Source: Tubulanus polymorphus (Eukaryota; Animalia; Nemertea). Taken from it: a stretch of 64,000 nt of DNA. A program made the position numbers and the translations under genes. The DNA lies in contig NC_134030.1 in the NCBI RefSeq assembly GCF_964204645.1, positions 13,182,957 to 13,246,956 on the forward strand. Reading direction: 5' to 3'. The stretch's first letter is position 1. Each line of letters begins with the position of its first letter. This document shows, piece by piece, positions 1-64,000 of the stretch. The notes under the pieces were generated by a model. That model did not search any database. It saw only the letters and a list, made by a program, of their open reading frames with translations, and had not been told where the DNA came from.

Positions 1-650
1 AAGTGGGTCGTATACCTTACTTGCGTCACTTAAAATCTCGCGCTTAGTAGCAAAATTATTTGTAATGTTTGGTTTTGTCGAGAAACTAAGTAAATCATTA
101 TCAACATTCCAATGAAGACCTAGAAATTTAACGATATCCGACTCATCTAAGATCCCTTCAGAACGCGCGAGTTCACGCGTAGATTTGCAATTTGTCGCCC
201 AAGACCGCAAATTGAATTTTGCATCTGACATTATTTTGCGCCTCTCGTGGAAATAGTGATCCAGCTGATCCGGGGATGAATATGAAACTCCAAAGTTATC
301 AACATATACATTTGTAAGCATTGAAGATGCAACAGCAGTGTTGTATTCGGACAAATGTTTGATGACTGTAGAATTTAAGATAAAGGGAGATGAAGTTGCC
401 CCAAATAAAACATTTTTGAACCTATAATGAATGAACCTACTCTCAGGATCAGCTGGGTCACTCAACCAGAGAAAACGAGTGTAATCTCTGTCGCTGTCTG
501 TAAGCAATATTTGTAGAAAAGCCTTTTCTAAATCGGAGATGGCAGCGCACCCGTGAAGCCGAAAACGGATAAGAATGGATGTAATATCGTGTTGCAGTGG
601 AGGACCGGCCTCCAAACAATATCCAAAAATATCTACCTTCGCTACAACTG
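1..650 (-). pseudogene. Bel/Pao reverse transcriptase fragment (frameshifted)
   Basis: Manual translation of the minus strand gives RFKNVLFGATSSPFILNSTVIKHL and YVDN motifs; the frame is broken relative to ORF 458-1711. Confidence 0.8.
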
Positions 651-1711
651 CAATCAAAAACAATGCGTACTGGCGTTGTTGCAGATTCGCGGAAAACAGG
701 GTGGCGCGGGATATAATGCACATTATTCGCGTCGATTTCATCGGGCGGAATTTCTTCAATAAAATCGCGCGCTCTCTGATCATTTATTAGATCAGAATAA
801 AGTTTCAACATAGGAGGATCTTTAGCTAGTCGACGCGCCGTTGATCGCGTTCGTGCATTAGAAACATTGAAGTTTGAAGGTAGAGTGTCAAAATCGTCCT
901 TCCATGGTAGCGGAGCAATATAACGACTGGTTTGATTTCTCGTAATTGTACTATTATATCGATGCATGAAATCTAATGTATCGGAATCATTGGTGTCCGT
1001 AAGAATCTGAATTTCCCAAAACTTCTGCAACTTTGCATTATCAGAAGAATGACTACGTACAATGGTAAGCATAGATAAAACAGTAGAAGTATGAGAATCA
1101 TTATGGACAGGTCCAGATAAAACATACCCAACTTTGGTTTTGACAGCAATGGGATCAGACTCAAATGGACCCTTGATTAATTCACCCTCAACTAATTTAT
1201 AATACTGATCGGCCCCTATCAGCATTTGTATGACGAATATGCCAGACATGGAAGACGGTGGGTGAGCTAAGTCTAGGCCAATAAGATGAGGACAATCCTT
1301 TGCTCTATTTACCGATGAATTTCTAAGCGTTGAAGCAATCGTATCTGTTACGATTAGCTCAACCGTAACAATTTCAGTCCGACACTGAATGGCTAAATTC
1401 ACGACGTCCATTGCTCGACATTCAGAAGTTTCTGCGCCGAATCCTGATAGTTCTATTATTTCGCGTCTAATAGGCTTTAAATCCAAGGAAGTGGCTAAAT
1501 CTTGCGAAATAAACGACCGTTGCGAGCCGTCATCAAATACTAGGTTCGCTGATGCGCATGAATTCTCGACGCTAGGGACAAAAACGCTGACGACCGCGGT
1601 TTTCAGAAGTATTGAATTATTAGAACTAGTAAACATTTGAGTTGTGCGATTACGACGCGGCGCGGGACGTGAAACAGTCCGAGGTATAGAGCGTGGAGCA
1701 GGACGTGGCAC
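458..1711 (-). CDS. Bel/Pao aspartic protease domain and start of RT
   Basis: ILLKTAVV...ANLVFDDGSQRSFIS, MLIGADQYY, KTKVGYVLSGP, LPWK, TTPVRIVFD are typical of Pao pol. Confidence 0.88.
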   Translation of the reverse strand: MPRPAPRSIPRTVSRPAPRRNRTTQMFTSSNNSILLKTAVVSVFVPSVENSCASANLVFDDGSQRSFISQDLATSLDLKPIRREIIELSGFGAETSECRAMDVVNLAIQCRTEIVTVELIVTDTIASTLRNSSVNRAKDCPHLIGLDLAHPPSSMSGIFVIQMLIGADQYYKLVEGELIKGPFESDPIAVKTKVGYVLSGPVHNDSHTSTVLSMLTIVRSHSSDNAKLQKFWEIQILTDTNDSDTLDFMHRYNSTITRNQTSRYIAPLPWKDDFDTLPSNFNVSNARTRSTARRLAKDPPMLKLYSDLINDQRARDFIEEIPPDEIDANNVHYIPRHPVFRESATTPVRIVFDCSCSEGRYFWILFGGRSSTATRYYIHSYPFSASRVRCHLRFRKGFSTNIAYRQRQRLHSFSLVE

Positions 1712-2336
1712 GGTATTGTTGTCTGGCTATATACCTGAGGCCTGTTGTTCATTCGACTTAGATGTTTGACCTTGCATGTTGCTGTTTAAAATATCAGGGC
1801 ATATGCTGCTGTGGTGCTTACGCTTGCAAGTTTTGCAATTAAATCGTGACGTACATGTAGCAATTCTATGAGGGCCTAGACAGTTATAGCACAAATTGTT
1901 GGTTTGTTGGTTTGTATAAAGGCAATGCGTTGGTCACGCGTTACAAACTCCCTGCAATTCACTAATTAGTTAGTGGGCTTTCAGATCAGAGGGCGAGAGG
2001 GCGAGACACCACTCATCACCACAAGTAATTTTTTTCCCTAATAAATGGGGGATAGAAAAGCATTCTTAGCAACAATAAATAACAGAATAAAACCAGCAAA
2101 AAAACAATTTGAAATAAAAAAGTTAGTTGATGTTAAAAAAGAAATTGAACATAAAATATTGAAATTAGAAAAGATAAAAACTAAATATGGAGAGAAAGTA
2201 ATCTAAAACTAACAGTAATCTAACATTTCTATATGTAATATCTTTATTAAAATCTATTGTTGGAATATTATATTTAATTGATTTATTATATTGGAAAGCT
2301 TTTGGAAAACTATCTACCATTTATATAATTAAAAAA

Positions 2337-2771
2337 TTAATAATTTATTAATTCTTTTAATAATTTATCTTGTTCTTCAACTGTTATATGACCATTTATA
2401 CTTATTATATAATCTAGTGTATTCTTTAATTTATTAATTTCTTTTATATTAGTTTTAATTTTTCCTTTATTACTTTTTATATTTAATTTTGAACTTATAC
2501 CAGTTAAAACACTTGAACTTAATCCTAATACACCAATTGAAATAGCTAAAGGTGTTAATGGACTGAATATTGCTAGAAATGTTATTACAGAACTAATTGT
2601 AACCGAACCACTAATAATAAGATAATATATAATTTTACTTTTTAAATATTTTTTATTTTTTATCTTTAAGTCACTTTCAAATTCTAATATTTGTTTTGCT
2701 AAATATATTTTTAATTTAGTTTTATTTATATCATGAGGAATAATATCAATACTATCAACTTTATCTTCCAT
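2337..2771 (-). CDS. Polinton 144-aa two-TM membrane protein (intact copy of the disrupted gene at 16639-17073)
   Basis: Hydrophobic hairpin IIYYLIISGSVTISSVITFLAIFSPLTPLAISIGVLGLSS; TAAATG start; near-identical to 16639-17073. Confidence 0.8.
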   Translation of the reverse strand: MEDKVDSIDIIPHDINKTKLKIYLAKQILEFESDLKIKNKKYLKSKIIYYLIISGSVTISSVITFLAIFSPLTPLAISIGVLGLSSSVLTGISSKLNIKSNKGKIKTNIKEINKLKNTLDYIISINGHITVEEQDKLLKELINY

Positions 2772-2884
2772 TTATTTAGAAAAAAAATTACTAATTAGTA
2801 AATTTATATGCTACAAATATAACAATAACAGTTCCACCTAAAATCCATATTATTTCATATTTCTGTTGTTCTTTACTTGGGGTA

Positions 2885-4812
2885 TCATAGCCGGATAAAT
2901 TATGAAATAATATTGGTACGAAATTAACCTTTCTTAGCTTGTTAATTGCAATCTTCATGAGCAGCTCCACGATATTTTGAATTTAAATGATCATGATCTC
3001 TAACTTTTTTATCAAATGAATAAAAACGTTTTCACAATAACACAATGAGTTGCATAATTAAAATCAATTTCATCTTCTTTTGTCATAAATATTCTTTTAT
3101 TTTTGTTTAATAATTTTGCAAAATCACTTTCTAATTCAATCATTTTGTTACAAAAATCATTAACTACATCTTCACCTCTAAAAGAAATATATTGACTTTC
3201 ATATAATTCAGGATAATTTGATTTTATATAAATTCCATAAGCAGCAGCTCTTTGATGAACTTTTTTAATTGTATTTATAATTGGCGGATCTTGTGTTGTG
3301 TCTTCATTTAATTCATTTCCTTTATCCATTGATTTTAATAATTGCTTTTTGTTATATATTTCTTTTCTATCTTGATCAGTTAATTCTTTATTCAACGATT
3401 CAAAATCCCCATAAATTACAAATGAAACAATATTCTTAAATTTATGATTAGAAAATTTCAATTTATAATCTTTTTCTGTTGGCATTATTAATTTACAAAA
3501 ATCTTTATTATCCCATAATTCTTTATGTTTTAATAATGTATTCTCAGTCATAAATTTAGATAAACATTTTCTACATAGATAAATTTTATGATGATGATCA
3601 CTTTCTGTTCTAAAGAATAAGTCAATTTGTTTTAACCACATATAATGTTCATTTTCATCTTTTATGTAATATAACAAATCTATAGCATTTTCATCATCAT
3701 AATATTCTGTTAAATATAAAGCTTCCAATGTATAATCTTTAATATTTTCACCTTTTGTCTTTGGTAATTGCATTAATTCGAATACATTTATTTTTAAATT
3801 ATTAACTTTTTCTATTTTAGAAATCATTTTTATAGTTACTGGATATTGATCAATTTTATATAATGTTTCATATTTCCGATAATCTGTTATTCTACAAACA
3901 TTTTCCTGTGTTGGATGTAAGCAACTAATAATTGACCATAGAAAACATTTATTATCTTCATTTTGAATATTTATTACTGCTTTTGTTGTAAATGGTAATT
4001 TAATATAAGATGATGCTTTAATATCCTTTTCTGTTGTAAAGTTTGAATCATTTTTAAACATTTTATTACTTTTTTATGTTTTATTTATTTTTGTATTATA
4101 AACATTTAAATCTAAATATATAATTTCATTCAATGTTAAGCCAGAACCCTCAAAATATCTTTCTTCAATATGACGTTTAAATTCATTAAATATTTTTTCT
4201 AACTTCTCTTTTATTTGTATTTTTGAAATTATTTCTTCAGAGTGTGTTTGAATATTATAATTCATTTTTTCTTCTGACTTTATAAAACTTACTTTCCCAG
4301 AGATACTAATTTTTGGATATTCAACATCTGTTATCAAATCTAGTATTTGTTCTATTATTTCATTAAATGTACTATAATCTTCTATTGCTGTACCTTTAAA
4401 AAATCTAAATATAATAGCTGCAGGACCAATTTTACTATGTAATGTTTCTAAAATTTCAATTGTATCTTTTTTTTACTTTTTGAGGTTTATCATCAATATA
4501 ATCTTTTCCTAAAACATTATTACTCAAATTTTGATGGTGTTTTTGTGATTCAAGATGTCTATTATAATTTCTTTTTACTATAAATTCATTACAAACTTCA
4601 CATTTTATTTCATCCACATTCATATTTTCTAATCTTTCTTTTCTTTCATTGGAATTTTCTGGAGTTTCAAAATCTATTACATTTTTTATATGATTTGCAG
4701 TTTTTTCATATCGTGTTTTATGAGATGTATCGACGTATTTTTTACAATATGTGCAATAATATTGATTTTTATTAACATTATTGTTGTCTGGCTGGTGTTC
4801 ATTCTCCCCCAT
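2885..4812 (-). pseudogene. Protein-primed PolB N-terminal part (zinc fingers, exonuclease start), truncated
   Basis: ORFs 4456-4812, 4074-4337 and 3012-4061 are near-identical to 9312-11330; DNKCFLWSI, YGDFES and RDHDH motifs. Confidence 0.9.
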
Positions 4813-4956
4813 TTATTAGGGGAAAAAATTACTTGTGGTGATGAGTGGTGTCTCGCCCTCTCGCCCTCTGATCTGAAAGCCCACTTTTCCAATTACTTGT
4901 AATGATCGTTTGAGGTTTTTACGACAAAAGGTACACGTGAATGATTTAGGTCCAAA

Positions 4957-5139
4957 CCCGGGTGATGTGGAAGATTTAAACTAGAATTTTGACCATTCGC
5001 CCCCTTTTGGGCAACTACTAAAGTAAGGGATCTAACCCCATCGAATCCCCGGGTGATGTGGAAGATTTAAACTAGAATTTTGACCATTCGCCCCCTTTTG
5101 GGCAACTACTAAAGTAAGGGATTTAACCCCATCGAATCC
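4957..5139. repeat. 91-bp tandem duplication inside Bel/Pao gag (frameshifting)
   Basis: CCCGGGTGATGTGGAAGATTTAAACTAG...TAACCCCATCGAATCC occurs at 4957 and again at 5048. Confidence 0.9.
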
Positions 5140-6066
5140 AGCTTCTAACACGTCGACTTCTTTCAATAAAACCAGTCTCAGTTCCGATAGAGTATACCTT
5201 TGATTACCGTTATAGCGCACAATACTACATCTAACGTTAGACGGAAGTTTATTCCAGATTAATGAAACAAGCATATCGCTGTAGGACATATCACCTAATG
5301 TTTCAAGAGACCTAATATGACACTCAATTCTATCTCGAAAATTTCGTAATGACGTCAGGTTATATGACGGTGCGGGTTCTGACATCAGAGCTTGCATGTG
5401 AGCATCAATGATAAGGTGCTCTTGGCCATAGCGTTGCGTTAAAATATCGATAGCGTGATGGTAATTTGACTCAGTGAGAGTGAGTCCTTGTATCGAACTC
5501 AACGCTGATCCGGACAGAAGAGATTTCAGATATTGGAATTTCTGGACCGGTGCGATATTTGAAACTGAATGGACTGCTGCAGCGAACGCATCCCAAAACG
5601 GTAACCAATTCATAATCTCCCCATTAAACTCTACCAATACTAATTTTGGCAAGTTGGTTCTAGGTGACGCAAGTTTAGAGGCATTGCTCATCGGTGGAGG
5701 CTCTACGGAATTATATGAGGAAATAGATTGTTCGTAAAACAACTTACGATCTATCGCGTCTCCGATTACCGATTCCGCTTCATCCGCAATTGTCGCGTAC
5801 AGGGTGTCGCACGTGACCATTTCCAACATGGAATCGTTGATGATTGACAGCTCATGTATCTTATCTTCAAGCCTCTTGGTTAAGCGCTGAAGTTTTTGCT
5901 GATCTGGAAGTTGAGCTGTCTGGGTATTGACGATTGTGTTACTCTGCGTCTTTGCAGATATTCGTAACCTGTCCTCTTTGAGCAGATCTTTTCCGGAAGA
6001 GAGCCTGGTATTCGGATGAGTTGGTGACTTCTTCGCCCATCTTGATCGCTGAATCCCTGTTTTCAC
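5032..6066 (-). CDS. gag: Bel/Pao gag (DUF1759-like)
   Basis: LPKLVLVEFNGEIMNWLPFWDAFAAAVH...QKFQYLKSLLSGSA...NYHHAIDILTQRYG. Confidence 0.88.
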   Translation of the reverse strand: MKTGIQRSRWAKKSPTHPNTRLSSGKDLLKEDRLRISAKTQSNTIVNTQTAQLPDQQKLQRLTKRLEDKIHELSIINDSMLEMVTCDTLYATIADEAESVIGDAIDRKLFYEQSISSYNSVEPPPMSNASKLASPRTNLPKLVLVEFNGEIMNWLPFWDAFAAAVHSVSNIAPVQKFQYLKSLLSGSALSSIQGLTLTESNYHHAIDILTQRYGQEHLIIDAHMQALMSEPAPSYNLTSLRNFRDRIECHIRSLETLGDMSYSDMLVSLIWNKLPSNVRCSIVRYNGNQRYTLSELRLVLLKEVDVLEAGFDGVKSLTLVVAQKGANGQNSSLNLPHHPGIRWG

Positions 6067-6071
6067 TTATT

Positions 6072-6086
6072 GCTCGAGAGGGACCA
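6072..6086 (-). promoter_or_regulatory. Primer-binding site (tRNA-Tyr-like) of the Bel/Pao element
   Basis: Minus strand TGGTCCCTCTCGAGC lies 3 nt after the LTR end CAACA. Confidence 0.65.
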
Positions 6087-6089
6087 CAA

Positions 6090-6333
6090 TGTTGGTGAAC
6101 GACTGTAATGGTACTGTGATCCTCTGGTTATTGGTAAGAGACAACGTTACAAGACCTGGTTACTGTATACTGACTTCCTGGGAACATTTATTCGGAGCTT
6201 ATATACAACAATTATGAAAGAGAGGATTATTTTGACATTTGAATGGTTTTGAGTTTGAACAGTTTTGGTTGATTTGGTACATGTAATATAGTAGTATAGT
6301 ACTGTAATATAAGCCTATATACAATTCCCGACA
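6090..6333 (-). repeat. Bel/Pao 5' LTR
   Basis: Minus strand runs TGTCGGGAA...CCAACA with an internal AATAAA and an adjacent PBS. The partner LTR is outside the window. Confidence 0.7.
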
Positions 6334-7329
6334 CTAACATAGTAACGTTTAGAATTTATTTGCCATTTATATATAGTTACAGAATATATTGAACAATCAA
6401 GCGTGAACAGCAGTACAGGTTGTTCGCTTTGTAAGGAAGGATTACAGAATACTGCCAGACCATCAATACTACTACTACATTATACGTATTCAGTTATTAC
6501 TTTTTCCAACATATTGAGGGATTTCTATGGAAATTGACATAACATTGTCCAGAAATTAATGGCTCTTCTTGAATCGCGTTTAGAATGTTTCGCATGAATT
6601 AAATCCAGTGACAATACCTTTGACCCCCAAAATCAATAGGGCACATCCTCCTCCTGGGGGTAATCATACTATAAACGGTCCTGTTATCAATGGTTTCGTT
6701 TGAATCGCGATTACAAGTTTTTGGGCAAATGACCACTAATGACCTTGACAATTGACCCCAAGGTCATTACAGAACACCCTCTCTGTGAGGTTTTGATACT
6801 TGTTGTTACAGTTGTATTCAGTAGGCCTTACTAGATGCTTGCATTGTATCCTAAGTAAAACATGGTTCTCCGGGAGTGCCACAAGCAAACCCGCCGATTT
6901 TGTCATATTGAGGAAACGGGGAATCGCGAAATTACAGCAACAGCAGGTTTTATTGTGGAGATATCTGGTGTCGAACAAGGCACCGGGCACATATATTCAT
7001 TACCTGTACCCGGTATATGATAATATATTACTATCGTCAGTCAAAAATTTATCTATACCAACCTCTCAGAAAAAATCCTTGATACTTTCACAACGCGAAT
7101 GGTTGTCTTGCTTAATACAAATACCACTATATCAATACAAATTTGCATTCCAAAATTAAGGTATCACCAAAACATAGTTATGGAATATGTAACAATAACT
7201 CAAGCTTTGAATACCGACCACATATGCAATGAGTTACATTCATACCTTTTCTTGGTGCAAAAAGGAATTCAGCTTAACGGTAAGAATTCCCTGGCTAAAA
7301 CCTATTTTGAGAACATTTCAAGGCAAGTT

Positions 7330-7860
7330 ATTTCTCCAATTCATTTGCGATATAACAATTTGAACCCTGCAAATGAATTCTTTCGTTGCGATAAGTCCGT
7401 CAATGAAATTTAATTAATTTAAACTTTTCGTTTGTAATATTTTTGATTTTAATTGAAATATTTTCTTAATTCTGTGAACGTTTTTTACCTGTTGTACATG
7501 CATGAATATATCACTGTAGCGATGCGATAAATTATCAGAAATGATGAACTTTTAATTTGAAATCCAAGCTAATGATGAAATCAACTGCGATATATTTCAA
7601 TTGGGCGATAATGTTTAATGTAAATCTAGTATTAATGAACAGTTAATCTGTAGTATCTTTTAATTCAAATTGTATAATTATTTGTGTCCTCATGTTATTC
7701 GTTATACCGTACAGCAAAATGTGAACTTATTTAATACATCAATAATATGAATGAATCGACCTAAGATTGTATCTACCTGCACTCCATTCAAAGTGGAAGT
7801 CTTTTGCCAACTTTGAAGAATTGAGGATTATTACCTAGGGGATTTTTACTGCTATACGTT
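7330..7860. repeat. Non-autonomous interspersed repeat, also found at about 28550-29240 and 39400-40520
   Basis: Shared blocks such as TCAATAATATGAAT...GACCT(T)AAGATTGTATC and TTACCTAGGGGATTTT; boundaries approximate. Confidence 0.55.
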
Positions 7861-8143
7861 TGTGGAAGCCTATAATGGAAGCATTCACAAGGAACGGTAT
7901 ACAAATTGTCAAAGCATTTGGTTTTGTGGCGGTCACATTTTTTATGATTTTAGGAATGTTGACGAATTGATAATTTTGATATACTTTGTTTAGAGATTTC
8001 ACTTACAAGCTGTCATTTCCACGATATGAAAGTACGATGCTGGACAGGTTTCAAATTCTGAGATAACATGTGAGATAACATGGCCATGATGAAAAATAGA
8101 AGGAAGTCCCCATAACGGCTGTTCCGTCGTGTGGCTCCTAACA

Positions 8144-8296
8144 GGTGAATGTGGAAACCTTTGGCGGTGGGGTGTTCACTCAGGGGCTGCTCTCAGATCA
8201 CTAATTTTAACTTGTTGAAATAAGGAAACTTCAACATTACACATCAGAGAGCTGCACCTGACTGAACATCCCACCGAAAGTGGACACATTCACCCC
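8144..8296. repeat. Imperfect ~55-bp inverted repeat (MITE-like hairpin)
   Basis: GGTGAATGTG...GGTGGGGTGTTCACTCAGG...CTCTCAGAT versus ATCAGAGAG...CCTGACTGAACATCCCACC...CACATTCACC. Confidence 0.6.
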
Positions 8297-9235
8297 AAGT
8301 GACCACAGTCACCCCACATTACGGTAAATTATTTGTATCGAAGAAAACGGATTGATTTATTACAATAATTTGGTTAATCATTCTTCACATCACATTCCAC
8401 CATCCACATGCGTATAAATTTCAACAGATCCGACAGTACAGATTTTACATCTGAACAAAATTGTTATTCTTGAAAAACAGTAGACGATAATGCGGGTTCA
8501 TGTTCATAGTGGAGACTTCGCTCTCTAGTTGGCCTTTTAAAGCTGATATTTTTGCGTTCAGATTTTCGCAAAACACCTCATGTTTATTTCAACGAGGCCA
8601 CTTTCAAAATGCAGCTCCTTGGGAATTGGGCAATGGAAAAAGCTTTAATGAATGATTTATAAGAATATATGCTCAGTTGCAAAGTCAAAGAAACCCCAGT
8701 GAAGTTGGTTACTTGTACGTAGCTTATTCCTTATTCCGTTGCTTTTTCAAATATCTCCTCCAATAAGGAATATCGTGACTTTTCCCGATTTGGTTTTCCA
8801 CGTAACCGGTTCGACTTTTCTCGTTACATTATTATCAAAAGGGCGTATGAGGATCCGATGCAATCATCTCTGTACGGGGTTAAACACGGTCCGGGCACTT
8901 GAAGATCCGAGGAAATCATCCCTGTACACAGTCTGGGGCACGTCATAAATCTAGACAATCGACTGTGTGTGGGAAAAACGAACACTTCTGACTGTCAGCC
9001 ACAATGAAAAAGAATTGTATTACACATTTGCCTTTAGGGCTCGAGTCCGAGAAGCTCTAACAAGAGTAGCCTCGTTTATTTATGGCAACTAGAAGTTATG
9101 TTGCGATGTGTTGTTTATCCAAGTTTCTGTTAGGTCAACTTATATTTAAATCACTAAAGTATTTGAATCACGAAAAGTTGCGTCCGTGTCATTTTTTCCA
9201 TGTCTGATTCGAATCCGAATGAATATATGCGTCCC

Positions 9236-9316
9236 AGTAATAGGAAGATGTGGGTTTCGTACCAGAGGACAAGACACCACTCATCACCACAAGTAATTTT
9301 TTTCCTAATAAATGGG
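9236..9316 (+). repeat. Left TIR of the Polinton (contains the polB start codon at 9312)
   Basis: Reverse complement of 25237-25326, apart from an extra 8-bp GAGAGGAC unit on the right. Confidence 0.95.
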
Positions 9317-12300
9317 GGAGAATGAACACCAGCCAGAAAACAATAATGTTAATTAAAATCAATATTATTGCACATATTGTAAAAAATACGGTGATACATC
9401 TAATAAAACACGACATGAAAAAACTGCAAATCATATAAAAAAATGTAATAGATTTTGAAACTCCAGAAAATTCCAATGAAAGAAAAGAAAGATTAGAAAA
9501 TATGAATGTGGATGAAATAAAATGTGAAGTTTGTAATGAATTTATAGTAAAAAGGAATTATTATAGACATCTCGAATCACAAAAACACCATCAAAATTTG
9601 AGTAATAATGTTTTAGGAAAAGATTATTTTGATGATAAACTTCAAAAAGTAAAAAAAAACAACTTCAAAAACTAAATCCATTTCAAATAAACCTTACATG
9701 GAAAATGTTAGAAATTATATTGATTCACTAGAAATAAAAGATTCAATTGAAATTTTAGAAACATTACGTAGTAAAATTGGTCCTGCAGCTATTATATTTA
9801 GATTTTTTAAAGGTACAACAATAGAAGATTATAGTAAATTTAATGAAATAATAGAAAAAATATTAGATTTGATAACAGATGTTGAATATCCAAAAATTAA
9901 TATCTCTGGGAAAGTAAGTTTTTTAAAGTCAGAAGATAAAATGGATTATGATATTCAAACACTCTCTGAAGAAATAATTTCAAAAACACAAATAAAAGAG
10001 AAGTTAGAAAAAATATTTAATGAATTTAAACGTCATATTGAAGAAAGATATTTTGAGGGTTCTGGCTTAACATTGAATGAAATTATATTTTTAGATTTAA
10101 ATGTTTATAATACAAAAAGAAATAAGACATCAAAAAGTAATAAAATGTTTAAAAATGATTCAAACTTTACAACAGAAAAGGATATTAAAGCATCATCTTA
10201 TATTAAATTACCATTTACTACAAAAGCAGTAATAAATGTTCAAAATGAAGATAATAAATGTTTTCTATGGTCAATTATTAGTTGCTTACATCCAACACAG
10301 GAAAATGTTTGTAGAATAACAGATTATCGGAAATATGAAACATTATATAAAATTGATCAATATCCAGTAACTATATTTAAAAATGATTTCTGAAATAGAA
10401 AAAGTTAATAATTTAAAAATAAATGTATTCGAATTAATGCAATTACCAAAGACAAAAGGTGAAAATATTAAAGATTAAACATTGGAAGCTTTATATTTAA
10501 CAGAATATTATGATGATGAAAATGCTATAGATTTGTTATATTACAAAAAAGATGAAAATGAACAATATATGTGGTTAAAACAAATTGATTTATTCTTTAG
10601 AACAGAAAGTGATCATCATCATAAAATTTATCTATGTAGAAAATGTTTATCTAAATTTATGACTGAGAATACATTATTAAAACATAAAGAATTATGTGAT
10701 AATAAAGATTTTTGTAAATTAATAATGCCAACAGAAAGAGATTATAAATTGAAATTTACTAATCATAAATTTAAGAATATTGTTCCATTTGTAATTTATG
10801 GGGATTTTGAATCGTTGAATAAAGAATTAACTGATCAAGATAGAAAAGAAATATATAACAAAAAGCAATTATTAAAATCAATGGATAAAGTAAATGAATT
10901 AAATGAAGACACAACACAAGATCCGCCAATTATAAATACAATTAAAAAAGTTCATCAAAGAGCTGCTGCTTATGGAATTTATATAAAATCAAATTATCCT
11001 GAATTATATGAAAGTCAATATATTTCTTTTAGAGGTGAAGATGTAGTTAATGATTTTTGTAACAAAATGATTGAATTAGAAAGTGATTTTGCAAAATTAT
11101 TAAACAAAAATAAAAGAATATTTATGACAAAAGAAGATGAAATTGATTTTAATTATGCAACTCATTGTTGTTATTGTGAAAAACGTTTTTATTCATTTGA
11201 TAAAAAAGTTAGAGATCATGATCATTTAAATTCAAAATATCGTGGAGCTGCTCATGAAGATTGCAATTTACAAGCTAAGAAAGTTAATTTCGTCGCAATA
11301 TTATTTCATAATTTATCAGGCTATGATACCCATCTATTTATAAAACAATTATCAGGAAAATTGGGTTCAATTAATCAAGAAATAGAAGAATATAATGCTA
11401 TGAATGGTGTAAATGTAAGAAAATATGATTTTAAACTATTAGCTAAAACATCTGAAAATTATATTTCATTTCAATTTGGTTGCATTAGATTTTTAGATTC
11501 TTATAGATTTCTAGCAAGTTCATTAGATAATTTATTAAAAAGTTTAGTTGATAATGATTTTGTTATAACTCGATATTATTATCATTCATTATAGAATGGT
11601 AAAATTTTATCTAAAACAAGGAATGAAAATAAAGAAAGTACATAGATATATTGAATTTAATCAATCGAAGTGGTTAGAAAAATATATAGATTTCAATACT
11701 CAACAGAGAACCATATCAAAAACAGATTTTGAAAAAGATTTCTTCAAATTAATGAACAATAGTTTTTATGGAAAAACATGTGAAAATATTAGAAATAGAA
11801 ATGATATTGAATTAGTAAATAATTCTGAAAGATTAAGACATTTACAATCAAGCCCTAGACATTTAAGAAATAAAAGATTTGAAGATTATTTAACAGCAGT
11901 GAAATTAAAAAGAACGTCAATGAAATTTAATAAACCTATATTCATTGGTTCAACTGTTTTAGAAGTATCAAAATTATTAATGTATGATTTTTATTATAAT
12001 GTTTTACAACCACTTTTTGGGGAAAAGCATATTGAAATATTATATTTTGATTCTGTAACAGCTGATACCCCAATATTATTAAAATGTAATGATAAAATAT
12101 TGATAAGAAGAATTTCAGAAATAATTCCAAAACAAAATGAATGTTATATTTCATATGGTGAAAAAGAATTAATACAAATAAATGGTTTAATGGATGTTTG
12201 GACAAGAAATGGATGGAAAAAATTAAAGAATATTATTAGGCATAAAACAAATAAGAAAATCTATAGAGTTAGAACTAAATTAGGGTTTGTAGATGTTACA

Positions 12301-13408
12301 GAAGATCATAGTTTAATTAAACGGAATGGTAATGAAATAAAACCAACTGATATAAAAATTAGAGATGAATTATTACATAAAAGATTTTTCCAAAGAATGA
12401 ATCATATGTCATTTGATGAAATTATTAATTATATTTATAATATAGAGCCTGAAACATTAGAAGAAAAAGAATATTTTATCAAAGGATTTTTCATGGGTGA
12501 TGGTTCAGCAGGTGTGTATAATTATGTTTGGGGTAATAAATATTGTTGGTATTTATGCAATCAAGACTTAAAATTATTAGAAAGAATTAAGAAATTCTGT
12601 GAAGAAGTTTATTCACATAAAACATTTAGAATCATGGATGTTATGAAATCATCAGCAGTTTATAGAATACTTGTAAATAATCCTAAAGATTTTGCTATAA
12701 AATATAATGATGAATTCTATATTCACGCAATAGTGAAAAGTAATACTTCAACTAAAGAAAAGATTAGGTTTTAATATGAATATTGGATTGATTAAATCTA
12801 AACCAAATTGCTTTAATTTAAGCCATGTAGAAAATGAGTAAACAGAAGAAGTTAAGGATTTATTTGAAATATATAACCCATCAGATTATGTTTATGATTT
12901 ATCAACTGAAGATGGTACATTTAACTGTGGATTTCCATTAATAGCAGTCAATACGGATGCGTACATACTAAAAATCAAGACAAATGACATAACAAAAGAC
13001 TTAAAAACATTAAAACATCATTTTGATTTTAGCAATTATCCCAAAGATCATGAACTATTTAGCAATGATAATAAAAAGATTCCTGGTAAGTTTAAAGATG
13101 AATTAGGGGGTGATAAAATGATTGAATTTGTTGGGATAAGAAGTAAAATGTATAGTTACAGAACAAAAGATCATGAAGCTAAAAAGTTAAAAGGAATAAC
13201 AAAACATGTAGTTGATAAACATATAGAATTTCAAGATTATATAAAGTGTTTATATAACTCAATTGTAATGAAACATAAAATGAATTGTTTAAGATCAGAA
13301 GATCACGAGATGTACATTAATGAAGTTGAAAAAACTAGTTTAAATCCATTTGATGATAAAAGACATATTTCAGATGATGGTATAAAAACATTACCTTATG
13401 GTTATTAA
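9312..13408 (+). pseudogene. polB: Protein-primed family B DNA polymerase with N-terminal zinc fingers, an EndoVII-like Zn motif and an intein; stops, frameshifts and an internal deletion
   Basis: Exo I YGDFES; CCYC..RDHDH..YRGAAH..CN; Exo II FHNLSGYD; FLDSYRFL; motif B KLMNNSFYGK; motif C YFD/TD split by an intein; C-terminal PGKFKDE, RSKMYSY, KGI, DDKR. Motif A and Exo III are missing at a junction near 11580. Confidence 0.93.
12052..12952 (+). mobile_element. Intein with a partly deleted LAGLIDADG homing endonuclease, inserted in PolB motif C
   Basis: ILYFD|SVTADTPILL (block A); VDVTEDHSLI (block B, TxxH); FIKGFFMGDGS (LAGLIDADG block C); YVYDLSTEDGTFNCG (block F); LIAVN|TDAY (block G with +1 Thr). 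There is a frameshift near 12720-12735 and a TAA near 12839. Confidence 0.92.
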
Positions 13409-14078
13409 AATGGATCAATATCATCAAACTCGAAATCTCTATTGGTTTCTTCTTTTTCATTTAATTGTTCTTGTATAATTTGTTTAGGTTCTTCCATTTC
13501 ATTTTTCTCATTTAAATAACGTGTTATATTGTGCCACATTTCATCTTGCTCTCTTTGTTTCTTTTTGTTTGTTAATTCATCAAATGGAATTATAATATCT
13601 ATGTTTAAATAATTTAAAATCTTATTTAAAAAGAATTGATAATTAATTGAATCTGTTATTCTATTTTCCAAATGATACATTAATATTTGTTTGAATATTT
13701 TTTTTAATATTTTCCATATCTTCTTCTGTTAATTTAGGTTTTTCGTAATAATCGTTGAATAATAAATATAAATACATTTTCTTTTGTTTTGTGTTAAATG
13801 TTGATGGAATAATTGTTTTTATAATATCTTTTTTAGTTATTTCACCATTATTATTTTCTATTATTTTCATTTTTTCAAGCCATTGCTTATATTCTGGTGT
13901 ATGATCTTCTATTAAAAATATTTTAAAAATTTCATCTAGATAATTTAATTTTGGTTCTATGAGAAAATCTCTAGTTTTTTCTTCACCCCATAAATTCTTT
14001 TGCCATCCACATTCATTACAAAATAACACATTACCTTCTTGCCTTAAGGTCGCATAACTACATTGTGGACATTTTCAT
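13405..14078 (-). pseudogene. Poxvirus VLTF3/A2-like late transcription factor (zinc ribbon plus helical domain), with two 1-bp homopolymer frameshifts
   Basis: Reconstructed MKCPQC...LFCNECG...KLNYLDEIF...KLTEEDMENIKKIFKQILMY...SINYQFFLNKIL...QDEMW resembles vaccinia A2 as recalled (CSGC..CIFC..KLIHL..TINYSFFLDKIF..QLVW). Confidence 0.75.
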
Positions 14079-14730
14079 TTATAATTTATTGGTAATAGAT
14101 CTTTATTAAGCTCCTGGCATTTTCTTACGTTTTCTTTATGTTTTATTGTTCTATTATGTAGATTTGAATTACTTGTTGTAATAATCAATTTACAATATTT
14201 ACAATAATATGTTTTTCTTGTTAATTCATTATATTGTTTTTCTAACTTTTCAACTGTTTCTTTATTATCTGGTAACGTTTTCTCATATTTTACTTTTTCT
14301 AATAAACTATTTTTTCTTTCATTGAATTCATTTTCAAATTTATTAGAAATTTTATCTATATGTGCTTTACGAAATTGATGATTCTCCCAATCTTCTATAT
14401 TTTCAGGACTAAATTTCATTCGACAAGGTTCACAGAAATGATCTTTTGTATTATCCTTATCATAGAATAAGAAAGGTCTTATCCAAATAATATCAGGTTC
14501 AACTTCAACAGAATTACTATTACTTTCGTTACTATCAACATTAGCCGTTGCGCCATTAATTTTACACTTCTCTGAATGTTTTTAACATAATTTCTAGAGA
14601 ATAATTTATTACATTTTGGGCAGTTTATTTTAGGGGTTTTATAATTTTCATCATGTTTTTTCATATGTCGAGCCATATTACTTTTTCTTAGAAGTTCACC
14701 ACAAATTTCGCATGCTATCTTCTCGTCCAT
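14075..14730 (-). pseudogene. Multi-zinc-finger (C2H2/matrin-like) protein, frameshifted
   Basis: CEICGELLRKSNMARHMKKH, CPKCNK and CKYCKLIITTSNSNLHNRTIKH in adjacent ORFs 14479-14730 and 14075-14419. Confidence 0.7.
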
Positions 14731-14798
14731 TTATTAAGGAAAAATTTTATTACAATTAATTTTTAGTGATGAGCGGTAATTTTTTTATGTTATAAATA

Positions 14799-15587
14799 AT
14801 GGTAGAATTAAAAGAATACAGAATATTTGTTGATTCTAGAAAACTTACAAATTATAAATCACATAATTTACTAGTACAATTAGATAGAGAATTCAAGAAT
14901 TGTGTAGATTTAAAATTAGTTAATATAAGTTTATGTAATTCTTTTTATAATATAACGGATAAAACTGATGAACATAGAATCCTTTTTATTATTGATAAAA
15001 TTAGAAATAAACGGTTTCAACTTTATCTAACACCAGGATTATATAATTTAGAAACATTAGCGCAAGAAATTAATCGGAAAGCTCAGATTGTGTTAGGTAG
15101 TGATTCTAAATTTTCAATTAGATTTATAAAAAGTGATAGTTCTGATAAAATTAAAGTAAAGTTTGATGATGAAAATATTAGTCCTGATTCATTGATGTTA
15201 AGAAGACATGCTCACGCGGTAAAAAAACCTTTTGCTAAACTGTTAGGAATTCCTCCAGATAAACTTATTGTTGGAAACATATACGGTATATCAAATTTAA
15301 TACCTTTTACACATTTTAATATTTATTGTAATTTAATTGATCCTACAAAAACATTCGAAGCAACTAAAGATATAACTTGTAATTCTAGTATACTAAATAT
15401 TTTAGCATTGAAGAATGTTAAACAATTTGGAACGCAAATAAATCATAATTTAGCTGAATGTGATTTTAAACCTTGTATTCCTCAATTTAACAATTTTAAA
15501 TTAGAAATAAGAAATCATAATGGTTATTTAATTGATTTGAATAATTTTCCTGTGATATATGAATTAGTTACAAGATGTAGAGAGTAA
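14799..15587 (+). CDS. Minor capsid protein (penton, single jelly-roll)
   Basis: N-terminal IFVDSR...VQLDREF...LVNISLCNSFYNI, PGLYN, IYCNLID and C-terminal KLEIRNHNGYLIDLNNFP are typical of Polinton/PLV pentons. Confidence 0.75.
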   Translation: MVELKEYRIFVDSRKLTNYKSHNLLVQLDREFKNCVDLKLVNISLCNSFYNITDKTDEHRILFIIDKIRNKRFQLYLTPGLYNLETLAQEINRKAQIVLGSDSKFSIRFIKSDSSDKIKVKFDDENISPDSLMLRRHAHAVKKPFAKLLGIPPDKLIVGNIYGISNLIPFTHFNIYCNLIDPTKTFEATKDITCNSSILNILALKNVKQFGTQINHNLAECDFKPCIPQFNNFKLEIRNHNGYLIDLNNFPVIYELVTRCRE

Positions 15588-15603
15588 TTTTTTCATTATA
15601 TCA

Positions 15604-15831
15604 ATGAATATAACTGTTGGACCGAGTATATGTTTTGGGTTTGATTTTAAACGTGAGAAAGAAATGAAATTTAACATTAATGATGTAATTACAAAAATCA
15701 AAAATATTGCATTTTCTAATGAAACAACATTTAAGTATGAAAAAACAATAGATAAAGAAACTTTAAATGTAGAAAAGATTACTAATTTAATTAGAGAATC
15801 TTTAAGATTTTATGAATTTTATCATGGATGA
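15604..15831 (+). CDS. Polinton hypothetical protein (75 aa)
   Basis: Tightly packed ORF after the penton gene, preceded by a T-tract. Confidence 0.5.
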   Translation: MNITVGPSICFGFDFKREKEMKFNINDVITKIKNIAFSNETTFKYEKTIDKETLNVEKITNLIRESLRFYEFYHG

Positions 15832-15950
15832 TATTAAAAAAATAATAATTGAAATATATACAAATGAAACTAGTAATGAAATAAATGTTGAATTAATCAT
15901 AAATAAGTTAACTAAATATTTTGAAGATAGTAATTTTTTTTGATTAATAA

Positions 15951-16172
15951 ATGAGTGATAATAAGTGGATAATAACTGGATTATATAATGGCGCCTTACT
16001 ATCAGTTGGAACTGTTGGTTATTCAATGGTATTAAAAAAAGTATTTAAAATGGGAAGTGTTAATGTTGATAGATTTGATATAAATGATATCTTAAAATCA
16101 ACATTAGCAGTTACTTTATCCAATTTAACTATTGATTATTTGGAAAAACAAAAATATATTCCTCCCATATAA
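15951..16172 (+). CDS. Small hydrophobic Polinton protein (73 aa)
   Basis: TAAATG start; hydrophobic segment GLYNGALLSVGTVGYSMVL. Confidence 0.65.
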   Translation: MSDNKWIITGLYNGALLSVGTVGYSMVLKKVFKMGSVNVDRFDINDILKSTLAVTLSNLTIDYLEKQKYIPPI

Positions 16173-16196
16173 ATGCATAATTTTTTTGTTCAATAA

Positions 16197-16617
16197 ATGG
16201 CTTCTGCAATTATAACTATTATAGGATCAGCAATTGTTAACGCTTTAGCATTTACTGGTGGTGGTTATTTATTTAAACATATTGATAAAAATGGATCATT
16301 GACAGAACAAAAAAGACATAACTTAGCATTAGAAAAATATAATAAAGCAGCAGAAGAATAAAGAGAAAAGAAGCAAAACTATATGGATTATATTAACAAA
16401 GAATTATATGATCAGAAGATTTCACATAGAGATTTTCAATCAGTCGATGATGCAATGAGTTTATATAACGCGGTAACCAATAAAGAAAAATTACATCTAC
16501 ATAAACCTACAATATCAGATTATTATACCCCAAGTAAAGAACAACAGAAATATGAAATAATTTGGATTTTAGGTTGAACAGTTATTGTTATATTTGTAGC
16601 ATATAAGTTTACTAATT
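16197..16617 (+). pseudogene. Polinton protein with N- and C-terminal hydrophobic helices; internal stops
   Basis: MASAIITIIGSAIVNALAFTGGGYLF...EQKRHNLALEKY; TAA near 16360 and TGA near 16575. The mini-element copy has GGA at the latter site. Confidence 0.7.
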
Positions 16618-16638
16618 AGTAATTTTTTTTCTAAATAA

Positions 16639-17073
16639 ATGGAAGATAAAGTTGATGATATTGATATTATTCCTCATGATATCAGTAAAACTAAATTAAA
16701 AATATATTTAGAAAAACAAATATTATAATTTGAAAATGACTTAAAAGTTAAAAAGAAAAAATATTTAAAAAGTAAAATTATATATTATCTTATTATTAGT
16801 GGTTCGGTTACAAATAGTTGTGAAATAACATTTCTAGCAATATTCAGTCCATTAACACCTTTAGCTATATCAATTGGTGTGTTAGGATTATGTTCAAGTG
16901 TTTTAACTGGTATAAGTTCAAAATTAAATATAAAAAGTAATAAAGAAAAAATTAAAACTAATTTAAAAGAAATTGATAAATTAAAAAATACACTAGATTA
17001 TATAATAAGTTTAAATGGTCATATAACAGTTGAAGAACAAGATAAATTATTAAAAGAATTAGTTAATTATTAA
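16639..17073 (+). pseudogene. Two-TM membrane protein with a premature stop (GAA to TAA relative to 2337-2771)
   Basis: Direct comparison with the intact copy in the mini-element. Confidence 0.8.
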
Positions 17074-17089
17074 TTTTTTTATTATATAA

Positions 17090-18399
17090 ATGGGGTTTCC
17101 AAAAGCTTTCCAATATAATAAATCACATGAATATTATAAATATAATACTCCAGCAATAGATTTTAGTAACATGATAATATATAAAAATTTAGTTTTGCTT
17201 TCATTGATTAATTTAGAAATTTATGTTACTGAAACAAACTATTTTATTTCTAAAATGGAAAATATATTTAATACATATGAAGTTACTTTTACTAGAGATG
17301 AATATAATATATATAAAGTAAAATCTAATATGAAATATTGGCAGAATCAATTAAATTTTGCTGTTCCTTGTGCAACAGCTGGTTGTGGTGTAAGTTGGCA
17401 TGATCACTTGAATAACTTAGATAAAAATTTGAAATATTCTGATTTAAAATTCATTCATACAATATTTAGATTTCATGTATACTTTCAAATTAGAATTATA
17501 TTAAATGAATTAGAATGCCCTTTACCTGGATCAAAATATTTTAAAGAATTGGATAATAATATTAATCTATCTAAGTTTTATAAAATATGTAATGAATTTA
17601 ATATAAATATTAATTTCGATTTTAGAGCGCATGGTAGATTACATGGCGTTGGTGAAGAGTATGAAATAAAAAGAATTGATTATATGCATAGAATTTCAGC
17701 TTATCATAATTATAAAATTGATAATAATAATGGTTGGGTTTATTTTATTGAATCTTATAGTGAAGGATTTACAAAACCTGGTATACAAAGAATAAATCAA
17801 TCAATTAGAACTTATTTGATATGTATTTTAGGTGCGCAAGTTGAAACAAGATCACCAATAGTTGGAAATAATAGTACTTCATTCGATGCGCAGAAACAAT
17901 TCAAAGTATTATTTGAAGATTCCATTCATACTGATAAAAATAGATCGATTCCAGAAAACATTGTAAGATATCAAAATTATTTAGATAAATCTCATGTAAG
18001 ACTAAATTATTGTATAGGCCCTAATCTATTAATTATTTCTTATGATTTAGTATTAAAGATGGGAAACATAATTGGTTACAATAATCTAATCAACACTGCA
18101 ACATAAATAATTCAATTGGATTAAATGATATAAATAAAACGATTATTACTGCTCCAAAATTAACGGAAGGCGAAAAAAATAAAAAACATATCCAATCAAC
18201 AGAAACTAAAACAAAGAATATTAAATTAAATAATGATTCTAAAATAAAAGATTACAATACGTCAGAAAATATAAAAACTGATACTATTCAACATGTTATA
18301 ATTAAAACTGATAATGATAATAAATTCCATGAAAATACTAAATTAGCTTTAACTTGTATAGGAATTGTTATAGGAGGAATATTATATTTTAAATTTTAA
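17090..18399 (+). pseudogene. Polinton hypothetical protein with a probable C-terminal membrane anchor (ORF 17090-18106 plus a shifted tail)
   Basis: WQNQLNFAV.CATAGCGVSW.DHL and FRFHVYFQIR motifs; the downstream frame ends KLALTCIGIVIGGILYFKF*. Confidence 0.6.
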
Positions 18400-18415
18400 T
18401 TTTTGTATTATATAA

Positions 18416-19865
18416 ATGGATGTAGAAGGTGGAGAAGATATTGGAATGGATCCTTTTGATGAACCTGGTATAACTGATGAACAACAACCTGATTTAGTGA
18501 AACAAGTTTTAATGACGGTAATGAGCCAGAATATAATAATAATTTAAATATGCCTGATTATATTAAAAATGCAGAATCACAATTGAATCCTGAAAATTTA
18601 GACCCATATTTAGTAAAACAAGATTTAGATAATTTAAACAAAATACCTAAATTAGAGGATTTAATTGAAAAATCTAAACTTAACATAAATGATGAAGACG
18701 TTGGACCTTTAGCAGATCAATAAAAATTTTTAGATAATGGTAAATGTTATTATCGTTTGAAAGATGATTATTATATTGATATCACTTATAAAAAAAAATA
18801 ATAACAAAATCAATTTTGAGAAAATTAGATCCAGATAGAATTAAAAGAATTATTAATAGTAATGTAATAACTGATGTTATAAAACAAGAAAGAGATGATA
18901 ATATAGACGTATTTAAACAAAGAATTAATGAATTATTTGAAATAATCAAAAAGAAATCAGAAACAGAAACTTCTGAACATAATATAACTTCCAAAACTAG
19001 TAAACTTAAATCAAATAAAGTTCCAATTGAAAAACTTTTACCGAATGGATTAATTGATGTAACAGATCAACAATTAGAAGATTTAAATAATATATTTTCT
19101 GTTGAAGCAATTAGAGAAATTAAAAGTATAAGACTTGCATCTGATAAAATTGCACATGATAAAAGTATAGGAGATTTTAAAATTAGAACTTTAGAAAAAG
19201 AATTAACTGATAAAAATAAAGAAATAGAACAATTAAAGTCTGATTTAGATCATCAAGTAATTGATGAAATAGAATATAGGCAAAAAGAATTACGTTTAGA
19301 AAAAGAAATTAATAATTTAAAAGATAATTTAGAAGTACAGAAAGAAGAAATTAAATTATTATTAAAATCATATGATTATAATATTAATAGATTAAAAGTT
19401 ATTTTTAAAGATTTATTGATAAAACCAAATTCTGAAATATTATTAAAAGATAGAATAAAGTTATTATTTAAATTAGAAGGAATAACAATTCTTTCAATTC
19501 TAACAGCTGTAACTATGTTATTTACAACAATTGGTTTAGCAATATCAAAAGCTTTGAAATCTACTCCTACTCCCAATAAACCGGATAAACCCCCGAATGA
19601 TAATTATTCTATACAAGATAAAGTTAAAGATGGTTTAAAGAAATTAGCAAAATATTTATGGCGACTATCTAAAAAATCTGCTGCAGCTTTACCAGGAATT
19701 ATTGCATCAATTGTTGGTTTTATATTGAAATCTGCAGGTAATATTCTTAACTTTGCTGCTGAACATATTATTTTATTTTTAATTACAGTTGTAAGTGCTA
19801 TTATTTTTGGGTTAGTGAATATGATATCAAAAAGATATCAAGAAAAAATAATAAAAAATAAATAA
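18416..19865 (+). pseudogene. Coiled-coil protein with C-terminal TM/amphipathic helices; 5' part disrupted
   Basis: TAAATG start (MDVEGGEDIG); long coiled coil; GITILSILTAVTMLFTTIGLAI and AAALPGIIASIVGFIL...LFLITVVSAIIFGLV. Confidence 0.7.
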
Positions 19866-19885
19866 TTAATTTTTTTGTTAAATAA

Positions 19886-21133
19886 ATGAGTGGGAATTAT
19901 ATAAGTCCTTCTAAGATTTCTAGAATATCTAATGCTATTAAAGCAGAAAGATCACATCATATAATTACTCATAATCCTTCAAATATTAATCCCGATGAAA
20001 CTTTATATGTTAGAATTCCTAGATTAACACAAAATACTTTTTATGTTCCAAATAGTATTTATTTATCAACCGATATAAAAGTAACCGGTCATGATAATAA
20101 TTATGTTGTTGATAATGTTGGAAGATATTTGATTAAAAAATTAACTATTAAGATTGGTCCAGAAACAGTTTTCTCATTAGATGATTATAATTTATTTATG
20201 CATTATAAAGATTTATGGTTAACTAAAGAAAATAGAAATAATATGATATTTCAAGGCATTGAATCGGAAAACCATAATAAATTAAGATCAGGAGCTAATG
20301 ACGCAATAGTAACTCGTGCCGCAGATAATTTGATTAAAAATATTTATGGAAGCAAATATAAAATTCCATTAGACTTTGAATTGATAAATAATAATGCACC
20401 TTTATATAAATATGTAATTCAAGAAGATATTATATTTGAGATAACATTTGCTCCTGTAAATGAAATTGTATTATCTAGCGTTGTTAAAGATATGGGTTAT
20501 AAATTATCGAATATATGTTTAGAATATGACAGAGTAACTAATGAAAATATTGCTAACACAATTCAAACTCAATACAATCAAGGATTTTCATTATTATATG
20601 ATTATATTGATAAATCTAAAACTGTAACTATTAATGCAAATGATGAAAAAATTAATGAGAATATTAACTTCCCAAGAAGATCTATTAAAGGTATATTAAT
20701 ATTTTTTACCATTGCAACATATTCTAATGGTGCAATAAAGGTTGATAATTATTATAATCCTGAAATAACAAAAGTAGAAATAACTATCGAAGGAATAGCA
20801 AATAAAATATTTTGTCAAGGAATGAGAATGATTGATCAATGGCCAGAAATTAGAAAACATTTTATGAATGAAAAAGTAAAATCATTTGAAAATTGTAATA
20901 TTAATCAAATTGATTATTATACCGGCCATCAATATGCATTATGGTTAGATTTTAGAACAACAGAGGATAATTCATTACATGGTTCTAGAAAAAAACTACA
21001 GAACACTAAAGATGGAATACAATTATTCATGAAAAAGAAAAAAGGAAGCTTAAATTTTAAAATGCACATTTATATTATATCTGACGCACAATTAAATATT
21101 GTAAATCCACAATTAGATAGTATTCAATATTAG
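19886..21133 (+). CDS. Major capsid protein (double jelly-roll), open
   Basis: 415 aa; HNPSNINPDETLYVRIPRL, VVDNVGRYLIKKL, YKIPLDF, NINFPRRSIKGIL, YALWLDFRT..D..LHGS; size and position next to integrase and ATPase. Confidence 0.8.
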   Translation: MSGNYISPSKISRISNAIKAERSHHIITHNPSNINPDETLYVRIPRLTQNTFYVPNSIYLSTDIKVTGHDNNYVVDNVGRYLIKKLTIKIGPETVFSLDDYNLFMHYKDLWLTKENRNNMIFQGIESENHNKLRSGANDAIVTRAADNLIKNIYGSKYKIPLDFELINNNAPLYKYVIQEDIIFEITFAPVNEIVLSSVVKDMGYKLSNICLEYDRVTNENIANTIQTQYNQGFSLLYDYIDKSKTVTINANDEKINENINFPRRSIKGILIFFTIATYSNGAIKVDNYYNPEITKVEITIEGIANKIFCQGMRMIDQWPEIRKHFMNEKVKSFENCNINQIDYYTGHQYALWLDFRTTEDNSLHGSRKKLQNTKDGIQLFMKKKKGSLNFKMHIYIISDAQLNIVNPQLDSIQY

Positions 21134-21163
21134 AAATATAAAGTTAATAATAACGATATATAA

Positions 21164-22282
21164 ATGGGCGGTAAAAAAACTCCTAATACTAAAGAACAAT
21201 ATTTAAGAAATTTATATTACAACCCTGAGAGTTCGGTTACTTTTTCTTCTACCAAAAATATATGGCGTCAAGTAAAACAAGATAAATTAGATAAGATAAT
21301 CCCACAAAATTTAGTTAAATATAAAGATATAAACGAATTTATGTTAGAACAACCAACATATACAACACATAAAAAAATTGTTAGAAAATATAAAACTCGT
21401 AAAACTATGGTAAGTTATGTAGATCAACAGTGGCAAGGAGATTTAATTGATATGAAAAATGTTAAGAAACATAATGATGATTATTGGTGGTTATTGAATA
21501 TAATTGATATTTTTAGTCGTTATGTATGGAGCTTCCCACTTTATAGAAAAGATGCTGTACAAACATCAAATGTTTTAAGAAAATTTCTTTCGGATGATAA
21601 ACTAAAACCAGAAAAAATACAATTTGATGATGGAAAAGAGTTTGATAATTCACTTGTTTATGAACTCTTAGATAATCATAATATTAAACATTTTTCAACA
21701 AAATCGGATAAAAAAGCAGCAGTTGTTGAACGATTTAATAGAACAAGAATGTGGAAATATTTTACAGCAAATAATACTTTTAAATGGATTGATGTTTTAC
21801 CAAAATTGATAGAAGGATATAATAACTCTTATCATTCTTCTATTGGAATGAAAACTATTGATGCTAGAAAACCTGAAAATGCTGAAATTGTTTGGAATAA
21901 TTTATATGGAGCATTTCTTGTAGATGATTTTGGTGAACCTAAATTTAAAGTTGGTCAAAAGGTTAGAATTTCTAAGTATAAAAAGATATTTGATAAAGGA
22001 TACGATCGAAATTTTACTAGAGAAATATATAAAATAAAAAAGGTTATAACAACAAAACCATATGTCTATAAATTAGAAGATTTAGATAGTGAAGAAGTTG
22101 ATGGGTATTTTTACGAAGAAGAATTAAGTTTAACTACTGAAAATCTAGAACAAGAATATAAAATTGAAAAAGTATTAAAAACAAAAACTATTAAAAGAAA
22201 AAAATATTCTTTAGTAAAATGGGTTGGATGGCCAGATAAATTCAATGAATGGATATTGTCAAGTAAAATTAAAAATATATAA
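21164..22282 (+). CDS. Retroviral-like (rve) integrase with a C-terminal chromodomain
   Basis: DDE triad WQGDLIDM / QFDDGKEF / VVERFNRT; KFKVGQKVRI; chromodomain YKIEKVL...LVKWVGWPDKFNEWI. Confidence 0.95.
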   Translation: MGGKKTPNTKEQYLRNLYYNPESSVTFSSTKNIWRQVKQDKLDKIIPQNLVKYKDINEFMLEQPTYTTHKKIVRKYKTRKTMVSYVDQQWQGDLIDMKNVKKHNDDYWWLLNIIDIFSRYVWSFPLYRKDAVQTSNVLRKFLSDDKLKPEKIQFDDGKEFDNSLVYELLDNHNIKHFSTKSDKKAAVVERFNRTRMWKYFTANNTFKWIDVLPKLIEGYNNSYHSSIGMKTIDARKPENAEIVWNNLYGAFLVDDFGEPKFKVGQKVRISKYKKIFDKGYDRNFTREIYKIKKVITTKPYVYKLEDLDSEEVDGYFYEEELSLTTENLEQEYKIEKVLKTKTIKRKKYSLVKWVGWPDKFNEWILSSKIKNI

Positions 22283-22891
22283 ATGAATAAGGAATTATTT
22301 ATATTTTAACCTCATAATATGTTAATTTCTGGTGTAACAAATTGTGGAAAAACTTATTTTATATTAAATTTATTAGAAACTGTTTATAAAAACTACTTTG
22401 ATAATATAGTATTATTTTGTCCAACATATGAATTTAATCAAACTTATGATAGAAATATTACTAGAGATAATAAATTTATTATATTAGATCCTAAAACAGT
22501 AAAAGAAAATTTAGATAATTGTATTAAAATAGCAATAGATATTTATAAAGGATCAAATACATTATTCATTATAGATGATTGTGCAAATTTACATGATTCA
22601 AAAGTTAGAGAAAGTGAGTTATGTTATCTAGCTTTCTCTGGGAGACATTTCGCGATAACAACATGGGTTTTAAATCAAAAATATAATTCAATTGTTAAAG
22701 ACTTTAGAGAAAACATTAGATTTCTAGTTTTATTCTACAATAAAGATAGAAAATCGATGAAAAATGCACTTGAGGAAAATGATATTATTCTACATGATTT
22801 ACATAATGAATATATGGATAAGTTGAAAAATATTAAAAGATCAAAATTACTATTTAGATTACAACACCCATTTAAATATGAATTTATTTAA
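22283..22891 (+). pseudogene. A32/FtsK-like packaging ATPase (early TAA at 22307; ORF 22319-22891 open)
   Basis: Walker A GVTNCGKT, Walker B LFIIDD, SGRH arginine motif, conserved Q (LNQKY). Confidence 0.9.
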
Positions 22892-23166
22892 ATTCAACTA
22901 GCTTGTTAATCTAGTTGAATTCTAGTTGAATTCTAGTTATTGGTAGTTGGAACAAAAATCAACTAGATTTAACAATATTTTAACTAGCTTGTTAATCTAG
23001 TTTAATTCTAGTTACATTCTAGTTGAATTCTAGTTGTTAGTAGTTGGAACAAGAATCAACTAGATTTAACAAAGATAAACAAAAACAACAATATTTCAAC
23101 TAACTTGTTAATCTAGTTGAATTCTAATTACATTCTAGTTAAATTATAGTTGCAACATTACAACTA
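22892..23166. repeat. Intergenic array of palindromic AACTAG/CTAGTT repeats (about three higher-order units)
   Basis: CAACTAGCTTGTTAATCTAGTTG followed by 11-bp TTCTAGTTGAA subunits, repeated near 22895, 22982 and 23097. Confidence 0.85.
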
Positions 23167-23183
23167 ATTTTTTTGTTATATAA

Positions 23184-23877
23184 ATGGGAGGTGAAAAGAA
23201 AATAAAATCTAAAAATGGTGATGTTCCAATTGAAAAAACTTTAGATGATTTAGGAATAACAGAAAACAAATTAATTCCAGATGATGGTGCTTTAAATAAT
23301 GTTACAACAAATAATAATTATGAATATTATCTTTATTGTAAACATCAATTAGAAATATTAATAGCATCTGGAAAATGTAAAAATTTTATCGGTAAAAATT
23401 TAACTTATAATGAATTAGATACAATGAAATCAGATGAAATTATTAGATTATTTAAGATTTATGAAGCCGCGAGAACAGCTAGAATTAATGACGCGATATC
23501 AGGAAGTGTAGTAAAAGGTTATAGTAAATTATGTAATTATATGCTGCCAATTGAAGATGAAAATAGATTATAATCCGATTTAAAAAATGATTATTTAGTA
23601 ATTAGGAATTAAATCACAAGAATATAAAAAAGCTGTAAAAGAAAAAATAAGTAATAAAAATGGTGAAAATATTGTTATTTCTACTCCTTCTAATAATAGA
23701 ATATTTGATAAATGTCTATATTTTACAGTTGGATTTGTAATTGTATTCATTTTGATTGGGTGTAATTGGTATAAGAAATCAAATAAAATTCATGATATTT
23801 ATAATTCTGAAACAACTGCTATCAAAAATGAAAATACTTCTGAAATTCCAAAATTGATAATAAAAAAATGGATTAAT
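23184..23877 (+). pseudogene. Polinton hypothetical protein (129-aa ORF plus a disrupted tail with a TM segment)
   Basis: TAAATG start; a downstream frame contains CLYFTVGFVIVFILIGC. Confidence 0.55.
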
Positions 23878-23960
23878 ATTTTAGAAAAAAAGGAAAAAAA
23901 ATAATTGAATATCTCACTACTTTTGTCTGTCTATGCGGAGCAATTAAATTGTCCAGATAA

Positions 23961-24908
23961 GTCATTTCGGATTCTAGATATTCATTATTTTTATTAATTT
24001 ATCTTGTTTTTTTAATTTGAAGTTTTTACTTGAACATTGTATTACAGTCGTTTCTTATTATTAGTTTTTTTTAAATTGAAAGATGGCAGCACTGGGTGTG
24101 ATGCTAAAATGAATATTTGAATTTGAATTTGAATTTGTTAACCAATTAACATGGTAATTGATTACTAATTTGATTAAAAATTATATCATAATTAAGTTAA
24201 AAATCCATAATTCATTTATCAGTTTTCATTCCTATATTCTTTTCATTCGGAATAATTTATAATTTCAAATTTCACATATTTTTTTAGCACCAACAACATT
24301 CACTTAGGTGTTTTAGCTAAGTATTTAAGGCAATTCATTCGACCACTGGAGTGCCGCCGGGCTTGGCTTGCAGGGGCATTTCGAAAATGCACCTTTGTCC
24401 ACCCTCCGTGGTTCTCCTTCAGTTTCGACTTTCGATCCTCCTTTCGGGGGTAAGGGGTTGATAGGAAATGCATTAGGCGCCTTTAATATAATGTGTTTCC
24501 TGTCAACCATTGAAGGAGAATTGGTGAGGTGTAGGTCACAGGGGTGTAATTAGAAATGCTTGGGGATAGGTATCTCGTGGCGCCTCTCTATAACGGGATG
24601 CTTATCCCCTAAAAACTCTGTGAGTCAAGTCGGGTGGTTTTGCTAAAACTTACCGTAAAAACATTGAAATATTCCTTTTAATCACGAGAGAGAATGTATC
24701 CTCCTGTCTTGTGTGTGTTGTATGTACTGCGTGCTTATTATATTACTGCTATAACAACAACGTTGAATTGCAACACCTGTTTGATCGATCAATATTCAAA
24801 TCAAGCACTCTCTTATAATAACATGTAACAGATGTTTGACCGTATGATTGTAGTTGTTTGTAAAACGACTAAGGTCATTTTGGATTCTAGATATTCATTA
24901 TTTTTATT
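23961..24908. other. Cassette bounded by 35-bp direct repeats
   Basis: GTCATTTYGGATTCTAGATATTCATTATTTTTATT at 23961-23995 and 24874-24908 (one mismatch). Confidence 0.85.
24310..24650 (+). ncRNA. Putative structured RNA of unknown family with two GGCGCC-loop hairpins
   Basis: Nested stems read by eye: 24310-17/24642-49; 24336-43/24629-36; 24412-23/24509-20; 24456-75/24489-508; 24536-43/24616-23; 24562-78/24593-609. Non-Watson-Crick pairs are G-U on the plus strand. Confidence 0.6.
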
Positions 24909-24914
24909 TTTCAT

Positions 24915-25241
24915 TTAATCAACTATTTCTAAATCATGATGACCGTCTTCATTTTTCCCATGGTAGATTATTTTAAATCCTTCTAAATCTTTTAATTCCT
25001 CTGTACTCAATGAAACCCATTTTTCGGGTAAAAATACTTTAAATTCTCGCGATGTACTAACATTACAGTAGCTTAAATTCGCTGATACTTTCTCTCCATA
25101 TTTAGTTTTTATCTTTTCTAATTTCAATATTTTATGTTCAATTTCTTTTGTAACATCAACTAACTTTTTTAATTTCAAATTGTTTTTTGCTGGTTTAATT
25201 CTGTTATTTATTGTTGCTAAGAATGCTTTTCTATCTCCCAT
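24915..25241 (-). CDS. Polinton right-end protein (108 aa), possibly an OB-fold ssDNA-binding protein
   Basis: Start codon lies in the right TIR; beta-rich KTKYGEKV...FKVFLP...IIYHG pattern. The function is inference only. Confidence 0.6.
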   Translation of the reverse strand: MGDRKAFLATINNRIKPAKNNLKLKKLVDVTKEIEHKILKLEKIKTKYGEKVSANLSYCNVSTSREFKVFLPEKWVSLSTEELKDLEGFKIIYHGKNEDGHHDLEIVD

Positions 25242-25326
25242 TTATTAGGAAAAAAAATTACTTGTGGTGATGAGTGGTGTCTCGTCCTCTCGTCCTCTGG
25301 TACGAAACCCACATCTTCCTATTACT
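25237..25326 (-). repeat. Right TIR of the Polinton
   Basis: Ends ...CACATCTTCCTATTACT, followed by the TSD CGTCCC. Confidence 0.95.
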
Positions 25327-26575
25327 CGTCCCGTGACTTTTCGATACGGAGTATCCCCGGGGATACCATTTATAACTATGAAATTCTGCGTTGTCGGAAA
25401 TTCCGCGGGCAACACCGCCAGCAAAGCACATTTTCTGAGAATAAATGATTTAGTGAAACATGTGCCTAGTATCAAAAGACAACAAACATTTTGCACAATT
25501 CGTTCTTTATCTAACCAGAGGCCTTTAACTTAAAAAAACAAATTTCACCATAGGTAGTTTGCGTGTTATTCACCCTTTGCATGATATGAATCGCAAAACT
25601 GAGTACACATATCATATACAATTTGCCATCCGGTAAAACTATACTTCGGCCACCAGAAGACTGTTTAGTGACAGAATCAAACGATGATGGCTTACCTGCA
25701 AACACGGTTTGTATCGTCAAAATGCATAACAAAACAATCAACGGTTTTCCCATCTGCAATTAGAAAAGTATTTGTTCCATATTAACATATGACTAGTATA
25801 CCTTCGGGTTAAGCGAGTCCATAGGCCAAATTTAAAGCAGCTACAGCGTCCATCAATATACGGAAACATTTTTATTTGCCCGACTACAACATATTCTTAG
25901 CCCAAAAAACGGCGTAACAAAGATTTGTTCATATTGAGATCTAATTTTTATTTGGTATCATTGAAACTTATAGAATATGGCGGCGTAGACACACGCACAT
26001 TTCCAAAGCTCAGCTTAAAAGTTTATTTAAGGTGGTTCGGTGAAGGTTTTTTGTGGACTTTTCCGTCATATCGCGGCTTTGGTATGGTAGACGTGCACTA
26101 TGGTTGGTGGAAACGGTAAAAAGAAACGTAATAAGTATCGATCTGATGTAAATGCTGTAAAACGTCGTGATCAGAATAAGACACCTAACAAGAATCTGGT
26201 ATGTACTAGTGACATAGATGACCGTTCATCCGAAATGAATGATCACAGTGATAATTCTAGTATGGACAGCGGAAATGACGGCACTGCGAGTCTCGGGGAT
26301 ATTGTTACTATGTTGGGCGGCATGAGAAAGAAATTAAATCGGCTGGAACCAATCGAATAGGCAATTAATTGAAAATCAGTGTAAAAGATATCACAAACTG
26401 TCGACGCATAACCTAATTACGAATGAAAAAATCGGTACATTCACCGGCGAAGTTGGCTGTTTACGCCAGGTAAACATGAAGTTAAGCAACACCGTGCTTG
26501 ACTTTCAATCGCGTTCTATAAGGGATCATCTCTTCTTTTTCGGCGTGCAAGAAGAAAAAGATGAAATCGTGGCAG

Positions 26576-29500
26576 AACGCAGTCTCAAATGTTTTGTGAT
26601 TTTCTCAAAATGTATCAAAAATTTAAGTAATTTTTAGTTCATAAGTCTTCAAATATTCATAAATGAACAGTTAAAAATTGTTGAAACATGTCGACTCAGC
26701 CGTAAAATTAACCCATTCACAGTCCCGAATGTGGGATAATGTCGGGCTTTAGAGAACATAATGCCCCCGAGGTCTTCACATTTACAGATAAGATTATATA
26801 AGCGTGTCGCGCGTTACACCGGATAGGCACACAATAGAAATATGAGCCGCACTTTCATTGATCATCACCAATTAAGAGGACCGCTATTGTGAAAATTGAC
26901 TGCGGGAGGAATATTCCTCCCAAAGTCAATCGATGGAAACTTGACCAAGGGGTCTGATATTCAAACAATTGACTTTGGGAGGAATATTCCCCCCACGGTC
27001 AAACGAAGAGAATTTGACCTTCAGTTCTGATATTCAAAGTATCGAATATTCCTCCGACTGTCAAACGAAAGAAAATGGACCTAGGTCTGATATTCGAAAT
27101 ATTGACTTTGGGATGAATATTCGTCCAAACCTCTAACGCTAAAAACCTGAGCTTTTAGAATGATAGGTCAACATAAATGATATTGATGTAATTGTTTTTA
27201 ATAAATAGTATACTATAGAGACGAAACCAGACATATTTAGGCAATTTGATTGTTAATATACACTGTATTTGAGGGTCTGCGACAAATAATTTTAGAAAGT
27301 TAAATAGCTGTAGTACAGGTTCTAATAACGAGCCTAATACCAGACCTGAGTCAAATTAAGCCGAGTCATATTAGAGCGTGTTAATTTAAACTGGTTCTGG
27401 AAGTCAGTCCCTTCGCTTAGCATAAGTAAGGACTCGTTTTAGAGTCTCTTCAAGCATTGTTTAGTATCGAATGAATGGGTTTGCATTTGAATTTGAAATA
27501 AATTTGAACATGAAAATCAGCGCGCTCTTTGGTAAGCCATGAAAACAATTAAAGTCGGACCCTGATTCGAGCCAATTTGTTTGCAAATTAGCCATTGTCC
27601 TAGTTTTAACTTCTGATTTGTATCCTGTATAGGCCGGTTCATATTTCTGTTTGTACTCTTTCATAGAAATTCGACAGATATCAAATGGCATCTTAGATTA
27701 CAGACACTGTTGACCGGTACACACCAATATGTCCATCCATCCGACATACGAGCAATTATCTCATTAATGAAATAATTACTCGTAGATCCGACAGCTACGT
27801 TTTACAACTAGAAATGCATAAAATCAGATTCCTAATGATATTACATGTATTACTATTAAGAATAAGCTATTAATTATGAATAAATTCAAAAAGAATTGAG
27901 AAAATATCTTGCTTTGAATGGCTTTTAATTAAATATTGGAAAGGGCGATTTTGAAGGGGGAATTTTATCTGCGGTGTCACTGCTAATCGAGTAATCAAGA
28001 AGCACAAACTCCCTAAGGTGATAAAGTGTTTTAAGCAGATCTTTTCAGATTGTGATCCCAATATATGAATTGCACATGGAACTGTTATGTATAAACACCT
28101 CTCACAATTTACGTAATGACTGAGTGGCATCCTGTTGCACAAGCTATATTACACCATGATGAAAAGCCTTTTATAGTTTAGAGTTGGATTTCTCGATGTA
28201 TAAATGCAAGGAGGGTCAGAAGCTTTATGCTCAATAACATTAGGTTCCTTTAAATGTTTGCTATGGATTTCAAAATAAAAGAAAAATCTACGTTTAAATG
28301 AGATATCTGTTTCATTACTCGTGATATATCGAGGAATCTCTGCAATAAAATTTGACGATTTCAAAATTATTACAAAATGAGCAAACTTTGTGATATCTGC
28401 TAACAGTATAAATTCAAGCGTATATGCGGATTTGCGTGATATGTAATAAATATCGTAGCGAATAATCAAAGTGAAAAAAGTATCTACCGTAGCTAGAGAT
28501 GATAATGAGTCCCATATCCAGAATATCTGAACCAAAATATCTCCCTCAAAAAATCTTGAACCATTCAAAAAAACATAGGAATATGGTTGTAGGTAAAAAT
28601 CCCCTAGGTAAATATCCCCTGTGTAAAAACCCAAAATATTCAAAATAGGTAAAAATCCCCACTCGGTGATTTTCAAAGACATTTCAAAGACGTAAAACTC
28701 TTAGCATAAAATAAATTGTTAGAATTGATAAGAATAATACATTTTTATTTGTAATATCTAAAGATTCGAACAGGAGTATTTTTAAACTGCGGACTCTTGT
28801 TAACTGTGGTATATTTCAGCTGTGCGATGCCAAAAATTATTAGAAATAATGTTCTTTTGATTTGAAATATTTTAGATTCAAGCTAGTGTAATATATATGA
28901 AATGTGCGATGAACCCTTTCATTAAGCTGTGCGATCACTTTATTTACCAATTTAGTAGTAATGAACAATGTTAATTTTGTAGTATGTTTTAATTCAAATA
29001 GTATATACTATAGTTTGTATACTCATGATATCATTATGGTATTTCACAGTAAAATATGAATAAATTGGATATATGTATCAATAATATGAATTAATTGACC
29101 TTAAGATTGTATCTACAATCCATTCAAAAGGAGGGGGATTTCTACCTACACTAAAGAATCGGGGATTTTTACCGAGAGGATTTTAACCTAGGGGATTGTT
29201 ACCTAGGGTATTTTTTACCCAGATGATTTTTGCCGCTAACCATAGATGTAGTTTGTAATTTTGAATAATGGTCTTGGCAATGCACTAACTATGAACAATT
29301 TACTTTGTTTTGTTGAATTAACTGCTTGTAATCAATTCACTATAGAACTATGGTGGATCCTAACATTGAGTCTGGCCTGCTATTCTCTTTCCGAAAATTA
29401 TATTGCTAAGATATTCCTAGTCTTCATCATTTAGCATGAACTCTAGATGTTGGGCCTGGATATATTTCGGATTCATTAAATGGTATCACGGGCGTGGAAT

Positions 29501-32500
29501 GTTTGGGCGAAGGTATTATGCTCCAGTTTCACGCGTAAAACAAAAAAAAATATATCCATACATAGGTCATTGCATTATAGAAATTAAACTGTTGACAAGT
29601 TGTAATAAATCTCTATAGATGAAACAATTTTAAAGAAAATGCATTATGTTTGTAGTTTCTATTCAACTACTATTGACTGTGCGCCTCGGGCTCAATCAAC
29701 TCGTCTCCATGATTTCTATCAGACATCATCAGCTGCCATTGAAATATTTGATTAGGCAGTCCTATCAAAAGTAGCGTAAATTGATACATGCGAATAATTG
29801 ATGTTTCCAAAGGGTTTTTGTTACTGGCACGTTTACATGGGAATGGTCGAAATTCCCCGTTAAGAATCCCCCGAGAAATCCCATTGAAGAGGTCATGATT
29901 TGCTGCTGTTGGCCTGTTTTTTCGTTTGTATTGCAAAATTTAGTTCAAACTAACTGGAATCGTTTTGAATTGATTTCTTTGAAAATTTTCAATTTTTCCC
30001 CACATGTCAACAAGTGCCTTTCAAATCAGGATAGATTCCGATTGCGAAATAATGATTGTAGCAATCTTTGTAGTATTATTTATCTATGGTTTGATACGTC
30101 AAGATTTCAGTAAAAAGGGCAACTTTATCGTTTATGTTAGCGAAGCTTGGTATACAAGCAGGCTGACAATAACAAGCCACTGAATTTTATGGGGTTAGTC
30201 TTTGTATAGCTCTTTATCTATAGAAAGTCAGTGATTAAGCCCTAAGTAAATATTGCTCAATTCAAGAGAATTCATTATGATGAGCAATGTACTAGCGATG
30301 ACAGGCCTATGAGGCACCCGTAAATCAAAAATATATTTTGCTGTGCGATGCGAAAATTATTGAAAATAATAAAACTTTTAATTTGAAATCGCTTAAATCA
30401 AAGCTAGAGTAATTAATTTTAACTTCCTAGCGATATATTTGTCCTGTGCGATAACTTTTAGTGTTAATTTAGTATTAATGAAGTATATCAATCTTTGGGT
30501 GAACGGAAAAATGGCCTAGGGAAAAATTGGGAAAATTGCCGCTAAATGAATATTAGAATTTGCTCCTTTTGTAATAACTTTGAATTGTCAAATTCAACTG
30601 GACATTGGTGTATGCTGAATATCACGAACAACGAAACATTTATCCTTAAAAATGTTGATTTTCTTTTTCATCTTTCTTTATTTCAATAATAATCAATCGA
30701 TTTTTAAGTCGAATTAATTACCAGGATAGCGACTTAATGTGTATGTGCTTTTAAGTCAACTAGTAAGTATCCGAACCCATGGTAGTCAATCAAGACAGAT
30801 CTTCGTCTAGAAAAAGTAAGATGCATTCTATCATGGACTCTAAAACGATTTATTCGTTTTAGAGTCCATGATTCTATCCACTAATTTCAATGTAAGGACT
30901 ATATAAGGCTACATGAATCAATACGAAAGCATGTATACCGCAGGTCACTAAATCTTAAGCTTGATTGTGAGAGTTGTTTAAACACAATGGTCACATGAGT
31001 AATTATTGGTTGTGCGACAATGGGAGAAATCTGCCTTAGACATCTCATCCCGATATCCGGAGTCCTGGGCTTAGTAACTTATGTTTAGAATAAATTTTAT
31101 CCGATATTTTTATAACAATGTTTTTCTCTCTCTCCGTAAATTCCGGACGTTTTCTGGGTGCTAACGTTCAGTGGTCAGTAGGCTGGATTGTATTTTCTCT
31201 TATTTCATAAATCACAATGCATATAAACTAAAACTGAACTGAATTGAAACTGAGTTCGGTTAGAGTATAAACCTCCTAATTAACTTTCGGAATTATATAT
31301 AAAAGAGTGAAGAGTGAAACATCAACCCTTATACCGAATACACTTGTATAAATGAGAAAATGCACACTAGGACAATGGCTAATTTGCGACCTTAAAATGA
31401 ATGAAAGACTCGAATTTCTTTTATCACACGCGACACGCGAATCTCCTAATTACTCTAATAATGAGAGAAAACTTCAGACGAATTAAATGTATCAGCTTTA
31501 TAATTGAATGATGATTATGTACGCTTAACTTCAATGATTTGTATCGATCGGTAAATGAAATTTCCATTTAAAGAATGCATTTATCAAATTACGTCCATTG
31601 AAAATGAAATTAGCTAAACTCGAGGCATATCACTATTTAGATTTATCGCAGTTGTCTTTTGAAAATTTATAACCAATCTTTATATAGTCCCCTGTAAAAT
31701 CTAAACTCAATTTCTATATTATACACGTGATTTAATTACGATTTCTCAACTTCGTGTTTATTCTATAATGAGAAGCGCACTGATTAAATCTGATTTCAAC
31801 AGATTGTCGAAAAAGTTACAGCAATTTACTGTTAGAGAAAGAAAATACTAAATCTATTAAGTTTTCTAAAATTATATGTAAGTGTCATACCATCTCATGC
31901 TCTAGGATATTGTGTATCGTAACATTTGAAATTGCTAAATCTACCTGGCTTCATTGGGTACTGTTTTTTAAAAAGAAAAACAAATAACACCCAACGCGCC
32001 ATTACCTATAATTCTATAAGTTCAGGTTATAACGTTAAGAATATTCCTCCCTAAGTCAATACTTTGAATATAAAACCAGAAGGTAAAATTCTCTTCGTTG
32101 GACTTTTGGAGGAATCGTTTGAATATCGGACCCCTTGGTCGAGTTTTCATCGATTGACATTGGGAGGAATGTTCCTCCCGAAGTCGATACTTTGAATATC
32201 AGAACTGAAGGTCAAATTCTCTTCGTTTGACCTTGGGAGGAATATTCCTCCAAAAGTCAATTGTTTGAATATCAGACCCCTTGGTCAAGTTTCCATCGAT
32301 TGACTTTGGGAGGAATATTCCTCCCGCAGTCAATTTTCACAATAGCGGTCCTCTTTATTGGTGATGATCAAATGAACGTGCGGCTCATATTTCTATTGTG
32401 TGCCTATCCGGTGTAACGCGCGACACGCTTACATACTCTTATCTGTAAATGTGAAGACCTCGGGGGCATTATGTTCTCTAAAGCCCGACATTATCCCACA

Positions 32501-32654
32501 TTCGGGACTGTGAATGGGTTAATTTTACGGCTGAGTCGACATGTTTCAACAATTTTTAACTGTTCATTTATGAATATTTGAAGACTTATGAACTAAAAAT
32601 TACTTAAATTTTTGATACATTTTGAGAAAGTCACAAAACATTTGAGACTGCGTT
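26576..32654. mobile_element. Non-autonomous foldback-type DNA transposon with ~570-bp TIRs and a 4-bp TSD (GCAG)
   Basis: Termini AACGCAGTCTCAAATG...CATTTGAGACTGCGTT; GCAG at 26572-75 and 32655-58; TIRs hold ~49-bp tandem units with the palindrome GGGAGGAATATTCCTCCC; removing the element restores the LINE frame. Confidence 0.9.
27583..31395. mobile_element. Nested TIR element (possibly Kolobok-like) inside the foldback element
   Basis: 22-bp inverted repeat GCAAATTAGCCATTGTCCTAGT at 27583-27604 and 31366-31387; the right end is followed by GACC-TTAA; also present in copy 2 (38482 and 42282). Confidence 0.5.
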
Positions 32655-33714
32655 GCAGATAGAATCTACAAAATATTAACGTCGGCGGCTGGAACAGATG
32701 ATGCGCGCGATAGAAAAAAGTTCGTACGTGCACACCGTGTCGGAAAATATAGTGCTTTTAGAACGTTTATCCTGATATGAGACTAACTTTACCTGAACAA
32801 CCGCTTGTTCCAATTCAATGCGAAAGATTCAATGTACCCATGCGGAATTAATAAGACAGAGATGGACAGGCAGATTGTTATCGATCGCGAACAGAGGCAC
32901 AATAGCGATGTCAGTGACGTGAGTGATGCCTTGCGAGAGGCACGTGCCACCCTCGATATGGAATTAGAAAGCGTCGGAAATAATATTACCGCGGAACGAT
33001 TGAAACTCAGTTTCTTGAATATTAAAGGACTATTCAACTATAATTTACGATGACGCGATAAAACCATTCGATGAAGCGATCATACGATCAATGAGCACTG
33101 GGCTTAAGGCAGGGTATTGAATTATTAGAAAATAACCATCCTGATATTTCATGGGGGAAATTATCAAAACAATTCTTCAATTTTGAAAGTTATTTGTTTA
33201 TTTGTTTAGTGTTCGTAGCTTGTGATATTCGTATTCTAAGTTTACGTGTCACCAACAACCAGGTGGCAAAAGTGTGGTCGATTATGTTCTAGCCGATTTT
33301 AACATGATTGATATACTGTCTGACTTTCACGTGTCTGACGAATAACCTTAACAACTGTTAGCCATAATCAGGCGTACTGAGAACAATCGAATCAAATAAC
33401 AGGATCATTTATTCAAGAATATGACAAATGATAATGATTAAAGGATTAAGATTATTGATAATGATGTTTTATTTACGAATTAAATTACAATATAAAGTAG
33501 TAGGAATTAGTACAAAATATTGTAAAATAGGACGTTGGACGACAGGTGAAGTTAAAATAAACTTATTACCTGAGAGGCCCAGTCGCCCACACACTCACAT
33601 TCACGCCCCATTCATACATGCAAGTTACATGACAAAAACATTCAACATAGAAAATATGATAATTCCAGGATATTCAGTATATTAGATTGATCAATTAGAA
33701 GTACATAATTTCAT

Positions 33715-36634
33715 CTAAACATATTGGGAAATGAGATAATTTTTTACAGTATTTCGAAACGACGAGATAGAATGACATAACTTCAGATTTTTCTGCACAC
33801 AGTTCCAGAGTTTTGGGCCTTTGTGGATTATTGTAAATTGCCTATAATTATGCTTTGTGAAAGTTACATCTAATTCATTACATCGACGTGTATTGTGGTT
33901 GTGTTTAACTTTGTTTGTAAATAAATTATTGTATCGCTTAGGAAGTAGCTCATTTATAGATTTAAACATGAAATTTTGAACTTGTTGATTATTGATATCG
34001 AATATTGTGAGTTGTTTCGTAGATTTGAATAATGGTCCTGAATGTTCTAGGTAATGTTTCTTATTTATTATGCGCATAGCTTTTTTCTGTAGGTTATAGA
34101 GATTGTTTAGTCTTGAGGGGTAGTTGTTTGCCCAGACGATATTACAGTATTGTAAGTGAGGTAATGCTAATGATTGATATATTGTTTTTAAGGTGTAATT
34201 AGGAAGTTTATGTTTTAGTTTGCTAAGGATAAAAAGTATTGTGCGAGATTTAATTTCAAATTGATGTATGTGGTGTTCCCAGGTGATTTTGTCGTCAATT
34301 ATAACGCCTAAAAATTTAATGGTCTTCGTTTTTTTAATTCTTCCCGAGAATAATAAAAGGTCGGTCTTATCGATATTCAAAGATAGTTTATTTGCGGAGA
34401 GCCACTTGCTTACTAATTTTAATTCATAGTTGATTTCGGTTTCGAGGGTTTTAGGACATCTATTACTGTGCATTAAACTTTTGTTGTCTGCAAAAAGGAT
34501 GGAGTCTAGGATTTTCGATGATTCTGTGATATCATTGATATATCAAAAATAATAGTGGCCCTAGGATTGATCCTTGTGGTACTCCTGTTTTAATGGCTTT
34601 AAAATCCGATAATGCTGAGTTAATGTTAGTTAGTTGATATCTATCTGTTAGATAACTCCTAAACCATGCATTTGGAATACCTCTAATCCCATAATGATTT
34701 AATTCAAACAATAAAATCGAATGATCTATTGTATCAAAGGCCTTTTTAAGGTCAAGTAAAACAAGTGCTGTAATTTTTCCATCTTCCATGTTTTTAGTGA
34801 TTTTGTCTAGTAATGTTATCAATGCTAAATCTGTAGAATATTTTTTTCGAAAGCCAAATTGTTTGTCGGAGAGAATCGCATGTTTAGTACAGAAGTTCGA
34901 TAGTCAATTATGCATGAGTTTTTCTAGAATTTTGGAAATAGAGGGGATAATTGAGATAGGACGATAATTTTTTGCTTCGCATGTGTCAACTGATTTAAAG
35001 ATAGGTACAACTCTAGCCGTTTTGAGTTTACTATGAACAGTTCCAGAATTTAATGACTTGTTGAAAATATGGCATAAAGGGGCTACGATTTCTGGTATAA
35101 CATATTTAATAATTTTCATGGGTATACCATCGGTGCCAGCAGTGTTTGAGCTTTTGAGTGTTCGTACTAAATCAATAATTTCTGTCTCGACTAATGGAAA
35201 TAGATAAAAGCTTGATGGGTTTTGATTAGGTAAAAAGTGTCGAACATCTTCGTTGCTGTTGATGCTGTTAGCAAGTTTGGGACCGACGTTAACAAAATAA
35301 TAATTGAATTCGTTGGCGATATCTTGTTCATTGATTATAGATCTAGAATTGGTTTAGAATCCGTAATTAGATTTTCCCATGGAACCAATTTTATTTATGA
35401 TTTTCCAAGTGTTTTTCTTATTGTTCTTCTGTGTTAAGAGATTTTGCTGGTAGTAGTTTTTCTCCGCCGTTTTAAGTAAATTATTGAGTTTATTTTTGTA
35501 ATTTAGATATTTATTCTTATCCCTGTCGGATTTGCCTTTTAAGAATATCTTATATAATCTTTGTTTAGTAGAAATTGACTTTAAGAGACCGACCGTAAGC
35601 CAGGGATTATGGGGTTTATTACTGTTGACTGAGAATTATTTTAGTGCAAAACTAGATTCAAATAATCCGATGAAAATGGCAAGGAATACGTTATAAGCGG
35701 TTTCGCAATCATCTTCATCCAGGACGCTAGTCCAATCTGACGCGGCTAGATTATTTTTAAAGTAAGCCATATTATTTTCGTTTATCGAACGATTAGTTAT
35801 TTCATATTTTGTATTGTTCATTTTAGTTGGTATTAGCGTAAAGATAGGTAGATGGTCGGAGATATCTGAAATGATCACCCCTGAGGTGTTGTTGTTGTAG
35901 ATTTTGTGTAAATATTGTCGATCAGAGAAGCTGTATAGTCAGTTATTCTAGTAGGTACATGGATGAGTGGTTAAAATCCTGTAGATATGACTCCGTTTAG
36001 AAATTTTGAGGTTTGGTGGCATTGATCACTCTTTCATAGATTTATGTTATAATCTCCTATAGATAGCACTCGGTTTTGCTCTTTTCAATAAGTTGGAGTA
36101 TTCTCTCAAATTCGGTATTGAAATTATCAATCTTTGTCCCTGGGGGTCTATCGTACCCAGTATAATATTCTTATTTTTACAGGATAATTCGATAAATAAA
36201 CATTCTAATACATGCGTATCATCAGAGATTAGACCCGATCGTAATTTGAAATTTACATCTTTTTTTATATAAAAACCAACACCACCACCGACAGAGTAAT
36301 CTCTGCTTAAAAATACATTATTATAAGCATGGTGGTTGTAAAAGGTGTCATTATCATGTTCAGGTTTCGTCCAAGTTTCAGAAACCGCTATTATCGTAGG
36401 ATATGAATTCAGGGAATCTAGTAAATAAGAGATTTTATCGAAATTAGCTGTTAAGCTTCTACAGTTGATGTGTACTAGACTTAAAGGAGACGAGCAGTTT
36501 AAAAGAGAGTTGAAAGTTTCTACATCGTAGTATTTGCACGGATTATCATCCGTTATAAATTCATCTATTAAATTAGGCATTGATTTGTAGTTAACAATGA
36601 ATTGAATTAACAATAACGATAGATTGAGATTCAA
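33715..36634 (-). pseudogene. CR1/L2-group LINE ORF2 (APE endonuclease plus RT), fragmented
   Basis: HINCRSL, IAVSETW, GGGVGFYI, SDHLPIF; NYRPISIIPSISKILEK, LDLKKAFDTIDH, GVPQGSILGPLLFLIY, KLSLNIDKT, KFLGVIIDDKITW. Confidence 0.92.
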
Positions 36635-36754
36635 TTTTTAGTTTTCTTTTCACTCGGCTTCTCGGCAGAAGTTGGGGTCTCTGATAGTGACCTTGTCTAA
36701 AGATTAAAGTAATTAAATAACAAAAACCGGAACATTAAGGAAGAAAACAAAGAA

Positions 36755-39700
36755 AACGCAGTCCCAAATGTTTTGTGACTTTCTCAAAATGTATCAAAAA
36801 TTTAACTAGTTTTTAGTTAATAAGTCCTCAAATATTCATTAATGAACAGTTAAAAATTGTTGAAACATGTCGACTCTGCCGTAAAATCAACCTATTAACG
36901 GTCCGGAATGTGGGATAATGTTCGGCTTTAGAGAACATAATGCCCCCGAGGTCTTCACATTTACAGAAAAGATTACGTAAGTGATTCACGCGCAGCGCGC
37001 GATAGGCGCACAATAGAAATCCGAGCCGCTCGTACTTTGAGTGTCGCCAATTAAGAGGACCGCTATTGTGAAAATTGACCTTGGGAGGAATATTCCTCCC
37101 AAGTCAATCGATGGAAACCTGACCAAGGGGTCCGATATTCTAACAATTGACTTCGGGAGGAATATTCCTCCCAAGGTCAAACGTAAAGAATTTTACCTTC
37201 AGGTCTGATATTCAAAGTATCGACTTCGGGAGGACCTGGTCTGTTATTCGAAATATGGACTTTGGGATGAATGTTCTTTCAAACCACTAAACGCTAAAAA
37301 CCTGAGCTTATATTAATTATATTGGTGTAATATCATTGTTTTTAATAAGTAGTATACTATAGCGACGACACCAGACATATTTAGGCAATTTGAGTGATAA
37401 TGTACACGGTATTTGAGGGTCTGCGACGAATGATTTTTAGAAAGTTGAATAGCTGTAGTGCAGGTTCTACTAATATAGTCTTCGCATCGCAATCAGTTGT
37501 TAGAATGCATCTTCCTTTTGCTTTACTTGATCTTGAGTCTTTGACTAGTTACATTTTTTCTTGATTGATTGACGATCAAATTATATTGTTAGTCAAATCA
37601 CTTATTTTTCAACTGCAAATTCACACTTGATATTGATATTAATAATCAATATTACTTATTTTATTATAAAGCGCAATGCTGCAAATTGTAATCGGTGTCC
37701 TTTGCATGAGTATAAAATTAACACAAGCTGAAAAAATCGCAATTTAAATACGTGGATGATAAAAATCAAGTTAAAAGGTGTAGGGGCGGAGAGATCTGGC
37801 GAAAAAATACCGGCAATGGGCGCAAAATGGACCCGTACCTAATTGCCCGACCAAAAACGACGGACCAGACCTGAGTCAAATTAAGCGTGTTAATTTGAAC
37901 TGGTTCTGGAAGTCGGTCACTTCGCTTTGTTTAAGTATGGACTCGTTTTAGATTCCATGGTTTAAGCATTGTTTAGTTTCGAATGAATGGAATTGAATTT
38001 GAATGTGAAATGAATTTGAACATGAAAATCGGCGCAATCTTTGGTAAGCCATGCGTAAAACTTAAGTCGGACCTGATTCGAGCCAATTTAGCCCCGACAA
38101 ATCTTCTCTATAGCCGCGACACAAACGTGCAAATTTGGCCCGGAACAACTGTTCACACGGGTGCCAAATGGGCCCGAGCCTGTATGCCCCGACCAAAAAC
38201 GTCGGACCAGGCCCGAGCCTAATTTTGACACCAGACAAATGAAGCGTTTGAATTGCAACTGGGACCTGAAATGATCCACTTCGCTTTGTTTGAGCATTGT
38301 TTAGTATCGAGTGAATGGTTTGCGTGTGAAGGCGCTCTCTACTTAGGCACGGGCCAAATTCGGCCAGAGCCTGATCGGTGCCAATTTGGCCCGGCCTGAA
38401 TCGTCTCCGTGTGATCGCGGCTTATGTGATCCCGGCTTATGTGGGTCATGAGTGATGAGAGAAATCTTCCCCTTTATGTTTGCAAATTAGCCATTGTCCT
38501 AGTTTTAACTTCTGATTTGTACCCTGTATAGGGGTTTATATTTCTGTTTGTACTCTTTCATAGAAATACGACGGATATCAAATGGGATCTTTGATTAAAG
38601 ACACTGTAGACCGGTACACACCAATATGTCCATCCATCTGACCTACGAGCAATCATCTCATTAATGAGATAATTGCTCGTAAATCCGACAGCTACCTTTT
38701 ACAACTAGAAATATATTAGATCAGATTCCTAATAATGAAATAATTGCTATTAAGAATATGTTATTAATTATGAATAAATTCAAAAAGAATTGACGAAATA
38801 TATTGCTTTGAATGGCCTTTAGATATTGGATAGGGCGATTTTGAATTATTTTGGGGAATTTTATCAAGAAGCTCAAAACCCCCTAAGGCGATAAAGTGTT
38901 TAAGGCAGATCTTTCCCGATTATGGTCCCACCATACTATTATGAAACTATTATGTATAAACACCTCAAAATTAACGTAACGACTGAGTGACGTCCTGTTG
39001 CACAAGCTATATTACACCATGCTAAAAGGCCTATTATAGTCGAGTTGGATTTCTCGATGTATAAATGCAGGGAGGGTCGGGAGCTTTACGTTCAATAACA
39101 TTAGGTTCCTATAAATGTTTGATCTATGGATTTCAAAATAAAAGAAAAATCTACGTTAATCGTGATATCTGTTTCATTACTCGTGATAATTCGGGGAATC
39201 TCTGCAATAAAATTTGACGATTTCAAAACTATTACAAAATGAGCAAATTGCGAATCTTAGTGATATTTGCTAACAGTATCAATTCTAGCGTATATGCGAA
39301 TTTGTGTGATATGTAATAAGTATCGTAGCGAATAATCAATGAGAAAAGTATCTACCGTAGCTAGATATGACAATTAAAAATCCCATATCCAGAATACCTC
39401 CCTCAAAATACCTTCATCCGTTCAAAAATAGATCCCCCTGGTAAATATTTCCTATGTAGAAATTTAAAAAATCTAAACCCTAGGTAAACATGGTAAACAT
39501 ACCCTGTGTATAAATTCCCAAATATTAAATAATCCCTTGGTGATTGTCAAGAACATAAAAGTTTTGTTATAAAAATGAAGACAGAAGAAGAAGAACCCAA
39601 ATTCAAAATCGAAATCAATGAAACCAATAAATTATTTTCACAGTTTAACATTAAGAATTATATTTCAGCAACAAATTTAGTGTACGCAAGACACTATAAA

Positions 39701-42700
39701 ATTAATAATGTTCCTGTAATTAATCAAATATTATCAAATGAAAAATATTTAATTACTGAACTAGTAGATACTTTTGATATTGGTGCTAAAAAATCCTAAA
39801 ACTTCATATGAGGGTATTCTGGGTGGAGGGATTCTGGTTGTGGGATTTTGGACGGAGGTATTTTGGGCGGAGGTAATATGGGCGCATCCTGTCAAGAATA
39901 TTTCAAAGCACGATGTTTCTCCAATTTAATTCATTTGCAATGAGACTGAAATTTGTTTGAACTTTTTAATGAAATCTTTCGTTGCGATAAATTCTTAAGG
40001 ATAAAATAAATTGTAAAAATTAATAAGAGTAATAAACTTTTATTTGTAATATCTTAAGATTCGAACTGGAATATTTTTGAACTGCGGACTCTTGTTAACT
40101 TGTGGTGTATTTCAGCTGTGCGATGCCATGAATTATTAGAAATAATGTACTTTTGATATTAAATATTTTAGATTCAAGCTAGTGTAATATATTTGAAATG
40201 TGCGATGAGCCCCTTTACTAAGCTGTGCAATAACTACATGTATATGTACTAATTTAGTATCAATGATACGTTAATTTGTAGTATGTTTTAATTCAAATAG
40301 CATATTTTGTATGTGCACAATGATATCGTTATGGTGTTCGACAGTAAAATATGAATACATTGGATATACGTATCAATAATACGAATTAATTGACCTTAAG
40401 ATTGTATCAACTTATAACCCCATCAAAGGGAGGGGATTACCTACTTCGAAGAATTGGCGATTTTTACCGAGGGGATTTTTACCTAGGGTATATTTACTTA
40501 GGCGATTTTTACCGCTAACCCTTAGCAATGCACTGTAATGAACAATTTACTTTGTTTTGCTAAATTAACTACTTGTAATCAATTCACTATAGAACTGTGG
40601 TCGATCCTAACAAAGAGTCCGGCCTGCTATTCTAAACTTCAGTGGACAAAAATCTCTTAAATGGTATCATGTGTGTGTAGAACGTTTGGGCGAAGGTATT
40701 ATCCCCCGGTTTCACGCGTAAAACAAACAGAAAAAATATTTTCAAACATAGGTCATCGCATTATAGAAATTGAACTGTTGACAAATTGTATTAAATCTCT
40801 ATAGATGAAACACTTTTAAGGAAAACGCATTATGTTTGTAGTTTCTTTATATCTACAATTGACTGTGCGCCTCGGGCTCAGTCAACTCGTCATCTCCATG
40901 ATTGAAATATTTGATTATGCAGTCCTATCCAAAGTAGCGTAAATGCATACAAGCGAATAATTTGTTGTATCCAAAGGTTTTTGTTACCGGCTCGTCTACA
41001 CGGTATGGTCGAAATTCCCCGGTAAAAATCCCCTAAGAATACCCATTAAAGAGCTTATGACTTGCTGTCGCTGGCATGTTTTCGTTTGTATTGCGAAATT
41101 AAGTCCAAAATAACTGGAATCGTTATAAAAGGATTTCCGTGAAAATTTTAAATTTTCCCCTACACGTCAACAAATGCCTTTCAAATCAAGATAGATTCCT
41201 CATGCGTAAAAACGATTGTAGCAATTTTTCAGTTTTATTTATCTATGGTTTGATACGTCAAGATTTCAGTAAAAAGGGGGACGTCATCGTTTATGTTAGC
41301 GAAATTCAGTATATAAGCAAGCTGACAAGAACAAGCCACTGAATTTTATCGGGTTAGGCTTTGTATAGCTCATTATCTATAGAAAGTCAGTGATTAAGTC
41401 CTAAGTAAATATTGCTCAATTAAAGAGAATTCATTAGTCGATGAACAATGTATAAGCGATGACAGGCCTATGAGGCACCCGTAAATCAAAAATGTATCTC
41501 ATGGATTTCGCTTTGAATTGTTAAACTTCACTGGACATTGGTGGATGCTGAATATCACGAACAACGAAACATATATCTCATACAAACGTTGATCGTCTTT
41601 TTTATCTTTCTTCATTCCAATAATAATCAATCGATTTTTAAGTCGATCTGATTACCAGGATAGCGACTATATGCGTTTGTGCTTTTAATCAACTAGTTTC
41701 CGAATCCGTGATATGTCAATCAAAAAATACTTTTTAAGTCGAGAAAAAGTAAGATGCATTCTATCAACTAATTTCATTGTAAAGACTATAATGCTTCGTA
41801 TATGAATCAATACTAAAGCATTCATACCGCAGGCCACTTAATCGTTAGCTTGATTGTGAAAGGTGTTTAAACATAATGGTCACATGAGTAATTAAATGGT
41901 TGTGTCACAAAGGGAGAAGTCTGCCTTAGGCATATTATCCCGATATCTGAGTTCTGGGCTTAGTTACACATGTGTAGAATGAATTTTATCCGATATTTTT
42001 GTAACATAATGTTTTCTCTCTGAAAATTCCTGACGTTTTCTGGGTGCTAACGTTCAGCGGCTAGTAGGCTGGATTGTATTTTCCCTTATTTCATAGATCC
42101 CCATGCATATAAATTTGAGCTGAACTGAATGGGAACTGAGTTCCGTTAGGAGTAAAAACCTCGTTATTGACTCCTATTTCTCAATTGTATATAAAGGAGT
42201 AAAGAAAGAAACAAACCCTCATACCGAACACACTTTTACGTATAAATGAGAATAATGCACACTAGGACAAAGGCTAATTTGCGACCTTAAATGAAAGAAA
42301 TCCGACTCAAATATCTTTATCAAGCGTGACACGCGAATCTCCTATTAACGCTAGTAATGAGAGAAGAATCCACACGAATGAAATGTATCAGCTTCATTAT
42401 GATCTTTAATCCTCGAATGACGATTCTTAATTAACACAAAACACTTAATATAAATGATTTGTATCGATTACTATAGAACTTCCAATTAAAGAATGCATTT
42501 ATGAAATTACGTCCATTGACTCTGAAAATGAACCTTTAAACCCGTAAATTAGCTAAACTCGTGTCGTATTAAGCTATTTAGATTCATCGCAGCAGTCTTG
42601 TGAAAATTTATAAGCAGTCCATATATATTCCGTGTATAATCAAAACGTAATTTCTAAGCTATGCACGTGTTTTAATTACGATTTCCCCTCTACTTGTTTA

Positions 42701-43430
42701 TCAAGAAGCGCCTGATTACAATCTGATTACAATTCATTGTCGACAAAGTTACAGCAATTTACTGTTAGACAAAGAAAATACTAAATCTATTAAGTTTTTT
42801 AAAATTGTATGTATGTCTCATACTGTCTCATTACCTAGAACACTGTGTATCGTATCACTCGAAATTCATAAATCTATCTGGCTTTTGGGTACTGTTTAAA
42901 AAGTAAACAACAAATTTCACCCAAAACACCAATACCTACCCTTCTAAAAATTCAGGTTATAGCGTTTAGTGGTGGGAGGAATATTCCTCCCTAAATCTAT
43001 ATACTTTGAATCTAAGACTCAGGTCTATTTTCCTTTAGTTGACATATGACAATATTTCGAATATCAGACCAGGTCCATTTTCCTTCGTTTGATATAGGGA
43101 GGAACATTCCTCCCGAAGTCAATACTTTGAATATCAGACCTGAAGGTCAAATTCTCTTCGTTTGACCTTGGGAGGAATATTCCTCCCAAAGTCAATTGTT
43201 TGAATATCGAACCCCTTGGTCAAGTTTCCATCGATTGACTTTGGGAGGAATATTCCTCCCAAGGTCAATTTTCAGAATAGCGGTCCTCTTAATTGGTGAC
43301 ACTCAAAGAACGCGCGGCTCAGATTTCTATTGTGCGCCTATCGCGCGCTGCGCTTGAATCACTTACGTAATCTTTTCTGTAAATGTGAAGACCTCGGGGA
43401 CATTATGTTCTCTAAAGCCCGACATTATCC
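36755..43430. mobile_element. Second, diverged copy of the foldback element; right TIR truncated
   Basis: Starts AACGCAGTCCCAAATG; interior is colinear with 26576-32654; the right TIR stops at CCCGACATTATCC. Confidence 0.85.
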
Positions 43431-43454
43431 TAGTCCTAGTCCTTGGACTAAGTA

Positions 43455-43704
43455 TAGTAACACTGACGTCATTATGAATCTCTCCTCAGCTACGCTCTCA
43501 ATATGTCAACTTCAACTTCTTGGATTCGGTTTGAATTTCTCTCTACCCCACCGTAAGTCGAATATCCTGGATTTTATGTCTGTTTTAGAACTTCGAAAAA
43601 ACTCGTCGTCTCATTTGGACTATAGTTTTTTGTTTATGAACTTACAAACTATCTGTGATAATCTTCGGAATAACTATTCTGAATTCTTTTCGTCTAACCA
43701 ATAA
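43455..43704 (+). pseudogene. Penelope-like element ORF, N-terminal fragment
   Basis: VIMNLSSATLSICQLQLLGFGLNFSLP fits the NLS...LL..GLNF..P motif found upstream of PLE RT. Confidence 0.55.
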
Positions 43705-44240
43705 TATCCAATTCGAATGAACCAATTTGCAAAAATAGTTAGGACAAAGTTGTTTTCGTTCGAACAAGCTGTTTTTGTCCATACAAAATGTTTTTCGTTC
43801 GAACGATTGTTCGATTGAACAGAATCGTTTTCATTCTCATGTCAGAATGTTAAGTTTTCCGTTCGAACAAGTATATTGTAAAAAGTCTTTCAATCGAACA
43901 GAATTATTTCGAAACAAAATTGTTTTCACTCGACAACATTTTTGGTCGGGAAAAAAAGTTTTTCTCTTCAACAATAACATAGCGTTTTATTCGAACAAAT
44001 TTTTCGTCAGAACGATGAAAAGTTTTCATTTGAACAAAAAGGATATTGTTCTATCAAACGTAATTTTTTTCATTCGAACAAGATTTTCTTGTCGAAACAT
44101 CAAGTTTTTTGTTCGAACAGATAAATTGTTCGATCGAAGCGTTTTTCGTTCCAAAGAGCAAAATTCTGGTGGAACTAAGTAGTCTTTTCGTTACAATCAG
44201 TATACTTTATTGGAACAAAATAATCCTCCCATTCGAACAC
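43705..44240. repeat. Degenerate tandem repeat (about 20-22-bp TTCGTTCGAACAA units)
   Basis: Recurrent TTCGAAC cores separated by T-rich spacers. Confidence 0.7.
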
Positions 44241-44559
44241 AAAGGTATAATCTGAACCTGGGTTTTCTTTTTCCAAGATCCATATGCCTTTCAGGTTGAA
44301 GCCCGTCTTCCATGTTTCTAACCATGAACGGAACACACCCCGAATACCATAGTGATCTAATTTACCGAGCAGAATTGTGTGGTTGACCGTGTCGAATGCC
44401 GTCTTTAGGTCTAAGAAAATGCCTATGGCTGAATATTCTTTATCAAGGTATGATGTTAGGGTGTCTGTTAGGGTATTTCACCTTATAATCCTTTTTTAAC
44501 TATGAAATAAGTAATTCTTTTTTTCCCGCATATTTCCCGCGTGACCTCGAAGCGTCATG

Positions 44560-44990
44560 CAAGAAATTTTATAAGATTATCAACAATTGTTTTGAGACGA
44601 GTTTTCAAATTAAAACTATGCGTGATGAATCAAATGATCATAAGCCGTGGATTACCACAGGGATAAAAGAATCGATTCGTTTCAAGGAAAAACTCTAAAA
44701 AAAAGTATTTACGAAAACGGAAGAGAGGAAAGGTAAATACAATAAACACAGAAATATTTTACAGAGACAAATTTATAGCGTTTAAATCGAACCCGGGCAA
44801 ATATGGCGAAACGTCAATTCTACTTAATAAAGGTAAACAAAAACCTGAAATTAACTCAGAATTTCTTTTTAATGATTAAGTTAAAAAAAATGAGCAAGAA
44901 ATTGCTGAAAGTTTCAATGAATATTTTGTAAACCTTGCGCGGCCATTGGAAGCTCAAATACCAGTTTCTGAAGAAAACTTTAAGAAAAAA
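44560..44990 (+). pseudogene. LINE ORF2 linker fragment
   Basis: KPWITTGIKESIRFKEKL and EIAESFNEYFVNLA motifs. Confidence 0.65.
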
Positions 44991-45065
44991 TTATTTAGGT
45001 ATTTAAATAATATAAACGCAACTATCACAATCTTCACGGTGAAAATGAGTTTATTTACATGTTAT

Positions 45066-45110
45066 ACGTTTCGATCGATTTCGACTCATCGCTTCGAGTC
45101 CTTTTCAAGA
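45066..45110 (-). ncRNA. Degenerate hammerhead-like motif in the Penelope 3' region
   Basis: Minus strand CTTGAAAAG-GACTC-GAAGCGAT-GAGTC-GAAA; the core deviates from CUGANGA. Confidence 0.35.
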
Positions 45111-45401
45111 AATGACATGAAAAGATACAAACTATACAAAATGTACTATTACTAATTACAGAGGATATCATGCAGGCTTCAAGTGGCCTAGTTAACAAAG
45201 TACAAATGGATAATAAACACATCGGAATACGCTCAGTAAAAATGAGACACCATGTGTGGAAAGTTGTTTGTTAATACTTGGTTTTTTTAGGTTTTGTATA
45301 TAGTGCCTCTTTGATGGTGATTTCAAAGTCATTTTTGCCAGAATCAGTGATTGAAAAGTGGTTTTTTAAAGAAAACTTTGATGCACAATTTTTACATGAT
45401 G

Positions 45402-46088
45402 TTAAAAAGCATATGCCATCAAAATAGAATATTGTGTAAAATTCATTTTCAAATGTGATGTTTTCACAAATATCATATATGGAACTGGTTTGAATTTTAG
45501 TTCAGCCATTATTGAGAAATATGCCTTTTAAATTGACAATTTCAGCACGTGCTCATTGTTATTGTTTATCTTAGCAGGTGCGTGTTTCTGACGTCATCTC
45601 TGACAAAAGCTCGCGGCTTCCAGTCATTTCACTAGACAGATCATGCCGTATTTTATCGTTTTGGGAGTGATTTGAATAAATAAACTCTTACCATTGTATG
45701 GTGTTGCTACCGTTGTATATGCCATAATAATAGTATAAAAAGTGAGTAGCACTGTAGGTCAGTGAATACGGTGAACAAATGATGTTCATTTTAACGATTA
45801 TACATAGCCTACGCGTACTAGCGCGCACATGTGCTTGTGTTGATTGTCATAGTTAACATCACAAATAGCGCCACCCACGGTTAACATCACAAATAGCACC
45901 ATCCACGGGTTGAATATGAACTATACGCACGCAGTGAAGGATAAATAGATGAATATTCCGCTAACTATTACGGCTAATTCGTGCTCCTTTTTTCAATAAG
46001 TCACATCTCAGGTCGTTATATGTATACTAAAGTTTCTTCTGGTTAAGAAATCGCGAAAAGTACAATTTTGATGGCATTTGCCCTTTAA
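45402..46088. mobile_element. Non-autonomous TTAA-flanked DNA transposon (Kolobok-like)
   Basis: TTAA-AAAGCATATGCCATCAAAAT...ATTTTGATGGCATTTGCCCT-TTAA; splits the Penelope ORF. Confidence 0.7.
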
Positions 46089-46625
46089 ATGTTCCTTAAT
46101 TGTTGAGGGCTAAGTTCCATGCTCCTTTACCCTTGTGGCCAAATGTCGCATTGTTTAACCAATGTATGTGTTATTTGCATCACGCAAATATTTGAATTTA
46201 TAAATTACATTGGCCAACAAGGGGGGAGGAGTGTAGGGTGAAAAGTAGTTCCTAATTTCTAAAGAAGTTAAGACAATACGGCTATCCACGTTGTAATATT
46301 GTTTGAATAGACTCTTGAGTTTTCTGCTAGATATAATCGAAGGGAGACCTATGTAAGGAACGAAAAAAAGTGTTTCGACCTTATCTTCCTTGACCATACT
46401 AGCGCGAGTATCATCACTACATTTGTTATTCAAAAATCTTCTTAGACACTAATTAAAGAAATCTTGTGGGTAGCCATTTTTGTGGAAAACGTTTTTGAGA
46501 AAATCAATTTCTTGTGAGAAAACAAGCCAACAAAAATGGTTTAAGAACACACGTCACCAATTTTTAAAAAACTCAAAATAATTGTGTGTTCTGACTTCAA
46601 GTCTAATTTAGATCTATATTTATAC

Positions 46626-47866
46626 TGATCCACAGCTAGATTTTCGTAGTATTTAGAAATGTTCTTAATGTTGTTTCCGTATGCGTGGGGGTTACGTTAA
46701 GGCCGTCAGACAAGAACGTACTAGTAGTAAGAATTACGAAAGTTCTTGTTTGATGCTTTCATCTACCAACGCAAACCATAAATCAGTCTATAAACAACAA
46801 TTCTTTCTCGGTTCTTCTGCTGTGAGATCTGGCAAACATTCAGAAAATCTTTATATAAAACTTTTAAATAGTTGGAACCATATTTGGTTGGGTCGGAACA
46901 ATGGAGTGAATTTATAATGAGGCTCGTGAAGGGATCACGCTGATACTTGATGATATTCCCGGCTACTTTCCGTAAAAGGAAAAACCGGAAGTTTAGGAAG
47001 ATGTGGTTGTTTTGCTTATCCTGTATTAAAATAGAATTAGTTAAATTGTAGATAAAATAATTAGTATAAGTATTTCAAATAATTTAAGAATTGATAATCA
47101 ATCACAATGTATTCCGAATCGTAGTTAATTATAATAATTAAAAAAGAAACAATGAATTTGTACTGTAATTAGAAAAGAAAACAAAGTTTTGAAAAGATAT
47201 TTAATTTGAGTAATCTAGATGTTGTTTAAGAACAAATTGTTAATAATCGCTAATGTTTTAGAAAAATTAATTTGTGTTAAATGTTAAAACTAGCTGTCTG
47301 AAGTTTCTGTTGTCTGTATGCGCTCGTTGGTAATTCACAGACAATAGCTGCTCTCTCAACAACGACTAGCAAGGAGTGAGTAAATCACAACGCGTCATGA
47401 CAGGAGGGTTGGAAGGAAAAAGTTAGTTTAGCAAATCAGTTTTGAAAATAATTTTAGATCAGCGAATCATTAAGGCCAAATTCTATATGACCAAAACAGT
47501 CATGACAGTAAGGTTGCTGCTCCTTGCCAAAAGTCGAGTGGGAGAGTCGGTATTTTAAGAATGCCGATTCTTTCTATAAAAGGGCCCGCATCTTGAGAGA
47601 GCAGTCACTCGGGAGAATCTGTACCTTAGTAAGACGAGTGTCGACAGCAGGACAGGTGAAGCTTCGGAACGATAGGGATTCATATACAATAGGGATTAGG
47701 AAAATCATTCTTTGTTCAAGGTAAATAAAATATATTATCTTCAATATTATCATCCGGTATTTCAATTTATTCATTCGGATTTGTGCACGGACACGTTCTC
47801 TCGCCAGGGCCTTACTCAAGTATTTTATAGATAACGATTAAAGAGAGGATTGTGACCGGCGTATCA
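46626..47866 (+). repeat. 5' LTR of element A
   Basis: Direct repeat of 50751-52011. Confidence 0.95.
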
Positions 47867-47867
47867 C

Positions 47868-47912
47868 TGGTGCGAAACCCGGGATATTGGTGTAACACTG
47901 GTGCCGAAACCC
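47868..47912 (+). promoter_or_regulatory. Duplicated tRNA-Phe primer-binding site
   Basis: TGGTGCGAAACCCGGGA (47868) and TGGTGCCGAAACCC (47899). Confidence 0.85.
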
Positions 47913-48064
47913 ATCCTGTTTAGTTCAGTTGTGCCGGAAACTTTTGCATTAGTAATTAATTGTTGTTCAAATGGTACACATTTTTATATGCTCACATTGT
48001 GGTGCGAAGAACGCATTTTCTAAGAAGCGCCGCGCTACAACCAGCCCGACATTCGAAAAGCTAC

Positions 48065-48428
48065 TGTGGGAGTCGAACCCCCCTCAAACGAAACCATTTG
48101 AAATTCCGGTGGAGTTTCGGGAACCATTGTGGGATTCGAACCCACTGCCAACTCCGGTCGTCCCTGTTGAGACATTGCGGGATTCGAACCCGCGAAGTGC
48201 ACGACCATTTGAGATTCCGGAGGAACATCGAGAGCCGTCGTGGGATTCGAACCCACCACTGCACGCTCATGTGTAATACCGGAGGAGTGTCGGGGACCTC
48301 TGTGGGATTCTAACCCACTCGCCATGCAGGTCGACACTGATGGGGCTGCACTACAGCCATTGAGGGGTTCGAACCCTCCACCTTGTGAATTGCCAAAACC
48401 GTCCAGCCAGGATGGGGAATCGAACCTA
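48065..48428 (-). repeat. Array of seven tRNA T-arm/B-box-like hairpins
   Basis: GTGGGATTCGAACCCAC variants near 48065, 48128, 48176, 48239, 48301, 48361 and 48411. Confidence 0.85.
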
Positions 48429-48496
48429 CATCTATTTTTTTGGGTTGGAAATTTTTAAAATGTTATTTTAGATTAGTATTCTTTTAAAGATATACA

Positions 48497-49573
48497 ATGT
48501 CGACAGGGGGGGAGACGACGTACGGTGCGGATGGCTCACGGGAACGATCCGCTGTAAGCAACGACACTGTTCTGCAGGCCCTCTCTGGCCTTCGCGAACA
48601 GGTGGACACAGCCACGGCGTTCATGAATTTCTCTTTGCTCCCTAAATTTACGGGACGAGTTGACCAGTGCGTCTCTGATTGGTTCAAAGGATTTGACCGT
48701 TTGGCCGATCTAAGGGGTTGGAACGATGACGCTAAAAAGAAACAGTTGTATTGGTTTTTGGCTGGCCCGGCCCTAATCTTATTTAATGATCTTCGAATTG
48801 ATCAGGGTATCGATGCGACCGGTAGAAATATTGCCACTCCCTGGGAGCATATTGTTCATGCATTTTGCTTACAATTTAGCCCCACCTCGTGGACCTTGGT
48901 CAAGGAGTCAGCCTTGACGACAATGCGACAGGGGGAAACGCAATCGGTCGATAGGTTTGCGGAAGAGATTGATCGTGTGGCCTCGAGTTTGAAATTTTCG
49001 GACCACCACAAAAAGATGTTACTAATTAACAACTCTCGCCCTGACATCTCTGTCTACTTGTTGTCACAGCGTCCGACGACATTTAGGGATGCATGGGAGG
49101 CAGCCAGAATGGCGGAGCATATCGAACAACGTAAAGCTCTGTCGTCTCCCAAGGTATCGCAAATTGGGACCGAACCAAATAAAGCGATGGGTGACGTTAT
49201 GACTGAGTTACGGGACATGTTCCGCCAAATTATGGACATCCAGAAGTCTACCCGTACTCAGCGGAATGATAGAGCCACATTTTATAGCGAAAGCCGCCCG
49301 TCACAAAGGTCACAGGATGGCCAGGTGGTGTGCTATCAATGTCACGCCCCTGGTCATTACGCCAGGAATTGCCCGACGTGGCGTAACGACCAACAAAGGT
49401 CACCAAACCGGGACGCATTTCAGCGTGATAATCGCCGTCCCCAAAATTGTGGTAGGGGTCAGTTTCGGTCACAGAATCTTGGGCGTGATTCCCAACGGGT
49501 TAATCGAACATTTGGTCAGGGAAACGACGGAGACCTCATCCTATGGACCGATAAGGGTGGGGTCGCGCAATGA
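48497..49573 (+). CDS. gag: Gypsy-type Gag with CCHC knuckle (intact)
   Basis: LPKFTG...WFKGFDRLADLRGW, RQGETQSVDRF, CYQCHAPGHYARNC. Confidence 0.92.
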   Translation: MSTGGETTYGADGSRERSAVSNDTVLQALSGLREQVDTATAFMNFSLLPKFTGRVDQCVSDWFKGFDRLADLRGWNDDAKKKQLYWFLAGPALILFNDLRIDQGIDATGRNIATPWEHIVHAFCLQFSPTSWTLVKESALTTMRQGETQSVDRFAEEIDRVASSLKFSDHHKKMLLINNSRPDISVYLLSQRPTTFRDAWEAARMAEHIEQRKALSSPKVSQIGTEPNKAMGDVMTELRDMFRQIMDIQKSTRTQRNDRATFYSESRPSQRSQDGQVVCYQCHAPGHYARNCPTWRNDQQRSPNRDAFQRDNRRPQNCGRGQFRSQNLGRDSQRVNRTFGQGNDGDLILWTDKGGVAQ

Positions 49574-50630
49574 ATGGTCAACTGAGCCCTCGCCGGACTC
49601 GTTAATAAGGAGTGATTATTGGTGGGATGACACATATTCGGGTTATCATAGTTATGATAATGACAGTCCGGTAATTGATAATTATATTTTTGATGATGAC
49701 GATGATTATTTTGAGGACGATAGGGATGATATATTTGACATGTCATTTGATCAGGGCGACATGCTAGCTGATTCAGTTGACGATTATTTTGGACCTGAGG
49801 AAAATTGTACTGCGTATTACTTTCATGACAATGAGTCTCTGAATTTAGATAGGTTTGCCGGCCATCACACTCCTTCATGGGGTGCTGATGACGTTTATGA
49901 CATTCAAGATCGTAACTTTGGGGATAGCTGGAGGGACAATTCCCAGTTGTCGTAAGATGGAAATTTTTATATGGATCAGGGATCCAATTTTGAGGACATC
50001 TGGAGGGACAATTCCCAGTTGTCGGCTACTTACGAGCATATAAAAAGACACAGGAGGGTTACGTTTAGCGATCCGGTTAAATTGCAGGAGGTACGTGCTG
50101 ATATGGCGTGCTCGGGTGACAATATGAGTATTGATAGGTCACACCCTAGAGGGGTTAATGGTCCGACGGATTCGGCAGAAGATGACCTTTTTAGAGATAG
50201 GAAGTCTGATTTAGATTGTCACGAAGGCGCTTTTGATCAGTATAGGTACCCAGCAACCTCCGAATCAGCAATACAATGTGATCTTGTGTCATCAGATTCA
50301 GGTAGTAGTAATAAGTCACGATCGGAATGTCTTAATGATCAGAGTAATATGGAAACTATTTTGTCAAAGATATCTAGTCAGGAGTCAATGTCGGAGAATT
50401 TGTGTCACTCGTTTGAAAGAGGAAAGAACTTTCCTGTCACCTCAAATGCCAGCAGTTTTCACCATCCGGTTGGGAATGGAATGTCCCATGAACAGGATAG
50501 AGGTCAAGTTGTTCTCACGTCTAAACCGAATATGCCAATCAACGAAAATGTTGGGATAGGAGATTCGAACTCCGATTGTCAACCAACTGTTCACTGTCAG
50601 GAACAACTTCCACCTGTTACGATGACTTAA
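49570..50630 (+). other. Acidic/Ser-rich low-complexity ORF region in place of pol (ORFs ending at 49955 and 49971-50630, same frame, separated by one TAA)
   Basis: DDDDDYFEDDRDDIFD; repeated WRDNSQLS; no protease, RT or integrase motif seen. Confidence 0.5.
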
Positions 50631-50750
50631 GGTAACACGTCAACCAACGACATAGGGTCCTTTTCCTTTTAGGTTAGGTATCAGCGGGATATTCACGAGT
50701 TGGTTTAAATTCAAAATTTCGGGACGAAATTTAAACTGGATAGGGATTGT

Positions 50751-52011
50751 TGATCCACAGCTCGATTTTCGTAGTATTTTAAAATGTTTCGTAGTATTTA
50801 GAAATGTTCTTAATGTTGTTTCCGTATGCGTGGGGGTTACGTTAAGGCCGTCAGACAAGAACGTACTAGTAGTAAGAATTACGAAAGTTCTTGTTTGATG
50901 CTTTCATCTACCAACGCAAACCATAAATCAGTCTATAAACAACAATTCTTTCTCGGTTCTTCTGCTGTGAGATCTGGCAAACATTCAGAAAATCTTTATA
51001 TAAAACTTTTAAATAGTTGGAACCATATTTGGTTGGGTCGGAACAATGGAGTGAATTTATAATGAGGCTCGTGAAGGGATCACGCTGATACTTGATGATA
51101 TTCCCGGCTACTTTCCGTAAAAGGAAAAACCGGAAGTTTAGGAAGATGTGGTTGTTTTGCTTATCCTGTATTAAAATAGAATTAGTTAAATTGTAGATAA
51201 AATAATTAGTATAAGTATTTCAAATAATTTAAGAATTGATAATCAATCACAATGTATTCCGAATCGTAGTTAATTATAATAATTAAAAAAGAAACAATGA
51301 ATTTGTACTGTAATTAGAAAAGAAAACAAAGTTTTGAAAAGATATTTAATTTGAGTAATCTAGATGTTGTTTAAGAACAAATTGTTAATAATCGCTAATG
51401 TTTTAGAAAAATTAATTTGTGTTAAATGTTAAAACTAGCTGTCTGAAGTTTCTGTTGTCTGTATGCGCTCGTTGGTAATTCACAGACAATAGCTGCTCTC
51501 TCAACAACGACTAGCAAGGAGTGAGTAAATCACAACGCGTCATGACAGGAGGGTTGGAAGGAAAAAGTTAGTTTAGCAAATCAGTTTTGAAAATAATTTT
51601 AGATCAGCGAATCATTAAGGCCAAATTCTATATGACCAAAACAGTCATGACAGTAAGGTTGCTGCTCCTTGCCAAAAGTCGAGTGGGAGAGTCGGTATTT
51701 TAAGAATGCCGATTCTTTCTATAAAAGGGCCCGCATCTTGAGAGAGCAGTCACTCGGGAGAATCTGTACCTTAGTAAGACGAGTGTCGACAGCAGGACAG
51801 GTGAAGCTTCGGAACGATAGGGATTCATATACAATAGGGATTAGGAAAATCATTCTTTGTTCAAGGTAAAGAAAATATATTATCTTCAATATTATCATAC
51901 GGTATTTCAATTTATTCATTCGGATTTGTGCACGGACACGTTCTCTCGCCAGGGCCTTACTCAAGTATTTTATAGATAACGATTAAAGAGAGGATTGTGA
52001 CCGGTGTATCA
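50751..52011 (+). repeat. 3' LTR of element A
   Basis: Direct repeat with an extra 20-bp tandem unit near its start; followed by the TSD ATAC. Confidence 0.95.
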
Positions 52012-53751
52012 ATACCTTTAAGAGTGTTTCTAGCAATGTGTGTTGTGTGTATGAATGCGAGAATGTGAGTGTATGTGGTGAGGGATTTTAGACTAGTATA
52101 AGCCTTACTGGCTTTTCTTCAATTCCTCGCACAAATCATTGTTTAACTGACTATATTTCATGTAATAACTATTATGTTCTGTTATAATCACTGTATCAAT
52201 TGTTTATGCAAAATAAATCAAATCATATCAAAATATTTATACCCGGTATTTGCTTTTTAAAATATACATTTAAAACAAAACATACCTTCATCATAAGCTT
52301 ACGGTAAGGTACGAAACGATATGATCATCAAGAAGAACAGCACCTGTATAACGAACCAAGTAAATTACCCGTACTTAATACTTCGCAACCACTTTGTAAT
52401 TGTGTAAATATCTCGCCTAATCTAGAATCATTTCTTGGCATATTTTATTTGCGCCTCGGAAATAAAGCTTCGCGGCAATATCATATAAATTCCACAGTTA
52501 TTGCGCCTGCTAGGATTCATGGATATTTATGTCAGGCTACTAAAAGCTGAATACGAATCAACACAGAATCCTGCGAGATTGTGTTGATTGTACATACGCA
52601 CTACGCGGAGATTGTAAACACGAACTGTTCTCAAATTTTGCCTGCAATAACCTAAATTCTATGTAGTTTAAATATTACCATTAAAAGTCAGCACGATATA
52701 ACAAACACACCGAAAATCAAACTGACTAGAATAAATAAAACTAACCGCATGTTTGTAAATATCGCTAGGTGAAAAACTTTACACTATTCAATTATTGATA
52801 TTAGCCGCGTTCACACGACGACTACGTAGTTAGACCGGTCTAAATGTGTCCGTACCTGGTCCGGTCCAAATATAGACCGGTCCAAATGTTGGTGAACATT
52901 CACACGCGTTGATAAAGTCGCTTGTCACAAGATGTCGCCATCCCTGTCTGCAGACGCCCTGTCTCGCATCCCTATACAGGGTGTCTAAGAAAATGTGCTA
53001 CCCTTTGCCTTAAGGTTATTAATTCATTAACTGTGATTTTAAATATTATGTTGGGAGGTATAATTGGTAGACCTGGATGTTTACTTGAGAATGAAATGTT
53101 CAAATGCAAAAATAAATCATGCATGGCTGAGCACTAGCATGTTTATGAACTGCCATTAAAATGGTGTCGAACCAAATTTGCGGATTGTTCCGTTGCGTCC
53201 GTCTATTGTTAATGACCACGTACCTGTTGGAAATATGATTTAAAATCACAAAATCATTGAATTCACTCCTTGTGACTTTTTCCTGTCGGAAAATGTAAAA
53301 ACCAAGTAATTCAAAAGACGATCAGCAGGAATACAGGATTTAGTGTCCAGAAAGTAAAAGATTTCGAGAAATACTGAATCTGATGTACCGTATCAAAATT
53401 CGACGTTGAGCTTAACTGTGCATTGGTAAAATGGTGATGATATTGAACAAGTCCCAGAGAAGCTAAATTAGTAATGAGTACCAACAATTTTAACAAGTAG
53501 AAATCTGCTCCAGTTGATTTAATTTTCTGGTCTCTAATTATATGAAGTGTAAGCGGAACAATTATCAATAAACGTATATAATGCAATAATCCTTGTTTCT
53601 TGTATTGGTTCGACTCCATTTTGATAAATATTACAATCTTCAGATTATTTTATTTTTTCACTCATGAAATGTTTTTTTCTACCCATTGATCTATCATTTT
53701 CATTCCTTGACAAAATATTCCATTTGCAATGCCTTCATTTGTTATTTCTAC

Positions 53752-54275
53752 TTATGATATTTCAGGATTATAATAATTATCAACTTTTATTGCACCATTA
53801 GAATATATTGTGGTAAACAATATTATTATACCTTCAATAGATCTCCTTGGAAAGTTAATATTTTCATTAATTATTTCATCACTTGCATTGATAGTTACAG
53901 TTTTAGATTTATCTATATAATCATATAATAATGTAAATCCTTGATTATATCGAGTTTGAATTGTGCTAGCAATATTTTCATTAGTTACTGTATCATATTC
54001 TAAACATATATTTGATAATTTATAACCCATATCCTTATGAACTCTGGGTATATTACAATTCATTTACAGGTGCAAAAGTTATTTCAAATATAATATTTTC
54101 TTGAATTGCACATTTATATAAAGGTGCATTATTACTTATTAATTCAAAATGTAGTGGAATTTTATAATTACTTCCATAAATCTCTTTTATCAAATTATCC
54201 GCGTCATTAGTTGCTATTGCATTATTAGCTTTTGGTCCTATTCATTTTCTGTGTGAATTCCTTGAAATATCATAT
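53752..54275 (-). pseudogene. Isolated, diverged fragment of the Polinton major capsid gene
   Basis: KDMGYKLSNICLEYD...NINFPRRSI...YYNPEI matches about 20240-20770. Confidence 0.9.
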
Positions 54276-54278
54276 TTT

Positions 54279-54362
54279 TAGGGTTTTCTGTTTCTTCACA
54301 GAAAACCCTATTGAGATTCGCGTGATTATTATTAGGGTTTCTGCTGCTTTCGCAGAAGCCCT
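54279..54362. repeat. Two short palindromes (AGGGTTTTCTG...CAGAAAACCCT), possibly the end of a Helentron/HINE-like element
   Basis: Hairpins at 54279-54310 and about 54333-54362 abut the capsid fragment; the family call is tentative. Confidence 0.35.
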
Positions 54363-56238
54363 GTAATTCTGTTGGAGAAGAATCAGATTCGACCACTAAC
54401 AGCTTATAAACGTAATTTTGAATTCTGTCAGAAATATAACTCAGCGCCTGACCATTTCGAATTTGTGTATAGTAATTTATTATGAATTAATCCCGTGTAA
54501 TTACTGGGTCTAAACAGCGACAGGAAACACGCAATGCATTATAATCCATTGATATAAGTACATCCCGAAAAGCCTTCAAATTACCGGACGACCTCGAGCG
54601 TCAAACCCAACCGTAAATTACGGATTCAGACTTACAATTAGTCCGGATCCGTCAATTACCGCGAACAATATACAGCCAACATGGGGGATGGTTGAAATCA
54701 TTTTCAGCTTAAATATATCGCAAATTTATGGCGAGTTTTAGGACTTTAACGAACTACGATCCCTAAAATGAGTCAATTGATTAATTCTATTCGTAGATCG
54801 ATTTACGTTGGCCTCATTTCCTGAAGATTTCTGGCTCAGATCAACGAACTTTCAGATGGACTGAAATGGTAGGGATTTTCGTATGGAATTTTACTTCCGC
54901 GTTCACTTGACGACTCGGATCGATGACAATGACAGCAGAGTTTATGAAATTTAAGAATATGAGAATCCATTAACCAGGGAATGTCAGATATGATTTCTTG
55001 GTCTATAACTGCAGTTAAGGTCACCTTTCCACTCGGTGGTGCTATGATATGAGTACATATGGCAGCTAATGAGTATTCGGCGAAGCAATGATCACCAATG
55101 ATCGTCTAGCTTTTTTGGGGGATACGTATAGAATAGATTTAGGCCCTTAATGTAGTGTGTAAAACCAGTGGAGAGCCTAAGTAGTTAGTAAGGGGCTGGT
55201 TTACACTCATGTATACGACTGTTTATTTCGATTACTTTCTTTCCGGCTATTCATCGTGGAATGAACTGGTCACTACGGTCTTCAATTTATTTTATTCATT
55301 TGCGGATTCTTGCAGCTAGGGGGAATATATTTAAACCACAGTGTGCAAGTGTACGTTTCAGATAAAGCTTTTTTGTCATTGACAGTCAAAGCCGTAACTT
55401 ATGCGCAACTGTCTTAGATGCTGTAAGTACTTGACGTTTTGTCTAATTGTTTTTTTTTCTAATGCTATAGTTAAAAAATATTTGGATTAGTAATCGTGAT
55501 AACGTACATGCAGAATTGGATTCATAGTTATTATGGGATGATACTTCATGGGCATCAAGAGTCCTACGGAAGCTTTTTAAAGTTTATCAGACACTAGTTT
55601 TGGAGAAAACCGAATAGCCCTTTAAATACCAATTCCAAATGGCTTAATTTTGTCTATGCTCTGCAAGACAGTAGTTATAGCTTTTTAACGCACGATCTTA
55701 ATCGGTCTCCTTAGATTTCTATTATACTTACTTTCGCTCATCTATGATAGTTTATAACTGAGTAATTATTACATTTGATTGCTTAATTACAGGTGGGAAG
55801 AGGTCAGATGGCATGAAAATCGACTGTGGCTGACTAATTGACGCGCGCAGATAAAGCGTTGAGGTTCCAAAAGATGTCGCCAATATGCTTGTATCATCGG
55901 AGGTAGACACATTATCCGAGGATAAATGAAAACTCCACCTTGTTGTTCGTCAGTTGATTTTGCTGTAATTATTTCGTCTGGATAAATTGACACATAATTC
56001 ATTTCAAAATCTGTGTTCAGTAGAATTTCTTTCAATAAAAAAAGAATCTATTTGACTATTTTTTGACTAATGTATTAAGGAGTGAATTTGAATTGATCTC
56101 AAAACCAGAGAAAGCATTCTTCAAAAATTTTGAAAATCATAGACTCATAATCAAATTATGTGAAGTCATTTAAGGTCTTTTGCTCGAATCAAGCCAACCC
56201 TCGCCAGGTGGCTAAAATTTAATTCCTCACCGTCCTAT

Positions 56239-57004
56239 TGTTATGATAGCCAATTTTTATATTTATAAAACATGCATAGATCAATAGCAGTTGTATGTTC
56301 ATAATGCATACAACTCTATTCACTAGGAAATCCAGAACGGGCATGTTTTACTAATGGGTTTTTCAATGTGTATTTGTTATTGTTTACTAGGAATTCATAA
56401 ACGGGCAAGTTTTGGCTTTACGATCAGTTAATGTTATTTGCCTTTGTTACTGGTTCAGTTTATGTCTCGGATTAATTAGAAATATTTTGGAGTTAGTTTT
56501 CGAGACAATAGTAATAATCCTAAGGGATTAGTCAAGTGTCAACGTCTACATGTTTGGAAACCGAGACAGCTCCGGGCTTGTTTCTTAACCAGGTTGCTAA
56601 GAACATTAATTCTTGGGGGCCTGGTGGGCGAATCAGGTCCCGAGGTTAGTCGTCGGCCCTCCCCAAATGCGGTGGCGTTGGTCACATAGTTCATTGGAAA
56701 CCGAATTTTGGATATTATAAAAATAAGAGACATAGCTGAACTAGTCGGAGAGCACCTGGGAAACCAAGAGGGGAAGGACCACCGTAAGAAACTAGAAACA
56801 GAAATTGTAAAAGGTGTCGATACATAGGAAAGACGAAACTGATATAGTAAATAGTTGTGAGTATTTAGAATTCGAAGTATATACATCTTAGTCGTTTATT
56901 TATTTTTGGTCTCTCGGGTCAAATTCAGTTTGCGTCGTTGTGCGGAGCTGAGGAAGGATACGCTCTCCCACGCTATTTCGGTTCCTTCTTCGGGCAGCAT
57001 AACA
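56239..57004 (+). repeat. 5' LTR of element B
   Basis: Direct repeat of 61990-62753 with scattered substitutions. Confidence 0.95.
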
Positions 57005-57926
57005 GATTTGGTGCCGAAACCCGGGACCTTTAGTTATTTTTCTATTCAGTCAGATAGTTAGATAAGATTATTTACTTAAAGTTTAAAGAATGGTTAATTG
57101 TTTATTAGAGAATGAATACTTTGATTAATCAGTGATTATGGTATAGCGATTTATTATTTTAATTAATGATTTGATTAGGATTGACTTTATTTATTGCTGG
57201 TTTAAGCATATTTCTTAATTAGGAATTGAATTCTATTACTACTGGTTTAATATAAATTATTTTTTAGTTTATTTTTTATTGATATGGGTAGCTATATGCA
57301 CCGCAATAGAAGGTTTTTAAAAATACATATAGTTACCTATTGTGATGATATTTTGATATATGTCACCGAGGTTGTCGCTCAGTACTGAATATTTTATTAA
57401 TTAAAGGTTTAGGTAGTACGAAGAGTTGAACAGTCAAACTAATGTTCCGATGCTGATGGAAAATTCCAGTATTTTGGAATAATTAAATAGTTAACGATAG
57501 ATTCCAATATTGATGTGATATTCCAATATTGATGGTGACATTCTAGTACTGACGGGAAATTCCGATACTGAGGAGAAGGGATATGATTTAAATGAAATCC
57601 AATATCGATGATTTTGTTTCCGATATTGTTGGGTATAGTGTTGATAACTGATATCAGTACTGAATTATAGATTAAGATATAGTATTTTCGGTAGTAAAGC
57701 TACGCGAAATAATTTACGATGGTGTAGAAATCAATCCCATATTGGGGATAATAGGTTTATAGAAAGGTTTATAAGAATCTGTGTCGAAACTGTAATTGCA
57801 TAGATTTTGAATTGCAGCCACTATTAGCGTTGCGGTTATCTTTAGGAACGCTCTGGTTTTTCATATCCTGTTTTTACTCCGTTTTTTTATATATTTTCTT
57901 TTCTCCGAGTTAATTTATAATTCAAT

Positions 57927-58960
57927 ATGCCGCCACCAAGTACTAGGAGTCAGACGGCTCATGAGGATATTGACGACCCGCAGAGTCCGACAGCGGGGGC
58001 TGGTTCGTCGACGGGGACGAGCATGTCGGAAAGAGATATACTCCTCCTGATCGCCGAACGACTGGGTAGTTCGACAAACCTTCTCCATCCCGAAATGTTC
58101 AGGTAGACCAAATCGGAGTGACATTTCGCAATGGTTGCGAACGTATGACAATGTAGCTAAAGCGAGAGATTGGACGGACGACCAATGTAAAAATTTCATG
58201 TTCCAATATTTGGAGGGTCCGGCTAGACGGTTCTATGACGATTTAGTCATAGATCGATCTACAAAATTTGCTAGTATTATCAATTCTTTTAGGGACCACT
58301 TTGAGTCGGACAGTCTGCGACTCCGAGAGGAGACTGACTTCTCCGGACTTCGGCAGAAGAAAGGGGAGTCAGTCGATGATTATTCGGAGCGAGTGGACCG
58401 ACTGGCTCACAAATTACAAAAATCGGACCGAGACAAATTGGTCGTCTTTCTCAACGGGCTGGACAATGCGATCAGGAAGGACGTGATGATGATGAGGCCC
58501 GACAAGTTTTCGATTGCAGTCGAGCACGCGAGGACTGCCGAGCAGTGGACTGATCGAGATCTGACAAAACCGACAGTGAACCAGACCTCCGCAACTGATA
58601 CGTCACTCCTCAAGACCATGGAGGAGATAAAAGGAATGTTCTCTCAGTTCTTACGGCTGAGAGAGCCTAGTGACAGGGGTGAGAGGCAAGCACAGAGACC
58701 TATGAGAGGTGATCGACGGGGGGACACGTTCACTCGACAATCCCCAGGTCGAAATCGCAGCGCCCCTCGATGGCAAGATGCGATACCTCGTTACGACCAA
58801 AACCCCACGCTTTGAGCCTCGACGTTCTTACCCGGCTAGGAGAGAAAGAAATCTCGCGGGGCACAATAATTGTTTCAGGTGTGGTCAACCGGGTCACTAT
58901 GGGAAATTCTGTCCATTTACGCCAGATACGGGTCGACAGTACGGATACAGAGAGCCATAA
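57927..58960 (+). pseudogene. gag: Gypsy Gag, frameshifted
   Basis: MPPPSTRSQ start; ISQWLRTYD...LEGPARRFY...LRQKKGESVDDY; knuckle CFRCGQPGHYGKFC in a shifted frame. Confidence 0.88.
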
Positions 58961-59359
58961 GAGGGGAGGACATATCCGCGGTCGCCACAACATCCGCCGT
59001 AACAACAGCCGCTGCCACCCATGCAAGGTCAAAGGGGAGATCAACAGCAGCCGGGAAATGGTTCCGGTCGTCACCATTAGGATGGCGCGATGACGGCCTC
59101 GATGTACCCAGTTATCCCCGGCCATCCAATGTATCCCTACGAGGCCAACGAGCTCTATTAAGAACACCCCAAGACAAGCCACGCGCACACCCAGTCACCA
59201 TCGAACGACAATTCACCCAGCCTTTGCCTGAGGAGAGAGTGAGGGACCCTCAAGGGTCACTGAGAGGACGTACTCCGACAGACAAGGAGATAGACCGTCC
59301 GTTGCCGACTAGAGGTTTCGACAAACAAAGAACGTCTGGCGACAAGCATTACACGCCAC

Positions 59360-60012
59360 CTATTCTTGTATCCGTGGCTAACCGTGTAACGGGTACCCAT
59401 GCGGGAAATACATTGTCAGTTTTGGTCGATACCGGTGCTGAAATAAGCGTCCTGAATGAGGCCTGGTATCGCCAAAACCCATCAATAGCCATGGGTCCCG
59501 TAACACAGGGTCAGTTCATGGAGGCGAGAGCGGTGGATGGTGAGACATTTGAGTTGAAAGGCGTTGTGCCGGCAAATTTTAAAATTGGTGAGTATGACGT
59601 TCGTCACTCTATGTACTTGGTCCCAGGAATCGATACTCATATTATTTTAGGTTCCGACTTTTTGCGCTCTAACAACGCAAGTATTAATTACGGATCGAAT
59701 TTTCTCGAGCTACCGGGAGCAAGTCCAATTCATTTTACTAACAATGTAGATTTAAATAAAACAACTTCGGTTCAAAGCACGACCAATCCAATTATTCCAC
59801 CCATTTCTGAAAAGATTGTCGATGCACATTGTTCACAGGCCCTAGTCGAAAAAACTAACAGCAAAAAGGCTGTATTTGAATTTTCACACCAGTTACGTGA
59901 AAGGAAAGTCGGGGAACCACGGCTGCAATATCAATTTCATCGATTAATATTCACGCAAGTTCTACTAATCTCACACCACGGTTCGTTAATATTCACGAAA
60001 GGTCATATTTAG
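59360..60012 (+). CDS. Retropepsin-like aspartic protease; pol truncated afterwards
   Basis: VLVDTGAEISVL and IILGSDFL within ORF 58870-60012. Confidence 0.88.
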
Positions 60013-61989
60013 GGCCACATAGATTAGATCATACGAATCCGGAATCGCCACTGTTCCGGGAATGGAGGCTGTATCATCGGGTACGCCCTCCCGAAAATCG
60101 TTGTGGAAGAATAATCGGTAAAAGGCTCCACAGGTTAGAGGTACTGAAAGTTGAGGAAGAAAACTCTGCCTGACAAAAGATGACGACTATTTCTAAGTGA
60201 CGAGCGACGAGACATTTCTTAATGGATAAATTTTGATTCGAAATAATTGAATGATTATTTTGAAGCTTATGATTGATTGAGATCGTTTCATTTTTTTCGC
60301 GGTCACATTTTTAATTTAGCAATGGAGTAACGTAAACACAGGTCGCTTGGATGGAACCATTTCCTTATTTCGCCTACTGATGACAATAACAATAACAGAT
60401 AATTCAACATTCCGCTGCCAATTCTATCGCTGAAATGAGAATGGATTTTTTTTAATGGCTAACACACACTATGGCTTGTTTCCTTAACCCATGACAATTG
60501 AGTATTAAACGCGTTCTTAACAGGTATTTAATGAAATCACTTACTGGAAATGTGGATACCCGGTGTTGGTAAATGATACGATTGTTGGAAAGGCCGATGC
60601 AGCCGACGTAGATTCGTTGAGCAGAAAATGCAAATAAAATAAGATGTAAATGCATACCGGTAGACACTATTTTGGTTGTTAAATTGATTAAATTAATTGT
60701 GGAAAACTATGCTATTATTGTGTTCTAAAAAATCTCTTGCTAGGGAAATGGAATGATATTCAAACGAAATACGGTTAGAAATACGTACTATGCTTTCGGT
60801 ACATGGAAATTCTTGATTAGTATAATGGGGATATTTTAAATGAGTTAATGATTTTTATATTGGATAGTTGAAAGAAAACAAATTGTTTGCCGTGATTACT
60901 TGTGCTATGTTTTGAGTTGTAGGTTTAGTATCTGCTATAGGTAATAGAGAGCTTTTGGCTTACCGTTATCCATAGTTCCTCCGTTACGCATGTTGGTGAA
61001 CATATTTCCTCCGTGACGAATGTTGGTGAAAAATGACGATGCGCTCTTATATCCGTTCTCCGAAGAAATGTTCGAACATGTTTCGCGACGTTCTTTTTAA
61101 ACTCGCGCCGGATGGACTTTGGGAAGATCATGATTCGCTATTGTTCGGAAATAGTATGCGACACTGTTTCTAGGGACATACGCGTGTCAACTCATGTTTA
61201 TTGCTCATTTCTTCGCACGTTTACACTCAAAATTTCCGCAAATACAATGTACGTATAGACTCTATCGTTACCAATCCATTAACTCTGCACTTTTATGAAG
61301 GTTCCCAGTCCACATGCTGGTCAAGAAGACGATGACTGATGTAAATTCCCGACACCTGACAGTTAATGGCTGGTGCGGCCGCCTAACCGAAAAGTACGCC
61401 TATTGATCGCCACGTCAGGTTGATTGTGGAAGTGCAATGCGGTGATGGACATTCACAATGTATTGTTCGTGATGAACTGTTGTTTTGCAGAAAAATATGG
61501 AAGCGATTCGTGTTCAACAAAAGAAGTATTTCGTAGTGCCGATGCGGTGGTAACTCGTACGAACTCTTTTTCGTAATTTTGCGGACTTTGATGTTTACCG
61601 TTGTGTTGTTTGTGGTCAATGTGTGTCGTTGATAGCGTTTCGAATTAATCGCGGATACGTTTGCGTTTCTGACTCTAATGGTTTGTCGGTTTTCGTTGAT
61701 TGCGCGCTTGTGACTCTATTTGTCTATCAAAACAATGATTATTTGCTATATTCTAATTGTTTGCGATTTGTTTCAATAACCCACGTTTTCGATTTGTCTA
61801 TGTATGAATATGTTGCTTGTTGCTGTGTTTATTGTGATTATTTTATTGTCATGTACGTTATCGTCGACACCTTGGTTTATTATTACTGTATTGAGTCTCG
61901 CTTCAGATTTAAAATCATAACATTGTTACTCCACGCTTGCTGAACTTTTGGTGACAAAGTGGGACACTTTGAATTTGGGTTGGAGGTAC

Positions 61990-62753
61990 TGTTATGATAG
62001 CCAATTTTTATATTTATAAAACATGCATAGATCAATAGCAGTTGTATGTTCATAATGCATACAACTCTATTCACTAGGAAATCCAGAACGGGCATGTTTT
62101 ACTAATGGGTTTTTCAATGTATATTTGTTATTGTTTACTAGGAATTCATAAACGGGCAAGTTTTGGCTTTACGATCAGTTAATGTTATTTGCCTTTGTTA
62201 CTGGTTCAGTTTATGTCTCGGATTAATAAGAAATATTTTGGAGTTAGTTTTCAAGACAATAGTAATAATCCTAAGGGATTAGTCAAGTGTCAACGTCTAC
62301 ATGTTTGGAAACTGAGACAGCTCCGGGCTTGTTTCTTAACCAGGTTGCTAAGAACATTAATTCTTGGGGGCCTGGTGGGCGAATCAGGTCCCGAGGTTAG
62401 TCGTCGGCCCTCCCCAAATGCGGTGGCGTTGGTCACATAGTTCATTGGAAACCAAATTTTGGATATTCTAAAAATAAGAGACATAGCTGAACTAGTCGGA
62501 GAGCACCTGGGAAACCAAGAGGGGAAGGACCACCGTAAGAAACTAGAAACAGAAATTGTAAAAGGTGTCGATACATAGGAAAGACGAAACTGATATAATA
62601 AATAGTTGTGTGTATTTAGAATTCGAAGTATATACATCCTAGTCGTTTATTTATTTTTGGTCTCGGGTCAAATTCAATTTGCGTCGTTGTGCGGAGCTGA
62701 GGAAGGATACGCTCTCCCACGATATTTCGGTTCCTTCTTCGGGCCGCATAACA
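61990..62753 (+). repeat. 3' LTR of element B
   Basis: Direct repeat followed by the TSD CTAT. Confidence 0.95.
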
Positions 62754-63638
62754 CTATAATGCCGAGTACGACGGGGTTTACACACTGAAAAATGTTGGGC
62801 TGTGTAAGTGTAATTTGGATAAGTCAGCAATATAATGACGTCCCTGCCCCGCGTGCTCCATCTGATACATAAACAAGTTGGACTGTGTTGCTTCAATGCT
62901 TTGACAAATGGACTCCTAATATCCACATATCCAGCATAATGTTGACCCAGGTTGCGCTTCCTGGCAATAGTCATATGTTATGGGCTAGAATTATTTCGAT
63001 GAAATCTTCGTACGCTTCCCAGTTCGACATATGAACCAATTAGGCAGAAACCCGTTAGCATTTATTGAGTACAGGTGGCTTAATTCAGTTTCAAAGCTGA
63101 ATCACATCAAAAACATGGTATAAATGCATATACACATAAGTGCCATATGCCAACGGGTAGGCCTACGATTAGTTCATGCAACTCCCAACGGAACTATGAA
63201 AGCGCCAAACAATTAAGGTAAAACAGTACTTTTTACGTGGTAGGGTCATTCTACAGTAACACATGAAAATGACAGTTGCACTTGTTGATTTTTCAAGTTA
63301 AATATTCTCATTAAGTACTTAATAAAATTGAAACTAGTGATGACCAGCATCATTGAAATGATATTTGGCGCAATGTTTTGAATAGCCGGTGCCCACTATG
63401 ACGTCACCAATTAATGACGTCACGATGAAAGGTCATCTGCGTCACGACCTTTTATGTTACTGGTGAAACACTTTAAATTCAGAATCGTGTAACAAATCTT
63501 AAAATTCATCATGTTACACGTAAGTTTAAAAGAAGTGCTATGTAACTGGTGGATTTTGGCCAATGGGCTTGAGTTTCAACAGGTTTTTTAGATGTCTTAC
63601 AAAATAATACATGTTCTGGAGTCCAAAATACAACATTT

Positions 63639-63751
63639 CATATGAATTTGCAAAACGACCAATAATCCATTAAATCCAATTCATCATTCAAAGTCATATG
63701 AATTTGCAAAACGGCCAATAATCCATCAAATCCAATTCATCATTCAAAGTC
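63639..63751. repeat. ~55-bp tandem duplication
   Basis: CATATGAATTTGCAAAACG...CATCATTCAAAGTC occurs twice. Confidence 0.8.
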
Positions 63752-64000
63752 TTTTCATTAGCACATATTTCGACTAACCACCGTGAATGGTTGTTGTACT
63801 TTTATTGCAACAATTATTTTTATGAAAACATCGATAGTGACGCAGATGATTTGATGTGACGTAAATGATCAGTTCGTGACGTAGATGACTGAATATTCAA
63901 CTTCAGATTGTTTGCCGAATCCCTGACTCAAGATAAACTAGAGAAAAAGCATCATTTAACAGTAAAAACGAGTTTTAATCTATGATAACACAATACAACA

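Follow-up and report, generated by a model that had tools for sequence, protein, structure and literature searches.

At this locus the catalytic YFD|TD motif of a Polinton protein-primed PolB (pPolB) is interrupted by an insert of 901 nt, at positions 12052-12952 of the window, by which we mean the whole stretch of 64,000 nucleotides analysed here. The arrangement raises the questions of whether the insert is an intein, whether intact and empty copies of the same allele exist, and how such an allele came to sit in a polymerase of this type. The borders lie at an Asp codon (GAT, 12049-12051), followed by the putative Ser1 from 12052, and at a terminal Asn (12950-12952), followed by Thr+1 at 12953 and then TDAY. 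The 5' part of the insert is open over 237 codons and includes TEDH (12298-12309) and one LAGLIDADG helix (FIKGFFMGDGS, 12475-12507). The 3' part is in a different frame, carries one stop and ends in YVYDL...PLIAVN, with YVYDL at 12887-12901. These borders and motifs, including the Val before the last residue, agree exactly with the preliminary description of the locus, which had identified a split YFD-TD motif and an intein of 901 nt.

All class-1 residues (Ser1, block-B Thr and His, block-F Asp, terminal Asn, and Thr+1) are present in the pieces of the window copy. Searches with Hint and LAGLIDADG profiles, which had been proposed for this insert, gave a match of the 5' piece to TIGR01445 intein_Nterm above the cut-off (33 bits vs 24.5), and scores below the cut-offs for PF14890 (25.4 vs 35.8 bits) and PF14528 (14.5 vs 22.5); the 37-aa 3' piece searched alone against Pfam gave no match. 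The penultimate His is usual but not universal in class-1 inteins, and its place is taken by Val in the window copy and by Ser, Lys or His in the relatives. Among 122 extracted inteins, a set that takes in about three doubtful extractions, the residue is K in 61, H in 46, S in 6, V in 4 and another residue in 5. The penultimate position is thus free in this intein family and a residue other than His is normal. That the mimivirus intein lacks this His, as put forward in the preliminary description, does not appear in the available text of PMC549080.

Three other explanations of the insert were rejected. A spliceosomal intron is ruled out since the skipped stretch has no GT-AG ends and the skips occur in DNA reads; a Hedgehog or Hint-only domain is ruled out by the presence of an endonuclease and of in-frame exteins; and an assembly chimera or chance is ruled out by identical junctions in independent proteins and reads. 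We regard it as practically certain that the insert is a true intein. It belongs to class 1, encodes an endonuclease of the LAGLIDADG type and represents the pol-c allele (YxD|TDS of motif C), with both splicing and cleavage as predicted activities.

Features of the element and of the insert, with their coordinates in the window
Feature	Position	Strand	Evidence and remarks
6-bp target-site duplication, left copy	9230..9235	+	right copy 25327-25332 identical
Integrated Polinton, 16,091 bp, AGT...ACT termini	9236..25326	.	inverted repeats and genes
pPolB N-extein, several pieces (frameshifts, stops), ends YFD	9312..12051	+	tblastn of P0001; weak Endonuclease_7 match
Intein N-terminal Hint region, Ser1 and block B TEDH	12052..12378	+	TIGR01445 33 bits; 70% to P0001, 108 columns
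Linker and LAGLIDADG endonuclease first half, motif 1 at 12475-12507	12379..12763	+	63% to P0001 endonuclease (HEN), 101 columns
Deletion junction, 55 residues including LAGLIDADG motif 2 gone, frame shift here	12763..12764	+	comparison with P0001 and P0151
Endonuclease end, stop 12839-12841, C-terminal Hint region with block F YVYDL, terminal Val-Asn	12764..12952	+	70-73% to P0001 and P0151, 37 columns
pPolB C-extein, Thr+1 first	12953..13408	+	79% to P0216, 85% to P0151, 59% to P0001
Likely major capsid protein	19886..21133	+	weak PF16903 Capsid_N, E 0.0095, below cut-off
rve integrase with chromodomain	21164..22282	+	PF00665 41.3 bits (above cut-off), PF00385 19.7 bits (below)
A32-like packaging ATPase	22310..22891	+	PF04665 49.1 bits, above cut-off

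The element that carries the insert is an integrated Polinton with a pPolB, an rve integrase, a packaging ATPase, inverted termini and a target duplication, which bears out the earlier assignment of the interrupted gene to a Polinton. Its inverted repeats (9236-9303 and 25251-25326) are 95-97% complementary, and its termini and target duplication are as described for Polintons/Mavericks in PMC8097293. No cysteine protease was found among 12 stretches of the element scanned, with the small ORFs covered in part. The last 155 aa of the N-extein are 78% identical to the intein-free P0216. PF03175 is matched by the intact relative P0001, and the broken pieces of the window polymerase alone fall short of it. 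A second Polinton fragment in the window (1972-4885) was ruled out as an intein carrier, since it stops short of motif C.

The window copy itself is dead, as had been described. The intein is out of frame and has lost LAGLIDADG motif 2, with 55 residues missing at 12763/12764 relative to both P0001 and P0151. The deletion, the frameshift and the stop listed earlier are all present, but the first two are one and the same lesion at this junction. Damage to the polymerase extends beyond the intein: at about 11583-11587 it lacks 271 residues that P0001 has, so the window copy cannot work with or without splicing. The stop (12839-12841) and the deletion are likely private to this copy or rare, because 163 of the 165 reads over position 12840 carry other letters and because contigs of run X2 have loose ends with other letters on either side of the deletion junction.

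Intact and intein-free copies had been called for in the first description; the former were found as open-frame relatives in other pPolBs, the latter as empty alleles. A search of long proteins gave 205 matches among 942 candidates, and the best 120 of these 205 comprise four pPolBs, 107 RNA-primed PolBs and nine topoisomerases II. Heading the list are three pPolBs in which an open-frame intein occupies the same site: P0001 (63% identical), P0002 (48%) and P0003 (46-49%). Shorter relatives (P0127, P0128, P0144 and P0151) reach 65-86%, and a multicopy family represented by P0134 is found on long contigs. A profile search of 1.84 billion representatives placed P0252 and intein-free pPolBs among the 150 matches listed. 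The insertion site and the intein ends are common to P0001, P0002, P0003 and the P0134 family, and the insertion is in frame in the first three. PF14528 scores above the cut-off in P0001 (30.1 bits), P0002, P0003 and P0134; PF14890 does so in P0002 only, and is below the cut-off in the window, P0001, P0003 and P0134.

All six full-length pPolB inteins aligned retain Ser1, the block-B Thr and His, both endonuclease Asp residues, the block-F Asp and the terminal Asn. Between the three pPolB lineages the endonuclease region is 44-48% identical and the Hint regions 43-63%, a similar degree of conservation. Many members of the intein family are 190-280 aa long and have lost the endonuclease domain; its retention over splits of about 45% identity therefore argues that the domain was used. 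A structure model of the P0001 intein (pLDDT 93.4) has TliVMA, PI-PkoII and PI-PfuI as its best PDB matches (E 6e-18 to 2e-14), and among viral proteins those closest to it are PolBs of a phycodnavirus, Pandoravirus, Marseillevirus and Megavirus. Scans of viral contigs gave one weak match (28%), and nothing for P0001.

Filled and empty alleles were counted in X6, a DNA run labelled with the same species as the window, of which about 12% (1,934 million letters) was sampled and 6,452 reads were placed on 11300-13700. Sixty-five reads cross an empty-site junction. In 25 reads the gap lies at the intein borders and measures precisely 901 nt; a gap of 906 with five other letters is seen in 29 reads and one of 910 with nine others in 11, so that the net difference is 901 in each case. 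Coverage averages 244 over the 5' intein (six bins) vs 401 and 396 on the flanks (five bins each), or about 60%. From the junction reads and the depth, roughly one fifth (junctions) to two fifths (depth) of the related copies are empty. No contig or read of the window species spans a whole intact intein, and an intact copy is presumed to exist there. Run X5, a marine metagenome with 11 short pieces only, was left out.

Intein-free relatives are also known as proteins (P0216 and P0332-P0334), and the extein nearest to that of the window, P0334 (87%), is one of them. The intein is absent from 119 of the 120 closest long pPolBs, a sample drawn with an intein-free query that favours empty copies. 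With the intein present in only one of the 120, homing is not efficient.

Separate trees of inteins and polymerases were built, as proposed earlier. The intein tree (50 inteins chosen from about 250 extracted, eight of them pPolB rows, rooted on three paralogous pol-b-site inteins and built without archaeal pol-c inteins) places the pPolB inteins in one clade (100/99) inside the pol-c clade of RNA-primed PolBs (96/94). A quick tree of 75 inteins agrees with this careful tree. The polymerase tree has 45 rows, seven of them carriers, after P0151 and P0252 (misaligned fragments) and P0341 (long branch) were dropped; it requires six changes of state, at least four of them forced, and monophyly of the carriers is rejected. 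The carriers are no more clustered on it than in shuffles, 137 of 500 of which were as low. Carriers are thus scattered on the polymerase tree, and the divergence of intein and extein matches in the window's lineage (63/63/59% to P0001 and 44/48/48% to P0002), a pattern that points to an old acquisition with repeated loss or homing and speaks against a recent jump. Matched divergence of this kind is also expected from plain inheritance with losses.

P0003 differs from the others in this respect, since its intein is 46-49% identical to theirs and its exteins are 25% identical or unalignable. The simplest reading is that the intein made at least one jump between unrelated pPolB lineages. P0003 scores 111 bits with PF03175, and P0216, an intact relative of the window polymerase, has no match; this contrast suggests that the two may belong to the Alpha and Beta pPolB classes set out in PMC8502044. 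The earlier picture of the locus, built on a single element, lacked the intact relatives, the empty alleles of the same species and this second crossing.

Homing endonucleases cut the empty site of an allele, and the filled copy is then used in repair. By this biology, for which PMC11296320 is a supporting source, the LAGLIDADG domain of an intact copy would cut the empty site in the pPolB gene, which would then be converted by repair on a filled copy. At the protein level an intact precursor would follow class-1 chemistry (PMC7765530), using Ser1, the block-B Thr/His, the block-F Asp, Asn and Thr+1, and its splicing would rebuild the D-T-D active site of the pPolB. Homing balanced by loss and target escape would leave filled and empty alleles side by side in one Polinton family of one host species. 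The account that we consider probable joins these steps to an old acquisition from the pol-c pool of large DNA viruses, followed by homing among Polintons in an animal host. We infer the direction of transfer, co-infection as its route, splicing, cleavage and the donor.

The strongest competitor holds that the intein splices but homes no longer, and that one entry into a pPolB ancestor was followed by inheritance and loss, for example by recombination with empty copies. It accords with the matching identities in the window's lineage, with the order shared by both trees (window and P0001 group, then the P0002 family), and with the dominance of empty copies among the closest long pPolBs retrieved with the intein-free query. 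Yet both endonuclease Asp residues and the endonuclease identity given above are kept over deep splits, although splicing-only inteins can lose the domain, and P0003 requires a lateral move between pPolB lineages. We judge this competitor unlikely.

The flanks of the element bear on the host. They contain BEL/Pao remnants (DUF1759 at 124.9 bits, DUF1758 and RVT) together with LINE and Ty3/gypsy pieces, and a scan of 68 flanking ORFs turned up no recognisable host gene. As BEL/Pao is called a metazoan subclass in the available text of PMC3118150, these neighbours make an animal host likely, and we hold this with high confidence. A protist or other non-animal eukaryote as host, with the element an ordinary Polinton-like virus of microbes that carries an intein, would fit a window without a host gene and the short assembled contigs (4-17 kb) on which the nearest intact pPolBs sit. 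Against it, the element is surrounded by the BEL/Pao, LINE and Ty3/gypsy remnants, and the named pPolB relatives are all from the sponge Sycon ciliatum (44%), which leaves a non-animal host improbable.

The placement of the insert in the pol-c family of RNA-primed PolBs of large DNA viruses, made from the window alone, is upheld by its nested position in the intein tree. The sister group of the pPolB inteins (86/89, not firm) consists of Pol-delta-like PolBs, probably of NCLDV type, and T4-like phage PolBs; the pPolB clade has a long stem of its own and deep branches. The nearest non-Polinton inteins, from T4-like phage and NCLDV-like PolBs, are 41-43% identical, against 63-88% for Polinton inteins, and GC and GC3 are alike in intein and exteins (GC3 0.135). 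The matched intein and extein divergence, the equal GC and GC3 and the mixed origin of the nearest inteins therefore indicate that the crossing is old and do not pin down the donor. Of the proposed transfer from a large virus to the pPolB, the nesting among inteins of RNA-primed PolBs is in favour, while a single jump into this element is not supported, given the matching divergence and the equal GC3. The simplest reading is that the intein came in once, long ago, from the large-virus pool and has persisted since then, with repeated loss and re-invasion.

A T4-like phage as donor, or a move from Polinton to large virus, with giant viruses not the source, is very improbable in our view. The T4-like PolB inteins P0008, P0012, P0015 and P0208 do belong to the sister clade and have the G-x-PLI-x-x-N end in common with the pPolB inteins, and the best matches of P0015 are Synechococcus and Pelagibacter phage polymerases (about 30%). 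The phages are a small group, however, in a sister clade whose other members are Pol-delta-like PolBs, and the branches around it hold inteins of RNA-primed PolBs of eukaryotic-virus type. Phages and Polintons are also not known to share a cell.

A poxvirus-like start motif is found at nine ATG codons of the element. Polinton-like viruses have been found with entomopoxviruses (PMC11296320), and the motif and this association together suggest a route of contact with a large cytoplasmic virus. No poxvirus intein occurs among the named matches, so helper and donor need not be one virus. The strict form of the preliminary description, in which a giant virus passed the intein directly and recently to this Polinton family, could appeal to the start motif and to the preponderance of RNA-primed PolBs among the best 120 of the 205 long homologues, but is largely refuted and hardly credible given the lower identity of the best non-Polinton inteins, the GC3 shared with the exteins, and the long stem and deep branches of the pPolB clade.

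Beyond the probable account of old acquisition and homing, we tentatively raise a stronger possibility, a working gene drive in animal germlines. The large-virus intein would actively convert empty pPolBs in chromosomal and free Polintons, would have jumped between lineages, and would, through the start motif, mark these Polintons as hyperparasites of a poxvirus-like helper.

The locus documents how inteins can arrive in likely animal chromosomal DNA and be maintained there in many copies. The intein allele crossed between polymerases of the RNA-primed and the protein-primed kind, which have hardly more than the D-T-D motif in common, a crossing thought implausible as a direct homing step in the available text of PMC549080. 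Coexisting filled and empty alleles make homing, loss and target escape measurable in a single genome. The shared intein also records, at the genetic level, that Polintons and large DNA viruses have been in contact, a point relevant to the possible helper-virus dependence of animal Polintons.

With respect to known systems, the window intein falls into the class-1 pol-c family, but the protein that hosts it is of a new class and its genomic setting is new as well. The available text of PMC549080 reports pol-c inteins from archaea and NCLDVs. Those of NCLDVs (Mimivirus R322, PMC549080; HaV, phycodna-, pandora-, marseille- and megavirus) are similar in the YxD|TDS site, a length of about 350 aa, LAGLIDADG, the Ser1...Asn and Thr+1 residues and the fold, and the nearest metagenomic members are 41-43% identical. 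Unlike them, the window intein has a pPolB as host, with exteins unalignable with RNA-primed PolBs, and an integrating 16-kb element with many chromosomal copies as carrier; the pPolB inteins are a clade of their own. Archaeal PolB and VMA inteins with a DOD endonuclease (PI-PkoII, PI-PfuI and TliVMA) have the Hint and LAGLIDADG fold in common with the P0001 intein (TM-score 0.54-0.67), but differ in host and are only 14-18% identical to it.

Literature searches found no intein with Hint and LAGLIDADG domains in a pPolB, although subscription papers, Repbase, InBase and bioRxiv supplements could hold one. The term "intein" is absent from the main texts of Jeong 2023, Starrett 2021 (and one supplement), Barreat 2021, Barth 2024 and 10.64898/2026.10.13.758929. 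HNH and VSR inserts have been reported in Polinton pPolBs (Jeong et al., 10.1101/2023.08.22.554363) and speculated to stem from intein invasions (PMC11161782). They likewise place a nuclease domain within a Polinton pPolB, but in the available text are described without a Hint domain, whereas the window family has a full splicing domain, LAGLIDADG, a position in the active site and precise empty alleles. Eukaryotic inteins, in the accessible part of one survey, are from fungal and some protist nuclear genes, algal plastids and NCLDVs, with no animal listed there (PMC5784728). The nuclear inteins of fungi and protists in that survey (Prp8 and VMA1) likewise reside in eukaryotic nuclear DNA, but they sit in essential single-copy host genes, whereas the window intein sits in a multicopy endogenous viral gene.

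The intein family extends beyond the polymerase of the element, the integrated Polinton at 9236-25326. A second multicopy family of intein-bearing protein-primed DNA polymerases (pPolBs) comprises the P0134 (n=55) and P0136 (n=14) clusters, which lie on contigs of up to 825 kb and include many fragmented members, pointing to a second host genome that harbours endogenous carriers. The same family was also found in nine type II topoisomerases (P0057, P0069, P0071, P0079, P0088, P0090, P0094, P0110 and P0117), where the insertion site, D-x-D|...N|TDG, mimics that of the polymerases. Among relatives of P0002, a pPolB with an open-frame intein, full-length intein carriers have Thr+1, while 14 of the 25 intein-free members have D-C-D-S rather than D-T-D-S at the homing site, possibly reflecting escape from the endonuclease.

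Further Polinton sequence occurs elsewhere in the window. The internally deleted second fragment is nested within a BEL/Pao element and stops short of motif C, the intein-holding active site. An isolated piece of the probable capsid gene (53617-54279) matches 20237-20912 at 86% identity, on opposite strands and 33 kb apart.

Features of the element and the second Polinton fragment
Feature	Window position	Strand	Remark
Second Polinton fragment, internally deleted	1972-4885	-	97% identity to 9732-11331
Motif-bearing start codons, element	9312, 15951, 16197, 16639, 17090, 18416, 19886, 23184	+	motif match
Motif-bearing start codon, element	25241	-	motif match
ORF, 338 aa	17090-18106		MACPF pointed to by ESM Atlas features

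The 338-aa ORF had no match in a Pfam scan; its ESM Atlas indication of MACPF scored very high (178 shared features), with a low recognition score. It may be the counterpart of adintovirus membrane-active accessory genes.

The pattern TAAT-(T run)-3 to 9 nt-TAAATG, selected post hoc with the sequence already inspected, occurs nine times in the element, each time terminating exactly at an ATG codon, versus a mean of 0.10 and a maximum of 2 in 300 shuffles. The second fragment holds four more. The poxvirus late start element is given as TAAATG in PMC4542343, and this poxvirus-like motif offers a lead towards a putative helper-virus lifestyle.

Follow-up and report, generated by a model that had tools for sequence, protein, structure and literature searches.

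The SRP (7SL) and 7SK RNAs, both about 300 nt long, are made by RNA polymerase III (Pol III) and pair their ends over long range, the VA RNAs are about 160 nt long, and in phi29 pRNA two different complementary loops join molecules. VA RNA is described as a decoy made by Pol III that has a terminal stem and ends in U4 (PMC7589676, in part). A GGCGCC palindrome contributes to the dimerisation of MMTV RNA (PMC4264320, in part), a six-base palindromic loop drives oskar mRNA dimers and granule assembly (PMC11567897, in part), and designed RNAs with palindromic loops condense (PMC11567899, in part). phi29 pRNA is a stand-alone RNA whose loops join molecules into rings or cages. The bacterial self-assembling RNAs ROOL, GOLLD and OLE (PMC12286853, in part) and manA (10.64898/2026.07.01.735769, in part) do the same. 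No Polinton-encoded structured RNA is described in the literature covered, which comprised titles and opening abstracts, with supplements and most subscription papers outside its scope. Maverick and adintovirus papers checked by term make no mention, in their available parts, of non-coding, VA RNA or polymerase III.

Within the window, the whole 64-kb stretch of DNA analyzed here, lies what is, on sequence grounds, an uncatalogued RNA-like element in a Polinton. Its host at 9236..25326 (no strand assigned) is a Polinton/Maverick by its ends and its genes. The TIRs (9236-9319 and 25234-25326) are identical at 83 of 84 positions, and the same 6 bp flank the element on both sides, a 6-bp target duplication. 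It carries an rve integrase ORF (21164-22282; PF00665, E 2e-10), an A32 packaging ATPase ORF (22310-22891; PF04665, E 5e-12), a capsid-like ORF (19886-21133) and a pPolB split over several frames, with PolB-type motifs seen by eye in the split ORFs. Among the Atlas look-alikes of the capsid-like ORF (0.97-0.98) are clusters in which 14-24% of the members have Capsid_N, which is a lead only; Pfam and PDB searches gave no match to a double jelly-roll capsid or a protein-primed polymerase B in the Polinton. The structured unit sits between the last plus-strand ORF (end 23904), about 450 nt past it, and the right TIR, and shares its strand with pPolB, capsid, integrase and ATPase.

The surroundings hold several further features. 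The third catalytic motif of PolB is broken by an intein-like insert (11569-13408; PF14890, E 5.7e-6, below the curated cut-off), which holds a homing-endonuclease-like stretch seen by eye; the Polinton papers checked by term make no mention of an intein in their available parts. At 22863-23152, directly 3′ of the ATPase gene, 11-bp repeats with a period of 86-110 bp form three blocks, possibly a regulatory region of the Polinton. The same Polinton family is also represented at 1972-4900, in the opposite orientation, by a distinct copy that has lost internal sequence and has short inverted ends of its own. BEL/Pao-type LTR retrotransposon pieces (DUF1758, DUF1759) lie around this copy at 458-1726 and 5032-6066 and make an animal host genome likely. 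A third, inverted piece of the capsid-like gene (53676-54240) shares 85-90% identity with 20283-20849. At 26576-32654 and 36755-43430 lie a pair of related elements, each about 6 kb long, whose long inverted ends hold 73-bp tandem units, every unit being an internal palindrome. At 48040-48430, just upstream of a gag-like ORF at 48497, about seven spaced motif copies read on the minus strand as a tRNA T-arm or B box, where ARAGORN called no tRNA.

The unit was originally noticed in a sequence-only reading as a GC-richer island that folds into a closed multibranch structure. In a GC scan of 1976-25310 (4900-9250 left out), the top 200-nt windows do fall at the unit, with 0.49 at 24326 vs about 0.22-0.25 in the coding part. 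Folding of 24310-24650 gave -161.3 kcal/mol (z -9.64) on the plus strand and -98.5 (z -4.27) on the minus strand, and 0 of 100 shuffles were as good on either strand; the comparison with shuffled controls that the sequence-only reading had named thus came out in its favor. The core structured unit, our proposed transcript of about 289 nt (24353..24641, plus strand; boundaries inferred), pairs its 5′ end with its 3′ end and then runs into U4. It folds at -150.9 kcal/mol, with z -12.6 on plus and -4.9 on minus under RNA energies, and z -7.8 on plus vs -3.4 on minus under DNA energies, so that the strand contrast is larger with RNA energies. A coarse fold scan of the Polinton (52 windows, step 450, none centred on the unit) reached only z -2.9. 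A candidate second structure at 24101-24300 was set aside when its z of -5.7 (10 shuffles) fell to -1.5 and -2.2 (200 shuffles).

The best fold of the core has 109 bp, and its only symmetric mismatches are G.G, C.U and G.G. That the non-canonical pairs would all be G-U and none A-C proved truer than had been claimed, with 21 G-U pairs and no A.C (binomial p about 1e-6). This excludes the symmetric decay of a DNA palindrome. The same bias had been taken as a sign of selection on RNA, but it cannot separate RNA from single-stranded DNA, because DNA energies also favor the plus strand. We consider it very probable that the structure has been selected on a single strand, and probable that this selection acted on RNA.

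In the predicted fold the 5′ strand of the terminal stem (24353..24375, plus) forms 6 bp with 24633-38 and, beyond a G.G mismatch, 16 bp with 24616-31, before the helix opens into a three-way junction. One branch is hairpin B (24562..24609, plus), set off by linkers of 2 and 6 nt, with a 17-bp stem (24562-78/24593-609) and a 14-nt loop that starts with GGCGCC (24579-84) and has an AAUA end in sister copies. The other branch, joined with no linker, is a long rod whose 5′ strand (24376..24423, plus) makes 7+11+2+2+4+15 bp with 24509-24559 at mean pair probabilities of 0.96-1.00. At the distal junction are two small side hairpins of 4 bp and 5 bp (24425..24450, plus), and the 3′ strand of stem A is continuous with the 15-bp helix, again with no linker. 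Hairpin A itself (24456..24508, plus) has a 20-bp stem (24456-75/24489-508) and a 13-nt loop that starts with GGCGCC (24476-81) and ends in AAUA.

Stems A and B had been predicted exactly, with their loops, and both form with a pair probability of 1.00; the enclosing stem proposed at 24412-23/24509-20 is right and lengthens to 15 bp (24409-23/24509-23). Two other proposals, the stem 24536-43/24616-23 and a local 5′ domain, occur in an alternative that is 18.6 kcal/mol less stable. Their strands pair over long range in the best fold (24360-75/24616-31 and 24388-98/24538-48), and the C found at 24621 in most sister contigs would be A.C in the former stem vs G-C in the best fold. The small hairpin at 24437-50 is predicted (5 bp, P 0.79), but its loop reads UUUC, not UUCG as first reported, and it appears to be absent from one sister subfamily. 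An outermost stem of 8 bp, the inverted repeat with its left arm at 24310..24317 (no strand assigned) and its partner at 24642-24649, does form in silico when included (P 0.99-1.0). It probably lies outside the transcript, since the TATA-like box and the T4 run described below would both fall inside it; a longer RNA than about 289 nt is possible.

The linkers suggest coaxial stacking along the rod, which would carry loop A about 61 bp of helix from the three-way junction. Junction-family rules, taken together with the linkers, are the basis for placing hairpin B, which would lie back beside the terminal stem. Loops A and B are thus predicted to point apart, a geometry that favors pairing between molecules over pairing within one. 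Since the loops cap opposite ends, a head-to-head kiss within one molecule would need a sharp fold-back, and no junction clearly offers it. Both loop palindromes are predicted to be unpaired (P 0.87-1.0), so that the predicted fold twice exposes a self-complementary hexamer in a hairpin loop, as in DIS-type elements; a GGCGCC hexamer duplex is worth -11.7 kcal/mol. GGCGCC occurs three times in the 64 kb, twice in these loops and once in a coding frame. On this model we give even odds that the palindromic loops pair between molecules. At their best register, stems A and B share 8 of 17 pairs and differ on both sides at 6; shared loop ends on such unlike stems are as expected from a hairpin duplication with only the loop held constant, and they are our best argument that the loops matter. 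A search of the window for an antisense target returned only chance matches of 11-15 nt.

Sister contigs of the unit came from the same organism, in runs of one study on two samples, of which three and four runs were compared. Of five sequencing runs listed, four contain the stretch; one run, guessed to be RNA, yielded 0 contigs, which says nothing about expression. One contig, 381 nt long, covers the unit and has 4 differences, and other contigs differ by about 5-16%, while one 700-nt contig aligns over only 82 nt, which points to a still more distant subfamily. The 32 substitutions considered (31 table rows plus 24621) include 8 at unpaired sites, 15 that keep a pair with the window's partner and 9 that break it unless the partner changes. 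Seven of these nine have their partner off the contig or in an unlisted end zone; two are real breaks (24446, 24520). Transitions at paired sites keep the pair in 15 of 18 cases vs 0.60 expected (p = 0.03, among related copies and with an ambiguous alignment at 24520-33). These counts give modest support to the view that sister variation mostly respects the stems. In stem B of the diverged subfamily, three G-U pairs have become Watson-Crick and one A-U has become G-U; in the 5′ loose end of that subfamily, judged by eye, there is a double change from G-C to A-U at 24457/24507 and the second side hairpin is apparently lost.

None of the 32 listed substitutions falls in the 12 palindrome positions, which is not significant (about 0.26 by hand; 12 of 289 positions), and for the most diverged subfamily the table of listed changes does not reach loop A. 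The listed loop changes (24484, 24586 and 24589) spare the palindromes. At 24589 the window is the odd one, with T where A was found at all listed depth in three runs; both loops therefore end in AAUA in the sister family, where each reads GGCGCC, 3-4 nt, AAUA. An alternative palindrome in a homolog would be a direct sign of kissing. No other palindrome occurs in the loops among the sister copies listed, whose divergence is small. The constant AAUA, which kissing leaves unexplained, may point to protein binding.

We then looked at signals for transcription. A TATA-like box (24322..24328, plus) lies at -31 from the proposed start, and a T4 run (24638..24641, plus), a candidate Pol III terminator in a G/C context, follows right after the terminal stem and is also kept in the 3′ loose end of the diverged subfamily. 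Both kinds of signal are common in the AT-rich Polinton, the TATA-like motif occurring there 2.2 times per kb. It is true, as had been remarked, that 24315-24637 is free of T4, but this is ordinary in a Polinton with 184 T4 runs and at least 6 longer gaps of 337-561 nt. An A-box-like match at 24364-75 is obtained only by a pattern relaxed after the fact. The B-box-like TTCGATCC reported at 24431 is indeed there, but it lacks the leading G, matches at only 8 of 9 positions and differs further in one sister subfamily; the canonical box B, GWTCRANNC, has 0 matches in the unit. Together the TATA-like box, the paired ends and the T4 run would make up the layout of a Pol III gene, each signal being weak alone, and we lean slightly toward a stand-alone Pol III gene. 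Candidate plus-strand polyadenylation signals lie upstream of the unit at 23859, 23943 and 24173, so an upstream mRNA may end before it, and there is no AATAAA or ATTAAA on the plus strand between the unit and the Polinton end. The longest ATG frame on the plus strand across the unit has 24 codons.

The unit is framed by 35-bp direct repeats that lie 913 bp apart. The left copy (23961..23995, no strand assigned) contains a minus-strand AATAAA; the right copy (24874..24908, no strand assigned) is 97% identical and, with the AATAAA of the repeat, lies immediately beyond the stop codon of ORF 24915-25241 on the minus strand. In contigs of this organism 23974-23982 is joined to 24907-25124, so that copies without the 913-bp block exist. 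In run X4 the summed depth, which does not equal copy number, was about 30,000-47,000 just outside the block vs 2,000-10,000 inside it. Run X1 showed a small contrast in this measure between inside and outside, and a greater depth over the unit (about 660-1380) than over the left part of the block (about 100-340); depth is again not copy number, and this suggests that the unit may occur in other contexts. One contig continues with unlike sequence past 24648.

Related Polinton fragments without the unit imply that it is not a core Polinton gene. One related Polinton, L121, has the same capsid-integrase-ATPase order and, after two small ORFs, a deoxynucleoside kinase gene (10340-10981; PF01712, E 1.7e-31), which follows the ATPase block where the window's element has its RNA-bearing block. 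The kinase gene at the corresponding place suggests that this position takes accessory cargo. Four copies of a 7-bp motif, GCTAAAA or its complement, lie in a 550-bp span around the unit (24103, 24282, 24311, 24642), and the motif could be a DNA-binding site; a 12-bp version is not enriched in the window.

Searches for known families began with Rfam, which gave 0 matches at E up to 1 over 1.4 kb and 0 at the gathering score in the whole window. The view that the unit is not a known family thus withstood the Rfam check proposed with it. ARAGORN found 0 tRNA in the window, and the unit shows neither a C box nor an Sm site nor a telomere template. Its sequence has no poly(A) tail and, on either strand, no hammerhead core CUGANGA; no Rfam ribozyme matches it. 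A tRNA- or 7SL-derived SINE was rejected on the absence of ARAGORN and Rfam matches and on the single copy in 64 kb, and SRP or 7SK RNA on the absence of a covariance-model match in Rfam. A retrozyme or viroid-like RNA was dropped for want of a hammerhead core or Rfam ribozyme, and a microRNA precursor because the stems vary while the loops stay.

The remaining 64 kb holds no second copy of the unit, and blastn of the unit against phages and plasmids gave no match. A strict twin-GGCGCC pattern hit 2 viral and 10 prokaryotic loci, with a stem over 2 bp at the motif in 0 of 12; a loose pattern hit at least 120 loci in the 23 of 64 parts of the viral contigs that were scanned. At no loose-pattern locus did the loop motif sit on a stem of at least 5 bp, and two such loci had a chance stem of 9-10 bp. 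Searches of viral contigs with the ATPase, an ATPase alignment and the capsid found no related Polintons. Metagenome contigs yielded 8 related Polinton loci, all partial, 6 of them close (61-81% ATPase identity), and in these partial loci there was no GGCGCC and no match to the unit. L121, a partial element of 11.5 kb, has no GC island, and 200-nt fold scans of L122-L126 (10 shuffles) had a best z of -3.8. Across the phage, plasmid, viral, prokaryotic and metagenome contigs searched, no homolog of the unit was found outside this organism.

Compared with the systems introduced above, the unit resembles VA RNA I/II in being a small structured unit in a linear DNA virus-type element, with paired ends, four 3′ U and long imperfect duplex stems, which might work as a decoy (PMC7589676, in part). 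The VA-type terminal stem and the four U that follow it are represented here by 24353-58/24633-38 and the T4 at 24638-41. In contrast to VA RNA, the unit is about 289 nt long, has no canonical box B, a box A only by a relaxed pattern and no Rfam match, and is optional among copies. Twin palindromic loops are not among the conserved VA elements in the available part of the source (PMC7589676). The VA-RNA-like reading offered at the outset therefore fits in its paired ends and U4, but not in its internal B box. Nothing in the analysis points to the packaging-RNA role offered beside it.

With DIS and oskar SL2b the unit shares a GC-rich six-base palindrome in a hairpin loop, which there pairs with a second molecule (PMC11567897, in part). 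DIS, the MMTV PBS palindrome and oskar SL2b lie within long genomic or messenger RNAs, whereas the unit is short (PMC4264320 and PMC11567897, in part). It also differs from the DIS type in its two matching loops, the palindrome at the 5′ edge of loops of 13-14 nt, the constant AAUA and a valence of two; DIS-type loops have 9 nt (PMC11567899, in part). ROOL, GOLLD, OLE and manA are, in the available parts of their sources, prokaryotic or phage motifs, and neither they nor phi29 pRNA match the unit in Rfam. Unlike SRP and 7SK RNAs, the unit has 13-14-nt loops on two long hairpins instead of GNRA tetraloops, and no Rfam match. By analogy, it would work like a VA RNA plus two DIS-type stickers, as a member of neither family.

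Our best reading of the locus, to which we assign a probability of roughly 0.4, is that of a stand-alone non-coding RNA of about 289 nt, probably made by Pol III, whose loops would pair between molecules. The optional block near the right end of the Polinton would carry its gene, and host Pol III would read it, as the TATA-like box at -31, a G start, the paired ends and the U4 end suggest. The product would fold as a long G-U-rich rod with its two GGCGCC loops pointing apart, and these sticky loops would join molecules into dimers, rings or chains. An abundant, imperfectly double-stranded multimer of this kind could, as a decoy or sponge, occupy Dicer and the host sensors of double-stranded RNA during periods when the Polinton is active, a purpose that we infer by analogy with VA RNA in adenovirus.

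Other explanations account for parts of this evidence. A stand-alone RNA might use its loops as twin protein-binding sites, as a bivalent sponge or adaptor, with the palindrome incidental or paired intramolecularly. The loop pattern common to both loops goes beyond the palindrome to the whole of GGCGCC, 3-4 nt and AAUA, the sister copies show no alternative palindrome, and the position of the hexamer at the 5′ edge of a 13-14-nt loop is unlike the 9-nt DIS-type loops (PMC11567899, in part). However, a GC-only six-base palindrome exposed twice, with a duplex at -11.7 kcal/mol, is of the kissing-loop type and our analysis points to no protein partner, and we consider this explanation unlikely. 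The unit could also belong to the 3′ end region of a long plus-strand Polinton mRNA and act there in cis, serving export, localization or dimerisation like a retroviral CTE or the oskar 3′ UTR hairpin; it is on the strand of pPolB, capsid, integrase and ATPase, 450 nt past the last plus-strand ORF, the Pol III signals are weak, and the oskar palindromic loop sits in a 3′ UTR (PMC11567897, in part). This seems distinctly unlikely, given polyadenylation signals upstream (23859, 23943, 24173) but no AATAAA or ATTAAA on the plus strand downstream to the Polinton end, and a self-closed fold whose terminal stem is followed directly by U4.

The optional block invites a third account: a mobile RNA-based parasite, as also raised in the sequence-only reading, or a SINE-like unit captured from the host would have entered a single Polinton lineage and been carried along by it. 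Its support is indirect: the 35-bp direct repeat flanking the 913-bp block, the contigs that join across it, the excess depth of the unit over the block's left part in run X1 (depth not being copy number) and the contig with unlike sequence after 24648. A 35-bp duplication is long for a SINE, however, and there is no hammerhead core on either strand, no Rfam ribozyme, tRNA or SRP match, no poly(A) tail and no second copy in the remaining 64 kb, all of which make a mobile unit quite improbable. Polintons are thought to pass through a single-stranded DNA stage, DNA energies also favor the plus strand (z -7.8 vs -3.4), and an 8-bp inverted repeat frames 24310-24649, so that we also weighed a role at the DNA level only, for a structure in single-stranded DNA or for a palindromic insert of the MITE kind. 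The 8-bp repeats show no target duplication, the fold is multibranched and nested with no mirror repeat, palindrome decay is excluded by 21 G-U vs 0 A.C and the strand contrast is larger with RNA energies, which leaves a purely DNA-level role with a very slight chance.

The furthest extension of our best reading, which we hold as a doubtful proposal, is that the Polinton encodes a short RNA whose two identical sticky ends let it assemble by itself into rings, chains or droplets in host cells, as a functional forerunner of or parallel to VA RNA. Should the unit be transcribed, Polintons have an RNA gene beside their proteins, which would argue that they meet RNA-sensing host defences as active viruses do and would bear on the origin of adenovirus-type decoy RNAs. 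If its loops kiss, it would be a natural short eukaryotic RNA with two identical sticky ends and, if it self-assembles, a naturally occurring RNA building block of valence two that stems from a DNA virus lineage of eukaryotes.
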